51,600 nucleotides of DNA from Phycisphaerales bacterium (GCA_030053995.1 JASGCP010000001.1:1-51600); one strand, 5' to 3'. Counted from the first letter of the stretch, positions 1 to 51,600 are shown. Translations and numbers: made by a program. Notes: generated from the sequence alone by a model not told the origin.

Positions 1-139
1 TTCCTTTTTTTTTGTAACTTTGCATGCTTTCTCACACGAAACTTAGTAATGCCAATAATTTCAACTATTTTTTTAACCTATCCTCAATTTGTTTGTCTAA
101 CCGACAGGATTTTATATTTTAACTTCAAAAAAAAAAATC

Positions 140-331
140 ATGAAAAAAAAATCAATGTTTTTAGGTTCTTCTCTTAAAAGAACTGAAATTAAAAAAATTA
201 ACGGTGGCACCTATGTTTTTAAAAACGGAAAAAAATTGGAAGTATCAGCTGGTTGTAGCTCTTCTGATTGTGCTGCGGGTTATTGTTGTTGTAGTGCAGA
301 TATATGGGAGTGTTGTAGTTGCTCAATTTAG
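140..331 (+). CDS. GG-leader cysteine-rich peptide precursor (63 aa), bacteriocin/RiPP-precursor-like (copy P1)
   Basis: The leader MKKKSMFLGSSLKRTEIKKINGG ends in Gly-Gly, like Bacteroidota GG-type natural-product precursor leaders. The 40-aa core has 8 Cys and 8 Ser/Thr. A hairpin plus T-run follows the gene. Confidence 0.7.
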   Translation: MKKKSMFLGSSLKRTEIKKINGGTYVFKNGKKLEVSAGCSSSDCAAGYCCCSADIWECCSCSI

Positions 332-353
332 ATAAATAACCTATGTTTAAAAT

Positions 354-382
354 AAAAAGGCCACTTTTTCGGTGGCTTTTTT
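354..382 (+). terminator. Rho-independent terminator of P1
   Basis: Stem gccac/gtggc (360-364 / 372-376) with a 7-nt loop, A-rich 5' flank and T6 run. Homologous to the terminators at 6903 and 7745. Confidence 0.6.
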
Positions 383-566
383 ACGATCCTTAAAAAAAAG
401 TGAATTAAAAGCCTCTAGCTAACAAAACACGCCGAGTGAGCCCCGCCCCTCTCCCTCTATCCAGAGACTACAAAAAAATGCTTAAAAAAGCCTTTAAACG
501 CTAAATAAGGGTATTCTATGCCATATAAAAAACAGCCTACTTTTTGTCCATTATACCATTTTATCC

Positions 567-1388
567 TTATCCGGCAATATTAAAATCCCGCAGGGCATCG
601 TTTAAACTTGTTTTCATATCTGTACTATGCTTTCGTTTCCCGATAATAAACGCACAGGGAACTTGGTAAACACCAGCAGGAAACTCTTTTGGTATCGTTC
701 CAGGAATAACAACGCTACGAGCAGGTATATATCCTTGATATTCTTTTCGTTCTTTAGTAGATACATCTATAATTTTGGTAGATCCAGTAACAACAACGCC
801 CGCACCTACAACAGATTCTTGTTCTACAACAACCCCTTCTACAAGGATACAGCGACTGCCAATAAAGCAACCATCTTCAATAATAACCGGTCTATTTTGC
901 ACAGGTTCTAATACCCCACCAATACCCACCCCACCACTAATGTGCACGCGTTTACCAATTTGTGCACAACTGCCAATGGTAGCCCATGTGTCCACCATCG
1001 TCCCTTCATCAACATAAGCCCCAATATTAACATAGCTCGGCATTAAAATTACTTGTGGTGCCAAATAAGAACCATACCGAGCGACCGCAGGCGGAACAAC
1101 TCTTATACCTAGTTTATCTAAATTTTTATTCTTAACAGGTATTTTATCAAAATACTGAAAGGGAGGGGTATCTATAAGCTCCATTTTAGCGATCGAAAAA
1201 TATAATAATACCGCTTTTTTTACCCATTCATGAACAAGCCATACGCCATCTTTTTTTTCACAAACTCGTATCTGACCCTTGTCTAACAAATCAACAATGT
1301 GCTTAACAGCATCCTCGTATTGTGCCTCTTTTTTGAGTAACGCTCTATCTTGCCAAACAAGCTCAATTATTGCAGCGTACTGTTCCAT
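567..1388 (-). CDS. dapD: 2,3,4,5-tetrahydropyridine-2,6-dicarboxylate N-succinyltransferase
   Basis: 273 aa. N-terminal helical domain followed by left-handed beta-helix hexapeptide repeats (IGKRVHISGGVGIGGVLEP...IIEDGCFIGSRC). Length and layout are typical of DapD. Confidence 0.85.
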   Translation of the reverse strand: MEQYAAIIELVWQDRALLKKEAQYEDAVKHIVDLLDKGQIRVCEKKDGVWLVHEWVKKAVLLYFSIAKMELIDTPPFQYFDKIPVKNKNLDKLGIRVVPPAVARYGSYLAPQVILMPSYVNIGAYVDEGTMVDTWATIGSCAQIGKRVHISGGVGIGGVLEPVQNRPVIIEDGCFIGSRCILVEGVVVEQESVVGAGVVVTGSTKIIDVSTKERKEYQGYIPARSVVIPGTIPKEFPAGVYQVPCAFIIGKRKHSTDMKTSLNDALRDFNIAG

Positions 1389-1546
1389 AAAAATAACTTT
1401 AATAAGTAAATGAATAAAAGCAAAAGTAATCTTTTTGATGCGGTTTTTTAGATGTTAATTTACAATAAGGTAAAAATTATATTTTCACAACACAATGGTT
1501 GTTTGCATTGTCAATCCCTATAAAAACGACAAATGCGGCGTCATTA

Positions 1547-2143
1547 CTATCTTTTAGTAATTTTATGCACATATTTGACGAGCATATCACATTCAATATT
1601 TACTTGGTGATTAGGTTTACACTGGTGTAGTTTTGTAATTTTGTAGGTATGCGGAATAATGGCTATTGATATTTTATTTTTTTTTATAGTTGCAATCGTT
1701 AAACTAATACCATCAATAGCAATAGAACCTTTCTTGAAACAGTATTTTGATAAATTTTTAGGTAATTCAACAACATAATCTATAAATCCTTTTTCCTTAG
1801 CAGATGGCTTTAAGCTAACGATCTTGCCCACGCCATCAACATGCCCTAAAACAAAATGTCCGCCAAGTTGGCTATCGGCTCGCAAAGCAGTTTCTATATT
1901 GAGAATAGTTTTTTTTTCTAAACTTCCTAAAGTAGTACATCTTAATGTTTCTTCAGATATATCAAATCCCAATTTGTTATTCTGGTTTTTAACAACTGTT
2001 AAACAAACGCCATCTAAAGCAATACTATCGCCTAATTGAACTTTTGATAATGTTTTAGGTTTCGCAACTTCCAAATACATGGATTGTTTGTTCTTTACAA
2101 TGTTGGTAATGACTGTAGTGTCTTGGATGATACCTGTAAACAT
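1547..2143 (-). CDS. ribE: riboflavin synthase alpha subunit
   Basis: 198 aa. Canonical MFTGIIQ start and two lumazine-binding repeats (GDSIALDGVCLTV / GSIAIDGISLTI). Confidence 0.92.
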   Translation of the reverse strand: MFTGIIQDTTVITNIVKNKQSMYLEVAKPKTLSKVQLGDSIALDGVCLTVVKNQNNKLGFDISEETLRCTTLGSLEKKTILNIETALRADSQLGGHFVLGHVDGVGKIVSLKPSAKEKGFIDYVVELPKNLSKYCFKKGSIAIDGISLTIATIKKNKISIAIIPHTYKITKLHQCKPNHQVNIECDMLVKYVHKITKR

Positions 2144-2158
2144 AATGATATATTTTAT

Positions 2159-3286
2159 TTATGGGGTTAATGTAATCTTAATATTATCCTGCAACCGAGT
2201 AATCTTTCTTGTTCGCAATAGCATGCGCTGATCAAATTTCTGTATTGTTTCATCTTGAAAAAAGGGAAGTGCCTTGGTAATCGCCCCCCCAATCAAACAA
2301 GGAGATATGTACAATACAAGCTGATTATAGACTTTATTTTTAATAAAAGAAGAAAGAACACGCGCACCGCCTTCAACCAAAATAGAGTCGATACCCTTTT
2401 TGTATAGTAGCACGAGTAAATTATCAAGTTCAATATTATCAGTATCCATAACCATTACAGTAACCAGGGTACTTTGATAGGACGATATTTTATGTGCTGG
2501 GACACCTTTTCCAACAATAATCCATGTTGATGCTTGTGAATCCGTTAATACTTGAGACGACAAAGGAGTGCGGAGATGTGTATCCAAAATAAGCCGAATA
2601 GGATTTCGTCCTTTCCCTGTTGGCAATCGTGTTGTTAACGATGGGTTATCTTTGATAATTGTTTCTACCCCAACTAAGATAGCGGTATGTTGATGTCTAT
2701 ATTGATGTGCATCAGCTCTTGCCTCATCGTTAGATAGCCATTTTGAATTACCATCTGCTCCAACTATTTTGCCATCTAAACTTATAGCAACTTTTAAAGT
2801 TACAAAAGGTTTTTGCTGAACAATGTGGTAGTTAAACGATTGATTGAGTACCTGACCATCAATATCTTCATGGGGAATAGGCAATAAAATTGTTTCGATA
2901 CCTGCTTGTTGAAGTATAGCTAATCCCTTCCCTGATACCAAAGGATTAGGATCAAGCGTAGCTACAACCACTTTTTTAATTCCTGCCACTATAATAGCAT
3001 GAACACAAGGCGGTGTTTTACCTTGATGCGAACATGGCTCTAAGCTAACATACAAAACAGCGTTTTGTGCTCTTGATGCAGCCATATTCAGTGCATAAAT
3101 TTCGGCATGATGCCCGCCCGCTTGAAGATGGGTTCCCATACCAACAATTTGATTATCCTTAACAACGAGTGCCCCAACTGAAGGATTAGGATTTGTTTGT
3201 CCTTTTGTCATTCCGGCCAACCAGCATGCTTTATTTAAGTAATATTCATCTGTAAATGGTTTATAATCATTCATACAGCTTATCAT
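2159..3286 (-). CDS. ribD: bifunctional diaminohydroxyphosphoribosylaminopyrimidine deaminase / 5-amino-6-(5-phosphoribosylamino)uracil reductase
   Basis: 375 aa. CMP/dCMP deaminase zinc motifs HAE...LEPCSHQGKTPPC followed by a RibD C-terminal reductase domain. Confidence 0.92.
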   Translation of the reverse strand: MISCMNDYKPFTDEYYLNKACWLAGMTKGQTNPNPSVGALVVKDNQIVGMGTHLQAGGHHAEIYALNMAASRAQNAVLYVSLEPCSHQGKTPPCVHAIIVAGIKKVVVATLDPNPLVSGKGLAILQQAGIETILLPIPHEDIDGQVLNQSFNYHIVQQKPFVTLKVAISLDGKIVGADGNSKWLSNDEARADAHQYRHQHTAILVGVETIIKDNPSLTTRLPTGKGRNPIRLILDTHLRTPLSSQVLTDSQASTWIIVGKGVPAHKISSYQSTLVTVMVMDTDNIELDNLLVLLYKKGIDSILVEGGARVLSSFIKNKVYNQLVLYISPCLIGGAITKALPFFQDETIQKFDQRMLLRTRKITRLQDNIKITLTP

Positions 3287-3307
3287 TATTAAAAAAATAA
3301 AACAGAC

Positions 3308-6151
3308 TTATTTTTTATAGCTATTGGGGAGTAAAATAAAAGTAGCTCGATTCTTATTAAAATATTGATCAGCCATTTTTTTAGAATTGGCAACCTGAAT
3401 AAAACTATAATCTTTTTTAATTTTATTGATATTTAATAGATTATCTCTAAAATAACTGCGTTCTTGCAGTTGTGCTCGCCAAAACGCATTGGTTGCCAAT
3501 TGGGTTTCTATATTACGCAAAGCCTCGGCTTTTACTTTTCCAATAACTACTGAATCTAAGCCATGTGTTTTTACCGAGTCCACCATTTTATAGGTTAGAT
3601 TTAACAAATTATTATAATTTTCAGGAGCACACACAAAAGAAATAGTAATGTTATACAAATTAGCCGGAATATGACTATAATTACCATATACAGAAACACC
3701 GTAAACGCCACCTTGTTCTTCACGAAGCACATCTCTTAGTTGAATAGAAAGCCCTTCACATAATTCAATTATGCCTAATTTAGTAGTAGGGGTATAAGGT
3801 GCCATGCCCGAATAAATAATTCTAACCGATGTTCTTTTTTCCTTACCTGAATAAAAAATTTTATTAACATCCCCCGTTGGTGGGCGAATACCATTATCGT
3901 GCCATAAAAGATGCTTAGGTGTACTTGGTAGCGATGCAAGATATTGCTTAACAAACGGTTTAATAGAATCGATATTAAAATTACCTACTATTGTAAAAAT
4001 AAAATTACCGGCATCCGAAAACTGTTTTTTATAGAATTCATACGCTCGATCAAAATTTAATTCTGGTAGTCTATCAATAGTAAAGGGTTTTGTTCTAAAA
4101 TTATAGTTACCCATCGCGTATTGAATAGAGTCATCAAATGAGGCGGCTGGATCTTTTGAACGATTGACTAAATCGGTCGCTAATTGTTGGTGCACAATGG
4201 CGAAACCTTTAACATCTTTTCTAGGGTCAACAAAATACGCCGTAATCAATTGAAAAGTTGTTTGTAGATCGGTCACGGAACTACTCGCTAAAATACCCTT
4301 TTGATAAGATTCAATATACGGTGTAACCGCCAGATTTTTTCCTGCCAATTTTTTCAACAACTGCCCATAGTCTAATCTACCTACACCACTTTGGGCAACA
4401 ATATTATCTGAGAAATTTGCTGATATATAATTTTGTGTATCTGATAGAGAGGTGCCCCCCGGTGCAATTGCAGAAATTAAAATCTCATCATTTTTAAAAT
4501 TGGTGGGTTTCAAAACAACTTCTGCACCATTCGATAAAGTTAATACAGTAACCCCAATATCCTTATATTTTTTTTCTGCTGTAATACTTCCCGGCGTAGG
4601 CTGTTGTGGCAAAATAGGACCGTTGGGGGTATTATCGTTATAGTATCCTAAATTTCTATAAACGGAGTCCAAATGAATCATAATAGTTGATGAATCGGGT
4701 AAGTTATTAGTCTCACTGGCGGGTGCTAATACAACCACAACCCTATTGAACGGTCTAATCCATGATGCCAATAATTTATTGGCATTATCAATTGTAATTG
4801 TTGGTAAATATTTTTGATATAGATGATACTCATAATCAACACCGGGCACGGCTTCATTGACTAAGAAATGACGGATTAACTCTTGCACTAAACTAACCGA
4901 TGGCGTTTTATTCTGCTCTTTATAGGATTGTTCAATATTAGCCATCAAACTTGCCTTGGCTCGTGTTAACTCGGGTTCTGAAAAACCATAGTCCATCAAG
5001 CGATCCACTTCTTTGGTAACGGTATCTAAGGAAGGTATTAAGTTCTTAGATGATTTTGCTACGATCGTAAAAACAAGGGCATCATTATCACCCAATAGTC
5101 TATCATAGTTACAACCTGCAAAAACAAACGGAGCATCAGGATTTTGCTGTAAATCTTGAAAGCGTCCAGTTATCATTGTATTAAAAAGATTCCGAACAAT
5201 AGAAGCCCGATAGGCTGTATCGGTAAGTGGTTCCGGTATTTTAGGTAATTTATAAAATACCTCAATAACATTATATGTCTGCTCTGAATCGGTAACAACG
5301 CTCACACGCGTGCCTGAATGGGCAGGAACAGAAAAATCTAATTTAGGTAGCTCCTTGAGCGGATTTTTGAGTTTGTTAAACAGAGTTGTAATTTTTTTTT
5401 GCACCGTATCAACATTAATATCACCTACTACGATCACCGCTTCTAAATCCGGTCGATACCAGTTTTTATAAAAATCTTTTATTTTTTCTATTGGCGTATG
5501 CTGAATAGACTCGGGCGTTCCTATTGGCAAACGCTTAGCGTACTGTGAGCCTTGTAGTAATATAGGTAAGAATTTATCGCGTACCCGTGCGTCAACATTT
5601 CGTCCTAAACGCCACTCCTCTAAAACAACTTTTCTTTCCTTGCTGAGTTCTGCCGTATCAAAAATTTGTCCGTGTGCCCAATCTTCTAATATTTGTAAAG
5701 ATGTATCTAATAAAGTTTTGTTGTCGGTAGGAATTTGTAATTCATATACTGTTTCGTCAAATGAGGTGTAGGCATTGAGGTCTGCACCAAAATTAACCCC
5801 ATTTCTTTCTAAAAAGTCAACTATTTGTTGCTTTTTAAAATGCTCAGTACCATTAAAAGCTAAATGTTCTACAATATGTGCAACGCCCAATTGATCATCG
5901 TGCTCAAGAATAGAACCTGCCTTTACTACCAATCTTAATTCAACTCTATTTTTAGGATAGCTGTTTTTTAAAATATAATATTGCAGACCATTGGATAGTT
6001 TGCCAGAAATAATTTTAGGGTTGAACGGTAAAATGGGTGATATTAATTGAATAGTACTATCAGTTATTTGGTCATGCGTATTAGCCCAACTTAGTGGCGT
6101 AATAAAAAAAATAAAAATATTCAAGATAAAAAGGAACAATAATTTTTTCAT
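3308..6151 (-). CDS. secreted M16-family (pitrilysin-like) zinc peptidase
   Basis: 947 aa. N-terminal signal peptide (MKKLLFLFILNIFIFFITPLSWA) and inverted zinc motif HIVEH (HxxEH). Two-lobed M16 length. Confidence 0.85.
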   Translation of the reverse strand: MKKLLFLFILNIFIFFITPLSWANTHDQITDSTIQLISPILPFNPKIISGKLSNGLQYYILKNSYPKNRVELRLVVKAGSILEHDDQLGVAHIVEHLAFNGTEHFKKQQIVDFLERNGVNFGADLNAYTSFDETVYELQIPTDNKTLLDTSLQILEDWAHGQIFDTAELSKERKVVLEEWRLGRNVDARVRDKFLPILLQGSQYAKRLPIGTPESIQHTPIEKIKDFYKNWYRPDLEAVIVVGDINVDTVQKKITTLFNKLKNPLKELPKLDFSVPAHSGTRVSVVTDSEQTYNVIEVFYKLPKIPEPLTDTAYRASIVRNLFNTMITGRFQDLQQNPDAPFVFAGCNYDRLLGDNDALVFTIVAKSSKNLIPSLDTVTKEVDRLMDYGFSEPELTRAKASLMANIEQSYKEQNKTPSVSLVQELIRHFLVNEAVPGVDYEYHLYQKYLPTITIDNANKLLASWIRPFNRVVVVLAPASETNNLPDSSTIMIHLDSVYRNLGYYNDNTPNGPILPQQPTPGSITAEKKYKDIGVTVLTLSNGAEVVLKPTNFKNDEILISAIAPGGTSLSDTQNYISANFSDNIVAQSGVGRLDYGQLLKKLAGKNLAVTPYIESYQKGILASSSVTDLQTTFQLITAYFVDPRKDVKGFAIVHQQLATDLVNRSKDPAASFDDSIQYAMGNYNFRTKPFTIDRLPELNFDRAYEFYKKQFSDAGNFIFTIVGNFNIDSIKPFVKQYLASLPSTPKHLLWHDNGIRPPTGDVNKIFYSGKEKRTSVRIIYSGMAPYTPTTKLGIIELCEGLSIQLRDVLREEQGGVYGVSVYGNYSHIPANLYNITISFVCAPENYNNLLNLTYKMVDSVKTHGLDSVVIGKVKAEALRNIETQLATNAFWRAQLQERSYFRDNLLNINKIKKDYSFIQVANSKKMADQYFNKNRATFILLPNSYKK

Positions 6152-6576
6152 GGAGCACTATTTTAATAAAGAAGCGAAGATTGCGTATGCGAAGTTATCA
6201 ATTAACCATGACTTTTCAAAAGTATTGTTGAAATAGGGCTCACTTGAGGCTACTTTACTTAGTTGTACGGTTAAACCCTATTTTTATTGCTTGTTTGGCT
6301 GTCTGTGTAATAGATTAACTTTTTAGTTGCAAATCATTGTCAAAAAAAAACTCTATCACCACTATCTTTAAATTTTTGTGAGATATATCTCTTGTTTTTA
6401 TGCCACAAATATATTACAATTAATTGAAAATCAAATTGTTAAACTTTATAAATCCCCCATAGTATTTTTGCCGTATTTATTTAACTTTTATTTAACTTTT
6501 ATTTAGGTTAGATTTTCATCAAAATAACGTTACTTAGTACATATTTATTTTTCACCATTAAATTTTTTTTAAAAGT

Positions 6577-6894
6577 ATGAAGCAAAGATTACAAAAAATG
6601 GGTACTTTACTAAACAGAGTTGAATTAAAAAGTAGTGAATTAAAGAAATTGTCCGGCGGACTTAAATGTTCTTCGGATTGCGTATGGTACGGTGGAAAGT
6701 CTTGTGCTCTAGGAGATGGGGGAGCAAGATGTTGCAACCATGATAAAGAATATACACTTTGGGATGGACAGAAGATATATGGATGTGACATGGCTGCTAA
6801 TGGCACAGATAGTCCTGGTTGCTCTTATAACCAAACACCAAGCGCGGCTTGTGTATATTACAGTACCATAAAAAATGCATGGGTAAGAGGTTAA
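6577..6894 (+). CDS. GG-leader cysteine-rich peptide precursor (105 aa) (copy P2)
   Basis: Leader MKQRLQKMGTLLNRVELKSSELKKLSGG, followed by a 77-aa core with 8 Cys. Terminator directly downstream. Confidence 0.7.
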   Translation: MKQRLQKMGTLLNRVELKSSELKKLSGGLKCSSDCVWYGGKSCALGDGGARCCNHDKEYTLWDGQKIYGCDMAANGTDSPGCSYNQTPSAACVYYSTIKNAWVRG

Positions 6895-6902
6895 AAAAAA
6901 TA

Positions 6903-6931
6903 AAAAAGCTACCTAAACGGTGGCTTTTTTT
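6903..6931 (+). terminator. Rho-independent terminator of P2
   Basis: Stem gctacc/ggtggc, 5-nt loop and T7 run. The 3' flank tttatgc is shared with the 7745 terminator. Confidence 0.65.
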
Positions 6932-6973
6932 ATGCTTTGTAAAAAAAGAGATTAATCAAGAAATAATATAAAT

Positions 6974-7386
6974 TTACTTGGCGAAGGCAATGTAATTAAT
7001 ATTGAATACGGTAGTAAATGCTTGAGCAGGTGACCATGTTTAACCACCGTTCGTTGTAGTGGAAAATTGCCCATTATTCCCAACCATCACGCCGTTAATC
7101 GCTGAACTAAATGCTACGGATGTTATACTATTCATTCCTGAAATAGTTTCATAAGGTCCCCAAGTTTCCCCCCGTCAGTTGTAGAGGAAAATTCCCCATG
7201 ATATCCCAATGCTATGCCATTTAAGGTGCCATCAATAGGAGGAAATAAAGGACTAAATAGGATAGGAACCAGCGGTGTATCAACAGTTGTAGCAGAATTC
7301 AAAGAAGTATCATTTGGGGAGTTCTCAACTTTTTTAGTACAACTGAATAATAAAAGAAATAGAAGAAAGTAAAGTAGCTTTTGCAT
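6974..7386 (-). pseudogene. disrupted lipoprotein with Asp-box (BNR) repeats
   Basis: Lipoprotein signal MQKLLYFLLFLLLFSC. Reading continues only after a frameshift at the G-run near 7165-7175 (TTDGG/ETWGPYETISG...). A second Asp-box is hit by an in-frame TAA (TTNGG*TW). Confidence 0.6.
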
Positions 7387-7563
7387 ATTATTTTATCTTT
7401 GGGACATTAGACAATTCTTGTATGCTAATAAAAAATTAAAGAGGTTTGCAAAAACTCGGTTAATAATTGCACAAGGTATTTTTTTGATAAATCAAAATAT
7501 TTTTAGGGTGTTTCCCTCGCAATCTTGAGTCGTGCTTTGCGGAGTATCCCTACTGCGTAAGAA

Positions 7564-7596
7564 CTTCGTTGCCTCTGCAATCACTAAGGCGGAAAA
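7564..7596. repeat. short dispersed repeat X, copy 1
   Basis: cttcgttgcctctgcaatcactaaggcggaaaa is about 80% identical to the copies at 9101 and 10363. Confidence 0.6.
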
Positions 7597-7744
7597 TAAG
7601 TACTTTAGCTTGTACAATGGTAAAAGTATTCGCTCTTATTTTTCTCTTATTGTAATTTTTTATTTCCCGTCTTTTGTGATTTTATGTTTTATGCAGAGAT
7701 ATTTTATTTCAACGAGGCGTACAACTCATTAGTTAGTTTTGGTT

Positions 7745-7779
7745 AAAGGCTACTATGTTTTATATAGTGGCTTTTTTTA
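7745..7779 (+). terminator. orphan rho-independent terminator (no intact gene upstream)
   Basis: Stem gctactat/atagtggc, 7-nt loop and T7 run. Sequence-homologous to the P2 terminator, including the tttatgc flank. Confidence 0.55.
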
Positions 7780-7852
7780 TGCTTGTAAAATTCAATTTTT
7801 TAATACATATTATAAAATAAGTATTAATACATTTTTTTATGTCTAAATGATG

Positions 7853-7860
7853 TAAGTTTG
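7853..7860 (+). promoter_or_regulatory. Bacteroidota-type -7 promoter box (TAAGTTTG) for P3
   Basis: Matches the TAnnTTTG consensus and lies 16 nt before the ATG at 7877. The homologous position before P4 is mutated. Confidence 0.4.
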
Positions 7861-7876
7861 CGAAAAATGAAAAAAC

Positions 7877-8161
7877 ATGAAACAAAAATCAATGAGTTTA
7901 GGTTCTACTCTTACAAGAACCGAAAGTAAAGAAATTAGAGGTGCATCATTTATAAGAATGGGTAGCGATGGTAAAGACCAATTATGCCATAATGGCAACC
8001 CAGAAAAAGGTAACTACTGTATAAATTGCATCGGTCTTGGTGGCCTTGTTGTTAATGATTCATGCACGAATACCTGTGATGGTGCTACTTACGCAGTTTC
8101 AGTTCCTATTTTGGGGTTCTTTTGTTGTGTAGCTTCAGTCTTTCATTGTACCCCAAGTTAA
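7877..8161 (+). CDS. GG-type (Gly-Ala) leader cysteine-rich peptide precursor (94 aa) (copy P3)
   Basis: Leader MKQKSMSLGSTLTRTESKEIRGA. The core has 8 Cys with motifs C-x2-C, VNDSCTNTC and GFFCC, which are shared with P4 and P5. Confidence 0.7.
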   Translation: MKQKSMSLGSTLTRTESKEIRGASFIRMGSDGKDQLCHNGNPEKGNYCINCIGLGGLVVNDSCTNTCDGATYAVSVPILGFFCCVASVFHCTPS

Positions 8162-8252
8162 TCATCTACTACAGTAGAAATAGTTTTGATTTTTTAAACA
8201 AATATTAAAATTATTTGTCTAAGTGATGTATGCTTACAAAAAATATAAAAGC

Positions 8253-8550
8253 ATGAAACAAAAATCGTTAAATTTAGGTTCTTCATTAACAAGATTAGAA
8301 CAAGATTAGAGAGTAAAAAAATTAGGGGGGCATCTTTTACTAGAAAAGGCAAAGACGGCAAAATACAGTCTTGCCATGATGGATACACTAGGGTGGTAAT
8401 TATTGCATAACATGTCAAGCTACTTCAGGAGCATACTATGGTTCGTGGGTTAATGATTCATGCACGAGTACATGTGATGCTCCTGCTTATGTTGCAGAAG
8501 CTACAGGATTGATGTTTTTTTGCTGTATAATGGGAGATTATAGGTGTTAA
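8253..8550 (+). pseudogene. disrupted paralogue of P3 (copy P4)
   Basis: Leader MKQKSLNLGSSLTRLE is followed by an 11-bp tandem duplication (acaagattaga at 8289-8299 and 8300-8310) that creates a TAG. A second 1-nt frameshift lies near 8385-8395. The conceptually repaired core is ...GNYCITC...VNDSCTSTC...MFFCCIMGDYRC. Confidence 0.7.
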
Positions 8551-8748
8551 TTATTTTAAAACTCGCTAAATCATTTTTTGAGGTAGTAAGAGAAGTATGT
8601 TTTAATTTTTGTTAAAAAATTCCAAAGCTATTTTTTTGCAGAATAACAAAAATGTTGTTTTGGTGGGTTTGTTACCTACGGGATTGTAATTCGCTTTTTC
8701 GAAAGAGCATAAAAAACTACCGAAAAAAATGGCTTAATAACTTTACAA

Positions 8749-9018
8749 TTAAAACATGCAACTGCTTGAGCTTATACAACAAAAGAACCCAACTGCGTAA
8801 GTATGCTCACCGCTAGCACATGAATTACTGCACTGATCATTAACCCACCAACCCATCGCCTGTCCGCAATTTAAACACTAATTACCATGTGTTAGCCTAC
8901 CGCCATGGCACCATTGGTTTTTTACCGTCACTACCAGTTCTTGTAAATGATGCTCCTGTATTTTTTTACTTTCGATTCTTGTAAGAATAGAACTTAAACT
9001 CATTGATTTGTTTTTCAT
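8749..9018 (-). pseudogene. disrupted paralogue of P3 (copy P5)
   Basis: Leader MKNKSMSLSSILTRIESKKI, then a locally frame-shifted segment. An in-frame TAG sits where P3 has Tyr (GN*CLNC versus GNYCINC). The downstream remainder is ...VNDQCSNSC...GFFCCISSSSC. The terminator stem is decayed. Confidence 0.65.
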
Positions 9019-9100
9019 TGTTTTATATTTATATTTTCGTCATAGAGCCAAGAATATCAAATATTAACAAGGTAATTTTTGCTCTTTTTATAGTATTCGT

Positions 9101-9134
9101 CTTCGTCGCCCCTTCAATCACTAACACAGAAAAG
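9101..9134. repeat. short dispersed repeat X, copy 2 (upstream of the TPR gene)
   Basis: cttcgtcgccccttcaatcactaacacagaaaag. Direct repeat with the copy at 10363. Confidence 0.6.
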
Positions 9135-9147
9135 TTAATTTAATTCT

Positions 9148-9155
9148 TATCTTTG
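9148..9155 (+). promoter_or_regulatory. Bacteroidota-type -7 promoter box (TATCTTTG) for the TPR gene
   Basis: TAnnTTTG match 32 nt upstream of the ATG at 9188. Confidence 0.35.
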
Positions 9156-9187
9156 CAGAAGATATTTTATAAAACAATTCCAATAAT

Positions 9188-10333
9188 ATGGACACATCTG
9201 AATTAAAACCTAATGATGCAGACGCATATTACAACAGAGGATTAGGTAAAGCTGATTTGGGTGACTATGAAGAAGCAATTGCGGATTATACTAAAGCAAT
9301 AGCATTAAAACCTGATTACGCAGAAGCCTATTACAAGAGAGGAAACGCTAAATATTATTTAAACGATCATGAAAGCACGATTGCAGATTTCACCAAAGCA
9401 ATAGAATTAAAACCTGATTACGCAGAAGCCTATAACAACAGAGGAATAAATAAAGATACTTTACACGACTATGATGGAGCAATTGCGGATTACACCGTAG
9501 TGATTCGTTTAAACCCTGATGACGTAGATGCATATTGCAACAGAGGGGTTAGTAAAAAAGAATTACAAGACTATAAAGGGGCGATTGCTGATTTGACCAA
9601 AGCAATCGAATTAAATCCTGATTGTGGGGAAGCATATTGCAACAGAGGAAGCACTAAAGCTACTTTACACGACTATGACGGAGCGATTGCAGATTTCACC
9701 AAAGCAATAGAATTAAAGCCTGATTGTGTAGAAGCATATTACAACAGAGGATTAGCTAAAGCCACTTTACACCAATATGACGGCACGATTGCAGATTTCA
9801 CCAAAGCAATAGAATTAAACCCTTATTTAGTAAAAGCCTATAACAACAGAGGAGATGCTAAATCTGCTTTACACGACTATGACGGGGCGATTGCTGATTA
9901 TAGTAAAGCAATAGCATTAAAACCTGATGACGCAGAAGCCTATAACAACAGAGGATTAGCTAGATATTATTTACACGACTATGATGGAGCCATTGCGGAT
10001 TACAGTACAGCAATAGAATTAAGACCTCATGAAGCATTAGTATATAAAAACAGAGGATTAGCTAGATATTATTTACACGACTATGATGGAGCGATTGCGG
10101 ATTACACCGTAGTGATTTGTTTAAACCCTGATGACGTAGATGCATATTGCAACAGAGGGGTTAGTAAAAAAAAATTACAAGACTATAAAGGGGCGATTGC
10201 TGATTACAGTACAGCAATAGAATTAAAACCTGATTATGCAGAAGCATATAATAACAGAGGAAATGCTAAAAAAAAATTAGGCGACATTGATGGCTATAAT
10301 GCAGATATGCAAAAATATCAAAAATTAAAATAG
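9188..10333 (+). CDS. tetratricopeptide (TPR) repeat protein
   Basis: 381 aa made of about 11 tandem 34-aa units (A.ADY.KAIELKPDYAEAYNNRG). The ORF starts inside a unit. About 105 nt at 9490-9595 recur almost identically at 10100-10205. Confidence 0.85.
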   Translation: MDTSELKPNDADAYYNRGLGKADLGDYEEAIADYTKAIALKPDYAEAYYKRGNAKYYLNDHESTIADFTKAIELKPDYAEAYNNRGINKDTLHDYDGAIADYTVVIRLNPDDVDAYCNRGVSKKELQDYKGAIADLTKAIELNPDCGEAYCNRGSTKATLHDYDGAIADFTKAIELKPDCVEAYYNRGLAKATLHQYDGTIADFTKAIELNPYLVKAYNNRGDAKSALHDYDGAIADYSKAIALKPDDAEAYNNRGLARYYLHDYDGAIADYSTAIELRPHEALVYKNRGLARYYLHDYDGAIADYTVVICLNPDDVDAYCNRGVSKKKLQDYKGAIADYSTAIELKPDYAEAYNNRGNAKKKLGDIDGYNADMQKYQKLK

Positions 10334-10362
10334 TAATGTTTTGATATTTTTAAAGTAGTGCA

Positions 10363-10396
10363 CTTCGTCGCCTCACAATCACTAACGCAAAAAAAA
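10363..10396. repeat. short dispersed repeat X, copy 3 (downstream of the TPR gene)
   Basis: cttcgtcgcctcacaatcactaacgcaaaaaaaa. Confidence 0.6.
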
Positions 10397-10469
10397 TCCT
10401 ATTTTAAAGCTATCCCCCAATTCTGTCAATCCAAATTTATATTGTACCTCGTTAGCCTCATAATAATGC

Positions 10470-13400
10470 TTAAAGCATAGCATTCCACCCTTGCAAACTT
10501 TTTACTGAAATAGGTGTTTCGCCAAGTACTTCTATTGCTTGTAAAAATGATAAAGTTGACTCTAAAGTTGTTGAATAAGGTATTTTAGACAAAGCAATCA
10601 TGAGTCGCAATGGTTTTGTACTATTGGTAAAATAATCGTCCTCACCAATAATAAAGGCCGCTTCAATATCTTTAGATTGTATCAATTTATGAATACTATT
10701 CTTATCATAAATGTCAGCCGGTTTTTTAAATACATGAATATTATTTAAGCCATGCTCTTGTAACAGTTGTTTGTTTTCTACTATTGTATAAACTTCAATC
10801 TGTAAGTTTTTTAAGAATTTCAAGATATTGATACACAAAGTGCGGTTAGCATTTTTTTTATCAAGGATAAAAATAATTTTTTTAATCTTGTTATTTTTAG
10901 GAAAATTAAAAGCGGCTATTTGGCTCTTAGCAAATGCTAAATGTTTGTTTTTATCAATACCCATAACCTCACCAGTAGATTTCATTTCAGGACCTAAAAT
11001 GAGATCAACATTAGCAAAGCGCATGAATGGAAAAACACATTCTTTATAGGCGTAAAATTGATTATTTCTATGATTGTTTTTAATACTTAGCTCCTCACCC
11101 AAAATACATTCGGTTGCTAACTTAGCCACGGAATATCCTAATGCTTTTGAAATAAAAGGTACGGTTCTCGAAGCACGGGGATTAGCCTCAATGATATAAA
11201 TTTCATCCTTGTAAATAGCGTATTGGATATTAATAGCCCCTACAACATGTAAGCTGTTTGCTAATAACTTAGTGGTGGCAATGATTTTATTTTCAATGTC
11301 TTTTGACGAACTATCAAATGGGGTGCAACAAGCGGAATCCCCCGAATGAATACCGGCTTTCTCAACATGACCCAAAATGCCCGCTACCAAAACATTACCG
11401 TGTATATCACGAACGGCATCAACATCGAGCTCTTGTGCATCTTCTAAAAACTTATCAATTAAAATAGGTCCATCTAAAATAAACGCCTCATTTTCAATCA
11501 AATAAGATGACAATTCCGCCTGATTGTGTAAAATAGCCATAGCACGACCGCCCAACACATTAGAAGGACGAATGACTACTGGGAATCCTAATTTATCAAC
11601 CCCCTTTTTGATTGCACCCACATGATGTTGTATCGTATGCTCTGCCTGTTTTAATTGTAGCTGTGTAATAAGATGGCTAAACCGATCTCTATCCTCTGCA
11701 ATATCCATATCATCAAAGCTCGTTCCTAAAATTGTAATACGGTGTCTTACAAGATGCTTGGCAAGTTTCAGCGGTGTTTGTCCACCAAATTGAACAATAA
11801 CGCCGAGTAAATTTCCTTGCTCTTGTTCTTTTAAACAAATAGCAATAACATCTTCAGGACTTAAAGGTTCAAAATACAATTTATCAGCCGTATCATAATC
11901 AGTTGACACCGTTTCAGGATTACAATTAATCATAATGGCTTCGATATTCTTTTCTCTAATTGTCTGAACAGCATGCACACAAGTATAATCAAATTCAATC
12001 CCTTGACCTATTCTATTGGGACCACCACCAATAATAATAACTTTCTTTCTTTTAGTAGGGTTTGCCTCACATTGAAGTTGCTGTAATTCTGGAGAACAAT
12101 TCTGAAGCGTATAAGAAGAGTAAAGGTAAGCTGTACTGGATGCAAATTCAGCGGCACAAGTATCTACTGTTTTATAAATAGGCTTAATACCAAGTATTTG
12201 ACGGCGTTTAAAAATATCCTCTTCTTTTTTTTTCGTGAGCTTGGCTATTCGTGCATCACTAAACCCCATGTTTTTGAGTTTGAATAACCCATGTTTATCT
12301 TTGGGCAAACCGTTTTTTTTGAGATATTCTTCTGTCGCCACCAAATTAGCTATTTGATCAACAAACCACTTATCAAACTGCGTTAATCTAATAATTTCTT
12401 TTACAGGTATTTTCAAACGAAGTGCATCCGCAATTAAGAGCAAACGATTGGGATATTGTTTTGACAGTGCTTTTTTGAGACCTTTAATTTTTGCTTGTTT
12501 TGTTGCCTTCGGTGCTACAAAAGGAATTATTTGTTCATCTAATCCTGTTAATCCATTTTCCAATGATCGTAATGCTTTTTGTAAAGATTCAGCAAAACTA
12601 CGCCCCATAGCCATTACTTCTCCAACCGATTTCATAGAAGTTGATAACTCTTGATTTTTAATGCCAAATTTTTCAAAAGCAAAGCGGGGAATCTTAACAA
12701 CAACATAATCAATAGACGGCTCAAAAGATGCCGGGGTAGTTTTAGTGATGTCATTGACTAATTCATCAAGTGAATAACCAATAGCCAATTTAGTAGCAAT
12801 TTTAGCAATCGGAAAACCCGTAACTTTAGAAGCTAAAGCAGAAGAACGCGATACACGGGGGTTCATTTCTATGACCACCATGCGCCCATCTTTAGGGTTG
12901 ATAGCAAATTGAACATTAGACCCGCCGGTTTCAACACCAATTTCCCTAAGTACCGCAATGGAAGCGTCCCGCATGCGTTGATATTCTTTATCTGTAAGTG
13001 TAAGTGCCGGTGCAACTGTTATGCTATCTCCGGTATGCACCCCCATTGGATCAATATTTTCAATCGAACAAATAATAATGGCATTATCTTTCTTATCTCT
13101 AACCACCTCCATTTCAAATTCTTTCCACCCCACCAAAGATTCATCAATAAGCACTTCATTAATAGGAGACATGGCTAAGCCATAAGCTACAATGTGTTCA
13201 AACTCGACCGGGGTATAAGCAATTCCACCACCCGTACCGCCTAAAGTAAGCGAAGGACGAATAACCAAAGGTAATCCTACTTGCTGCATAAATTTTTTAG
13301 CCGTAGCAAGAGATTGAACTACTTTATTCTTAGGAACTTCTAAGCCAATTTTAAGCATGGCTTGATTAAACAAATGCCTACTTTCAGCTTTTTCAATAGC

Positions 13401-13763
13401 CTTTGAATTGGCCCCAATCATGATAACACCGTATTTCTTGAGTATCCCTAATTTTTCTAATTCTAAACCTAAATTCAATGCTGTTTGCCCACCAACAGTA
13501 GGTAATAAAGCTGACGGTCTTTCTTTCTCAATAATTTTTTCTAACACCTCAACCGATAAGGGCTCAATATAAGTGGCATCTGCAATATCTGGATCCGTCA
13601 TGATTGTGGCAGGATTCGAGTTGACAAGTATAACCCGATACCCTTCCTCTTTTAAAGCCTTGCACGCTTGCGTACCAGAATAATCAAATTCGCAAGCCTG
13701 TCCAATAATAATCGGACCAGCACCAATAACAAAAACTGACTGTATATCTGTTCTTTTAGGCAT
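10470..13763 (-). CDS. carB: carbamoyl-phosphate synthase large subunit
   Basis: 1097 aa. Duplicated ATP-grasp halves, canonical N-terminus [26 protein letters not shown] and a C-terminal MGS-like domain. Confidence 0.95.
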
Positions 13764-14949
13764 GGGGTAATTGATAGTTCTCTGCTAGTGAAAAAAAACG
13801 ATCAAATAAATATTGGCTATCATGAGGACCCGCTGAGCTCTCCGGGTGGTACTGCACCGCAAAAATAGGTTTATTTTTGAACCGCATGCCGTCAATCGTA
13901 TTGTCGAATAATGATAAATGTGTAATGCAAATATTTTCAGGTAATTGCTCATTAGCTACACAAAAGCCATGATTTTGTGTGGTTATTTCTACTGAGCCGG
14001 TTTCTAAATTTTTAACAGGATGATTCACCCCACGGTGCCCTTGTTCCATTTTTTTTGTTTTTAGTCCAGCTACTATCGATAACAGTTGATGCCCTAAACA
14101 AATACCAAAAACTGGCTTCCCTGATTGAACAATCCCTTCAAATAGCTTTTTTGTATAACCATAAGTAGCAAATGGATCGCCCGGTCCATTAGATAAAAAA
14201 TAAGCTCGGGGCGCCCATGATTCTATTTTCTCAAATGTATCCGTTGAAGGAAAAACTTTAACGGTAAATCCTAATGATACTAAATGATTAAGAATATTAC
14301 GCTTAATACCAAAATCAATAACCGCTACTTTTATTTTTTTTCTATGTTGAATAGTAGGATACGCATTTTTTTTAAACGAAAATAATCCATATTCGTAATC
14401 GTATGCTTTTTTAGTTGTAACAAACTGTGTCAGTTCACTACCATCTAAGGTTGGTACAGAAGCTGCTTGTTGTGCCAATTTGCTCACATGAACTACCTCT
14501 TTATTGCTACCGTAATACAGTAGTCCATTTTTAAGTCCGTTTAATCTGAGATATTTTGTTAGCATGCGCGTATCGATCCCCGCAATACCAACCACTTTAT
14601 TTTTTAATAAAAAATCATTGAGCGACCGCACGGCACGGTAATTAGAATAATCAGTAATGTCATTACCTAAGACTAACCCAGAGCAATAAATTTTATCCGA
14701 CTCCATATCCGAAGGATTCGTGCCTACATTACCAATATGCGGAAAAGTGAAATTAATAATTTGTCCATAATAGGAAGGATCCGTCAAAATCTCTTGATAG
14801 CCAGTGAGCGATGTATTAAAACACATCTCCCCAATCGACACTTGTCCCTTCTGTCCTATACCTTTGCCTAAAAAATACATCCCATCTGATAATACCAGTA
14901 TAGCATTAAAATCTTTTGAAAATGTAATTTTATTCATAGTATATCGCAA
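13756..14949 (-). CDS. carA: carbamoyl-phosphate synthase small (glutaminase) subunit
   Basis: 397 aa. Class I GATase triad context GICLGHQLL ... HPE. Overlaps carB by 8 nt. Confidence 0.93.
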
Positions 14950-15075
14950 TAAAAAAATGGAGGCAATAGTTTTCTCGCAGGCTTTGCAAAGGTAGTTTTT
15001 TTTAGGTTAATCTTTATTTTTTAGTAACAAGAAATATTTTTTTCTATGGCGGATATGTAATAATGGGTATATGCA

Positions 15076-15286
15076 GCTCTATGACGAAATAAGTAGATAA
15101 TGTAGCTAAATTTCATATTGATTGCCATGTCGCCTATAGCAGAAAAGCCCTTACTCTGTATGCTTGATTTTTTCTTTGTTTATTTCTTTTGTATCAAGAC
15201 AAAAAAAGAAAAATAAAAATTATCGTTTTAAGGCACAATTAGTGAACCATTAAACATTATTAAGCCCACTCATTTCGTCATAGAGC
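15076..15286. mobile_element. MITE-like element (211 bp) with perfect 15-bp terminal inverted repeats
   Basis: gctctatgacgaaat (15076-15090) is the exact reverse complement of atttcgtcatagagc (15272-15286). The interior is AT-rich and partly palindromic with no ORF. End-like fragments occur at 9035-9048 and 45454-45476. Confidence 0.45.
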
Positions 15287-15373
15287 CTTTTTTGCTTCGC
15301 CAATCCAATTAAAATATTAACTTCGTAAACTGTTAAAGAATAATTATTTCAAAATCCTTAAAATAAATATTAT

Positions 15374-16309
15374 ATGAAAGTTACTATTGTAGGTGCTGGT
15401 GCGGTAGGTGCAGCTTGTGCAGAAAATATCGCTAAAAAAAATGTATGTAGTGATCTTATTTTACTAGATATAAAAGAAGGCTTATCTGAAGGTAAAGCAC
15501 AAGATATTATGCAAACGGCATACTTAAATGGTTTTAATACCCGTATAACAGGCGTAACCAATAATTTTCAGGCTACAGCTCATAGTGATATTGTTGTTGT
15601 AACCTCCGGGATTCCTCGAAAACCAGGAATGACAAGAGAAGAACTCATTGGAACAAACGCCGGTATTGTTAAAGGTGTTTGTTTGAACATCCTCAAAGAA
15701 TCGCCTAATGCTATTTTCATTATCGTATCTAACCCAATGGATACCATGGCTTATTTAGCCCTGCACGAAACTAAATTGCCTAAAAATAGAATTATTGGTA
15801 TGGGCGGTCAATTAGATAGTAGTCGTTTTAAATATCAAATAAGCCAACGATTGCAATGCAATCCGCGTGACCTAAACGCTATCGTTATCGGCGGACACGG
15901 CGATACCACAATGATTCCTTTACTCAGATTAGCTACTTGGAATAGTATCCCTGTAACCCAATTTTTATCAGCAGAACAACAAACCCAAATTATTAATGAT
16001 ACCATGGTAGGCGGGGCTACGCTTACTAAATTACTCGGCACATCCGCATGGGCTGCACCCGGCGCGGCTGTATCAACCTTAGTAGAAGCTATCGCCTTAG
16101 ATACAAAATCATTAATACCTTGTTGCGTATCATTAAATGGCGAATTTGGTCAAAAAGATATTTGCTTGGGCGTACCCGTTGTTTTAGGAAGAAATGGCTG
16201 GGATAAAATAGTTGAAATACCTTTATCGAATGATGAAGCAACGGCTTTCAAAAAAAGTGCTGATGCAGTAAGAAATATGAATGAAGTATTGCAAACAGTT
16301 GTTAAATAG
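15374..16309 (+). CDS. mdh: malate dehydrogenase (LDH-like family)
   Basis: 311 aa. Rossmann motif MKVTIVGAGAVGAACA and catalytic IGGHGDTMIPL region. Confidence 0.9.
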   Translation: MKVTIVGAGAVGAACAENIAKKNVCSDLILLDIKEGLSEGKAQDIMQTAYLNGFNTRITGVTNNFQATAHSDIVVVTSGIPRKPGMTREELIGTNAGIVKGVCLNILKESPNAIFIIVSNPMDTMAYLALHETKLPKNRIIGMGGQLDSSRFKYQISQRLQCNPRDLNAIVIGGHGDTTMIPLLRLATWNSIPVTQFLSAEQQTQIINDTMVGGATLTKLLGTSAWAAPGAAVSTLVEAIALDTKSLIPCCVSLNGEFGQKDICLGVPVVLGRNGWDKIVEIPLSNDEATAFKKSADAVRNMNEVLQTVVK

Positions 16310-16353
16310 GCATTTGTATTTTTTATACCGTCATTTTATTTACTTAACGATTT

Positions 16354-18036
16354 ATGAGCGTATTTATTAGAAAATCAGTAGATGCACTCATTCTTGAAAG
16401 TAAAGATAATTCTAAACAAACACTGAAGCGATCCATGTCGCTGTTCTCCTTATTTGTATTAGGCGTAGGAGGCATCATTGGAGCAGGATTATTCTCTGTT
16501 ACGGGTTTAGTAGCTGCCAATTATGCCGGCCCATCGATCATTATTTCTTTTATTTTTGCCTCACTCGCTTGTCTATTCTCTGCCCTTTGTTATGCTGAAT
16601 TATCGAGCACCATACCAATTGCAGGAAGTGCTTACACTTATTCGTACGCTACATTAGGGGAGCTGATCGCTTGGGTTATTGGTTGGGACTTATGCTTAGA
16701 ATACGCCTTTGGGGCAGCAACAGTTAGCTCGAGTTGGAGTAGGTACTTTGTACATTTTCTATCATTACAAAATATACACATCCCCGATAATCTTACTTAC
16801 AGCATGAGTGATGGGGGATTGATCAACATCCCCGCTATCTTCATCTCGTTTGTTATTATGCTTATTCTCATCAGGGGCAATAAAGAATCGGCTTGGGGAA
16901 ATATCGTCTTTGTTTCTATTAAACTATTGGTGATTGCTGCATTTATTTTTGCCGGACTACACTTTTTTCACTGGAGCAATCTTACACCTTTTATTCCTAA
17001 GAACACAGGGACATTTGGACATTTTGGATTGAGTGGAATTATAAGGGCATCGGGTATAATCTTCTTTGCCTATTTAGGATTTGATGCCCTCAGTGCTACG
17101 GCACAAGAAGCAAAAAATCCACAGATTAATATGCCCATAGCTATTATCGGATCCTTATTAATTGTAACACTCATTTACATTGCTTTTAGTACAGTTTTAC
17201 TCGGTGTTGTACCCTATCAATTACTAAAAAGTGATGGGAATGACCTTGCACCAGTGGCTACTGCCGTAAGTAAAATGGGGGTTATAGATGTGCAGGGGAA
17301 TATGCATTTATCTTATCCTTGGCTTGCTCATGCTATTCTCATTGGCATTATATTTGGCTATATTTCTGTCTTGATGATACAGTTTATTGGTATTACAAGG
17401 GTTTTCTATTCGATGAGCAAAGACGGACTGGTGCCTAAATTTTTTGGCACACTCCATAAAAATTTTCAAACGCCTGCTAAGAATACATTCTTTTTCTTTG
17501 TTCTTGTAGCAATTCTATCGAGCACCTTATCACAAAAGGTTTTAGGTGATATGTGTAGCATTGGTACACTACTAGCTTTTATTCTTGTGTGTATTGGTGT
17601 TCTTATTTTGAGAAAGCGACAGCCTAACTTACCTAGAAAATTCAAAACCCCGTTTATGCCTTGGGTACCTTTATTGGGCATAGGATCGAGTTTGTTAATG
17701 ATGTTGTACTTAGAAGCAGAAACATGGATAAGACTCATCGCTTGGTTGCTATTAGGATTGGATTGCTATTTATTTTATGGGATAAAAAATAGTAAAATGC
17801 GCCAATCAATAGAGGGGCAGCGTGTCAATAATGTGCACCTTGTTTATTACACCGCCCTTGTTAGTTCAATCATCTTAATTATTAGCGGTCTCTACTATCA
17901 AACTGTTGTGGGTTGGCAGACGAGTAAGTTTGTATTAATACTTACAACTATTTGGAGTGTAGGGCATATTGTACTATACACTATAAAGTTGGTTACTCAA
18001 CATAATGCAGTACAAAATACAAAAGCACATACTTAA
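16354..18036 (+). CDS. APC-superfamily amino acid permease (cationic amino acid transporter-like)
   Basis: 560 aa with about 12-14 predicted TM helices. The N-terminal signature is LKRSMSLFSLFVLGVGGIIGAGLF. Confidence 0.8.
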   Translation: MSVFIRKSVDALILESKDNSKQTLKRSMSLFSLFVLGVGGIIGAGLFSVTGLVAANYAGPSIIISFIFASLACLFSALCYAELSSTIPIAGSAYTYSYATLGELIAWVIGWDLCLEYAFGAATVSSSWSRYFVHFLSLQNIHIPDNLTYSMSDGGLINIPAIFISFVIMLILIRGNKESAWGNIVFVSIKLLVIAAFIFAGLHFFHWSNLTPFIPKNTGTFGHFGLSGIIRASGIIFFAYLGFDALSATAQEAKNPQINMPIAIIGSLLIVTLIYIAFSTVLLGVVPYQLLKSDGNDLAPVATAVSKMGVIDVQGNMHLSYPWLAHAILIGIIFGYISVLMIQFIGITRVFYSMSKDGLVPKFFGTLHKNFQTPAKNTFFFFVLVAILSSTLSQKVLGDMCSIGTLLAFILVCIGVLILRKRQPNLPRKFKTPFMPWVPLLGIGSSLLMMLYLEAETWIRLIAWLLLGLDCYLFYGIKNSKMRQSIEGQRVNNVHLVYYTALVSSIILIISGLYYQTVVGWQTSKFVLILTTIWSVGHIVLYTIKLVTQHNAVQNTKAHT

Positions 18037-18173
18037 AACCTCAACTATTTAAAATATCATTAGAAGACTTCAAAAATAAAATCCTAAACTTGCATCAAAA
18101 AATAGCAACTTTGGGCGTAGAAACCTACAAATTTCTAACATTTTACAAACGCATGTCGTTATAGCCCCCAAAA

Positions 18174-18593
18174 CTACAATGATATTAAATACTGTAATGC
18201 TAACTCATATCCCTTTAATCCAAGTCCGCAGATACTACCTTTACATTTATCCGCTAATAGATTTTTACACCGAAAGTCTTCCCGAGCATAAATATTTGAC
18301 AAATGAACTTCAATAATAGGGCAGTGCACCATCGCTAAACAATCTCTTATAGCTATTGAGGTATGTGTATAGGCGGCAGCATTTAAAATAATCCCATTTA
18401 CCTTAACGGCAATATCCTGAATAATATTCACCAATTCACCCTCAATATTACTCTGATGATGTGCTAATACTATTTGAGGATATAATGCAGACAATTTTAA
18501 AAAATAACTATCAAAGGATTCAGTACCATAAATTGAAGGCTCTCTAACACCTAACAAATTAAGATTAGGACCATTAACAATAGCTATATGCAC
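18174..18593 (-). CDS. aroQ: type II 3-dehydroquinate dehydratase
   Basis: 139 aa. Motifs IAIVNGPNLNLLGVREPSIYG and HLSNIYARE. Confidence 0.92.
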   Translation of the reverse strand: MHIAIVNGPNLNLLGVREPSIYGTESFDSYFLKLSALYPQIVLAHHQSNIEGELVNIIQDIAVKVNGIILNAAAYTHTSIAIRDCLAMVHCPIIEVHLSNIYAREDFRCKNLLADKCKGSICGLGLKGYELALQYLISL

Positions 18594-18602
18594 TTCACAA
18601 AA

Positions 18603-19115
18603 TTATATAGAATCAGGATGCGTTGTTTCAGCTTCTTTCTTCTTAGCACCACTTCTTCGTGTTTTCTTAGTTGATGTTAATGCCCCATCAGATTGTGAAG
18701 TTAATTTAGAATCAGTAGCCGATTTTTTACCATTGTAAATATCGTTAAAATCTACCAACTCAATCATTGCTTGCGTAGCATCATCGCCTACTCTATTCGA
18801 CAACTTAATGATCCTTGTATAGCCACCAGGACGGTTAATTATTTTTGGACCCACTACTGTAAACAATTCCTTTACAGCATCATTATTTTGCAGATACGAA
18901 AAAACAACCCTATGTTGATGACTGATACCTAATTTATCTTGTGATAATTTTGTTTTTGTAATTAAAGGCTCTATAAAGACTCTTAGAGCTTTAGCTTTTG
19001 CCAAAGTAGTAACAATCCGTTTATGAACAATTAGCGAACATGCTAAATTCTTCAACAAAGCCTTACGATGTTCTCTTTTTCTACTTAGATTATTAATTTT
19101 ATCGCCGTGTCGCAT
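18603..19115 (-). CDS. rplQ: 50S ribosomal protein L17 (with C-terminal basic/Ser-Thr-rich extension)
   Basis: [24 protein letters not shown]... Last gene of the alpha operon. Confidence 0.95.
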
Positions 19116-19163
19116 ATATAATACATTTTTTAAAGTAACGTTAAAAAATCATAACAACAAGAG

Positions 19164-20186
19164 TTATTCAATGGCACCTATTTTTTCCAATTCGTGTCGC
19201 ATCCCAAATTTGAGTCCATTATCACCGAGCATTTGCTCTATTTCATTTAAAGACTTCTGTCCAAAGTTCCTAAACTTCAACAAATCGTCTTTCTCATATT
19301 CTACTAAGTGTGCTAAAGTATTAATTTTCGCAGATTTGAGGCAATTATAAGCTCGAACTGACAAATCCAATTCCTCCAAAGGCGTTTTTAATTTTTTCTT
19401 TAATCGCAATGTTTCCTCATTAACTACATTCACCACAGCAGGCACATCAGAATCTAATGCGATATGACTATCATTAATAAGCATCAAATGTTGAATTAAA
19501 ATTTTAGACGCATCTTTAATAGCTTCTTCAGGTCCAATAGTCCCGTCTGTTTTAATCTCCAATATCAATTTCTCAAAATCAGTTTTTTGCTCCACACGAT
19601 AGTTTTCAATAACATATCGAACATTGGTTATAGGCGTGTGTATAGAATCAATAGATATATATTGCTCTACAAGCCCACTTTTTTTATTATCCTCCGCAGA
19701 AACATAACCACGACCGCGTTCAACTAATATATCAATATTTAAAGTAGCGGTAGAATCCAAAACACAAATCTCTAATTGCGGATTTTTCACCTCAAAATAA
19801 TTAGATTCCCTACCAATATCCTCAGCTTTAAAAACTGTTTTATTCTTTAACCTAATTCTGATAACTTCCTGATTAAGTAAACTTTTTCCTTGAGGATCTA
19901 CACTTTGATTACCTTTAGGTTTAAATCTAACTTGCTTCAGATTAAGAATAATATTGGTAACATCATCCTTTACACCTTTGATTGTTGAAAACTCATGTGA
20001 TACGCCTTCTATTTTTATATTAGTAATAGCATACCCATCTAAACCGCTCAACAAAACCCTCCTCAATGCATTACCTACGGTCAAACCATATCCAGGCTCT
20101 AAAGGTCTAAACTCAAAATCCCCCGCGAAATCATTTTGCTTTTTTACAATTATCTTTTCAGGTCTTTGAAAATTTAAAATGGCCAT
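19164..20186 (-). CDS. rpoA: DNA-directed RNA polymerase subunit alpha
   Basis: The conserved N-terminus MAILNFQRPEKI begins at the ATG at 20186. The ORF-track start at 20234 abuts rpsD and adds 16 unconserved residues. Confidence 0.93.
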   Translation of the reverse strand: MAILNFQRPEKIIVKKQNDFAGDFEFRPLEPGYGLTVGNALRRVLLSGLDGYAITNIKIEGVSHEFSTIKGVKDDVTNIILNLKQVRFKPKGNQSVDPQGKSLLNQEVIRIRLKNKTVFKAEDIGRESNYFEVKNPQLEICVLDSTATLNIDILVERGRGYVSAEDNKKSGLVEQYISIDSIHTPITNVRYVIENYRVEQKTDFEKLILEIKTDGTIGPEEAIKDASKILIQHLMLINDSHIALDSDVPAVVNVVNEETLRLKKKLKTPLEELDLSVRAYNCLKSAKINTLAHLVEYEKDDLLKFRNFGQKSLNEIEQMLGDNGLKFGMRHELEKIGAIE

Positions 20187-20233
20187 AATATTTATATAAT
20201 TATTTTTTACTTTTATGTACAAGAATCCAAACA

Positions 20234-20839
20234 CTATTTTGAATACAACTCTACTATTAACTGCTCACGTATATTCTCGGGAACTTGAGCTCGTTCAGGA
20301 AAATTAACAAAAGTACCTTGCTTTTCTTGTTCATTCCAAACCAACCAACTGAATTTAGGATTTTTACCCTTAATTTTATTCAATATAGCAGGGTTGTTAA
20401 AACTTTTTGCAGAAAAACTAATAACATCCCCATGTTTACACTGATACGATGGTATATTAACAACCGAACCATTAACAGTAACATGCTTGTGACTAACAAG
20501 TTGTCTTGCTTCAGGGCGACTCGCCGTTAACCCCAATCTATAAACAGTATTATCCAATCTACACTCTAATAATCTAATTAAATTTTCACCAGTTACCCCT
20601 TTCATTCTTGATGCTTCATCAAAAGTTTTACGAAACTGTTTTTCCAATATACCATAAGTATATTTAGCCTTCTGTTTTTCTTTTAATTGTAGGGCATAGC
20701 CGTCCAAGTTTTTTCGCTTTCTAGCCATGCCATGTTGACCTGGCGGGTTACTTGTTTTAGTTAGCCATTTAGCATTACCCAAAATAGGTTCACCAAAAAT
20801 TCTACAAACCCTCGTTTTTGCTCCCGTATATCTTGCCAT
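20234..20839 (-). CDS. rpsD: 30S ribosomal protein S4
   Basis: MARYTGAKTRVCRIFGEPI..., 201 aa. Confidence 0.96.
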   Translation of the reverse strand: MARYTGAKTRVCRIFGEPILGNAKWLTKTSNPPGQHGMARKRKNLDGYALQLKEKQKAKYTYGILEKQFRKTFDEASRMKGVTGENLIRLLECRLDNTVYRLGLTASRPEARQLVSHKHVTVNGSVVNIPSYQCKHGDVISFSAKSFNNPAILNKIKGKNPKFSWLVWNEQEKQGTFVNFPERAQVPENIREQLIVELYSK

Positions 20840-20927
20840 ATTTTTTTATTGATTTTTATTTTTACTTATTATCAAAATTAGATTGTTAAAACAGCCATAA
20901 ATTTACAATTCAAAAATTATTTCACAA

Positions 20928-21368
20928 TTAAACTCTACGCTTTTTAGGTGCCCTACAACCATTGTGAGGCAAGGGGGTTAAATCCCTAATTTCAGCTATA
21001 GCTATACCACTTTGTGATATTTGTCTAATTGCACTTTCTCGACCAGTGCCTGGTCCTTTAACATAAACAGTAACTCTTTTAATTCCTGAATCTATTGCAC
21101 CTTTAACCGCGTCCATAGCTGCTTGTTGCGAAGCATAAGGCGTATTTTTCTTTGACCCCCTAAAACCTACTTTTCCTGCCGAAGATGCACTAACAACCTG
21201 TCCCTGTTTATTAGTAAAAGATATAATAATGTTATTAAAAGTTGCATTAATATGTACATCTGCATTTGAATCAGTCTTAACAACTCTTTTACGAACAACC
21301 GATTTAGCCGACTGTCCTGAGGATTGACCATCCTTCCCACCCTGTCCTGTATTTGATGCTTTTGCCAT
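20928..21368 (-). CDS. rpsK: 30S ribosomal protein S11 (with N-terminal Gly/Ser/Gln-rich extension)
   Basis: Conserved core ...[18 protein letters not shown]...[13 protein letters not shown]. Confidence 0.95.
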
Positions 21369-21415
21369 AACTGTATTGTATTGTTATATATAAATGAAAT
21401 AAATAATAAATAGTA

Positions 21416-21796
21416 CTACTTCTTAGGTGCTTTCTTTTTACCGGCCACCGTTCTCCTTTTACCCTTTCTAGTACGACTATTTGTTTTAGTTCGCTGACCT
21501 CGAACAGGTAATCCCTTTCTATGTCGCTGCCCACGATAGCAATTAATATCGAGCAATCGTTTAATATTCATCTGAACCTCACTTCTTAAAGCACCTTCAA
21601 CTTTAATTTCATTCGTAATAATATTACGAATCGCCGTCAACTCATCATCTTTCCAATCATGGACTTTTTTATCCGTCGATATTCCTGCTTTATTAAGAAT
21701 TCGTTTTGCAGTAGAAAGTCCTATACCATAAATATAGGTAAGTCCTATTTCACCTCGTTTATTTTTGGGTAGATCAACACCAGCTATACGCGCCAT
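21416..21796 (-). CDS. rpsM: 30S ribosomal protein S13
   Basis: [26 protein letters not shown]... Confidence 0.96.
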
Positions 21797-21840
21797 TATT
21801 TAAAATATTTTTATTTTATGAATAAATACAAAACTACAAA

Positions 21841-21957
21841 TTAACCTTGCCTTTGCTTAAATCTAGGATTCTTCTTGTTAATCACATACAACTTACCTTT
21901 TCTGCGCACGATCTTACAATCTGTGCTTCTTTTTTTTACGGATGCTCTAACTTTCAT
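21841..21957 (-). CDS. rpmJ: 50S ribosomal protein L36
   Basis: Not in the ORF track. Manual translation gives [38 protein letters not shown] (38 aa), between infA and rpsM. Confidence 0.93.
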
Positions 21958-21970
21958 ACAATTCCATTTT

Positions 21971-22189
21971 TTATTTGTACCTAAATATAATTCTACCTCT
22001 AGTTAAATCATAAGGACTCATTTCAATATCAACTTTATCCCCTGGCAATATTCTAATATAATTCATACGCATTTTTCCAGATATGGTAGCTAATATTTCA
22101 TGTTCATTAGATAACTTAACTCTAAACATAGCATTGCTTAAAGCTTCTAACACCACACCATCTTGTTTAATCAACTCTTGCTTAGCCAT
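21971..22189 (-). CDS. infA: translation initiation factor IF-1
   Basis: 72 aa. [26 protein letters not shown]... S1-like fold. Confidence 0.96.
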
Positions 22190-22261
22190 AATTTTAAAAG
22201 AATGCGAAGATACTACTTAAATATTTAATTTATATCATTTTAAGAACATAAAATATATTTC

Positions 22262-23188
22262 TTATTGAGACACATTAATAGGAAAACTATAAATAACCGA
22301 GTCCCCATAAAATATATTCCTTATACTAAATCTAATAGTATCCATAGCCCCCGTTCCTGTTTTATATGATCTGTAATATATTTTATAATCCTGAACACTA
22401 ATATCAAAAAGAACATTACCCGGTGTTATGTAAGTACCTAATCCATTCGGTTGGGTTCTAATAGTATCCCCAAACCTTCCTAAAACCCCCAAGTTTCTAA
22501 TAACAAATGGATCGAGAATTCGCATAAAAGCAAACAATCCATTCCATCGAGCAATGTTTATTGTTACACTATCAAAAACACCAACCTGTACAGTTTGTTG
22601 ATACAAATTAGCATTTGAACTAAAACTCATTCCGGTAATATTTAAGGGAACATCAACGGCTACTGAGTCATTTTCATAATAGTTAGTACGTTTAGAAAAC
22701 ACTGTAAATTGAGCAATATTTTTAGCAACAGACGAAGGGATTGTATCTTTATATCCACGGTAACCTAAAGTATCTCCATTAACATAAGTAATTTTCCCAT
22801 TAGCATCAGATACCGCAAATAAAATAGGTGTTATATTTTTACCAGTACCATTCAAAGGATAACGGACATCAGTATAGCTATTCATATTAGTTGCGGGGTA
22901 ATAGAATGTATCAGAACTTGGTGTGTTTAAGCGCCCAGAAACAATGTAAAAAGAATCGTAAGGTGCAATCATTCCTGATATAGTAACGGAAATAGGTAAT
23001 CCCGTTGTATCAGATGCTATCGGTCTTTCATTTTTATCAACAGATATAGCTATAATTTTTGCTAATACAACTGGCGTAAAAACTGACACAGAGAAACTAG
23101 GTGTTACATTAACAACTGCATTTTTTTTATTGCATGAAAAAGAAACTATCATAAATAAAAAAACAAAAGAAAAAAAAACCGACTTCAT
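22262..23188 (-). CDS. hypothetical lipoprotein embedded in the ribosomal cluster (at the position usually held by map)
   Basis: 308 aa. Signal peptide plus lipobox (FMIVSFSC). Asn/Ser/Thr-rich and beta-rich, with no recognisable catalytic motif. Confidence 0.6.
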   Translation of the reverse strand: MKSVFFSFVFLFMIVSFSCNKKNAVVNVTPSFSVSVFTPVVLAKIIAISVDKNERPIASDTTGLPISVTISGMIAPYDSFYIVSGRLNTPSSDTFYYPATNMNSYTDVRYPLNGTGKNITPILFAVSDANGKITYVNGDTLGYRGYKDTIPSSVAKNIAQFTVFSKRTNYYENDSVAVDVPLNITGMSFSSNANLYQQTVQVGVFDSVTINIARWNGLFAFMRILDPFVIRNLGVLGRFGDTIRTQPNGLGTYITPGNVLFDISVQDYKIYYRSYKTGTGAMDTIRFSIRNIFYGDSVIYSFPINVSQ

Positions 23189-23225
23189 AGAGTAACAATT
23201 TAAAATCTATAAAAACATCGTATCA

Positions 23226-24551
23226 TCATCGCCCTTGAACACGCCCTGTAGTCATCAATCCATCATATTGACGCATTAATAAATAAGTTTCTATTTGCTG
23301 TAAGGTATCAAGTATAACACCCACCATAATCAACAAACTTGTGCCACCAAAGAAATAACTAAAACTTTGCGTTACCCCCAATCGCTGAGCAAACCCAGGT
23401 AAAATACCAGCTATTGCCAAAAAAATAGCACCTGGCAAAGTTATTCTATCCATAATAGCACCAATATAATCGGTCGTAGGTTGTCCTGGTTTAACACCAG
23501 GTATAAACCCATTATTTCTCTTTAAATCTTCAGACATCTGCTTAGGATTAAAAATCAATGCCGTATATAGAAAAGTAAATGCTACAACCATAACAGCATA
23601 TATAATCATATACCAGACATTTGTATGATCATTAAAAATCCTTACAATACCCTTAGCTGAATCTATTTTTGTAAACGAAACTAGCGTAGGTAAAAACATA
23701 ATAGCTTGTGCAAAAATAATAGGCATTACCCCAGCACTATTAACTTTAATTGGCAAAAACTGACGAGCACCGCCAAACTGTCTATTACCTACTATTTGTT
23801 TAGCATAATTAACGGGTATTTTTCTAACCCCCTGGGTTAAAACAATTAATCCCATAACCACTATAATAAACACCGCTATTTCAATTAAAAATATCAACAG
23901 CCCACCACCACCGCGATTCATTTTTGCAGGCAACTCTTGAAAAAACAAAGCCTGCGGTAGTCTAGCTAAAATTCCAACCATAATAATAATAGAAGTACCA
24001 TTACCCAATCCTTTATCTTGTATTTTTTCACCTAACCACATTACAAACAAAGTACCCGCTGTAAGCGTTACTATAGTGGTAAAAGTAAACAACGAAATCG
24101 GCAACAAAATAGCCTGTGCATAAGGCCCTTGTGGTGCGGTTAGATAGGCCACATAAGCCCCCGCCTGAAAACAAGTAACAATAACCGTTAAATAACGCGT
24201 CCATTGATTTATCTTTTTTCGACCACTTTCACCTTCCTTTTGAATTTTTTGTAACTGAGGAATTAAAACAGTAACCAATTGCATAAATATAGACGCAGAA
24301 ATATAAGGCATAATGCCCAATGCAAAGATCGATGCTTGCGAAAATGCCCCGCCTGCAAAAGTATCAAACATACCAAGCAAACCGGTTCCCGCACTCAATT
24401 TAGCCTGATCCAATAAATTTGGATTAATACCTGGTAAAACAACATGCGAACCAAGTCTATAAATCAATAAAAGAAATAATGTAATGATGATCTTATTTTT
24501 AAGTTCATCTATCGTCCAAATATTCTGAAGCGTCTGAATGAGTTTTTTCAC
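23226..24551 (-). CDS. secY: preprotein translocase subunit SecY
   Basis: 441 aa, 10 TM segments, conserved GIMPYISASIF and plug regions. Confidence 0.96.
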   Translation of the reverse strand: MKKLIQTLQNIWTIDELKNKIIITLFLLLIYRLGSHVVLPGINPNLLDQAKLSAGTGLLGMFDTFAGGAFSQASIFALGIMPYISASIFMQLVTVLIPQLQKIQKEGESGRKKINQWTRYLTVIVTCFQAGAYVAYLTAPQGPYAQAILLPISLFTFTTIVTLTAGTLFVMWLGEKIQDKGLGNGTSIIIMVGILARLPQALFFQELPAKMNRGGGGLLIFLIEIAVFIIVVMGLIVLTQGVRKIPVNYAKQIVGNRQFGGARQFLPIKVNSAGVMPIIFAQAIMFLPTLVSFTKIDSAKGIVRIFNDHTNVWYMIIYAVMVVAFTFLYTALIFNPKQMSEDLKRNNGFIPGVKPGQPTTDYIGAIMDRITLPGAIFLAIAGILPGFAQRLGVTQSFSYFFGGTSLLIMVGVILDTLQQIETYLLMRQYDGLMTTGRVQGR

Positions 24552-24568
24552 CCTATAATTTTATTAGA

Positions 24569-25018
24569 CTATTTAATAATATTAACTACGCCACCCAAAC
24601 CTTCAATAGCTTTTTTAGCAACCGTACTAACGCTATTGACATTAAAAACATACTTATTCTTTAACACCCCATTCCCCAGAATTTTAACTCTATCCGTTCT
24701 ATTAATAATGCCATTAATAAAAAGTTCTTCCATTGAAAACTCTTTTAACTCATATTTAGTAACCAAATGATCTATTTGACCAAGATTAAATATCTTATAT
24801 TCTACCCTGTTAATATTCTTAAAGCCCCGCTTAGGAAGTCTCCGCTGAATTGGCATCTGTCCACCCTCATGAGCCATTTTGCTCTTATAACCACTACGGC
24901 TTTGCCCCCCCTTATTACCCTTAGTAGAGGTTCCACCTTTACCAGATGCCTCGCCGCGTCCTAATCTTTTTTCCTTATGTGTAGCACCTTCGGCATGTTT
25001 TAAAGAATGTAATCGCAT
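24569..25018 (-). CDS. rplO: 50S ribosomal protein L15
   Basis: MRLHSLKHAEGATHKEKRLGRG... Confidence 0.95.
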   Translation of the reverse strand: MRLHSLKHAEGATHKEKRLGRGEASGKGGTSTKGNKGGQSRSGYKSKMAHEGGQMPIQRRLPKRGFKNINRVEYKIFNLGQIDHLVTKYELKEFSMEELFINGIINRTDRVKILGNGVLKNKYVFNVNSVSTVAKKAIEGLGGVVNIIK

Positions 25019-25045
25019 AACAATTTCTTTTAGATATATATAAAA

Positions 25046-25225
25046 TTAAATTTCTTCTACTTTTAATAAATGCTTAACCTTCTCAATCATTCCTAATATT
25101 TGCGGGGTAGCTTGATGCTCCTTACAAGAATTAGTTTTACCCAAACCTAATGCTTCAACGGTAAGTTTTTGCCTTTCACTTCTATCAATAGGACTTTTAA
25201 TCAATGTTATTTTTAACTTCTTCAT
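25046..25225 (-). CDS. rpmD: 50S ribosomal protein L30
   Basis: Not in the ORF track. Manual translation gives MKKLKITLIKSPIDRSERQKLTVEALGLGKTNSCKEHQATPQILGMIEKVKHLLKVEEI (59 aa). Confidence 0.92.
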   Translation of the reverse strand: MKKLKITLIKSPIDRSERQKLTVEALGLGKTNSCKEHQATPQILGMIEKVKHLLKVEEI

Positions 25226-25245
25226 AATGATTGTTAATTTTAAAA

Positions 25246-25776
25246 TTATCCATTAAACACTTTATTCAACTTAATAGACCTTCCAAAAGCCACTTCAGCA
25301 GGTTCTCTAAGCATACTCAGTGCTTTTAAAGTAGCTTTAACTACATTATGCGGATTCGGTGACCCCAAACTCTTTGCCAAAACATCTTTTACCCCTGCAC
25401 TTTCTAAAACAGACCTCATACTAGCACCGGCAATAACACCGGCTCCAGGTGCGGCAGGTTTCACAAGAACTTTAGCGGCACCAAATTTGGCAAATTGTTC
25501 ATGCGGTATAGTACCTTTTCTCACGGGCACCTTAATCAAATTTTTCTTAGCATCCTCAATTCCCTTGGTAATTGCTGCACGCACCTCATTAGCTTTACCT
25601 AATCCTTGGCCTACAATACCATTTTCATTGCCCACAACAACGATTGCTGAAAAACTAAAAATTCTCCCCCCCTTGGTAGTCTTCACCACCCGATTGACAG
25701 CAACAACCTTCTCTTTTAGTTCACCATCAACTGCTACCCGAATTACTCTATTATCCTTTTTTGCTTCTTTAGCCAT
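25246..25776 (-). CDS. rpsE: 30S ribosomal protein S5
   Basis: 176 aa. ...[24 protein letters not shown]... Confidence 0.96.
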
Positions 25777-25813
25777 ATAAATATTTTAAAAATGAATGCT
25801 TGACAAATTTAAT

Positions 25814-26167
25814 TTAGAACAAAAGCCCCGCTTCGCGAGCACCATCAGCCAATGACTTAACTCTACCATGGTATAAATTACCATTCCTATCAAAAACACA
25901 GGTTTGAATACCCGCAACTTTTGCTTTTTTCGCTATTGATAATCCTACCAACTTAGCTTTCTCAACTTTAGTAACCTTCTTAGAACTTACCTCCTTTTCC
26001 AACGATGATGCTGCACAGAGCGTATTCCCCGTAGTGTCATCAATCAATTGTGCATAAATTTCAACATTACTACGATAAACGGTAAGTCTCGGTTTTTCCT
26101 TAGTGCCCGAAATTTTCTTTCTAATCCTAAACTTAACTTTATCCTTTACATTTATTTTCTTTGCCAT
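25814..26167 (-). CDS. rplR: 50S ribosomal protein L18
   Basis: 117 aa. ...[18 protein letters not shown]... Confidence 0.95.
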
Positions 26168-26195
26168 GTACCAAACATTTTAATAGTTTAATAAT

Positions 26196-26771
26196 TTATT
26201 TAGATGCCGAACTTGCACCTGCTCCAGCCGCTTTACCCGCCTTCTTTCTAAGCACTTCCCCTACATACTTGATACCCTTACCCTTATATGGTTCAGGCTT
26301 TCTAATACCTCTTAATTTTGCAGCAACCTGACCAATTAATTGCTTATCAATTCCCTCTAAAAATATTTTAGGGTTTTGTCCCTTTTCAGTAGTCGTTGTT
26401 ACTTTCAATTCTTTAGGAACTTCAAATAGAATATTGTGCGAATAACCAACAGACAAATCAATAATATTACCTTGATTAGAAACTTTAAAGCCCACCCCTA
26501 CCAACTCCAAATCTCTTTTAAAGCCCACTGAAACGCCTTGTATCAAATTAGCTAACAAAGCACGATACAATCCGTGTAAAGCCTTGTGGCGAATTTGATT
26601 GGTAGGTCTTTTTACGGTTAATTGTGTTCCTTCCACTACAACCTGTATATCCCTATCAATAGCTTGCTTCAACTCACCCTTAGGACCTTTCACGGTAACC
26701 ACATTTGCTTTATCAGTAGTAACGGTTACACCCTTGGGCAACTCTATTAACTTATTACCAATTCTAGACAT
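26196..26771 (-). CDS. rplF: 50S ribosomal protein L6
   Basis: MSRIGNKLIELPKGVTV..., 191 aa. Confidence 0.95.
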   Translation of the reverse strand: MSRIGNKLIELPKGVTVTTDKANVVTVKGPKGELKQAIDRDIQVVVEGTQLTVKRPTNQIRHKALHGLYRALLANLIQGVSVGFKRDLELVGVGFKVSNQGNIIDLSVGYSHNILFEVPKELKVTTTTEKGQNPKIFLEGIDKQLIGQVAAKLRGIRKPEPYKGKGIKYVGEVLRKKAGKAAGAGASSASK

Positions 26772-26807
26772 AACTATATATTTTTTTTACTATTCCTATT
26801 GCACATT

Positions 26808-27206
26808 TTAATTAATTACAAACAATACTTCCCCACCAACCTGTTGCTCTTTCGCCTGCTTATCAGTAAGCACCCCTTTTGAAGTACTTAAAATAGCCAG
26901 CCCCAGTCCGTTCATCACTCTTCTAATGTTATTAGATTTAGAATATTGCCTTAATCCAGGACGGCTCACTCTTTCCATATTTTGAATAACTGGTTGCTTC
27001 GTTTGCTGATTATATTTCAGAGCGATTTTGATAATACCTTGTTTATTATCTTCTTCAAAAGTATATTTAAAGATATACCCTTGTTCGTAAAGAATCTCGG
27101 TGATTCTTTTCTTCAAATTAGACGCTGGGATTTCGACAGTTAGATGACCTGCCATCTGAGCATTTCTAATTCTTGTTAAATAATCTGCGATAGGATCTGT
27201 AACCAT
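26808..27206 (-). CDS. rpsH: 30S ribosomal protein S8
   Basis: MVTDPIADYLTRIRNA... Confidence 0.96.
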   Translation of the reverse strand: MVTDPIADYLTRIRNAQMAGHLTVEIPASNLKKRITEILYEQGYIFKYTFEEDNKQGIIKIALKYNQQTKQPVIQNMERVSRPGLRQYSKSNNIRRVMNGLGLAILSTSKGVLTDKQAKEQQVGGEVLFVIN

Positions 27207-27250
27207 ATTTTATCCTCCAATATTTTTAATGAAATAATATTTTTAAAAAA

Positions 27251-27520
27251 TTACCAAGACGCTTTTCTAACACCGGGTATTTTACCATTCAATGCCATAT
27301 CTCGGAATACAAGTCTAGAAACACCAAAATAGCGAATATAACCCCTAGCTCTACCGGTCAATTTACACCTATTCTTCAACCTTACCGCTGATCCATTTCT
27401 GGGTAGCTTATCTAACTCAGTCCAATTACCCTGACTTTTCAATTCTTTTCTTTTTTCTTTAAACTGCTCATTCAACTGTTCCCTTTTTCTTTGTCTTGCC
27501 TCAACTGATTTTTTTGCCAT
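27251..27520 (-). CDS. rpsN: 30S ribosomal protein S14 (long, non-zinc type)
   Basis: 89 aa ending ...IPGVRKASW. No CxxC pairs. Confidence 0.94.
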
Positions 27521-27525
27521 AACAA

Positions 27526-28098
27526 CTATTTTTTAATGTTTTTAAAAGGCATACCTAATTCTTTCAAAAGTTCATAAGCCTGTTGGTCATCACTGGTACT
27601 GGTAACAAAAGTTATATCCATACCCGATATTTTATTAACCTTATCGATATCGATTTCAGGAAATATAATCTGTTCAGTAACACCCAAAGTATAATTACCT
27701 CTACCGTCAAATGATTTATCATTAACACCTTTAAAATCACGTACACGAGGCAATGCTACGGATATCAATCTATCCAAAAATTCATACATCTTTACCCCGC
27801 GCAAAGTAACTCTTGTACCAATAGGGATACCCTTACGAAGTTTAAAATTAGAAATATCCTTTTTACTATAAGTTGGAACAGGTTTTTGCCCTGTTATTAA
27901 CTCAAGTTCGTTAATAGCAACATCAACTAACTTCTTATCGGTTACTGCCCCATTAACACCTTTATTAATAACAATTTTTTCCAATTTAGGTGCCTGCATA
28001 ACAGACTTAAACTTAAATTTATCAACTAACTTAGCAATAACCTCTTTTTGATATTTGCCCACTAAACGAGGTGAATAAGCAGATTTAATATTAGCCAT
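27526..28098 (-). CDS. rplE: 50S ribosomal protein L5
   Basis: 190 aa. Identified by position and conserved core. Confidence 0.95.
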
Positions 28099-28099
28099 A

Positions 28100-28444
28100 T
28101 TATTTTATTATCTCTTTTGATTTTTTAGATATACGAACTAGATGACCGTCCTTTTTTTCTCTTGTAATTCGTGTAGGGGCATTAACCTTTGAATCCCATA
28201 GCATGACATTAGAAATATGTATAGGCAACTCTTTTTTTACGATGCCGCCTTTTGTATTTTTCGCATTAGGCTTAACATGTTTAGAAGCTAAATTAACACC
28301 TTCAACAATTACCCTACCTTCTTCCAACAAAACCTTCGTTACCACTTTAGGATTTTTCAAATCTTTATCTGCACCGGCGATAACAACTACGGTGTCCCCC
28401 TTCTTAATATTATATTTAGGTTTAAACCTGGTACTATTACTCAT
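28100..28444 (-). CDS. rplX: 50S ribosomal protein L24
   Basis: KOW motif [12 protein letters not shown]. Confidence 0.94.
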
Positions 28445-28472
28445 ATTATCATTTTGATATTAAATAAATTAA

Positions 28473-28841
28473 CTATAACACTTCTGGTGCGAGCGATACT
28501 ATTTTCATGTAACCTTTGTCACGCAATTCCCTAGCAACTGGTCCAAATATACGCGTTCCTCGTGGTTCATCAGTATTCGACAATAGCACCACGGCGTTAT
28601 CATCAAATCTAATATAAGAACCATCTTTTCTTCTTAATTTATGCTTTGTACGAACTATTACAGCTTTAGATACTGTACCCTTTTTAACTCCACCATCAGG
28701 CAAAGCATCTTTAACAGTAACCACAATTTTATCGCCTATATGTGCATAATCTTGGCCACTGTTCCCCAAAACACGGATACATAAAACTTCCTTAGCACCG
28801 CTATTATCAGCCACCACCAAACGAGACTCTTGCTGTATCAT
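28473..28841 (-). CDS. rplN: 50S ribosomal protein L14
   Basis: [18 protein letters not shown]... Confidence 0.97.
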
Positions 28842-28861
28842 AAATATATTTTTTGACAGAA

Positions 28862-29122
28862 TTATTTATACTTTTCAACGATTTCAACTAAGCGCCATCT
28901 CTTTGTTTTGCTCAAAGGACGGGTCTCCATAATTTTAACCACATCACCAATACCACTTTCATTTTTTTCATCGTGTGCATGCAGTTTAGTAGTATTCTTC
29001 AAAAATTTACCATAAACCGTATGTTTCACTTTTCGTTCAATAGAAACGGTAATTGTTTTATTCATTTTATTACTCGTAACAACACCGATTCTTATTTTTC
29101 TCAAATTTCTTTCTACAGACAT
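28862..29122 (-). CDS. rpsQ: 30S ribosomal protein S17
   Basis: 86 aa. ...[14 protein letters not shown]... Confidence 0.95.
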
Positions 29123-29139
29123 ATAATTTTTTTTACCTT

Positions 29140-29346
29140 TTAAGATGATTTTCTTTTTGTTAACTCCGTTTTTAATCTTGCCAAATCGCGTCTAAGATTC
29201 CTCATACTCATAGGATTTTCAATAGGCGAAACGACATGAGCTAACCTTAGCTTTTTAAGGCGCATCGTATCCGTATTAATTCGTGCAATCAAATCATTTT
29301 CATTGCATTCTTTCAGTCCCTTATTAAAATCATTTTTTTTAGACAT
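29140..29346 (-). CDS. rpmC: 50S ribosomal protein L29
   Basis: 68 aa. Identified by position and a helical hairpin pattern. Confidence 0.9.
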
Positions 29347-29368
29347 ACACTACAATTTTAAAAACTTT

Positions 29369-29782
29369 TTAAATATCCCTTCTTGAAATAAACTTTGTTT
29401 TAATAGGCAATTTTTGTGATGCACTATGCAAAGCCTTTTTAGCATCGGCAAGTGATAAGCCATCCAATTCAAATATAACGCGTCCTGGTTCCACTACGGC
29501 AGCCCAAAATTCTGGATTACCTTTACCTTTACCCATCCGCACTTCTTGTGGTTTGCGGGTAATTATTTTATCAGGAAAAACACGAATCCACAGTAATCCT
29601 TCTCTATTCATTGCACGAGATAGAGCTTGTCGTGATGCCTCAATTTGCCTATTCGTTAACCAAATAGGTTCGAGTGCCTTCAAACCATAAGAGCCAAAAG
29701 ACAACAAAGTACCCCTCTTAGCCACTTTTCTGATGCGTCCCTTTTGTTGCTTTCTATGTTTACTTCTTTTAGGTTGTAACAT
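29369..29782 (-). CDS. rplP: 50S ribosomal protein L16
   Basis: [16 protein letters not shown]... Confidence 0.96.
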
Positions 29783-29805
29783 GGTAAATATCTATTTATT
29801 GTTAT

Positions 29806-30594
29806 TTATCGATTATTAAAATTCCTTCTATCTCTACCATCTCTACCATCCCTGCCATCTCTACTATCGTTACCTCTACTTAATCCTGCACGCGAGGTTG
29901 GTCTTTGCGTTCTTTCATTTTGCTCAACCTTCCCGGCAACAAAATTTGGATTCAAATCGCGTTTACCCAGCACTTCACCTTTACATATCCACACTTTTAT
30001 ACCAATTTTCCCATAAACTGTCATTGCAAAAACATTAGCATAATCAATATCCATTCGATAAGTATGCAAAGGCACCCGCCCCTGTTTAATCTCTTCAGTT
30101 CTTGCTATTTCTGCACCCGCCAATCTACCCGCCACCTTAACCTTGATACCTTCAGCACCTACCCTAAGGGTTGACGCTATTGCCATTTTAATAGCTCTTT
30201 TATAATTAATTCTATTTTCAATTTGTCGAGCAATACTTTCTGCAACTATGGTAGCGTCTAATTCTGGTCTTCTTATTTCAAAAATATTAACTTGCACATC
30301 CTCTTTACCTGTTGTTTTTTTAAGTTCATTTTTAATTCTTTCTACCTCTGCTCCACCATTACCAATAATAATACCAGGTTTACTTGTATGAATAGTAACA
30401 ATCAACTTATTAAGTGTTCGTTCAATAACTATTTTAGCTATACTAGCTTTATTTATTCTAGCGTTCAAATATTTTCTAACGGACTCATCCTCCAATAGTT
30501 TAGATGCAAAATCCCTTTTATTACCGTACCAATTGCTATCCCATCCCCTAATGATACCTATTCTATTGCCTATTGGATTTGCTTTTTGACCCAT
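29806..30594 (-). CDS. rpsC: 30S ribosomal protein S3 (with C-terminal RDG-repeat tail)
   Basis: [20 protein letters not shown]... The tail [14 protein letters not shown] is encoded by 4 x 9-bp tandem units at 29830-29865. Confidence 0.96.
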
Positions 30595-30630
30595 ATTTTT
30601 AAGTTTATTATATTTTTATGATGCTATAGT

Positions 30631-30975
30631 TTATTTAGTAGCGATTGTATCAACGATAATAGTAACATGATTACTTCTTTTACGAATTTTATATCCTCTA
30701 CCTTGGGGTGCCGGTCTCATTCTTTTTAAAACTGCACCACCATCAACAAAAATAGTTTTCACCATCAACTGCTCACTTGCCGTTGCATTATTCTTCTGTT
30801 CCCAATTACTTACTGCACTTCTCAACAACTTAGAAAGCGGTACAGCAACATGTTGTGGATGATTTTCCAACAAGAAGAGAGCCTTTTCTATATTCAAACC
30901 TCTAATTTCATCAGATAACATTCGCATTTTCCTTGGTCCTGTAGGATAATTTCTCAATTTTGCTATTGCTTCCAT
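30631..30975 (-). CDS. rplV: 50S ribosomal protein L22
   Basis: 114 aa. Identified by position and conserved core. Confidence 0.94.
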   Translation of the reverse strand: MEAIAKLRNYPTGPRKMRMLSDEIRGLNIEKALFLLENHPQHVAVPLSKLLRSAVSNWEQKNNATASEQLMVKTIFVDGGAVLKRMRPAPQGRGYKIRKRSNHVTIIVDTIATK

Positions 30976-31007
30976 ATCTATAAATAATTTATTGATAATT
31001 AATTAAA

Positions 31008-31292
31008 TTAACCGCCCGCATCTTCTTTTTTCACGCCTGAGTGTGCCTTAAAATGACGCGTTGGTGCAAACTCGCCAAGTTTATGTCCCACCATATACTC
31101 GGTTACATAAACCGGTACAAATTTATTACCTGTATGCACCATAAATGTATGTCCAACAAAATCAGGGGTAATGGTACTTCTTCTGCTCCAAGTTTTAATA
31201 ACTGCTTTTTTCACTTTACCACTATTCATGGTTTGTATTTTTCCGTCTAGATTATGATCGATATAAGGACCTTTTTTTATCGAGCGAGCCAT
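31008..31292 (-). CDS. rpsS: 30S ribosomal protein S19
   Basis: [15 protein letters not shown]... Confidence 0.96.
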
Positions 31293-31318
31293 ACTATAAA
31301 ATATTATTATAATTAAAA

Positions 31319-32158
31319 TTAATTAGTCAACTTCTTACCATTTTTTCTAACCAAAATCAACTTATCACTAGATTTACCTCTCGTTCTAGTTTTTTGTCCT
31401 TTTGCATATTTACCTTTTCTACTTCTTGGATGTCCCCCAGAGGCTTTACCTTCACCACCACCCATAGGATGATCAACTGGATTCATAGCCACTCCTCTAT
31501 TACGAGGTCTAACACCTTTCCATCTATTAACCCCCGCTTTTCCGGCCATTTCCAAGTTATGATCATTATTAGAAACTGTACCAACGGTAGCATAACAATT
31601 AATCAAAAGTTTTCTTAACTCACCTGAGGGCATTTTAACAACAGCGTATTCTGTTTCCTTATTTGATAGCTGTGCTGATGTTCCTGCACTTCTTACCAAA
31701 ACACCGCCTTTACCGGGTTGCATTTCAATATTATGAATAACGGTACCTAAGGGCATATTTGCCATCAGCAAACAATTACCATTCTCAGGGGCTACATTAG
31801 GTCCGGCTGATACCGATTGACCGACTTTCAAATCTTTAGGGGCAAGAATATAACGGCGTTCACCGTCGGCATATTCTAACAAAGCAATAAAAGCCGTTCT
31901 CATTGGATCATATTCTATTGAAACAACTTTTGCTTCAACATTATGTTTATTTCTTTTAAAATCAATCTTACGATAATGTTTTTTGTGTCCACCGCCAATA
32001 TAACGCATAGTCATTCGCCCTTGCACATTTCTTCCTCCACTTTTCTTATAAGGTTCAAGCAAAGACTTTTCAGGTTTATTCGTAGTAATTTCTTGATATC
32101 CATTTCCAATACGCCATCTAGTTCCTGCTGTAATGGGCTTATATTTTTTTAATGACAT
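31319..32158 (-). CDS. rplB: 50S ribosomal protein L2
   Basis: 279 aa. ...[13 protein letters not shown]... and the [13 protein letters not shown] motif. Confidence 0.97.
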
Positions 32159-32188
32159 AAATAAAGTTTATTCTTTCAAAATATTTTA

Positions 32189-32488
32189 TTAAATAGACGC
32201 ATAAAAATCAATTTTCTCACCAACACCCAAGGTTACAAAAGCCTTCTTATAAGATGCTGTGCTACCCTTAATAAATCCCGCCTTAGTAAATTTACTCTTA
32301 TTATGTCCTGGTAAAATAGCTGTACTCACTGCACTTACTTTAACACCATAAAAATCCTGAATAGCTTTCTTTATTTCAATTTTATTCGCATTTTTATTAA
32401 CCAAAAAAACATACTGTCCAAGTTTTTCTTGAAGTTTTGTAGATTTTTCAGATATCAAAGGCTGTCCTATAATTTGAGTCGCTTTCAT
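32189..32488 (-). CDS. rplW: 50S ribosomal protein L23
   Basis: 99 aa. Identified by position and conserved core. Confidence 0.93.
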   Translation of the reverse strand: MKATQIIGQPLISEKSTKLQEKLGQYVFLVNKNANKIEIKKAIQDFYGVKVSAVSTAILPGHNKSKFTKAGFIKGSTASYKKAFVTLGVGEKIDFYASI

Positions 32489-32503
32489 GGATATAACTTT
32501 TTA

Positions 32504-33136
32504 TTAATCATTATTAACATCTTCCGTAAAAATCTTAGCTGCTGTTTCAGAAAAAACCAACACATCAGCATTAAGAATATTAAACACATTCATACCAAGC
32601 AAGGTACAATTATCAACTTTAGGTATATTACGAACACTTTTAGTAAGTGTATCTTGATATTCCTTAGTTACCCACAATGTTTTCTTAGTACTGATATTCA
32701 AGTTTTTAAGTAATTGCACAGCCTCTTTAGTTTTAGGCTCCTTGAATGATGGCTCTTCTACAATCATAATAGCCGATTCTTTAGCTTTATAAGAAAGTGC
32801 TGATACTTTAGCTAAATCCTTTTCCTTTTTATTCAGTTTTAAATGATAAAGATGCGGTTTAGGACCAAATATAGTACCACCACCTTTATACAAAGGGTTA
32901 CGAATATTTCCTTTTCTAGAACCTCCTGTACCTTTTTGTTTGTGTAATTTACGGCTAGCACCCTTTACTTCCTTTCTATTTTTAACACGATGAGTACCTT
33001 GTCGCTGTGCTGCTTGATACCGTTTTACGGCCAAATACAAAACATGGTCATTAGGTTCTATGGCAAATATATCATCAGGCAATTCTATTTTTCTACCTGT
33101 TTTCTCGCCTTTATTATTTAAAACATCTAGTTGCAT
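32504..33136 (-). CDS. rplD: 50S ribosomal protein L4
   Basis: 210 aa. ...KQKGTGGSRKGNIRNPLYKGGG... Confidence 0.95.
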   Translation of the reverse strand: MQLDVLNNKGEKTGRKIELPDDIFAIEPNDHVLYLAVKRYQAAQRQGTHRVKNRKEVKGASRKLHKQKGTGGSRKGNIRNPLYKGGGTIFGPKPHLYHLKLNKKEKDLAKVSALSYKAKESAIMIVEEPSFKEPKTKEAVQLLKNLNISTKKTLWVTKEYQDTLTKSVRNIPKVDNCTLLGMNVFNILNADVLVFSETAAKIFTEDVNND

Positions 33137-33155
33137 ATAACTGTTTTATCTTGAA

Positions 33156-33773
33156 CTAATTTTGAATAAATACCAAAGAACCATTGTATCCGGGCACCGC
33201 ACCGCTTATAAGGATATAATTTTTTTCTGGAAACACTTTTAACACTTTCAAACCTTTCACTTTAACGCGATCAGCACCCATTCTTCCTGCCATACGCATA
33301 CCCTTCATAACACGGCTAGCATCGGAAGAGTTACCTAATGAACCTGGTGCTCTATTTCTATCATGTTGACCATGCGATTGGGCACCGACACCGGAGAAAC
33401 CATGTCTTTTAACGACACCTTGGAATCCCCTACCTTTAGTTGTCCCAACCACTTCAACTTTTTCGCCTTCTTTAAATATATCAACGGTAATAACTTCACC
33501 GACATTTTTTTCCTCGTAATAATTTCTAAATTCGCGCGTAATTTTCTTAGGTGTTGTATTAGCTTTTGCAAAATGGTTTTTGAGTGCTTTAGTTGTATGC
33601 TTTTCCTTTCGCTCGCCCAATGCTAATTGAATAGCGGTGTAGCCGTCTGTTTCTTGTTTTTTCACTTGTGTTACCACACAAGGACCAGCTTCAACGATTG
33701 TACAAGCTGTTTGCTTACCATCTGTTTCAAAGATGCTCGTCATCCCTATTTTTTTACCAATAATTCCTTTCAT
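33156..33773 (-). CDS. rplC: 50S ribosomal protein L3
   Basis: MKGIIGKKIGMTSIF... Confidence 0.96.
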   Translation of the reverse strand: MKGIIGKKIGMTSIFETDGKQTACTIVEAGPCVVTQVKKQETDGYTAIQLALGERKEKHTTKALKNHFAKANTTPKKITREFRNYYEEKNVGEVITVDIFKEGEKVEVVGTTKGRGFQGVVKRHGFSGVGAQSHGQHDRNRAPGSLGNSSDASRVMKGMRMAGRMGADRVKVKGLKVLKVFPEKNYILISGAVPGYNGSLVFIQN

Positions 33774-34068
33774 CTTTAAAGAATTTAATATTTAGAGAAC
33801 AATATCATCAGAATCCGTGATAAGTGTTTTTGCTCGTATTTATGAAAGAAGATAAAAGGGATAACTTAACTACAAGTGTGTGTGTAGTTTATTTTCGCTA
33901 ATATCTTCTAACCTTTTCCTTTGTGTTCTTATTTAAAAAAGAACTCGGAAGTACTAGAAGCAAAACGCATCGCAAGGATTCGTTTTATAAACAATTCAAT
34001 TCATCCATGATTTTACTAATGCCCTTGCTCTTTTCCCGTTAGGTTGAGAGATAACATTAATAAAACTA

Positions 34069-34380
34069 TCAAGCCTTAATTTCTACTTCTACACCAGAAG
34101 GTAAATCTAATTTACTCAGTGCGTCAACTGTTTTAGAAGAAGTCGTATAAATATCCAACAATCGCTTATGGGTACAAAGTTGAAATTGCTCTCTACTTTT
34201 TTTATCCACATGGGGCGATCTTAAAACTGTAAATATCTTTTTTTTTGTAGGCAGAGGAATTGGTCCGGTAACAATGGCTCCTGTTTGCTTCACTGTTTTC
34301 ACAATTTTATCAGCTGACTTATCAACCAAATTGTGATCGAATGATTGTAACTTAATTCTTATTCGTGGAGACATATTCAT
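34069..34380 (-). CDS. rpsJ: 30S ribosomal protein S10
   Basis: ...[22 protein letters not shown]... The start may be the third codon (Met at 34374). Confidence 0.95.
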
Positions 34381-34402
34381 AATAATTCCTTTAAAGTGGG
34401 AA

Positions 34403-34410
34403 GCAAAGCT
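34403..34410 (-). promoter_or_regulatory. Bacteroidota-type -7 box (TAGCTTTG on the minus strand) for the S10 operon
   Basis: TAnnTTTG match about 23 nt upstream of the rpsJ ATG. Confidence 0.4.
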
Positions 34411-34499
34411 ACAAATATTTTTTAAATTAATCTATTTTTATTTTTTTTATTTTTTGAGCTCTACGATTAAAATTTTGCTGTCAACTACTTGCGAAGGAG

Positions 34500-35078
34500 C
34501 TAAAACTGTTCGGGTTTTTTACCGCGGGTTGCCGATTCAACAATATTCAATATTCTTTTTTCTCTTGTTTCGGGTCTTTTCGCTAAGACCAGCCACTGCA
34601 AAATTGTCTTTTTAACAGACTTACTCAATCCCATAAAAAATTGCTGTGCAAGCGGATTGACAGCTAATTGTTTTTCTAAATCTAAGGGGATTACTAAATC
34701 TTCTACATCATCTAAAATTATCCAAGACCCGTTCTTTTTTGCTTGTTCAACAATTAATAATCCTGCATCACGCATAAGCCCTTGTTCAGTAAGTCGAGCC
34801 ACCTTTTCTTTATTAATTTTAGACCATGTACTATAAACTTTTCTTTTACTAAACAGACGCGTATATTTATTTTCATCGATAGTCCCCACACGTCCATCAA
34901 TCCAACCAAAGCACAATGCCTCGTCAACCGAATCACTCCAAGTAATTGTTGCCATTTTAGAATCTGCTTTACAATAAACAAGTTTTATAGACTCTTCGAT
35001 ATGATGATTTTTTTCTAACCACTGTCGCCACTCTTGCCTATTTTTAGGATAAAACAACCCGACATCTTTATATTTCAT
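34500..35078 (-). CDS. YdeI/OmpD-associated (bacteriocin-protection) family protein
   Basis: 192 aa. The pattern ...WRQWLEKNH...CFGWIDG...STWSKINKEKV... is typical of the YdeI/OmdA family (COG4430). Confidence 0.65.
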   Translation of the reverse strand: MKYKDVGLFYPKNRQEWRQWLEKNHHIEESIKLVYCKADSKMATITWSDSVDEALCFGWIDGRVGTIDENKYTRLFSKRKVYSTWSKINKEKVARLTEQGLMRDAGLLIVEQAKKNGSWIILDDVEDLVIPLDLEKQLAVNPLAQQFFMGLSKSVKKTILQWLVLAKRPETREKRILNIVESATRGKKPEQF

Positions 35079-35199
35079 TATTTTAATGTAGTTGAGATGC
35101 TAAGTTAAAAAAATAATAGGGCTTTATAACGAAATAAGAAGAGTAAAGTAATGTCTGAACCGTGATTTATAGGATTAAATAATTGGCATGATTGTTCTT

Positions 35200-35361
35200 T
35201 TGTTCTTTGTCTGAATCACGGATGACATGGATTAAGGGATTACACGGATTATTTTGAAGTTGTTTGAAAAATGATTTTAAAAATTAAATATTTGGCTATT
35301 TTTTCCAAAAATCTGCCTAATCTTGAAGACATGACAGGTTTACAAAAATCACATGCTACTC
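35200..35361. repeat. intergenic repeat A, copy 1 (GGAT-iteron-containing element)
   Basis: About 90% identical to 38350-38511. Contains cacGGATgacatGGATtaagGGATtacacGGATt. A degenerate partial tandem copy lies at about 35148-35199, and an E-like motif (ttgagatgctaag) at about 35091. Confidence 0.8.
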
Positions 35362-36087
35362 AGTTATTTGGTTAGGGTGGCTATAATTTGTAGTAACTCT
35401 AATAAAAACTCTTTTCGGTACAAGATGTTTTTCTATTACTTGTCCCCCAATCTCTATTGCTTTTGACCCAAGTTCTATTGCTTTTACTTCAAGTTTTAGT
35501 GCGTTTGGCGTAGCCTCATGAAAAATTCTACCATGGTATTTTTTTATCCAACCAATTTGCTCATCATCTTTGTAAACTTTAACTGCAAACTTATCGTCTT
35601 GATTAGTAGATTCTAATTGATAAGTAAGAATATCTCTTATTTGCAAAGTATTTCTACAATGCTTAATCTTATTTAAACCTACTATCTCGGTAACAAAATG
35701 AAGCCCGTCAATGTAGTTATAATCAGCTAAAAATTCAAAATTATCGGTTAGCAACATTCCTTGCGTTTTACCCAACAAATAAAACTTATCATTAGCCTTA
35801 CTTTTATCTACCTCCCAAAAATTATAAAAATTATCAATATCAGGTCTGGAACTCTTTGTTAATCTTTGAGCAAATATATCCACCACATTGCCATTATACA
35901 CCTTAGTTACATCTTGAAACTCTGTATAAGGTTTAAATCCTTCTACTGTTTGTAATATTTCTTCTGAAGAATAACTAAAAGTATGCTTACCCATATCGTC
36001 TTTTTGGATTGTCCCAATAGCAGTTCTTCGCTGCCCCGCCACCCTACGCCATATTAAATATATTTTGCTAAATTCTGCTTGTATCAT
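35356..36087 (-). CDS. HipS-like N-terminal domain fused to a HIRAN domain (putative partner/antitoxin of the adjacent kinase)
   Basis: 243 aa. The N-terminal half (AIGTIQKDDMGKHTFSYS...IFAQRL...FYLLGKTQGMLLTDNFEF) follows the HipA N-subdomain-1 pattern (VGxL..F.Y...F..LLP..R....F.LL...G.D..GA). The C-terminal part (FVTEIVGL...LTYQLESTNQDDKFAVKVYKDDEQIGWIKK) is HIRAN-like. Only 1 nt separates it from the kinase stop. Confidence 0.55.
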   Translation of the reverse strand: MIQAEFSKIYLIWRRVAGQRRTAIGTIQKDDMGKHTFSYSSEEILQTVEGFKPYTEFQDVTKVYNGNVVDIFAQRLTKSSRPDIDNFYNFWEVDKSKANDKFYLLGKTQGMLLTDNFEFLADYNYIDGLHFVTEIVGLNKIKHCRNTLQIRDILTYQLESTNQDDKFAVKVYKDDEQIGWIKKYHGRIFHEATPNALKLEVKAIELGSKAIEIGGQVIEKHLVPKRVFIRVTTNYSHPNQITE

Positions 36088-36088
36088 T

Positions 36089-37054
36089 TTATTTGTTATT
36101 TTTAAGAATTGCTCTTAGCTTAGCGATACGCAAAGTTAAGAGTTTAATAATTAATGCTTTTCTTTCTTTAGGAATGCAATGCGATTTCATATTACAGGGT
36201 ATTACCTCATCTATTTCAAGCATTATATTTTGAATAATTGCCTCATCAAATTTTTCTATAAAAACAGATGCATCTTTAAGTTGTTCATTATAAACTGGAT
36301 CGGCTAACATTTTCTCAACCAAATCAAAATGACTAATTTTTTGACCCTTCCAATGCAATTCACTCTTTCCACCCGCAATATATTTTTCTAAATCTTGTTC
36401 ATTATTTAATAACCCATTCACGCTTTCATCAGTCAATTCTCGTGCCAAAGAGCTACCATTATCATATATGGGCGCTGTTTTATAATAATTAGGATCATGG
36501 ACAAATGCGGTGTTGGGTTTACCAATAAAAGCCCAATTTTCTTGATGTCTATCTGTATTTCCGATAACAGCATCAAATAGTAGCGTTTCAAAAAAGAAAT
36601 TATTAAATTTTTCTAATTCAAATTTTTGTAATGTTTCCATTAACAGTTGAAAAGTATATTGCTTTCTTGTTTCAGTTTTATCAGGTTCAAAATCCTGATT
36701 TATTGCTATCATAAACTTACCAACTTCTATTAAATTTGTGTCATCTATAACAGTCATATTGGGACTTATACATCCTAATTCATTATCGAAAAGTGCAATG
36801 TCATATCTAAGAATGTCTAATCCTAAACTTTTCCCTAATTGATAGGCAATAATTTCATTGTAGAATTCATAACGATAATATTTTTCTGGTTTATTATCTT
36901 TAGATAGTGTTTTTGCAGAATATTTAAGATAAAACTGCTTGCCGTTAGCATCTTGTAATATTTTTTTTGCTCTGGTACCACCACTGGCATGCCAAGATAA
37001 TTGTTCCCATTTTGAAGCATCAATAAACTTTATATCCACCTGATAACTGCACAT
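36089..37054 (-). CDS. HipA-family Ser/Thr kinase, HipT-like (core kinase without N-subdomain 1)
   Basis: Catalytic motif GNTDRHQENWAF, Mg-binding APIYDNGSSL and a Gly-rich loop HASGGTRAKK. The ATG at 37054 is preferred. The ORF track extends to a GTG at 37120 through a Tyr-rich, improbable leader. Confidence 0.8.
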   Translation of the reverse strand: MCSYQVDIKFIDASKWEQLSWHASGGTRAKKILQDANGKQFYLKYSAKTLSKDNKPEKYYRYEFYNEIIAYQLGKSLGLDILRYDIALFDNELGCISPNMTVIDDTNLIEVGKFMIAINQDFEPDKTETRKQYTFQLLMETLQKFELEKFNNFFFETLLFDAVIGNTDRHQENWAFIGKPNTAFVHDPNYYKTAPIYDNGSSLARELTDESVNGLLNNEQDLEKYIAGGKSELHWKGQKISHFDLVEKMLADPVYNEQLKDASVFIEKFDEAIIQNIMLEIDEVIPCNMKSHCIPKERKALIIKLLTLRIAKLRAILKNNK

Positions 37055-37303
37055 AGAAATTTTTGAAGAGTCCCAACAGTAATAATAGTAAATAAAATGG
37101 TAAAAAGAATGTAAACGCACATGGACAATTTCATTAGTAGCATTGTAAAACTATACAATTAATGGTTAATGCGTGATGATATAGTATTTAATAAATATGG
37201 GCAATTACAAAATCATTAAACATTGCTATGTCTTATCAGGATTCAATTGCTTCCAGATTGATATAGAGGACAAATAAATTCAATAAAAAAGGGTAGAAAC
37301 GCA

Positions 37304-37420
37304 ACATGCTATATCGCCACCTTTTGACATCTATTTTTTTTGAAACAGTTGCTGGTTAGTTTTTTGCAAGGGGGGGAATAGAAAAGTTAAATGCAGTTGC
37401 ATTAGCTGATTATTTCGTAG
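37304..37420. repeat. intergenic repeat B, copy 1
   Basis: acatgcta...gttgctggttagttttttgcaagggggg...gcattagctgattatttc aligns with 38501-38612. Confidence 0.7.
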
Positions 37421-37512
37421 AGATGCGTATTTGCATAATTAGCAGTTTTACGCACAAACTTACATAGAAAAGATGTAGCTTCGCAAAATTATTAATTTAA
37501 AATTAAAAGTAT

Positions 37513-37926
37513 ATGCTTAAAAATGTTCTGAAGTATTGTAATTTTTTCTGTCCATGTATTTTATTAAGTTTGACACTATTTGGTTGTGGTGTTTTTCGCC
37601 AATCGCAAACGCCACAAAGGGATTTCACAAATAATGACTGGGTATGGAAAAGTCCCGAAGATAATTTTAGAACAATCGGTAGAGTCGGCGGTTCTTCAAG
37701 TGCAACATATGTACTTGGCATCGGTGGACTTTCACACAAAACCCTGATTGAAAGGGCTATAGATTCTATGTATGCACACGCAAATTTTAACGAACAAGAG
37801 GATGGTACAACTATTATCAACCAAACACGCGAATATAGATACGCTGGTTTTTTTCCTTTTTACTTTAACTTAACAGTAACCGTTCGCGGTACGCTTGTTC
37901 AAGTAAAGAAGCCAAATAACAGATAG
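37513..37926 (+). CDS. hypothetical lipoprotein
   Basis: 137 aa. Lipobox LTLFGC. Followed by a strong terminator. Confidence 0.6.
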   Translation: MLKNVLKYCNFFCPCILLSLTLFGCGVFRQSQTPQRDFTNNDWVWKSPEDNFRTIGRVGGSSSATYVLGIGGLSHKTLIERAIDSMYAHANFNEQEDGTTIINQTREYRYAGFFPFYFNLTVTVRGTLVQVKKPNNR

Positions 37927-37953
37927 ATTGTTTTTACGGCATGATAACCACAA

Positions 37954-37994
37954 AAGGCAAAATAAATTATCTAATAATCTATTTTGCCTTTTTT
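37954..37994 (+). terminator. Rho-independent terminator
   Basis: 10-bp perfect stem aaggcaaaat/attttgcctt (37954-37963 / 37981-37990), then TTTT. Confidence 0.6.
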
Positions 37995-38349
37995 CTAACT
38001 ATTTTTATTATACTATCATTCAGGCATCAACAATAAACATATAGCTTTAAGGGGATAGAAGTATCAGAATGAAAAGAAATAAAGAAACAGCCTATATCAT
38101 ACTAAGAAAATAATTGCTTAAAATTCAATTGGGATACTAATCATCATTATAATTATTATCGTTGGAATTAGTATTTTGTTGAAGCAATAACAATTTTTTA
38201 TTTATTACCCTAATTTCGCAAGTAGTTTAGGCAAAGAAGGTTAAAAGCCTTTAAAATAAAGGGGGTTAAATATTTGGGCTAAATCATATTTTGAGGTGCT
38301 AAGATGTTTTAGGGGTGGTGGAAAAATGTTGTTATTTTTGTATGGAAAT

Positions 38350-38612
38350 TGCTCTTTTGTCTGAATCACGGATTACACGGATTAAGGGGATTACACAGAT
38401 TATTTGGTACTTGTTTAAAAAATGATTTAAAAAATTAAATGCTTGGATATTTTTCCAAAAATCTGCCTAATCTTGAAGACATGACAGGTTTACCAAAATC
38501 ACATGCTACTCTTGATATAGTATTGTGCATAACGATTGCAGGTTATTTTTTTGCAAGGGGGGATATGCGAAAATTAACTGTAATTGCATTAGCCAATTAT
38601 TTCATTGTATAG
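38350..38612. repeat. intergenic repeats A+B, copy 2 (uninterrupted)
   Basis: A (38350-38511) runs directly into B (38501-38612). Preceded by E motif gctaaatcatattttgaggtgctaaga (38278-38304), which also occurs at 8565-8591 (24/27). Confidence 0.8.
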
Positions 38613-38651
38613 GTTAATTTTCTGTAGTTTGAGAGACATTCGTATTTGTAA

Positions 38652-40433
38652 TTAATGCTGTATTAGCTTTTTATCTATTGCGTAATAAAATGAAAATTCA
38701 TCATCTAGTTTTTGTAGATATATTTTTACATCTTCGTCTAAATATTGGTAAGAACTAAGTACATCCTTATCTGTAATGATAATAGTGTGTCTTTTAGCAC
38801 GACTGGTTGCAACATTAAATAACCGCTTCTCTAAAGAATGATTATACCCTGCATTAGGAATTACAAATATCGCTACATCGGTTGTTAAACCTTGTATCCG
38901 TGCGACCGTTTCTATAAGTAAATTTTTATGATTCCCAATTTTTTGATAAATAAATTTTTGTAAGGCTTTTACAGTGTCTATATAATTGCTTAAAACAGAA
39001 ATGTGCAAAGACGCATTGCTTTGTAGTAAATGTATTACTAAAGCTAACGCAATTTCTAAAACATTTATGGGCTTTTTGTTACCAATTTCTAAATCTGTTT
39101 TAATAAGCGTAGGTCCCCCTTGTGCATTAAAAAATACACCTAAGTCGTCAAGTGTTTTTGGAAAAATTAAAGACCTATCTTCTTTCGTTTTAGATTGTAA
39201 ACTATTATTATAAAATAACCCTGTATATTTTGCAGCCCTGCTTGTTAATCGATATGATTCAGTTAACTGAAAAATAAGAATTGATGAAGAAGCTGATAGT
39301 GCTTTTAATCCATCAACCAAAAAGATGAAATTCTTTTTGCTCACCCTATCTTCATTTAACGAAACGACCGGCGGTAATTGCTTTGTATCACCTATCCAAA
39401 TATTTTTTTTACCTAAAAGTTTCGCAACTGCAAACATACCCAGCAAGGCTTGACTTGCTTCATCGATAATTACATAATCGAAAGGGGGCATATCTGTTAT
39501 GTTTGTCGCTTCGCTGCTGGCTATAAAAAAAGTTGTTAGGACTAAATTACTTGGTTGTGGCAATAAACTATTTGTTGATTTTAAGTGCGGTGTATTTTTA
39601 TTTTCATCTACAGAAACTTTGGTTTTGAAAATTTTACCTTCCTGCAACATATCAGCCAATGCCGGTTTTCCGGCAACTTCAATCAATGCTCTATTAGTAA
39701 GTGCCGTTACTAAAACAGATTTTCCTTGTGTGCACAATTGTTTACATATTGCCGCAATTTGATATGTTTTTCCTGTTCCGGGTGGACCAATTAAAACAAC
39801 TTGATCGGTTAGCTGTAATTGATTAATTATTAAACTGGGTATATTTTGATGCGTATTAAGCAAAGAAGGTGTCAAATTGCTATCTCTAAAAGACTGATCC
39901 AAAATGAAATTTACACCTTTGGTAAAGTTGTTCTGTGCAATTGTTTGTAAATTAGCAATATACTCAAAAGGCGGTTTAACTGGTCCCAAAAGCAAAATCA
40001 TTTTTTCAGCCTTTGAAATATTTTCTGCAAATTCTAAGTCCACACCACGAAAGCCGGCAATGCAAAAATCATTTTCCACTTTACCGTTTAAATCTTTGGA
40101 AGGACTATGCCACACACAAACAGTTTCAGTAAAATTAGCTTTTGCTTTAATTAAGTCGCCATAAGTTCTATCACCCCAATTTCTGTAATCCCGCAATTCC
40201 TTGGGCACCGTAAAGCAGTACAAATAGGCACTCGTACGAGGTAGCCCCCGCTTTGTTGACAATTTTAAAATCATCTCTCCGTCCTTAAAATTTAAAAATT
40301 GTGCAACGAAAAGTTCTTCGCGATCTTGTAATAACGAAATAGCCTTAGTATCTAACTTTTGATTAAAAACTCGTGTTTGTGCTTGAAGTTCTTCTTCAAG
40401 AAAACCGCAATGTTCCTCTCTTGTGTACTTCAT
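38652..40433 (-). CDS. Superfamily 1B helicase, Upf1/Dna2-like (AAA_11/AAA_12 type)
   Basis: 593 aa. Walker A LIGPPGTGKT, motif II VIIDEASQ, motif III WIGDTKQLPPV, motif V RIQGLTTDVAIF and motif VI NVATSRAKRHTIII. About 190 aa of N-terminal domain are of unknown type. Confidence 0.85.
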   Translation of the reverse strand: MKYTREEHCGFLEEELQAQTRVFNQKLDTKAISLLQDREELFVAQFLNFKDGEMILKLSTKRGLPRTSAYLYCFTVPKELRDYRNWGDRTYGDLIKAKANFTETVCVWHSPSKDLNGKVENDFCIAGFRGVDLEFAENISKAEKMILLLGPVKPPFEYIANLQTIAQNNFTKGVNFILDQSFRDSNLTPSLLNTHQNIPSLIINQLQLTDQVVLIGPPGTGKTYQIAAICKQLCTQGKSVLVTALTNRALIEVAGKPALADMLQEGKIFKTKVSVDENKNTPHLKSTNSLLPQPSNLVLTTFFIASSEATNITDMPPFDYVIIDEASQALLGMFAVAKLLGKKNIWIGDTKQLPPVVSLNEDRVSKKNFIFLVDGLKALSASSSILIFQLTESYRLTSRAAKYTGLFYNNSLQSKTKEDRSLIFPKTLDDLGVFFNAQGGPTLIKTDLEIGNKKPINVLEIALALVIHLLQSNASLHISVLSNYIDTVKALQKFIYQKIGNHKNLLIETVARIQGLTTDVAIFVIPNAGYNHSLEKRLFNVATSRAKRHTIIITDKDVLSSYQYLDEDVKIYLQKLDDEFSFYYAIDKKLIQH

Positions 40434-40435
40434 GT

Positions 40436-43400
40436 CTATAATTGGGTTTCATCATCAGCACTTAAATCCTCCTCAGTTTTTCTATCATCAAAACGGTAAT
40501 CCGATAACCTTTGTGCCGTATTATTATCTGTGCTTAGTTTATCAAACTCAAAATGCACCGATTCAAAATATCTTAACAAGGTAGCAAACTTATTTAATCG
40601 ATCTTGCCTGTCTAAATTTTCAGTACTAAAACTAAGGGTTATTCTATCTTGCATTCTTAAAAGCTCAAATAATTTTATACACTTGCATACATTGTTTCCA
40701 AAATACACCCACAAGCATGCGTTAGGTTTCATAAGCTGTATCCATTCATTAGTGCTAATTTTGAAAGGTTCATCTTGATATTGATAGCTTTTTATAACAA
40801 GTGGATACTCAACGCCATCTTTGAAAACCCCGTCAACTGTAGAGTATTTACCAATTCCTGTTTTAAATTCAAAACCCACGCTTTCTAATTTTTTTTTGAC
40901 AATTTCTTTTGCTACACGGTTGGCTTCAATTTGGTCATTTCGAGAGATGGGTGGAGGGTGTCCGATGCCTAATGTAGCTTTGTTTTTTTCTCTTAATTGT
41001 TCAACCTCTTTTTCTAATATATCTAATTTGTTTTGCCATAATTCATCAAAATTAAAATCGCTATTTTCTTCTAATTCTAATTTTCGTAATTCTTTTTTAA
41101 TATCAGACTTTTTATTTATATAGATATGATTTTTATCATCAATTGCAATATTACCTTCATAAAAATAATAAAATAGACAATCTTCAATTTCATCAAGTAA
41201 AACAGATTTTGGCAACGCACCTTCGTATAGATAAATCAATATCTTAGATTCTTGTTTCCAATTTTCATAATACGGTTCTTCCCATTCTGTTGATTTTTCT
41301 GCCAATTCTTCAAAATCAGATGCTTCTTCAATTTTTAAATCCTTATTGTTGGTTCGGTTGTCATTGATAACCGCAACGACCGCCTTAAATGTTTCAAATT
41401 GTTCTGTTGTTTTAAGTTTAATTTCTTTTTCTTTTAACCATTGAAACGAATTAAATAATACTGTTTGGTCTTCGTTAAAATGTGTTTCTTGTGCTAAACG
41501 GTTATTATGAAAAACATTGATTTCACCACTTAAATATTGTCGCAATTCAACTATTACAGAATTTTCAGTCCAAATACCTAAGTCTGTTAAAAAATCAATT
41601 TTGCTTTTCGCGTTGCCAATCCATTTTATCAGATAATCAGGTAGGGCTTCACTTTCACAAGCGTATTTACTTGGGAAAACAGATGTAGTTGGATTAAACC
41701 CTAAAATATTTACAGTTTCCACATCGTCAATTTTACTCCAATCAATGTTTTTGATTGCTGTCTTTTTATTTTTCTTATCCCATTGATCGAAAAGGAACTC
41801 TAAAAGACTTATTTTCCCTTCATCCGATAAGTCATTTTTGATATATGGACAAACAAATTCATCATCTTCAAAGTATGGTTTCTTAATGAGTAATAAATTG
41901 TCATTATCATCTACTTTAACAGGAAATCTTTTAAATATTTTAGTAATACCACTGTATTTGTGATGAAGTATTTCGGATTGTTGTACAAAATCAAAGTCCG
42001 TTAAATATTTATCCGTTCCTAAATCAACCTCTTCTTCCTTTACATTCAGAGCTTTAAATTGATTGAAATTTATTTTTTCAATATGTAGTCCATAAAGAAA
42101 TAAAAAAGCTAACTGTTCCGAATTAACTAACAGTTGATATTTTTCAGAAAAAATCTTAAAAACCGCTTGTAAGTCAGGCTCTTGAGTTACTCCTAAAATC
42201 TTGCGGAGCTTTTCTTTATTCAAACCAAGACTCTCAAATTGATTCATTAATCTGCTCAAAAGACCTGTATTTTCGTAATTTTCAGGTAAAATTGTAGCAA
42301 GACTAAGTTCACAATCCCCAACTTTAATATTATCAGCGGACGGCGGTATTTTTGAAATTTTTGTTCTGCCCCTGTTTGTTTGAATAAAAATTTTTTCTTT
42401 GAAATTTTGATAATCACTTTCCTTTAATTCATTACAGGCTAAGTTTAGAATTTTAAATTCATAATCCTCTTTACAATAATTTCTTTCAGAATTAATATTT
42501 ATCTCTGATATTTCTTGTAAGAATATATTTTTAGCGTCATATTTTAAAATATCTACAAGAATTTCCTTGTAATCATCTATATTATTAACATATTTTAAAA
42601 TAAATTTATACAGATCATTACCTTTTATTATGCCCTCATCATCTTTACAATTTTCTACAAACTCATACGGAATAACAAATAGATTTTGAGTGCAATTTTT
42701 GTCGATAAAATTTCTTACTTTTCCATCACCTGATTGAACTTGATAATTGTCGGTTAATTTTCTATCAATAACAAAAAAGCCATTTTTCTTCTTAATAATA
42801 AATTCCTGAAAAAAAAACTTCTTATTATCTTTATAAAAAGCAATTAATTCTTGTATTTTTTCTGAAGTAGTAAGCTGGGGTATAATTTCATCTTGTTTTA
42901 GCTGATATATTTTTGAAAAAATATCAACAGATTTAATAACTAAATAATTTTCTAATTCTGAAAAATATTCATTCTGTTTTATTTTATAGGCATTAAGCCA
43001 GCTGTATGTTTTAACATTTCCAATGAGGTTGTTGAGGGGTTTGACCAAGGAATTGCTATCACAAAATAACGATAAATTACCAAGTATGCTTTCACCTACA
43101 TTATCAAATTTCGTTTGTTCGCCTATTAGATTAAGAAATAAATTTTTCTTTTCAAATTCAGAAAGATTGTTGTTTTTGCATTTTTCAGCAATTAATTCGT
43201 AATATTTTTTGTCTTCTGGAAACTGAATTAAAGAAAATATATTTCGATGATTTTCTATTGGTATATTTGAAATTACAAATCCTAATTTTAATAATTCAGC
43301 TCTTATTTTAATTGTTTTTTTATTAATAAAAAAACAGTTTGAATAGTTAAAATTAAAACTTCCATAATTGTTCTTCGAAACAACTTCATTGAAAGAAAAA

Positions 43401-45136
43401 AAATCACCATTAGAAAACTTAAAAAGTTTGATTTTACAAATTTTCTCTTTGGTTTCTTTACGCAAATGGCAATATTCTAATTCCTTTAAAAAATCATTAT
43501 AAACTTCATCATTGCATGAGGCTATCCATTTATTAATATCTTCAATCGCCGCATTTTCCACAATATGTCCAATATCCCATTCTTTTATACCCAATTTATC
43601 TTCCTTTGCGGCTTCATCTGTTAAGATTTTATCAGCATCTTTATTCCACGCAAACCATTGAATATGTCCGAGATTAAAATCAGATAAATTTAAATTGAGC
43701 TTTGTTTTCTTTATCTTAACATTATTAATATTATTAGCAATACAACCATTTTGAGTTGGTATATTTATTTTTAGTGATTGTAAAATCTCATCATAAAATA
43801 TTGGACGCAACCAATTATTATTTTCTTTATTAGGTATATCTGATAACAACAACGCCACATACATATTTAAAAAATGATTGCGATTTGTTGTTTGGTATTC
43901 AACAAGTTTTTGAGCAATATACTTTGCAATCTCAGGAAATAAATTTTTATTTACAGCATCTTTTTGCAATTTTCTTCTATTTGCTTCGTTACTAAAACTA
44001 TCACAGTGCACTATAAAACCAAATCCATTAGTTTCATCACCCATTGGGAAATATTTGTAAAAATTAGGTCTGGATTTTAATTCACATATTTGAGTATACG
44101 CAGCTTCTTTACCAAATTCAACAGTTTTAAAACCTATTGCGAATTTTATATCGAATTCTTTGTACTCGGGGACAATTCTTTTAAATTCTTCACTTTCTTT
44201 TTTGATGCTCCCTTCCTCAAGTTGTAATGATATTTTATGTAAAACCTCATCATTGACATAAACAGTCTCTAAGCGTTTTAGTGTATTCATTGAGTATCGA
44301 ATGCCATTTATAAGTTCTGAGTAGTCCTTGTCTAGCAATTGCTTTTTACCTTCGCCAAGTTTAATAAAAAATAAACTACCTTGGTTAAGAAAATCTTTAT
44401 TTAAACTATTAGCGTGTTTATTAAAGTTTTCGTGTAGATAAGAGATTAAATTATTTAGTTCATCTTGTTGAAATAGTATTTTATCATTGTAGTCAATATC
44501 TTTTACTGTTTCGTTAGGATCCGTAGGGAAATTCGTAATTAATATCTTGAGCAAATACGGAATATCGTTATTAACATTTTCAAGCCTATCAGCATGTTCT
44601 ATTTTTTCTCCCTTCATAAGAGCGTCTAGATCCTCAAATTTAGACCAACTGAAAAGAATGGGACCTTGAAACTGCCCTACTAATTCATCTGTCCCTTCAT
44701 TTTTGCCAACCAATCTATGTGCCAATTTAAAACCAATTCCAAACCGTCCGATTGTGTCAGAATTTATTTTGGTCGATTGAGCAATATTAAGAATAGATCT
44801 TAATCCATCTTGAGTAAAAGGAACACCGTTGTTAAGTGCTAAAAAATATTCTTCATTGTAGAAAATGTAAAAGTGTGTAGAGCCACAATCAACAGCGTTT
44901 TGCAAAAATTCATAAATAGCTTGTCCATCTTCTGCTATTTTGAGTATTGAAGGTAAATAACTTGCAATATTAGGCTTATCTCCATGATACATTTCAAAAA
45001 AACCTTTGATATGCTCCCCCCTTTCTTCATAATATGTACCAACAAAATTTTCATTATATGACTGATCAGAATCCTTTAACTTCTTTACTTCAGTTTTATA
45101 CCAATTCCTAAATAATCTTGCACTTTTAATTTTCAT
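40436..45136 (-). CDS. giant sacsin/NOV-like GHKL ATPase with DUF3883-like C-terminal module
   Basis: 1566 aa. N-box IYEFLQNAVDCGS, G1-like LNNGVPF, G2 GRFGIGFK and sacsin-type FIVHCDSFSNEANRRKL. About 1000 aa in the middle are unassigned. The C-terminal segment VAKEIVKKKLESVGFEF...VDGVFKDGVEYPLVIKSYQ...FKISTNEW resembles DUF3883 (restriction-endonuclease-like fold). The tail is acidic. Its stop is 2 nt from the helicase ATG. Confidence 0.75.
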   Translation of the reverse strand: MKIKSARLFRNWYKTEVKKLKDSDQSYNENFVGTYYEERGEHIKGFFEMYHGDKPNIASYLPSILKIAEDGQAIYEFLQNAVDCGSTHFYIFYNEEYFLALNNGVPFTQDGLRSILNIAQSTKINSDTIGRFGIGFKLAHRLVGKNEGTDELVGQFQGPILFSWSKFEDLDALMKGEKIEHADRLENVNNDIPYLLKILITNFPTDPNETVKDIDYNDKILFQQDELNNLISYLHENFNKHANSLNKDFLNQGSLFFIKLGEGKKQLLDKDYSELINGIRYSMNTLKRLETVYVNDEVLHKISLQLEEGSIKKESEEFKRIVPEYKEFDIKFAIGFKTVEFGKEAAYTQICELKSRPNFYKYFPMGDETNGFGFIVHCDSFSNEANRRKLQKDAVNKNLFPEIAKYIAQKLVEYQTTNRNHFLNMYVALLLSDIPNKENNNWLRPIFYDEILQSLKINIPTQNGCIANNINNVKIKKTKLNLNLSDFNLGHIQWFAWNKDADKILTDEAAKEDKLGIKEWDIGHIVENAAIEDINKWIASCNDEVYNDFLKELEYCHLRKETKEKICKIKLFKFSNGDFFSFNEVVSKNNYGSFNFNYSNCFFINKKTIKIRAELLKLGFVISNIPIENHRNIFSLIQFPEDKKYYELIAEKCKNNNLSEFEKKNLFLNLIGEQTKFDNVGESILGNLSLFCDSNSLVKPLNNLIGNVKTYSWLNAYKIKQNEYFSELENYLVIKSVDIFSKIYQLKQDEIIPQLTTSEKIQELIAFYKDNKKFFFQEFIIKKKNGFFVIDRKLTDNYQVQSGDGKVRNFIDKNCTQNLFVIPYEFVENCKDDEGIIKGNDLYKFILKYVNNIDDYKEILVDILKYDAKNIFLQEISEININSERNYCKEDYEFKILNLACNELKESDYQNFKEKIFIQTNRGRTKISKIPPSADNIKVGDCELSLATILPENYENTGLLSRLMNQFESLGLNKEKLRKILGVTQEPDLQAVFKIFSEKYQLLVNSEQLAFLFLYGLHIEKINFNQFKALNVKEEEVDLGTDKYLTDFDFVQQSEILHHKYSGITKIFKRFPVKVDDNDNLLLIKKPYFEDDEFVCPYIKNDLSDEGKISLLEFLFDQWDKKNKKTAIKNIDWSKIDDVETVNILGFNPTTSVFPSKYACESEALPDYLIKWIGNAKSKIDFLTDLGIWTENSVIVELRQYLSGEINVFHNNRLAQETHFNEDQTVLFNSFQWLKEKEIKLKTTEQFETFKAVVAVINDNRTNNKDLKIEEASDFEELAEKSTEWEEPYYENWKQESKILIYLYEGALPKSVLLDEIEDCLFYYFYEGNIAIDDKNHIYINKKSDIKKELRKLELEENSDFNFDELWQNKLDILEKEVEQLREKNKATLGIGHPPPISRNDQIEANRVAKEIVKKKLESVGFEFKTGIGKYSTVDGVFKDGVEYPLVIKSYQYQDEPFKISTNEWIQLMKPNACLWVYFGNNVCKCIKLFELLRMQDRITLSFSTENLDRQDRLNKFATLLRYFESVHFEFDKLSTDNNTAQRLSDYRFDDRKTEEDLSADDETQL

Positions 45137-45297
45137 ATTGAAGCATTTTGCAAAAGTTCATAAACAAACCGCTGACTATCGGTATTAATGTCTCTTGAAA
45201 TAGTATCGCAAAGATTAGCCGTTGTAATAGCCTGCTCGGGATTATTATAATCCACCCTGTTTTGCGAAAGTTCATCTATAATTTTTTTTGGTTCCAT
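45133..45297 (-). pseudogene. 54-aa ORF equal to the N-terminal remnant of a second sacsin-like GHKL ATPase gene
   Basis: Manual translation: MEPKKIIDELSQNRVDYNNPEQAITTANLCDTISRDINTDSQRFVYELLQNASI*. It ends right after an ELLQNA N-box, and its TGA overlaps the ATG of the 1566-aa ORF (ATATGA). Confidence 0.5.
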
Positions 45298-45477
45298 TTT
45301 TTTAGTCTATTGTTTGCTAATGGGGATATTTTTTAAATTATCAACAAAAATTATGTACTTGGGGGATAACACAATAAATTTTAAGAGTAAAACAATTCTT
45401 ACTGCTTTGCATAATGTTTTTGTGCAAAATTAAAACAAATTTAGAGCATTTTACCCACTCAATTCCGTCATAGAGTT

Positions 45478-47070
45478 TTAATTTACTTCTATAATATAGA
45501 CAAACTTTTTAAGAACCTTCACTTGTTCCGTTAAAGGTTTTCCTACAAGTATATTTATTGTTTGGAGTTTAGGGGATATCGGTATTGAATTAATAAGATT
45601 TATTAAGTATGATGTCTTAATAGCGTATGAGACATTTTCTGCACTTGCGTGATGGGCATTGACTGTTCCTATAATATTTCCATTATCGTCAAACAATGGT
45701 CCACCACTATTACCAGGTTGAATAGGTGTTGTTATTTGATAACTAGTAACATCCCCTTGGAACCCCGTTTTAGCACTAACTATCCCATTTGTTATTTTTA
45801 CCTCATCGCCCATTGTTGCCCGCAAAGGATAACCTAAACAAAAAACTGAACTTCCTACATCTGAAACACGACTTGCGATGATATAAGGAACAGTTCCTAA
45901 AGTAGTAAAACTTGGGTCATCTATTTTTATAATTGCGAGATCATTATTTTTATCTTCAATTACAACTTTTGCCGTATAGTTTTTTGAAAAATCTCCATTA
46001 ATACCCCTTACTTGTATAGATGTTGCCCCCTTTGTAACATGATAATTTGTTACAATATATCCACTTGATGTAATTGCGTAGCCAGTTGCTGACCCTCCAC
46101 CTTCTTGATGTAAGTTAGCAATATTGTCTGTTGATGATGGAAACATTTTTATGTATAATTCTTTGTTGTTTTCCCCTGTAAATAAATTAAAATAACCTTG
46201 TTCAAATTTGATATAGTAATCGTTGTTCACACTTTTATCTAACATTATCCACTTTACCTTATAAAATAATGGCGTTGCAGTTTGTTCTAGTGTTGCTTTA
46301 ATTTCACCTTCCTCCCAATTACCTGTATTCTTAGCCCCTGACAAATAAATCAAATAATAAGTTTGATTAATTTTTCTAACTGCAACTTTATACTTTAAAA
46401 ATGAGACTGTACCACTTGAAAAAATCGAAGATGCTTCATAAATACCTTCAATTTTATCACAACCATTTAACTCTATGTAATTTTTAATCTTGTTTTCAGT
46501 CCAACAAGTTTGTAACTTAGGTAGTTTTAATGTATAATCACTATTAAAATGAGGCTTCGTATATCCATACATACTTACTAGTACATTTCTAAAATCACCT
46601 GCATTACAATAAGCATATCCCCCCCTTGGATCAACTATTTTATTAGTCGAAAAATCATATGCATAACCAGTAACGGGGGACCAAAAAGTCATGCCGATAT
46701 TGTAAAAACTAACATAATTATAGTCGAATGATATATCTACATAAACTTCTTCACAAGCATTAGAAGGTAATAGCGAGCCATCACCGTAATACCGAACACT
46801 TCTAAATCCAATATCTTCCAAATATTGTTCAAGACCATTATATGCTGGAATTTGTCCATTTATTTTTGCTTTACTATGAATAACTGCATATTTTACCCCT
46901 GATAAAAATGCATCAAAATTTGGTTTACTTGACTTCGGAATATATTTTATTATATCACACTCTTCGGCAGAGTTTGATATAAATTGCTGTTTTAAGGAAG
47001 GGTTATCAATAATCTGTCCTATGCTGCATTGTGCAAATAATAAAAAAAATAGTATGAACCTCATATACAT
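45478..47070 (-). CDS. secreted trypsin-like (S1C/HtrA-type catalytic domain) serine protease with unknown N-terminal domain
   Basis: 530 aa. Signal peptide MYMRFILFFLLFAQCSIG. Catalytic triad context TNYHVT / NDLAIIKI / GNSGGPLF in the C-terminal ~200 aa. No PDZ domain. Confidence 0.75.
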   Translation of the reverse strand: MYMRFILFFLLFAQCSIGQIIDNPSLKQQFISNSAEECDIIKYIPKSSKPNFDAFLSGVKYAVIHSKAKINGQIPAYNGLEQYLEDIGFRSVRYYGDGSLLPSNACEEVYVDISFDYNYVSFYNIGMTFWSPVTGYAYDFSTNKIVDPRGGYAYCNAGDFRNVLVSMYGYTKPHFNSDYTLKLPKLQTCWTENKIKNYIELNGCDKIEGIYEASSIFSSGTVSFLKYKVAVRKINQTYYLIYLSGAKNTGNWEEGEIKATLEQTATPLFYKVKWIMLDKSVNNDYYIKFEQGYFNLFTGENNKELYIKMFPSSTDNIANLHQEGGGSATGYAITSSGYIVTNYHVTKGATSIQVRGINGDFSKNYTAKVVIEDKNNDLAIIKIDDPSFTTLGTVPYIIASRVSDVGSSVFCLGYPLRATMGDEVKITNGIVSAKTGFQGDVTSYQITTPIQPGNSGGPLFDDNGNIIGTVNAHHASAENVSYAIKTSYLINLINSIPISPKLQTINILVGKPLTEQVKVLKKFVYIIEVN

Positions 47071-47129
47071 TAACTGTTTTATTGAATTAAAAAGCCAGCA
47101 CCCGAGACTATAAAAAAGATTATGGTGGG

Positions 47130-47213
47130 GTGCATTTTCCGGACAAGTATTTAAGATATAATTTAGTAGTTGAAAAGGAACGGTTTTGAATAAAAAATTT
47201 GGCGGTTAAAAAA
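47130..47213. repeat. intergenic repeat C, copy 1
   Basis: gtgcattttccggacaagtatttaagatataattt...ggcggttaaaaaa aligns at roughly 75-80% with 51369-51455. Weaker similarity continues for about 100 bp. Confidence 0.55.
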
Positions 47214-47380
47214 CTTACGAAAAGGGGAAAGAAAAAATCCGACATCAGAAAACATTTTGCAACTTGCTGATGTGGCACATTTTTAGCATAGATATTCCAT
47301 TTTGACGAGCAAAATTGAACATTGAACTAAACTGTCATAGAAGTACAAACTACACCTGAGATAAACTCACATTACACTAT

Positions 47381-48154
47381 TTATTTCTTTTTACACAAAT
47401 TATATCTAATTACTTGGGCTGCACCTTTCTGTTTTAAATGAGCAACTGATTTGTTAATATACAGGTTTCTAATTTCGTCTTGTGCAACTACCCCATCAAA
47501 ACCATAACCTGGTACCATAACTTTCTCTATTATATTATTTTTTTTATCAATAGTTTTATTTTTAGGTCTTGGTTTAGAGTACCAATTTTTTACTTCAAAT
47601 ACTTCAACGACAAGCCCTCTAAATTCACTCAAAACATATTTTATTTTTTCCAATCTCGACTTTTGAATTAACCAAGTTTCTTTTGTTGCTTGATAAATTG
47701 GCTCTGTTCCATTACCACGCTTATATGTTTTGTTTATGTTAATCAACACACAATCCATAGCCATTTCATTGAGTGGTTGAGCATTGTAAAGTCTTATGAT
47801 TTCCTCCGAAGTCATAAGTCCTTTTTCAATAGATTTATGCCCACCAACAACATTGGATAGTAGAATACCACAATAGGTTAAAGTATCAATTAAAGAATCT
47901 TCTATTTTAAATGCCTCATCTTCTGAAAGTCCGTGTCTGACAATAATATGATTTACTTCCTTTTTACTTTCTATAATCTCTCTTATTTTATCATATTTAG
48001 CATTTGAAGTATCAGTATCTTTTAATGCACATAAACAATGATCAAATACTCTGTTACCAACACCCTTGCCAACATAGAAAGGATTATTGTCTGTCGGATC
48101 AAGTAACACATAAACATAATATCTTAAATGCTGTATTGTTTTTTCATCAAACAT
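47381..48154 (-). CDS. GIY-YIG nuclease superfamily protein (COG3680-like)
   Basis: 257 aa. N-terminal YYVYVLLDPTDNNPFYVGKGVGNRVFDH is a GIY-YIG motif pair. The C-terminal domain is uncharacterised. Confidence 0.65.
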   Translation of the reverse strand: MFDEKTIQHLRYYVYVLLDPTDNNPFYVGKGVGNRVFDHCLCALKDTDTSNAKYDKIREIIESKKEVNHIIVRHGLSEDEAFKIEDSLIDTLTYCGILLSNVVGGHKSIEKGLMTSEEIIRLYNAQPLNEMAMDCVLININKTYKRGNGTEPIYQATKETWLIQKSRLEKIKYVLSEFRGLVVEVFEVKNWYSKPRPKNKTIDKKNNIIEKVMVPGYGFDGVVAQDEIRNLYINKSVAHLKQKGAAQVIRYNLCKKK

Positions 48155-48264
48155 TGAATTAAAATTTAAGGATTAATAAAACATCAATAATAATATATAA
48201 AAACAGCTGTTTTTTTGAACTGTCAAAAGTAGAAATTATAAAAGAAAATTATGCAAATGGATTT

Positions 48265-49242
48265 TTAATTATCTTCTTCTTTTTCTTTTAACGGGATGTG
48301 GTTTTGTTTACAATATTCTTTAATAGCTTCCTCATGGAGTAAACAAGGATCACATGTTTCATTCAATGCTTTCATTAGCACTTCATGATTTTTATCTTTA
48401 TCTTCATTTAGAATATTATTAATTTTTTCTACGAAATCTTTAAAATCATAATTGTTATTGCAAAGTTTGTCAATAGTTTTTAAGTCAATATCTTTAAACT
48501 TTGCATCAACTATGACTTTTGATCTAAATGGATTTGAATGTAATTCTATAACACCAATGCCAAAGGATTCATTAAGTCGTTCTATTTCTGAGTATAAATT
48601 AACACTAACTTTATAAGCTACTAAATAACCCAAATTTGCCCAACTTGAATTTGATACGGCTTGAAAATATTTTTCTTTTAAATCAATGTCTGTTTTAACA
48701 TCTTTTTTAATCTCATAAGAGTAGAGTTTAAATATCTTATGATTTTTTATTGTCGTCATAAATTTTCTACTTTCTGGATTTTGAAATTTATGGAACTTAA
48801 TACCAATCATATCAGGATGTGTCCATATTTGATTTTCATCTTTGCCCTTTGATTTCTCATGAGAAATTGTTTTTGACAATATTTCTATACTACCTAAATA
48901 GGAACTTAAAAGCATATGTAAAGATTTTTCTTTATATTCTTTTTCATTTGATCTATTGCTATTTTCAGTTACCCCAACCTCAAAATTTGAAAGAATAGCC
49001 GTTTCATTTTTTGCCAAGTAATAAACGTATTTTCCTTCAGAGGACTCCATTCGTTTGACTCTTGAATCGCCACTTCTAATAAAATTACCTAAGCGTGAAG
49101 AAACTGAATTCATAGGAGTTTCTGCATTTTGAAAATCGTATAGCTTTTGCTCTTGAATAAATGTGCAAATTTGTTTGAAATCTACAGGAATTTTAAAATT
49201 TTCTAAACCTTCTATAATCGCGTCTGTGAGTGTTTTTTTCAT
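48265..49242 (-). CDS. HARE-HTH (winged helix) N-terminal domain fused to a PD-(D/E)xK-like nuclease domain
   Basis: 325 aa. The N-terminus LTDAIIEGLENFKIPVDFKQICTFIQEQKLY...SVSSRLGNFI...YYL is HARE-HTH-like. The C-terminal half has THPDMIG ... SYEIKK ... QAVSNSSWANLGYLVA, a PD...ExK arrangement. Resembles the COG2958 layout from memory. Confidence 0.5.
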   Translation of the reverse strand: MKKTLTDAIIEGLENFKIPVDFKQICTFIQEQKLYDFQNAETPMNSVSSRLGNFIRSGDSRVKRMESSEGKYVYYLAKNETAILSNFEVGVTENSNRSNEKEYKEKSLHMLLSSYLGSIEILSKTISHEKSKGKDENQIWTHPDMIGIKFHKFQNPESRKFMTTIKNHKIFKLYSYEIKKDVKTDIDLKEKYFQAVSNSSWANLGYLVAYKVSVNLYSEIERLNESFGIGVIELHSNPFRSKVIVDAKFKDIDLKTIDKLCNNNYDFKDFVEKINNILNEDKDKNHEVLMKALNETCDPCLLHEEAIKEYCKQNHIPLKEKEEDN

Positions 49243-49298
49243 AGTCTTTTAAATTTTTCATGAGGAGTTACTACACCCCTCGGTTAATAATTTTAGCA

Positions 49299-49320
49299 AT
49301 ATATATATATATATATATAT
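49299..49320. repeat. (AT)11 dinucleotide microsatellite
   Basis: 22 nt of perfectly alternating AT, 57 bp upstream of the ATG at 49242 on the minus strand. Confidence 0.95.
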
Positions 49321-49675
49321 TAGTTAATTTTTTGTTAAAATATTGGTTGGTTTTTTGTTAAAGCATAGTTTTGTGACAGTGTTATGCACAATCTTCATAA
49401 AAACCTATAAAGGTTTTGGGAAAGCGACCGCAAAAAAAATCCCCTCATAAAATATACGAAGGGATTTTAAAATAAATTCGGTGGCTACCTACTCGCTCAA
49501 ATACAATCTCAATTATTTTTTAAAAAGCATTACCCTTATAATATTTTACTCGTCCTTATAGTCATAGTACCGATTATTTAATACTGTTCCCCAAAAAATA
49601 TGCAAATGTCATTTTAAATTAGAATACCTTTGTGCAATGTATCTGAAGGATTAATATTCTAAAATATAATGTCTC

Positions 49676-50032
49676 ATGAAATTACTTTCTTTTGATTGTG
49701 AAATTGACAAGATGCTCCCATCTGAGCAAGTAGATTTCAAAAATGTTATTCCTACCATCGTCGCTATTTGTACAAATGAAAGCGATGTACAATTTTTTTA
49801 TGACCGCCCTTATCTGAACAAAGGAACCGCTAATAAATTAGTTGATATAATGCTCGACTATATTAAAAAAGGATATTTTATTTTTGGTCATAATGTTTGC
49901 TATTTTGATTTGTAACTTATTGCTATTTAGACAAATAGACTTGAAGACTGCGCTCGACTTGCTTTGAACGCGATTGATAGTATGTTATTAGTAACATTCA
50001 ATAAGTATAAAATTTATCTTGACAAAATGTAA
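49676..50032 (+). pseudogene. truncated DEDD-type (DnaQ-like) 3'-5' exonuclease gene with in-frame stops
   Basis: ExoI LSFDCEI and ExoII GHNVCYFDL are followed by an in-frame TAA. The same frame continues LIAI*TNRLEDCARLALNAIDSMLLV... ExoIII is absent. A TACCTTTG -7 box lies at 49626-49633. Confidence 0.55.
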
Positions 50033-50158
50033 ATTTTTAATTACTTATTAGTCGGCTATTACTAGTATTTACTTTGAATTCTTTATACTTCATTTTTTTC
50101 ATTCGCAAAGTAGGTTAATGGGATATTAACTTGTAAGTCTAACTCGTTCATATTCATT

Positions 50159-51109
50159 TTAATTTTGCCATAACGGTTGGTTTTGCCAGCCTAAAAGATT
50201 GCCTCGCCCATCTGACGGGATACCGACATATTTTATTGGTATGTTTGGATATTTTTGAAATAATGCTACTAACTTTTCCTTGAAACTATTATTGGGATTA
50301 ATCCTATTAAGTAAATATTTTAATATACAAAGAAAATAGAATACTCTTTTATTGTTGTTATATACTAAATCTACCCAAAGCCCAATAGGATTAGAGAGGA
50401 TAGCCGGTTCAACTGCCAAATCTTTATTCCACAACCGTGAATGGTGTGCACATATATTTCGTGTATATGTTATTGAATGAAGCCAAGATGTAAACACCTT
50501 AAAATGTATATCAAAAGATTGAGCAATTCTTTTTTTGTCATCTTTATTTTTTAACCCCCTATATAAATGAGACATTTCTCCAATAGTTAATAACTCAAAA
50601 CACATCCAAGAAGGTGGGTTGTAAGGTATGTTGTACTCGTCTAAATAATGTTGAATATATACTTCAGTTGCTCTTGATTTTTTAGCTCTTGAAATAATAT
50701 TTTGAAAATCAGAAAAAGGGTCAATTAAATTACCTACTTTGTTTTTATAGGGACCTATAAAATATTGTTTTTTGTCTTGCCAATGACTATCATTGTAATG
50801 CGTAGCCATACAATAAATAAATTGTGTACGAATCGCTACTTCAATGCGTTCAATACAATCAAAAACCAATAACCGTAATTCACGATCAAAAGAATAAGTG
50901 TCAATAATTTGTTTAAATGTAGTACCATCATCAAACCAATCTTTTGTGGACTGATAGGGTAAGAAATATGCACTTAAGCGATAGTAACTAATATTAGCTA
51001 AAATAAAAAGTGCCTTAGAGTCATCTTCTACATATATATTACGATCTTTGAGTTGTTGTAATTGTTCGGAAAACAACTTTGGTGGTTTATTGTAGGTTCG
51101 TTTGCTCAT
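50159..51109 (-). CDS. Abi_2 family abortive-infection protein (AbiD/AbiF-like)
   Basis: 316 aa. Hallmarks ISYYRLSAYFLPYQ and RNICAHHSRLWN. Confidence 0.8.
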   Translation of the reverse strand: MSKRTYNKPPKLFSEQLQQLKDRNIYVEDDSKALFILANISYYRLSAYFLPYQSTKDWFDDGTTFKQIIDTYSFDRELRLLVFDCIERIEVAIRTQFIYCMATHYNDSHWQDKKQYFIGPYKNKVGNLIDPFSDFQNIISRAKKSRATEVYIQHYLDEYNIPYNPPSWMCFELLTIGEMSHLYRGLKNKDDKKRIAQSFDIHFKVFTSWLHSITYTRNICAHHSRLWNKDLAVEPAILSNPIGLWVDLVYNNNKRVFYFLCILKYLLNRINPNNSFKEKLVALFQKYPNIPIKYVGIPSDGRGNLLGWQNQPLWQN

Positions 51110-51368
51110 ATTATCAAACCTTTTAAAAAGAGAAGACCCCCCAAGTGTGCTACCGAAGTAAGCATGGAGGGTGTATTATCGTTAGTTAATGAAGAAATTT
51201 CTAAATTTGTAAGACAGTTTGTTTAGGAAGCAAAATAGAAAATACTACATGCAAAGATATAATTATTTAAAATAATTATGAAAAAAATAATATTTTTTAT
51301 TAAAAATATTTCATTCAATTACTGTTACTTCCTCTGTTACTGCGGCATAATTAATGTGTATAGTGCAG

Positions 51369-51455
51369 TGCATGTTTAGGACAAATAGTTACAATATAAT
51401 TTTTAGTGATTGCAAAAGAATAGTTTTTGAGTATAAAAATTACCGGTTAAAAAAG
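51369..51455. repeat. intergenic repeat C, copy 2
   Basis: Aligns with 47130-47213 (see copy 1). Confidence 0.55.
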
Positions 51456-51600
51456 AGGGGTATAAAAATTAAATTTTCCACAGTACCCGAATAAATATTT
51501 ACCATCGCCTTGTTTAGAATATGCTAATTTTGAATTACGACAAATTTCGGGATAATGGACAAAAAGTAGGCTGAAAACTCTGAAATCCCTTGATAGTATT

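What the first reader, a model, noticed from the sequence alone, without database searches (positions are those of the whole stretch)
140..8161. Family of GG-leader peptide genes whose cores each contain exactly 8 Cys, scattered as self-contained promoter-gene-terminator modules without maturation or export genes
P1 (140-331), P2 (6577-6894) and P3 (7877-8161) share a leader of the form MK(K/Q)KSM.LGS.L.R.E.K.I.G(G/A). This is typical of Bacteroidota double-glycine natural-product precursors. Their cores are otherwise divergent (40, 77 and 71 aa), yet each contains exactly 8 cysteines. P1 is also Ser/Thr-rich (CSSSDCAAGYCCCSADIWECCSCSI), so thioether or disulfide chemistry are both conceivable. 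The terminators are recognisably homologous (gg(c)tac/gtggc stem followed by ttttt(t)a(t/c)g), so whole modules have been duplicated. The window contains no C39-peptidase ABC exporter, radical SAM/SPASM enzyme, LanM/LanC or thiol-disulfide oxidoreductase. The precursors are therefore orphaned among housekeeping genes (dapD, M16 peptidase), and their maturation route is unknown.
Basis: partly seen in the sequence, partly recalled or inferred. Interest (0 to 1): 0.65.

Follow-up and report, generated by a model that had tools for sequence, protein, structure and literature searches.

The report
Scattered cysteine-rich double-glycine leader peptide genes
A sponge-associated Chitinophagaceae bacterium carries about twenty scattered copies of a small gene whose export leader is conserved and whose cysteine-rich core is hypervariable. 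It is a new, dispersed branch of a known class of secreted bacteriocin-like peptides, not a new kind of system.

Summary
The three ORFs are real. Each has a double-glycine-type leader and an 8-Cys core.

An exhaustive profile search found 32 representative relatives. All have the same 23-28 aa leader and unrelated Cys-rich cores. At least 16 come from one metagenome bin. Metagenome depth shows the promoter and leader about 17-20 times per genome, but each core only once.

Cys counts range from 4 to 14. Eight is the commonest count, and 30 of 33 counts are even. "Exactly 8" is therefore not a family rule.

The window's peptides match no curated model, TIGR04149 included. Their leader profile does align with Bacteroidota peptides that lie in operons with a C39-ABC exporter, a HlyD protein and thioredoxin-fold or VKOR oxidoreductases (97% probability). 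One such operon is in Sediminibacterium, the nearest genus.

Best explanation: these are disulfide-bonded, leader-cleaved exported peptides, matured in trans by an exporter and oxidoreductase encoded elsewhere. That locus was not found for this genome.

No rSAM or Lan enzyme turned up in any context examined.

Verdict: new variant of a known kind, moderate interest.

The parts
1..139 (+). P1 upstream module. It has a Bacteroidota -7-type box TAACTTTG (15-22) and a TTTGTCTAA element (about 91-99). Blocks 1-80 and 121-139 are repeated many times in the source metagenome.
   Evidence: Sequence. Depth is 485/292 (1-80) and 384 (121-160) against a baseline of about 21. Alignment with other modules. 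The 5'UTR is also conserved upstream of P0021.
140..331 (+). P1 precursor gene, 63 aa: a 23-aa leader ending in GG and a 40-aa core with 8 Cys.
   Evidence: Relatives are P0016 (65% identity, 8 Cys kept) and P0005.
356..382 (.). Hairpin (GCCAC...GTGGC) with a T-run; terminator after P1, also read on the opposite strand.
   Evidence: D5, I6.
6577..6894 (+). P2 precursor gene, 105 aa: a 28-aa leader (5-aa insertion) ending in GG and a 77-aa core with 8 Cys.
   Evidence: The P2-type relative P0004 on L001 has a 28-aa leader and 10 Cys.
6902..6937 (+). Terminator hairpin after P2.
   Evidence: D5, D20.
7745..7784 (+). Terminator-like hairpin that shares GTGGCTTTTTTTATGCTT with P2's terminator. It lies 93 nt upstream of P3, after a 350-nt stretch with no recognisable gene.
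   Evidence: D20. No family match in 7400-7745. No Rfam or tRNA hit.
7840..7876 (+). P3 promoter-like region: TGTCTAA (7840-7846) and the -7-type box TAAGTTTG (7853-7860).
   Evidence: Sequence. Alignment. Depth 417 against 22.
7877..8161 (+). P3 precursor gene, 94 aa: a 23-aa leader ending in GA and a 71-aa core with 8 Cys.
   Evidence: P3-type relatives P0007 and P0010 keep 8 Cys, one of them relocated.
8253..8550 (+). P4, a P3-type pseudogene. An 11-bp tandem duplication (8289-8299 / 8300-8310) creates a stop, and there is a second frameshift near 8384-8395. The core reading frame still shows the 8-Cys pattern.
   Evidence: An intact counterpart, P0007, lies on L006. Logan contigs match the window exactly.
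8749..9018 (-). P5, a P3-type pseudogene in inverted orientation, with several frameshifts.
   Evidence: (I1, I4, I5).

Best explanation
P1, P2 and P3, and the decayed copies P4 and P5, are precursors of secreted, disulfide-bonded peptides. They belong to a lineage-specific, multi-copy branch of the Bacteroidota double-glycine-leader, cysteine-rich, bacteriocin-like peptides.

Proposed mechanism:
1. Each gene is transcribed from its own TAnnTTTG-type promoter (inferred from sequence).
2. The 23-28 aa cationic leader has no Cys and no hydrophobic stretch. It is recognised by the C39 peptidase domain of an ABC exporter that works with a HlyD-type membrane fusion protein.
3. The leader is cut after GG (P1 G23, P2 G28) or GA (P3 A23) during export (inferred from leader homology).
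4. The 8 Cys are oxidised to 4 disulfides by a thioredoxin-fold or VKOR-Trx oxidoreductase (inferred).

These maturation genes are not in the window. I propose that one locus elsewhere in the genome serves all of the roughly 20 dispersed precursors in trans.

The conserved promoter and leader with hypervariable cores suggest a diversifying repertoire. It most likely acts as antagonistic peptides. The target is unknown.
For: Leader features
- The sequence meets the classical double-glycine consensus: hydrophobic at -4 and -12, Glu at -8, GG or GA at -2/-1.
- The leaders contain no Cys and are net positive.

Family
- 32 representatives score E<=1e-3 in 1.84 billion proteins. All are 52-108 aa with the same leader and unrelated Cys-rich cores.
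- Mean leader identity is 55%, against 28% for cores. Cys makes up 15% of core residues.
- At least 16 members come from one bin, spread over many contigs.
- Leader and promoter depth is about 17-20 times baseline, while cores are single-copy.

Disulfides
- Cys counts are even in 30 of 33 members (p = 7e-7) and in 86 of 90 further peptides.
- P0016 keeps all 8 Cys of P1 but only 4 Ser/Thr.
- P0010 relocates one Cys and still has 8.

Machinery next to relatives
- Sediminibacterium sp. C3 has an operon of Trx-like protein, C39+ABC exporter, HlyD, a 6-Cys GG peptide and a DUF4369-thioredoxin protein. The same set of genes lies beside the same peptide in five other loci, as far as each locus extends.
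- A Tenacibaculum locus has 2 C39-ABC exporters, 2 membrane fusion proteins, a VKOR-Trx protein, a LytTR two-component system and 12 GG peptides with 4 or 6 Cys.
- P0025 lies directly after a C39+VKOR+Trx fusion.
- The window-type leader profile aligns with the cluster-embedded leaders at 97.4% probability, E = 9e-12, in the same register.

Organism
- SecY is about 80% identical to Sediminibacterium and other Chitinophagaceae.
Against: - No exporter, peptidase or oxidoreductase was found in the window, nor beside any close family member (L001, L006, L087-L091). The trans-maturation step is therefore unverified for this genome.
- The one exporter/HlyD homologue detected in the source metagenome has a different abundance ratio (18.4/4.6 against about 24/35). 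It probably belongs to another organism.
- The window peptides match no curated GG-leader profile.
- P3 has Ser at -7 and GA rather than GG.
- Two of the five copies here are pseudogenes.
- No RNA data exist.
- AlphaFold models are of low confidence (pLDDT 55 and 61), so no fold or disulfide connectivity is supported.
- A10 was partly gathered with patterns derived from this family, so the hhalign result is not fully independent.
Confidence: 0.62

Rival explanations
1. They are thioether RiPP precursors (lanthipeptide, or rSAM-made sacti-/ranthipeptide of the TIGR04149 type). A tailoring enzyme encoded elsewhere links Cys to Ser/Thr or to carbon atoms.
For: - P1's core is rich in Ser/Thr next to Cys.
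- 6 of 33 family members weakly match TIGR04149 (best E 0.0025, below cut-off) and 2 match lanthipeptide leader models at E>0.2.
- Remote precursors served by one enzyme are known from prochlorosins (my own knowledge).
Against: - The window peptides hit no such model.
- Cys counts are strongly biased to even numbers.
- P0016 has 8 Cys but only 4 Ser/Thr.
- No rSAM or Lan gene was seen in any of the gene contexts examined. Thiol-disulfide oxidoreductases recur there instead.
Confidence: 0.1
2. They are stranded, largely non-functional remnants. The family spread by duplication or recombination, the cognate exporter has been lost or is absent, and the copies are decaying.
For: - Two of the five copies in the window are frameshifted.
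- No maturation gene lies near any close member.
- IS elements surround P0011.
- No transcription data are available.
Against: - Three intact ORFs here and at least 16 elsewhere keep their leaders and their even Cys frameworks.
- P1/P0016 and P3/P0007/P0010 retain Cys positions despite 35-50% divergence.
- Promoter and leader are conserved at the DNA level across about 20 copies.
Confidence: 0.12
3. Maturation is the same, but the targets are eukaryotic (sponge host cells or grazers) rather than competing bacteria. The peptides would be knottin-like effectors acting on channels or proteases.
For: - The source is a sponge metagenome.
- Several members have the C-C-CC-C-C spacing typical of inhibitor cystine knots, for example P0021, P0020 and the Sediminibacterium peptide.
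- The family combines a conserved leader with a hypervariable core, as venom peptide superfamilies do (my own knowledge).
Against: - No fold evidence was obtained.
- Related clusters carry a LytTR two-component system typical of bacteriocin loci.
- Free-living Sediminibacterium and marine Flavobacteriaceae have the same class of peptide.
Confidence: 0.13
4. They are intracellular Cys-rich metal-binding or redox proteins, and the N-terminus is not a cleaved leader.
For: Cores are 15% Cys.
Against: - The leader is homologous to leaders of peptides encoded beside C39-ABC exporters.
- Cores are hypervariable while the N-terminus is conserved, which is the opposite of what a metal-binding site would show.
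Confidence: 0.03

Closest known systems
Bacteroidetocins (class IIf bacteriocins of Bacteroidales; Coyne et al. 2019, PMC6671954)
   Same: - Same phylum (Bacteroidota).
- A leader cleaved after GG.
- An even number of Cys, forming disulfides.
- Dependence on a double-glycine-peptidase ABC transporter and a dedicated thiol oxidoreductase.
- The same gene set surrounds homologous-leader peptides in Sediminibacterium and Flavobacteriaceae.
   Different: - Bacteroidetocins have a 15-aa leader and 42-aa mature peptides with 4 Cys.
- They sit in a compact 4-gene cluster, with one or a few genes per genome.
- Here the leader is 23-28 aa and the cores are 40-77 aa with 8 Cys (4-14 across the family).
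- There are about 20 dispersed single-gene modules with no adjacent machinery.
- Sequence similarity to bacteroidetocins was not tested.
Cluster-embedded GG-leader Cys-rich peptides of Sediminibacterium and Flavobacteriaceae (NCBIfam NF047798 leader_Chryseo, NF047792 CCPGW family, annotated only as putative bacteriocins)
   Same: - A homologous 23-aa leader in the same register (hhalign 97.4%).
- Cys-rich cores with even Cys counts, some with C-C-CC-C-C spacing.
   Different: - Those peptides have mostly 4 or 6 Cys.
- They lie in arrays next to a C39-ABC exporter, HlyD and an oxidoreductase.
- The window's subfamily (MKQKSMSLGSSLKRTEIKKINGG) scores below every curated model and is dispersed.
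Prochlorosins (ProcA precursors and ProcM in marine picocyanobacteria)
   Same: Many precursor genes with a conserved leader and hypervariable cores are scattered around the genome and served by one remote enzyme. This is from my own knowledge and concerns organisation only.
   Different: - Prochlorosins have an NHLP-type leader.
- They undergo lanthionine chemistry by a LanM enzyme.
- They occur in a different phylum.
- No Lan enzyme or lanthipeptide leader match was found here.
TIGR04149 (GG_sam_targ_CFB) rSAM-modified RiPP precursors
   Same: A Bacteroidota GG-type leader. Six more distant family members give weak matches.
   Different: - P1-P3 give no match at E<=10.
- No radical SAM neighbour was seen in any context.
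- The best member scores 17.7 bits against a cut-off of 25.

Membership tests
Double-glycine leader peptides (C39 peptidase / ABC exporter substrates) | N-terminal leader of 15-30 aa, without a hydrophobic signal-peptide core, ending in GG, GA or GS | tested here: met
   P1 1-23 ends in NGG, P2 1-28 ends in SGG and P3 1-23 ends in RGA. None has a hydrophobic stretch or a Cys.
Double-glycine leader peptides (C39 peptidase / ABC exporter substrates) | Consensus positions: hydrophobic at -4, -7 and -12, Glu at -8 | tested here: met
   Read from the sequence. P1 has I-4, I-7, E-8 and L-12. P2 has L-4, L-7, E-8 and L-12. P3 has I-4, E-8 and L-12 but Ser at -7, so it meets the consensus only partly.
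Double-glycine leader peptides (C39 peptidase / ABC exporter substrates) | A cognate C39-domain transporter or peptidase encoded in the same genome | not testable with these tools
   None in the 51.6-kb window. The rest of the genome could not be reached. Such a transporter is present beside homologous-leader peptides in Sediminibacterium sp. C3 and Tenacibaculum.
Double-glycine leader peptides (C39 peptidase / ABC exporter substrates) | Match to curated leader profiles (TIGR01847, NF047798, PF10439) | tested here: not met
   No hits for P1-P3 at E<=10 in NCBIfam or Pfam. Only more distant family members hit weakly.
TIGR04149 rSAM-modified RiPP | HMM score above the curated cut-off (25 bits) | tested here: not met
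   No hit for P1-P3. The best hit in the wider family is 17.7 bits.
TIGR04149 rSAM-modified RiPP | A radical SAM/SPASM maturase in the neighbourhood | tested here: not met
   No peptide-modifying radical SAM enzyme in the window or in contexts L001, L006 and L087-L095. The only radical SAM gene seen is a MiaB-type enzyme with UPF0004, Radical_SAM and TRAM domains, 6 kb away in L091.
Lanthipeptides | A LanB/LanC, LanM, LanKC or LanL enzyme, and enough Ser/Thr partners for the Cys | tested here: not met
   No Lan domain in any Pfam listing. P0016, the close relative of P1, has 8 Cys but only 4 Ser/Thr.
Bacteroidetocin-type (class IIf) systems | A four-gene cluster: TM protein, peptide, thiol oxidoreductase and ABC transporter with a GG peptidase | tested here: not met
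   The window loci are single genes among dapD, ribE, ribD, an M16 peptidase and a TPR gene. A comparable cluster is seen only for relatives.
Inhibitor cystine knot (knottin) peptides | Six Cys spaced C-C-CC-C-C with 1-4, 2-5, 3-6 connectivity and a knotted fold | tested here: inconclusive
   The spacing is present in P2 and in P0005, P0020, P0021 and P0033. AlphaFold models are of low confidence. There is no match in the PDB by sequence or by fold.

The most novel reading that the evidence does not exclude
A sponge-associated bacterium maintains a venom-like peptide library. About 20 dispersed loci share one promoter-plus-leader cassette and carry rapidly diversifying, knottin-like disulfide frameworks. 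The products would be aimed at eukaryotic targets (host cells, grazers, ion channels or proteases) rather than at rival bacteria. That would make it a bacterial parallel to conotoxin or spider-toxin superfamilies, and a possible bacterial source of sponge 'knottins'.
Probability: 0.12. Interest if true: 0.8.

Novelty: new variant of a known kind. Interest (0 to 1): 0.45.

Why it matters
- If the model holds, one exporter/oxidoreductase pair would process about 20 unrelated disulfide-rich cores that share only a leader. That would be a naturally promiscuous system, useful for making disulfide-rich peptide libraries.
- The family adds a sizeable, unannotated set of candidate antimicrobial or bioactive peptides from freshwater-type Chitinophagaceae in sponges.
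- Genome miners that depend on co-located enzymes, or on the current GG-leader HMMs, miss such dispersed precursors.
- The broader class is already recognised through bacteroidetocins and the NCBIfam putative bacteriocin leaders, so the advance is incremental.

Tried and rejected
- **Curated profiles.** NCBIfam and Pfam scans of P1-P3 gave nothing at E<=10.
- **Word-indexed protein searches.** P3 and P1 alone returned almost only themselves. An alignment query was needed.
- **Exact leader DNA in GTDB genomes.** No match.
- **JGI metagenome scan with the leader alignment.** 520 pattern matches, none confirmed.
- **M16 peptidase as a synteny anchor.** Only about 29% identical hits, so no use.
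- **Rfam and tRNA scans.** No hits, so 7400-7745 stays unexplained.
- **RNA-seq runs.** None available.
- **PDB sequence searches.** The profile and the P3 and P2 cores gave no meaningful hit.
- **AlphaFold2.** P3-type and P1-type alignments gave pLDDT 54.6 and 61.3, too low to use. Foldseek on the P1 model found nothing at E<=0.001.
- **Laying metagenome contigs on the Sediminibacterium exporter operon.** A collinear exporter/HlyD homologue was found, but its depth ratio (18.4/4.6) does not fit the window organism (about 24/35). It cannot be assigned to this genome.
- **Literature.** Searches found no paper on this subfamily or on the C39-VKOR-Trx fusion. The Spongilla lacustris metagenome paper could not be tied to this sample.
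- **Readings considered and rejected.** A Sec/Tat signal peptide (no hydrophobic core) and a tmRNA or sRNA upstream of P3.

Full report
**Observation**

The three ORFs exist exactly as described: 140-331, 6577-6894 and 7877-8161, all on the + strand.
- P1 and P3 have 23-aa N-termini, MKKKSMFLGSSLKRTEIKKINGG and MKQKSMSLGSTLTRTESKEIRGA.
- P2 has a 28-aa version with a 5-residue insertion, MKQRLQKMGTLLNRVELKSSELKKLSGG.
- The cores are 40, 77 and 71 aa, each with 8 Cys.
- This is not chance. The region from 13 nt before the ATG to the end of the leader is 84% identical in DNA between P1 and P3 over 80 nt (D1).
- Hairpin and T-run terminators follow P1 (360-382) and P2 (6902-6930) and are 82% alike over 34 nt.

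Three corrections are needed.
- The third 'homologous terminator' (7745-7784, 18 nt identical to P2's) lies upstream of P3. It follows about 350 nt in which I found no gene, no family remnant, no Rfam family and no tRNA or tmRNA.
P4 (8253-8550, +) has an 11-bp tandem duplication (8289-8299 / 8300-8310) that creates a stop, and a second frameshift. P5 (8749-9018, -) has several frameshifts. Logan contigs from two independent runs match the window without a single difference across 7882-9200, so the frameshifts are not errors of this assembly.
- The claim of no maturation genes holds for the window. Pfam/PADLOC scans of the non-ribosomal ORFs from 13.7 kb onward and a tblastn of the whole window found none. 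The tblastn queries were an exporter, a HlyD protein, VKOR-Trx and thioredoxin proteins.

**Source and organism**

The stretch is held by two runs labelled sponge metagenome. SecY is about 80% identical to Sediminibacterium, Parasediminibacterium and other Chitinophagaceae. The organism is therefore a Chitinophagaceae (Bacteroidota) with about 34% G+C. Its exact sequence is not among the GTDB representative genomes.

**The family**

Word-indexed searches with P3 or P1 alone found almost nothing. A profile search found P0002, P0004, P0005, P0007 and P0008. An exhaustive HMMER scan of 1.84 billion representatives found 32 proteins at E<=1e-3.
- All are 52-108 aa. All begin MK.K...LG..L.R.E.K.(I/V).G(G/A/S) and continue with unrelated Cys-rich sequence.
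- Mean pairwise identity is 55% in leaders and 28% in cores.
- Cys makes up 15% of core residues and is absent from every leader.
- At least 16 members carry locus tags of one NCBI bin, labelled Phycisphaerales but evidently containing contigs of this low-GC Bacteroidota lineage. They are spread over many contigs.
- Other members sit on short contigs binned as Limnohabitans or Alphaproteobacteria in the same MAG series. Two lie on the 2.08-Mb and 1.06-Mb contigs of a Chitinophagaceae MAG.

Laying the metagenome contigs on the window gives a copy-number estimate.
- The leader and two upstream blocks reach 290-580x word depth against a baseline of 20-35x, which is about 17-20 copies.
- Each core is at baseline.
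- Loose ends after the leader read ...IVNGGKTINK and ...NEIKKINGGK, so they are further GG paralogues.
- The conserved unit is therefore promoter, 5'UTR and leader, and the core is unique to each locus. P0021 illustrates this. Its miscalled N-terminus is the translated 5'UTR of P1, yet its core is a different 6-Cys peptide.

**Cysteine counts**

'Exactly 8' is not a family rule. The 33 cores have 8 Cys (16 members), 6 (6), 10 (4), 14 (2), 12 (1), 4 (1) and odd numbers (3).

What does hold is parity. Thirty of 33 counts are even (binomial p = 7e-7). So are 86 of 90 peptides found with a degenerate leader pattern in GTDB genomes.

Within subtypes the Cys framework is conserved.
- P1 and P0016 share all 8 Cys, although the Ser-rich stretch CSSSDC becomes CSRDEC. 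P0016 has only 4 Ser/Thr for 8 Cys.
- P3, P0007 and P0010 all have 8 Cys, and P0010 has moved one of them.

Even counts and conserved Cys without conserved Ser/Thr favour disulfides over lanthionines.

**Curated families**

P1-P3 hit nothing in NCBIfam or Pfam, even at E<=10. Across all 33 members, the only models matched by several members are GG-leader bacteriocin or RiPP models, and all matches are weak:
- TIGR04149: 6 members, best 17.7 bits against a cut-off of 25.
- NF047792 (CCPGW family): 5 members.
- NF047798 (leader_Chryseo): 5 members.

The leaders do satisfy the classical double-glycine consensus, with hydrophobic residues at -4, -7 and -12 and Glu at -8. P3 has Ser at -7 and GA at the cleavage site.

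**Maturation route**

Close family members are always alone among housekeeping, IS or restriction-modification genes. More distant members are not alone.
- P0025 lies immediately after a 524-aa protein with Peptidase_C39, VKOR and Thioredoxin_4 domains.
- P0030 lies in a Tenacibaculum polynesiense locus with two C39-ABC exporters, two AprE/HlyD proteins, a homologous 528-aa VKOR-Trx protein, a LytTR two-component system and 12 GG peptides with 4 or 6 Cys.
- L094 and L095 show similar peptide arrays: L094 with an exporter fragment and a membrane fusion protein, L095 with both of those and a thioredoxin/AhpC protein.
- Most relevant is Sediminibacterium sp. C3, from the nearest named genus. Its operon encodes a Trx-like protein, a C39+ABC exporter (740 aa), a HlyD protein (445 aa), a 66-aa GG peptide with 6 Cys and a DUF4369-thioredoxin protein (413 aa). 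The peptide is MKQKFEKLGSVLSRKEAKLVVGG followed by a core with C-C-CC-C-C spacing.
- The same genes, as far as each locus extends, lie beside the same peptide in five other loci.

A profile of the window-type family aligns with a profile of these cluster-embedded peptides at 97.4% probability (E = 9e-12) over the 26 N-terminal columns, in the same register. One caveat applies: some of those peptides were found with family-derived patterns.

This gene set mirrors the experimentally studied bacteroidetocin clusters. Those encode a peptide, a thiol oxidoreductase and an ABC transporter with a GG peptidase, and both GG cleavage and disulfides were shown for them (PMC6671954).

**Most likely mechanism**

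Shown by sequence:
- Independent small genes with TAnnTTTG-type boxes. These are TAACTTTG at 15-22 for P1 and TAAGTTTG at 7853-7860 for P3. L001, L006 and L087 have similar boxes.
- A conserved leader.
- Hypervariable Cys cores with even Cys counts.

Inferred:
- The leader is bound and cut by the C39 domain of an ABC exporter working with a HlyD protein.
- The 8 Cys form 4 disulfides with the help of a thioredoxin-fold or VKOR-Trx oxidoreductase.
- One such locus elsewhere serves all of the roughly 20 precursors in trans.

Not shown:
- That this genome has such a locus. The only exporter/HlyD homologue I could detect in the metagenome has a different abundance ratio and probably belongs to another organism.
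- Expression. No RNA runs are available.
- Fold. The models are of low confidence and there is no PDB match.
- Target.

**Rivals**

- Thioether RiPP chemistry is disfavoured by Cys parity, by the Ser/Thr deficit and by the absence of rSAM or Lan enzymes in every context examined.
- Decay of stranded copies is real for P4 and P5. It does not fit the conserved leaders and Cys frameworks of the intact genes.
- A eukaryote-directed, knottin-like role is not excluded and would be the most interesting outcome.

**Verdict**

The finding is real. It is best filed as a new, dispersed, high-copy subfamily of the known Bacteroidota class of double-glycine-leader, disulfide-rich, bacteriocin-like peptides. 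It is not a member of TIGR04149 or of the lanthipeptides. Interest is moderate.

Noticed in passing
window 35356-51109: A low-GC (26-32%) defence island. It holds a HipA-like plus HIRAN pair matching PADLOC PDC-M03A/B, a 1566-aa TmtA (Tiamat) homologue at 1273 bits followed by an SF1 helicase (MkoA-like), a trypsin-like protease, a PD-T4-3 GIY-YIG nuclease and AbiD.
   Followed up: partly
window 8562-8655 (also L006 about 490-535): A short element just after pseudogene P4 reaches about 30 times baseline depth in the sponge metagenome (791/935 against 27/38). Many contigs join at 8565. A similar sequence follows the P0007 gene on L006. It could be a MITE, a conserved 3' element or a promoter; this is unresolved.
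   Followed up: partly
window 6400-6493, 6964-7151, 7434-7527, 481-560: Other short intergenic stretches with 4-10 times excess depth in the metagenome contigs, so they are repeated elsewhere in the community or genome.
   Followed up: no
window 9036-9050, 15074-15088 (-), 15274-15288, 35119-35133 (-); L001 about 259-275, 1686-1700, 1819-1835: The motif TTCGTCATAGAGCCA recurs in intergenic DNA. There are 4 matches with up to 3 mismatches against 0.5 expected by chance. It also occurs three times on the related contig L001. Its function is unknown.
   Followed up: partly
window 6952-7386 (-): A lipoprotein-like gene (MQKLLYFLLFLLLFSC...) between P2 and P3 is interrupted by four in-frame stop codons, so it is probably a pseudogene.
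   Followed up: partly
window 7400-7745 (+): About 350 nt ending in a strong terminator-like hairpin (7745-7775), with no ORF of the family, no Rfam match and no tRNA or tmRNA. It may be an unannotated small RNA or the remnant of a lost module. The stretch 7564-7596 is 82% identical to 9101-9133.
   Followed up: partly
L092 7203-8777; L093 8030-9616; also L099, L100, L117, L125, L139, L143, L144: A recurrent Bacteroidota protein of about 525 aa fuses an N-terminal C39-like domain to VKOR and thioredoxin domains. It lies next to GG-leader Cys-rich peptides. The Tenacibaculum copy lacks the Cys at the position aligned to L092's SDC motif, so the domain may bind leaders rather than cut them. I found no paper describing it.
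   Followed up: partly
L001, L102, L113 and proteins with QM528_ locus tags: Low-GC contigs carrying this Bacteroidota peptide family are deposited in MAGs named Limnohabitans, Alphaproteobacteria and Phycisphaerales. This looks like binning contamination in that MAG series.
   Followed up: no
window 9188-10333 (+): A 381-aa protein made almost entirely of 34-aa TPR-like repeats (DYDGAIADYTKAIELKPD...). The repeats are also visible at DNA level (D2). It lies directly beside pseudogene P5.
   Followed up: no

Follow-up and report, generated by a model that had tools for sequence, protein, structure and literature searches.

Within the window, the whole 51,600-nucleotide stretch of DNA that was analysed, two genes lie end to end on the minus strand, one encoding a protein of 1566 amino acids and the other a protein of 593. 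Re-reading of the open reading frames recovered both genes together with the GHKL and SF1B motifs that the original prediction had ascribed to them, and the locus can be laid out as follows.

40436 to 45136, minus strand: tmtA-like gene (1566 aa), encoding a giant sacsin-type GHKL ATPase of the Tiamat family, from the open reading frame and the PADLOC TmtA match
43937 to 45004, minus strand: N-terminal sacsin-type GHKL (Bergerat) ATPase module, aa ~45-400, from HATPase_c_3, P_loop_sacsin and invariant alignment columns
41102 to 43936, minus strand: middle region, aa 401-1345, conserved in the family and without a named domain
40439 to 41101, minus strand: C-terminal module (CTM), aa 1346-1566, with a coiled coil, a degenerate PD-(D/E)xK fold and the acidic tail DLSADDETQL
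40790 to 40798, minus strand: codons of V1447-I1448-K1449, found where a catalytic (D/E)-x-K would be expected
40431 to 40438, minus strand: gene junction TAG-AC-ATG, a 2-nt gap compatible with translational coupling
38652 to 40433, minus strand: Upf1/IGHMBP2-like SF1B helicase gene (593 aa), from AAA_11/AAA_12, assigned to a helicase-PIN family but without the PIN
39864 to 40433, minus strand: N-terminal ~190 aa of the helicase, a long helix and then a beta-rich unit in the AF2 model
38655 to 39863, minus strand: RecA1/RecA2 motor core of the helicase, from the motif read-out

The junction supports the proposal that the two genes form a coupled unit. The same 2-nt spacing separates tmtA and the helicase gene at six related loci (L001-L004, L009 and L029), the other coupled loci ranging from -20 to +6 nt, and the helicase gene is probably translationally coupled to tmtA. 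The GC content of the operon is 0.26-0.32, whereas most of the first 34 kb of the window lies at 0.33-0.38. Its neighbouring genes encode a protease and a DUF6567 protein, and the neighbours recognised elsewhere in the window with PADLOC HMMs, namely AbiD, a PD-T4-3 GIY-YIG gene and a HipA-like PDC-M03A/B pair, bear out the defence-island setting that had been proposed.

On its profile matches the large protein belongs to the Tiamat (TmtA) family. It matches the PADLOC TmtA model PDLC03970 with E=0 and 1273 bits in two stretches, the better of which aligns aa 1-758 with positions 1-732 of the 1552 in the profile, and it matches PDLC03968, 03965 and 03971 more weakly; these assignments are those of the PADLOC HMMs only, PADLOC's own coverage rules forming no part of the scores. 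It has 569 homologues at E<=1e-10 and is homologous, over approximately aa 1-1383, to the canonical helicase-less TmtAs of the DUF3883 type. One of the two genes is thus already named, and the earlier statement that the locus maps onto no named system fails for the large protein and holds for the pair, which as a pair has no model in PADLOC v2 or NCBIfam and no description that could be found in the searchable literature.

All of the strings by which a GHKL ATPase had been recognised are present (EFLQNAVD at aa 76-83, LNNGVPF at 101-107, GRFGIGFK at 130-137 and FIVHCDSFSNEANRRKL at 374-390), the key positions being E76 and N80 of the N-box, the NNG at 102-104, the whole of GRFGIGFK and HCDSF...NRRKL at 377-390; in an alignment of 24 sequences neither the N-box nor the glycine-rich motifs vary. 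The sacsin-type assignment survived the profile check, with 26.2 bits for Pfam HATPase_c_3 (cut-off 25) and 59.6 bits for NCBIfam P_loop_sacsin (cut-off 50). Over aa 146-1566 a Pfam profile search found no families. The AF2 model has a pLDDT mostly of 85-95 for aa 760-1360, and a Foldseek comparison of the large protein with the PDB gave no significant match beyond the C-terminal module, the middle from aa 760 being confidently modelled.

The CTM lies at the extreme C-terminus in all of 194 protein clusters, and it is here that V-I-K stands in place of E-x-K, as predicted (PLVIKS, V1447-I1448-K1449), with N-E-W at 1463-1465. A second, unrelated LVIKS occurs at aa 732 of the same protein. In Foldseek the CTM has a single domain-level match in the PDB, to the PD-(D/E)xK-fold resolvase Hjc (probability 0.96, though with E=0.16), and this match, with the V-I-K reading, supports a nuclease-fold module without the canonical acidic residue. 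The label ‘DUF3883-like’, in contrast, is unsupported at the sequence level: the Pfam search gave no match to PF13020 (DUF3883/NOV_C) in the large protein at E<=0.1, and hhalign of a profile built from 37 CTM sequences, compared with the true DUF3883 ends of TmtA paralogues, returned a probability of 2.8%, over 25 columns around x-x-K...N-E-W. The DUF3883-type helicase-less relatives keep (D/E)-x-K as VDCKGT, IECKGT or VDAKST; the helicase-coupled forms read V/T/I-x-K/R/H, with K becoming R, H or Q in the distant ones. The acidic residue is missing from all CTM sequences examined. PLVVKS and NEW are strongly conserved in the module. The correlation between motif and helicase is not absolute, because some helicase-less relatives of 1730-1940 aa also show a non-acidic-x-K and because one CTM protein, at L017, has no adjacent helicase. 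The CTM is essentially the only stretch common to the window protein and a 1315-aa GHKL partner of different build that precedes the helicase-PIN protein P0135 (49.5% identity), the two sharing besides it a weak match at the GHKL N-box, and these alignments indicate that the CTM is linked to, and co-varies with, the helicase. One CTM-bearing protein also carries an S1 RNA-binding domain.

The smaller protein possesses all of the SF1B helicase motifs claimed for it, and the profile check returned 72.8 bits for AAA_11 and 42.4 bits for AAA_12. Walker A reads GPPGTGKT (216-223) and motif II IIDEASQ (322-328), and GDTKQLPP (348-355), RIQGLTTD (512-519) and NVATSRAKR (540-548) complete the read-out. 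Its PDB sequence matches are IGHMBP2, Dna2 and Upf1, and its model aligns end to end in Foldseek with IGHMBP2, Upf1, Dna2 and Sen1 (E of 3e-23 for IGHMBP2 and 3e-22 for Upf1, over about 670 columns). The N-terminal ~190 residues had been regarded as being of unknown type; the predicted order of helix and strands, along with the end-to-end alignment with Upf1-like helicases, suggests that they most likely form the stalk and 1B barrel usual in Upf1-type helicases. A PF13638 PIN_4 domain is present in nearly all of the 120 best homologues, which are about 770 aa long and 72-75% identical to the window helicase. The window helicase stops at aa 593, exactly at the linker that precedes the PIN in its relatives, and tblastn with the PIN extensions (E<=10) found no PIN remnant in the window. 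By sequence comparison it belongs to a very large helicase-PIN family but lacks the PIN.

The pairing itself recurs. A helicase of 25-94% identity lies directly downstream in 13 of the 80 species-level TmtA loci, and the window itself, with two further loci reached by starting from the helicase, brings the helicase-coupled loci to 16; the tmtA-like gene and the helicase are shared among these, and no third gene is common to them. When the search was started from the helicase, a GHKL giant was found directly upstream in five look-ups out of five, and relatives of about 2300 aa fuse a SACS GHKL protein and an AAA_11/AAA_12 helicase in one chain. DNA homology to the closest relative, L009, covers exactly 45136 to 38645 of the window at 80% identity, starting at the TmtA ATG and stopping 7 nt past the helicase stop. 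The PADLOC HMMs gave no matches among the neighbours of L009; elsewhere, coupled loci adjoin pAgo, PglZ, GmrSD, type I/IIG/III restriction-modification, OLD/AriA/GajA and SspE genes. As judged from these loci, the helicase is an obligate partner of TmtA in this two-gene form.

The reading that we favour, at a probability of about 0.55, is that the two genes make up a self-contained anti-phage cassette of the Tiamat family, with an obligate Upf1-like SF1B (5'->3') helicase, that is, a PIN-less two-gene Tiamat variant in a defence island, whose mechanism and phenotype we infer. TmtA would be a dimerising, ATP-powered clamp on, or sensor of, infection-specific nucleic acid, its degenerate PD-(D/E)xK module and acidic tail would serve for nucleic-acid binding and/or helicase docking and not for cleavage, and the executing activity would be supplied by the helicase, whose PIN nuclease in most relatives would degrade the unwound strand. 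In the window the presumed effector is missing, since the helicase lacks the PIN seen in nearly all of its closest homologues; the PIN-less form may defend by using ATP to unwind or strip phage RNA or replication intermediates or, alternatively, through some further activity within TmtA. A more far-reaching and tentative version holds that CTM-bearing GHKL giants with an Upf1-like helicase, with or without PIN, constitute a distinct system and not a cosmetic Tiamat subtype, in which the dead PD-(D/E)xK domain would have come to dock or regulate a 5'->3' RNA/ssDNA helicase and the system would survey phage RNA or replication intermediates. Hints in this direction come from the Upf1/IGHMBP2 fold, from the YlaK/Fcf1-type PIN and from the S1 domain of one relative. 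If this were true, the distinct system would be a bacterial counterpart of Upf1-plus-PIN surveillance, and the window's PIN-less form would defend by the motor alone.

The lack of a PIN invites a different and rather improbable explanation, namely that an ancestral pair of TmtA and helicase-PIN lost its effector, leaving a non-functional cassette awaiting erasure; the prevalence of PIN_4 among the homologues and the clean stop at the linker are what one would expect of such a remnant. Both reading frames, however, are intact with all motifs present, and intact PIN-less reading frames occupy at least 4-5 separate positions in the tree (the window/L009 pair, L004, P0211, L001 and L007). Moreover, the window helicase and its PIN-less twin at L009 have diverged (dS 0.20) with a dN/dS of 0.145 (0.22 for TmtA), values which indicate that the window helicase evolves under purifying selection.

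The same comparison shows TmtA to be 67% and the helicase 94% identical. The dS is 0.2-0.4 in the helicase and in codons 1001-1566 of TmtA, a further sign that the CTM and the helicase are linked, and exceeds 1.3 in codons 1-1000; divergence and recombination are much more rapid in the N-terminal two-thirds of TmtA than in the helicase. Such rapid change could suit a sensor or a targeted effector alike, and it is compatible with a reversal of roles, on a par in improbability with decay, in which, as in Hachiman, the helicase would be the patrolling sensor and a phage cue would release or activate a TmtA effector, for example a toxic clamp powered by ATP or a non-canonical nuclease that relies on K1449 and E1464. 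The conservation of PLVVKS and NEW and the persistence of the system without PIN would agree with this; the loss of the motif's acid throughout the CTM sequences, the replacement of its lysine in distant coupled forms and the possession by most partner helicases of a PIN nuclease of their own argue against it. The inactivity of the degenerate motif is nevertheless unprovable, as the conserved glutamate of N-E-W could replace the lost acidic residue.

Upf1-like helicases work in RNA surveillance. Sacsin is a chaperone in animals (PMC3710099), and one might therefore picture a sacsin/Hsp90-type chaperone-like ATPase and an RNA helicase engaged in RNA or RNP quality control, or a module for mobile-element maintenance, a view with which the S1 domain and the PADLOC-negative surroundings of L009 would be in keeping. 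It is less likely still, given the patchy distribution of the cassette, its movement between unrelated contexts, its repeated adjacency to restriction-modification, pAgo, BREX PglZ, GmrSD, OLD and Abi genes, and the fact that Tiamat defence was defined from the TmtA family itself. That a single-gene Tiamat, as the system is described (10.1101/2024.10.26.620412; PMC12781566), merely stands beside an unrelated orphan SF1 helicase or Mokosh fragment in the island, as the partial MkoA match of the helicase might suggest, is largely refuted and scarcely tenable in view of the two-gene adjacency kept across 16 loci down to 25% identity, the fusions, the reverse look-ups, the homology block that ends at the two-gene edges and the lack of a PLD or STK gene.

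Among known systems, Hachiman (HamA DUF1837 with HamB helicase) is likewise a two-gene unit of a nuclease-fold protein and a helicase. HamB is an SF2 helicase and the window helicase is SF1B, the window partner has a GHKL ATPase, and neither protein matches the PADLOC HamA or HamB model; Hachiman was rejected. VcSduA, a GHKL-nuclease defence protein of the paraMORC-type Shedu (PMC12137116), shares the logic by which a GHKL ATPase at the N-terminus controls a PD-(D/E)xK domain at the C-terminus, but VcSduA consists of one short protein whose DUF4263 nuclease is active, whereas the window has a sacsin-type GHKL protein three times larger, a degenerate motif and an added helicase. Mokosh (MkoA/MkoC) combines an Upf1-like COG1112 helicase with a PLD nuclease (10.1101/2022.05.11.491447), and so also employs an Upf1-like SF1B helicase in defence; MkoA is the best PADLOC match of the window helicase, yet the match is partial (104 bits, aa 284-561 against positions 759-1081 of 1112), Pfam finds neither a PLD nor a kinase domain in the two proteins (type I Mokosh would have an STK domain as well), and the helicase is paired here with a GHKL ATPase, so Mokosh too was rejected.

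Tiamat was described as a single-gene anti-phage system (Millman 2022; 10.1101/2024.10.26.620412; PADLOC counts PMC12781566) with a C-terminal PD-(D/E)xK nuclease bearing a catalytic (D/E)-x-K (10.1101/2024.10.26.620412), and its mechanism is unsolved (PMC12926258). Compared through the PADLOC models (PDLC03964-03971) and the DUF3883-type TmtAs, the window shares with Tiamat the giant sacsin-type GHKL ATPase, the PD-(D/E)xK-fold C-terminus and the defence-island location, and differs in having a coupled Upf1-like helicase gene where Tiamat is catalogued as one gene, and V-I-K where the helicase-less relatives have an intact (D/E)-x-K. Unnamed cassettes of a TmtA-like protein and a helicase-PIN (L002, L003, L031, L087 = CP065006.1, and L081) share with it the gene order, the 2-nt or overlapping junction and the CTM. 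Their helicases are 59-75% identical to that of the window, but are 750-780 aa long with a C-terminal PIN_4, which is 77-85% identical even between helicases that are just 31-37% identical. The novelty of the locus appears, from its sequence, to lie in the helicase partner and in the two-gene form with a degenerate nuclease motif.

The cassette consists of two minus-strand genes recovered by ORF calling:

40436..45136, minus strand, tmtA-like ORF, 1566 aa
38652..40433, minus strand, SF1B helicase ORF, 593 aa

The two ORFs are coupled as first described, the junction reading TAG-AC-ATG with a gap of 2 nt, and all of the GHKL and SF1B motifs quoted in the original prediction were located in the two proteins. 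Profile searches agree that the large protein is a sacsin-type ATPase with a Bergerat fold (26.2 bits for Pfam HATPase_c_3, whose cut-off is 25; 59.6 bits for NCBIfam P_loop_sacsin, whose cut-off is 50), and matches to the AAA_11 and AAA_12 profiles likewise uphold the assignment of its partner to SF1B. No Pfam family covers residues 146-1566 of the large protein, and a search of its sequence against the PDB returned nothing at E<=0.01. The glycine-rich motif that follows the N-box (aa 101-107, nt 44816-44836) reads N-N-G, and N102, N103 and G104 are invariant in an alignment of 24 homologues; in many GHKL ATPases this position is occupied by D-x-G-x-G.

Tiamat is a named anti-phage system whose sole component is TmtA, and it is detected widely by annotation tools. 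The earlier view that the pair corresponds to no named system is wrong for the first gene, because among the PADLOC-DB HMMs the TmtA model PDLC03970 matches the 1566-aa protein at E=0 and 1273 bits, and because the protein is homologous to TmtAs that lack a helicase. Three further TmtA models match it more weakly. By tblastn, the homology to DUF3883-bearing, helicase-less TmtAs, which themselves match PDLC03970 from end to end, extends through about residue 1383. The first gene is therefore a member of a known family, and we consider the locus as a whole to be a two-gene defence cassette of the Tiamat family in which the helicase is obligate, at a probability of about 0.85.

The helicase is a genuine, obligate partner of the TmtA-like protein. 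Among 80 loci retrieved with a TmtA alignment from contigs representing one genome per species, 13 carry a homologue of the window helicase (25-94% identity) directly downstream of tmtA, at a gap of -20 to +6 nt, exactly 2 nt being the commonest spacing. Conversely, in a sample of five helicases picked for their long contigs, a large GHKL protein (1315, 1316, 1569, 1629 or 1715 aa) lies immediately upstream in every case. When the 13 coupled loci, the window and two loci reached from the helicase side (L081 and L087) were compared by all-against-all ORF searches, only two gene families were common to the 16 loci and no conserved third gene was found; the other shared ORF clusters, considered as a possible third gene, proved to be antisense shadow ORFs. 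The nearest relative, L009 from a Chitinophagaceae MAG, aligns with the window in a single blastn block, 80% identical, that starts at the initiation codon of TmtA (45136), ends 7 nt beyond the helicase stop (38645) and lies between unrelated flanks, so that the two genes move as one cassette. Moreover, relatives of about 2300 aa, for example in Flavobacterium silvisoli and Chryseobacterium, combine a GHKL protein of the SACS type with an AAA_11/AAA_12 helicase, the latter at the C-terminus of a single polypeptide, which is classical fusion evidence of a functional link. PADLOC splits such fused giants (L080:14903-18091, L074/L076) into TmtA and MkoA-like parts, and the one at L080 adjoins a type I restriction HsdR gene.

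Within TmtA, the last ~220 residues (1346-1566), here called the C-terminal module (CTM), behave as a distinct unit linked to the helicase. The CTM is 49.5% identical to the corresponding part of a GHKL protein of 1315 aa and different architecture, encoded ahead of P0135, a homologous helicase with a C-terminal PIN_4 domain, and apart from a weak match at the N-box it is essentially the sole region that the two GHKL proteins have in common. A phmmer search of 1.84 billion representative proteins found the CTM in 194 protein clusters, in all of them as the C-terminal end of proteins with lengths of about 1300, 1570-1690, 1800 or 2040-2290 aa, and a sacsin domain was present in six of six CTM proteins sampled. 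One of these sacsin-GHKL giants, P0392 (2245 aa), carries an S1 RNA-binding domain at aa 435-494, before its GHKL domain, a hint of RNA binding by some members of the family. When the window is compared with L009, synonymous divergence is 0.28-0.43 over TmtA codons 1001-1566 and 0.20 over the helicase, but exceeds 1.3 over TmtA codons 1-1000; the C-terminal third and the helicase were thus inherited together, whereas the N-terminal part was exchanged. The comparison of window 40436-45136 with L009:8001-12749 suggests that a recombination breakpoint lies within tmtA, close to codon 1000.

The CTM has been likened to DUF3883, but kinship could not be demonstrated at the sequence level: PF13020 gives no match to the window protein, and hhalign scores the CTM against DUF3883 at a non-significant probability of 2.8%, so the label is better given as a degenerate PD-(D/E)xK fold. 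Its sole domain-level match in the PDB is a PD-(D/E)xK enzyme, the archaeal Holliday-junction resolvase Hjc (probability 0.96, TM 0.47-0.52 on the target, but E=0.16). The reading of V-I-K at the expected (D/E)-x-K position is borne out; every close coupled relative has V/T/I-x-K there, distant ones have I-V-R, F-V-H or N-V-Q, and coupled forms have an acidic tail, DLSxDDExxL, in common. Helicase-less TmtAs with Pfam DUF3883 read VDCKGT, IECKGT or VDAKST. These states were read from a motif-column alignment, as single-linkage clustering of the C-terminal 260-aa segments was too coarse. The correlation between a degenerate motif and a helicase is suggestive and not absolute, since the acidic residue is also absent from some helicase-less proteins of 1730-1940 aa and a Firmicute locus (L017) encodes a CTM-bearing protein without an adjacent helicase. 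The CTM is likely to be the interface with the helicase.

Sequence and predicted structure place the helicase in the Upf1/IGHMBP2/Dna2/Sen1 group. Its N-terminal 190 aa, once described as a domain of unknown type, are modelled as one long helix and then beta strands, and because the whole model can be aligned with Upf1-like cores they are most simply read as the stalk and 1B barrel that members of this group share. The helicase belongs to a very large family (2964 matches at E<=1e-20); nearly all of the best 120 homologues are proteins of about 770 aa with a C-terminal PIN_4 domain, and a second abundant clade has the identical architecture. The window helicase and its 94% twin stop at the linker and lack the PIN, and neither a PIN remnant nor a separate PIN gene was found in the window. 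In the helicase tree, PIN-less forms occur at four to five distinct positions. That the domain is cleanly missing at the linker in several lineages is consistent with a swappable module. In the helicases of L002, L011, L029 and L031 the 159-aa PIN part is 77-85% identical where the motor parts are just 31-37% identical, indicating either extreme constraint or swapping from lineage to lineage. The ~725 bp between the helicase stop and a convergent DUF6567 gene (37927-38651) contain no ORF of at least 80 aa and no PIN similarity, and the L009 homology reaches 7 nt into them. A distant coupled clade from Bacteroidales, Paludibacteraceae and Prevotellaceae (L019, L021, L023) combines a TmtA of 1413-1433 aa with a helicase of 667-679 aa bearing a ~110-aa C-terminal extension that is not a PIN.

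The locus is AT-rich, as had been noted (GC 0.26-0.32, against 0.33-0.38 across most of the first 34 kb of the window), and the proposed defence-island setting is confirmed by its neighbours:

50159-51109, minus strand, AbiD/Abi_2 gene (247 bits)
48265-49242, minus strand, 325-aa protein with a HARE-HTH domain, without a PADLOC match
47381-48154, minus strand, PD-T4-3-like GIY-YIG gene, matching PADLOC PD-T4-3 over almost the whole length (183 bits)
45478-47070, minus strand, 530-aa protein with a C-terminal trypsin-like protease domain (domain matches)
35356-37120, minus strand, PDC-M03A/PDC-M03B pair with a 1-nt gap, a PADLOC candidate system

The first four lie on one side of the cassette; on the other are the DUF6567 gene and then the PDC-M03 pair (PDC-M03A, HipA_C-like kinase, 170 bits; PDC-M03B, HIRAN-like, 94 bits), which directly adjoins the S10 ribosomal protein operon (rpsJ, 34069-34380). 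The protease domain resembles the protease part of a retron type XI RT-protease (79 bits) and LmuA-type proteases, and the N-terminal ~250 aa of its protein gave no matches. This gene was considered as a third component and placed outside the cassette, since the L009 homology starts precisely at the ATG of TmtA; it may be a defence gene in its own right. In other genomes the cassette neighbours pAgo, PglZ, GmrSD, type I/IIG/III restriction-modification enzymes, OLD/AriA/GajA-like ATPases, SspE, HEC-06 and AbiLi, and the neighbours at L009 include no PADLOC match or recognisable defence gene. Regarding mobility and expression, a single weak archaeal match was the only sign of plasmid carriage, the window contains no tRNA that might mark an integration site, and a promoter and terminator scan, ill-suited to Bacteroidota promoters, gave counts equal to chance.

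How might such a cassette work? By analogy with GHKL clamps such as MutL, MORC and the GHKL-Shedu protein VcSduA (PMC12137116), TmtA would be an ATP-dependent dimerising sensor or clamp, which in canonical Tiamat would control a nuclease in cis. In the helicase-coupled lineage the nuclease fold would have turned into a binding or docking module, and the executing role would have been taken over by a 5'->3' Upf1-like motor that in most cases bears a PIN. In the window form, either the motor alone could suffice, its targets for unwinding or stripping being RNA or replication intermediates, or a non-canonical activity could persist in TmtA. This specific order, from sensor or clamp through docking module to helicase executor, is offered tentatively and is rather doubtful in its details. 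The roles may instead be reversed in a Hachiman-like scheme, or the cassette may be a crippled remnant. Simple decay of the PIN-less cassette is unlikely, as the window and L009 helicases have diverged from their common PIN-less ancestor under purifying selection (dN/dS 0.145).

Within one protein family, stand-alone members of the DUF3883 type retain the catalytic (D/E)-x-K, whereas members with a degenerate motif seem, with the exceptions noted, to have acquired a helicase instead, usually a helicase-PIN, in trans or fused. This contrast suggests that the GHKL body of Tiamat is a sensor or clamp with an exchangeable effector, and the family comparison is a concrete, testable handle on a system whose mechanism is unsolved; the naturally PIN-less form is a built-in test of the nuclease requirement. 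Present tools would call the locus a plain single-gene Tiamat and miss the helicase, an annotation blind spot, and therefore cloning tmtA only from such loci could give false negatives.

Reviews place Tiamat among those systems of Doron et al. 2018 and Millman et al. 2022 for which no mechanism is known (PMC12926258). The name is absent from the text of the Millman preprint. Tiamat is counted in inventories as a one-gene system (PMC12781566), and a survey preprint groups it with the single-gene systems that contain a PD-(D/E)xK domain (10.1101/2024.10.26.620412). The searchable literature yielded no mechanistic paper on Tiamat and none on a system of GHKL protein, helicase and PIN. Relative to the Tiamat models, what appears new here is the two-gene form, together with a nuclease whose motif is degenerate, a helicase(-PIN) as partner and the lack of PIN in some forms, all of which lie outside the PADLOC v2 and NCBIfam models and for which we found no description in the searchable literature.
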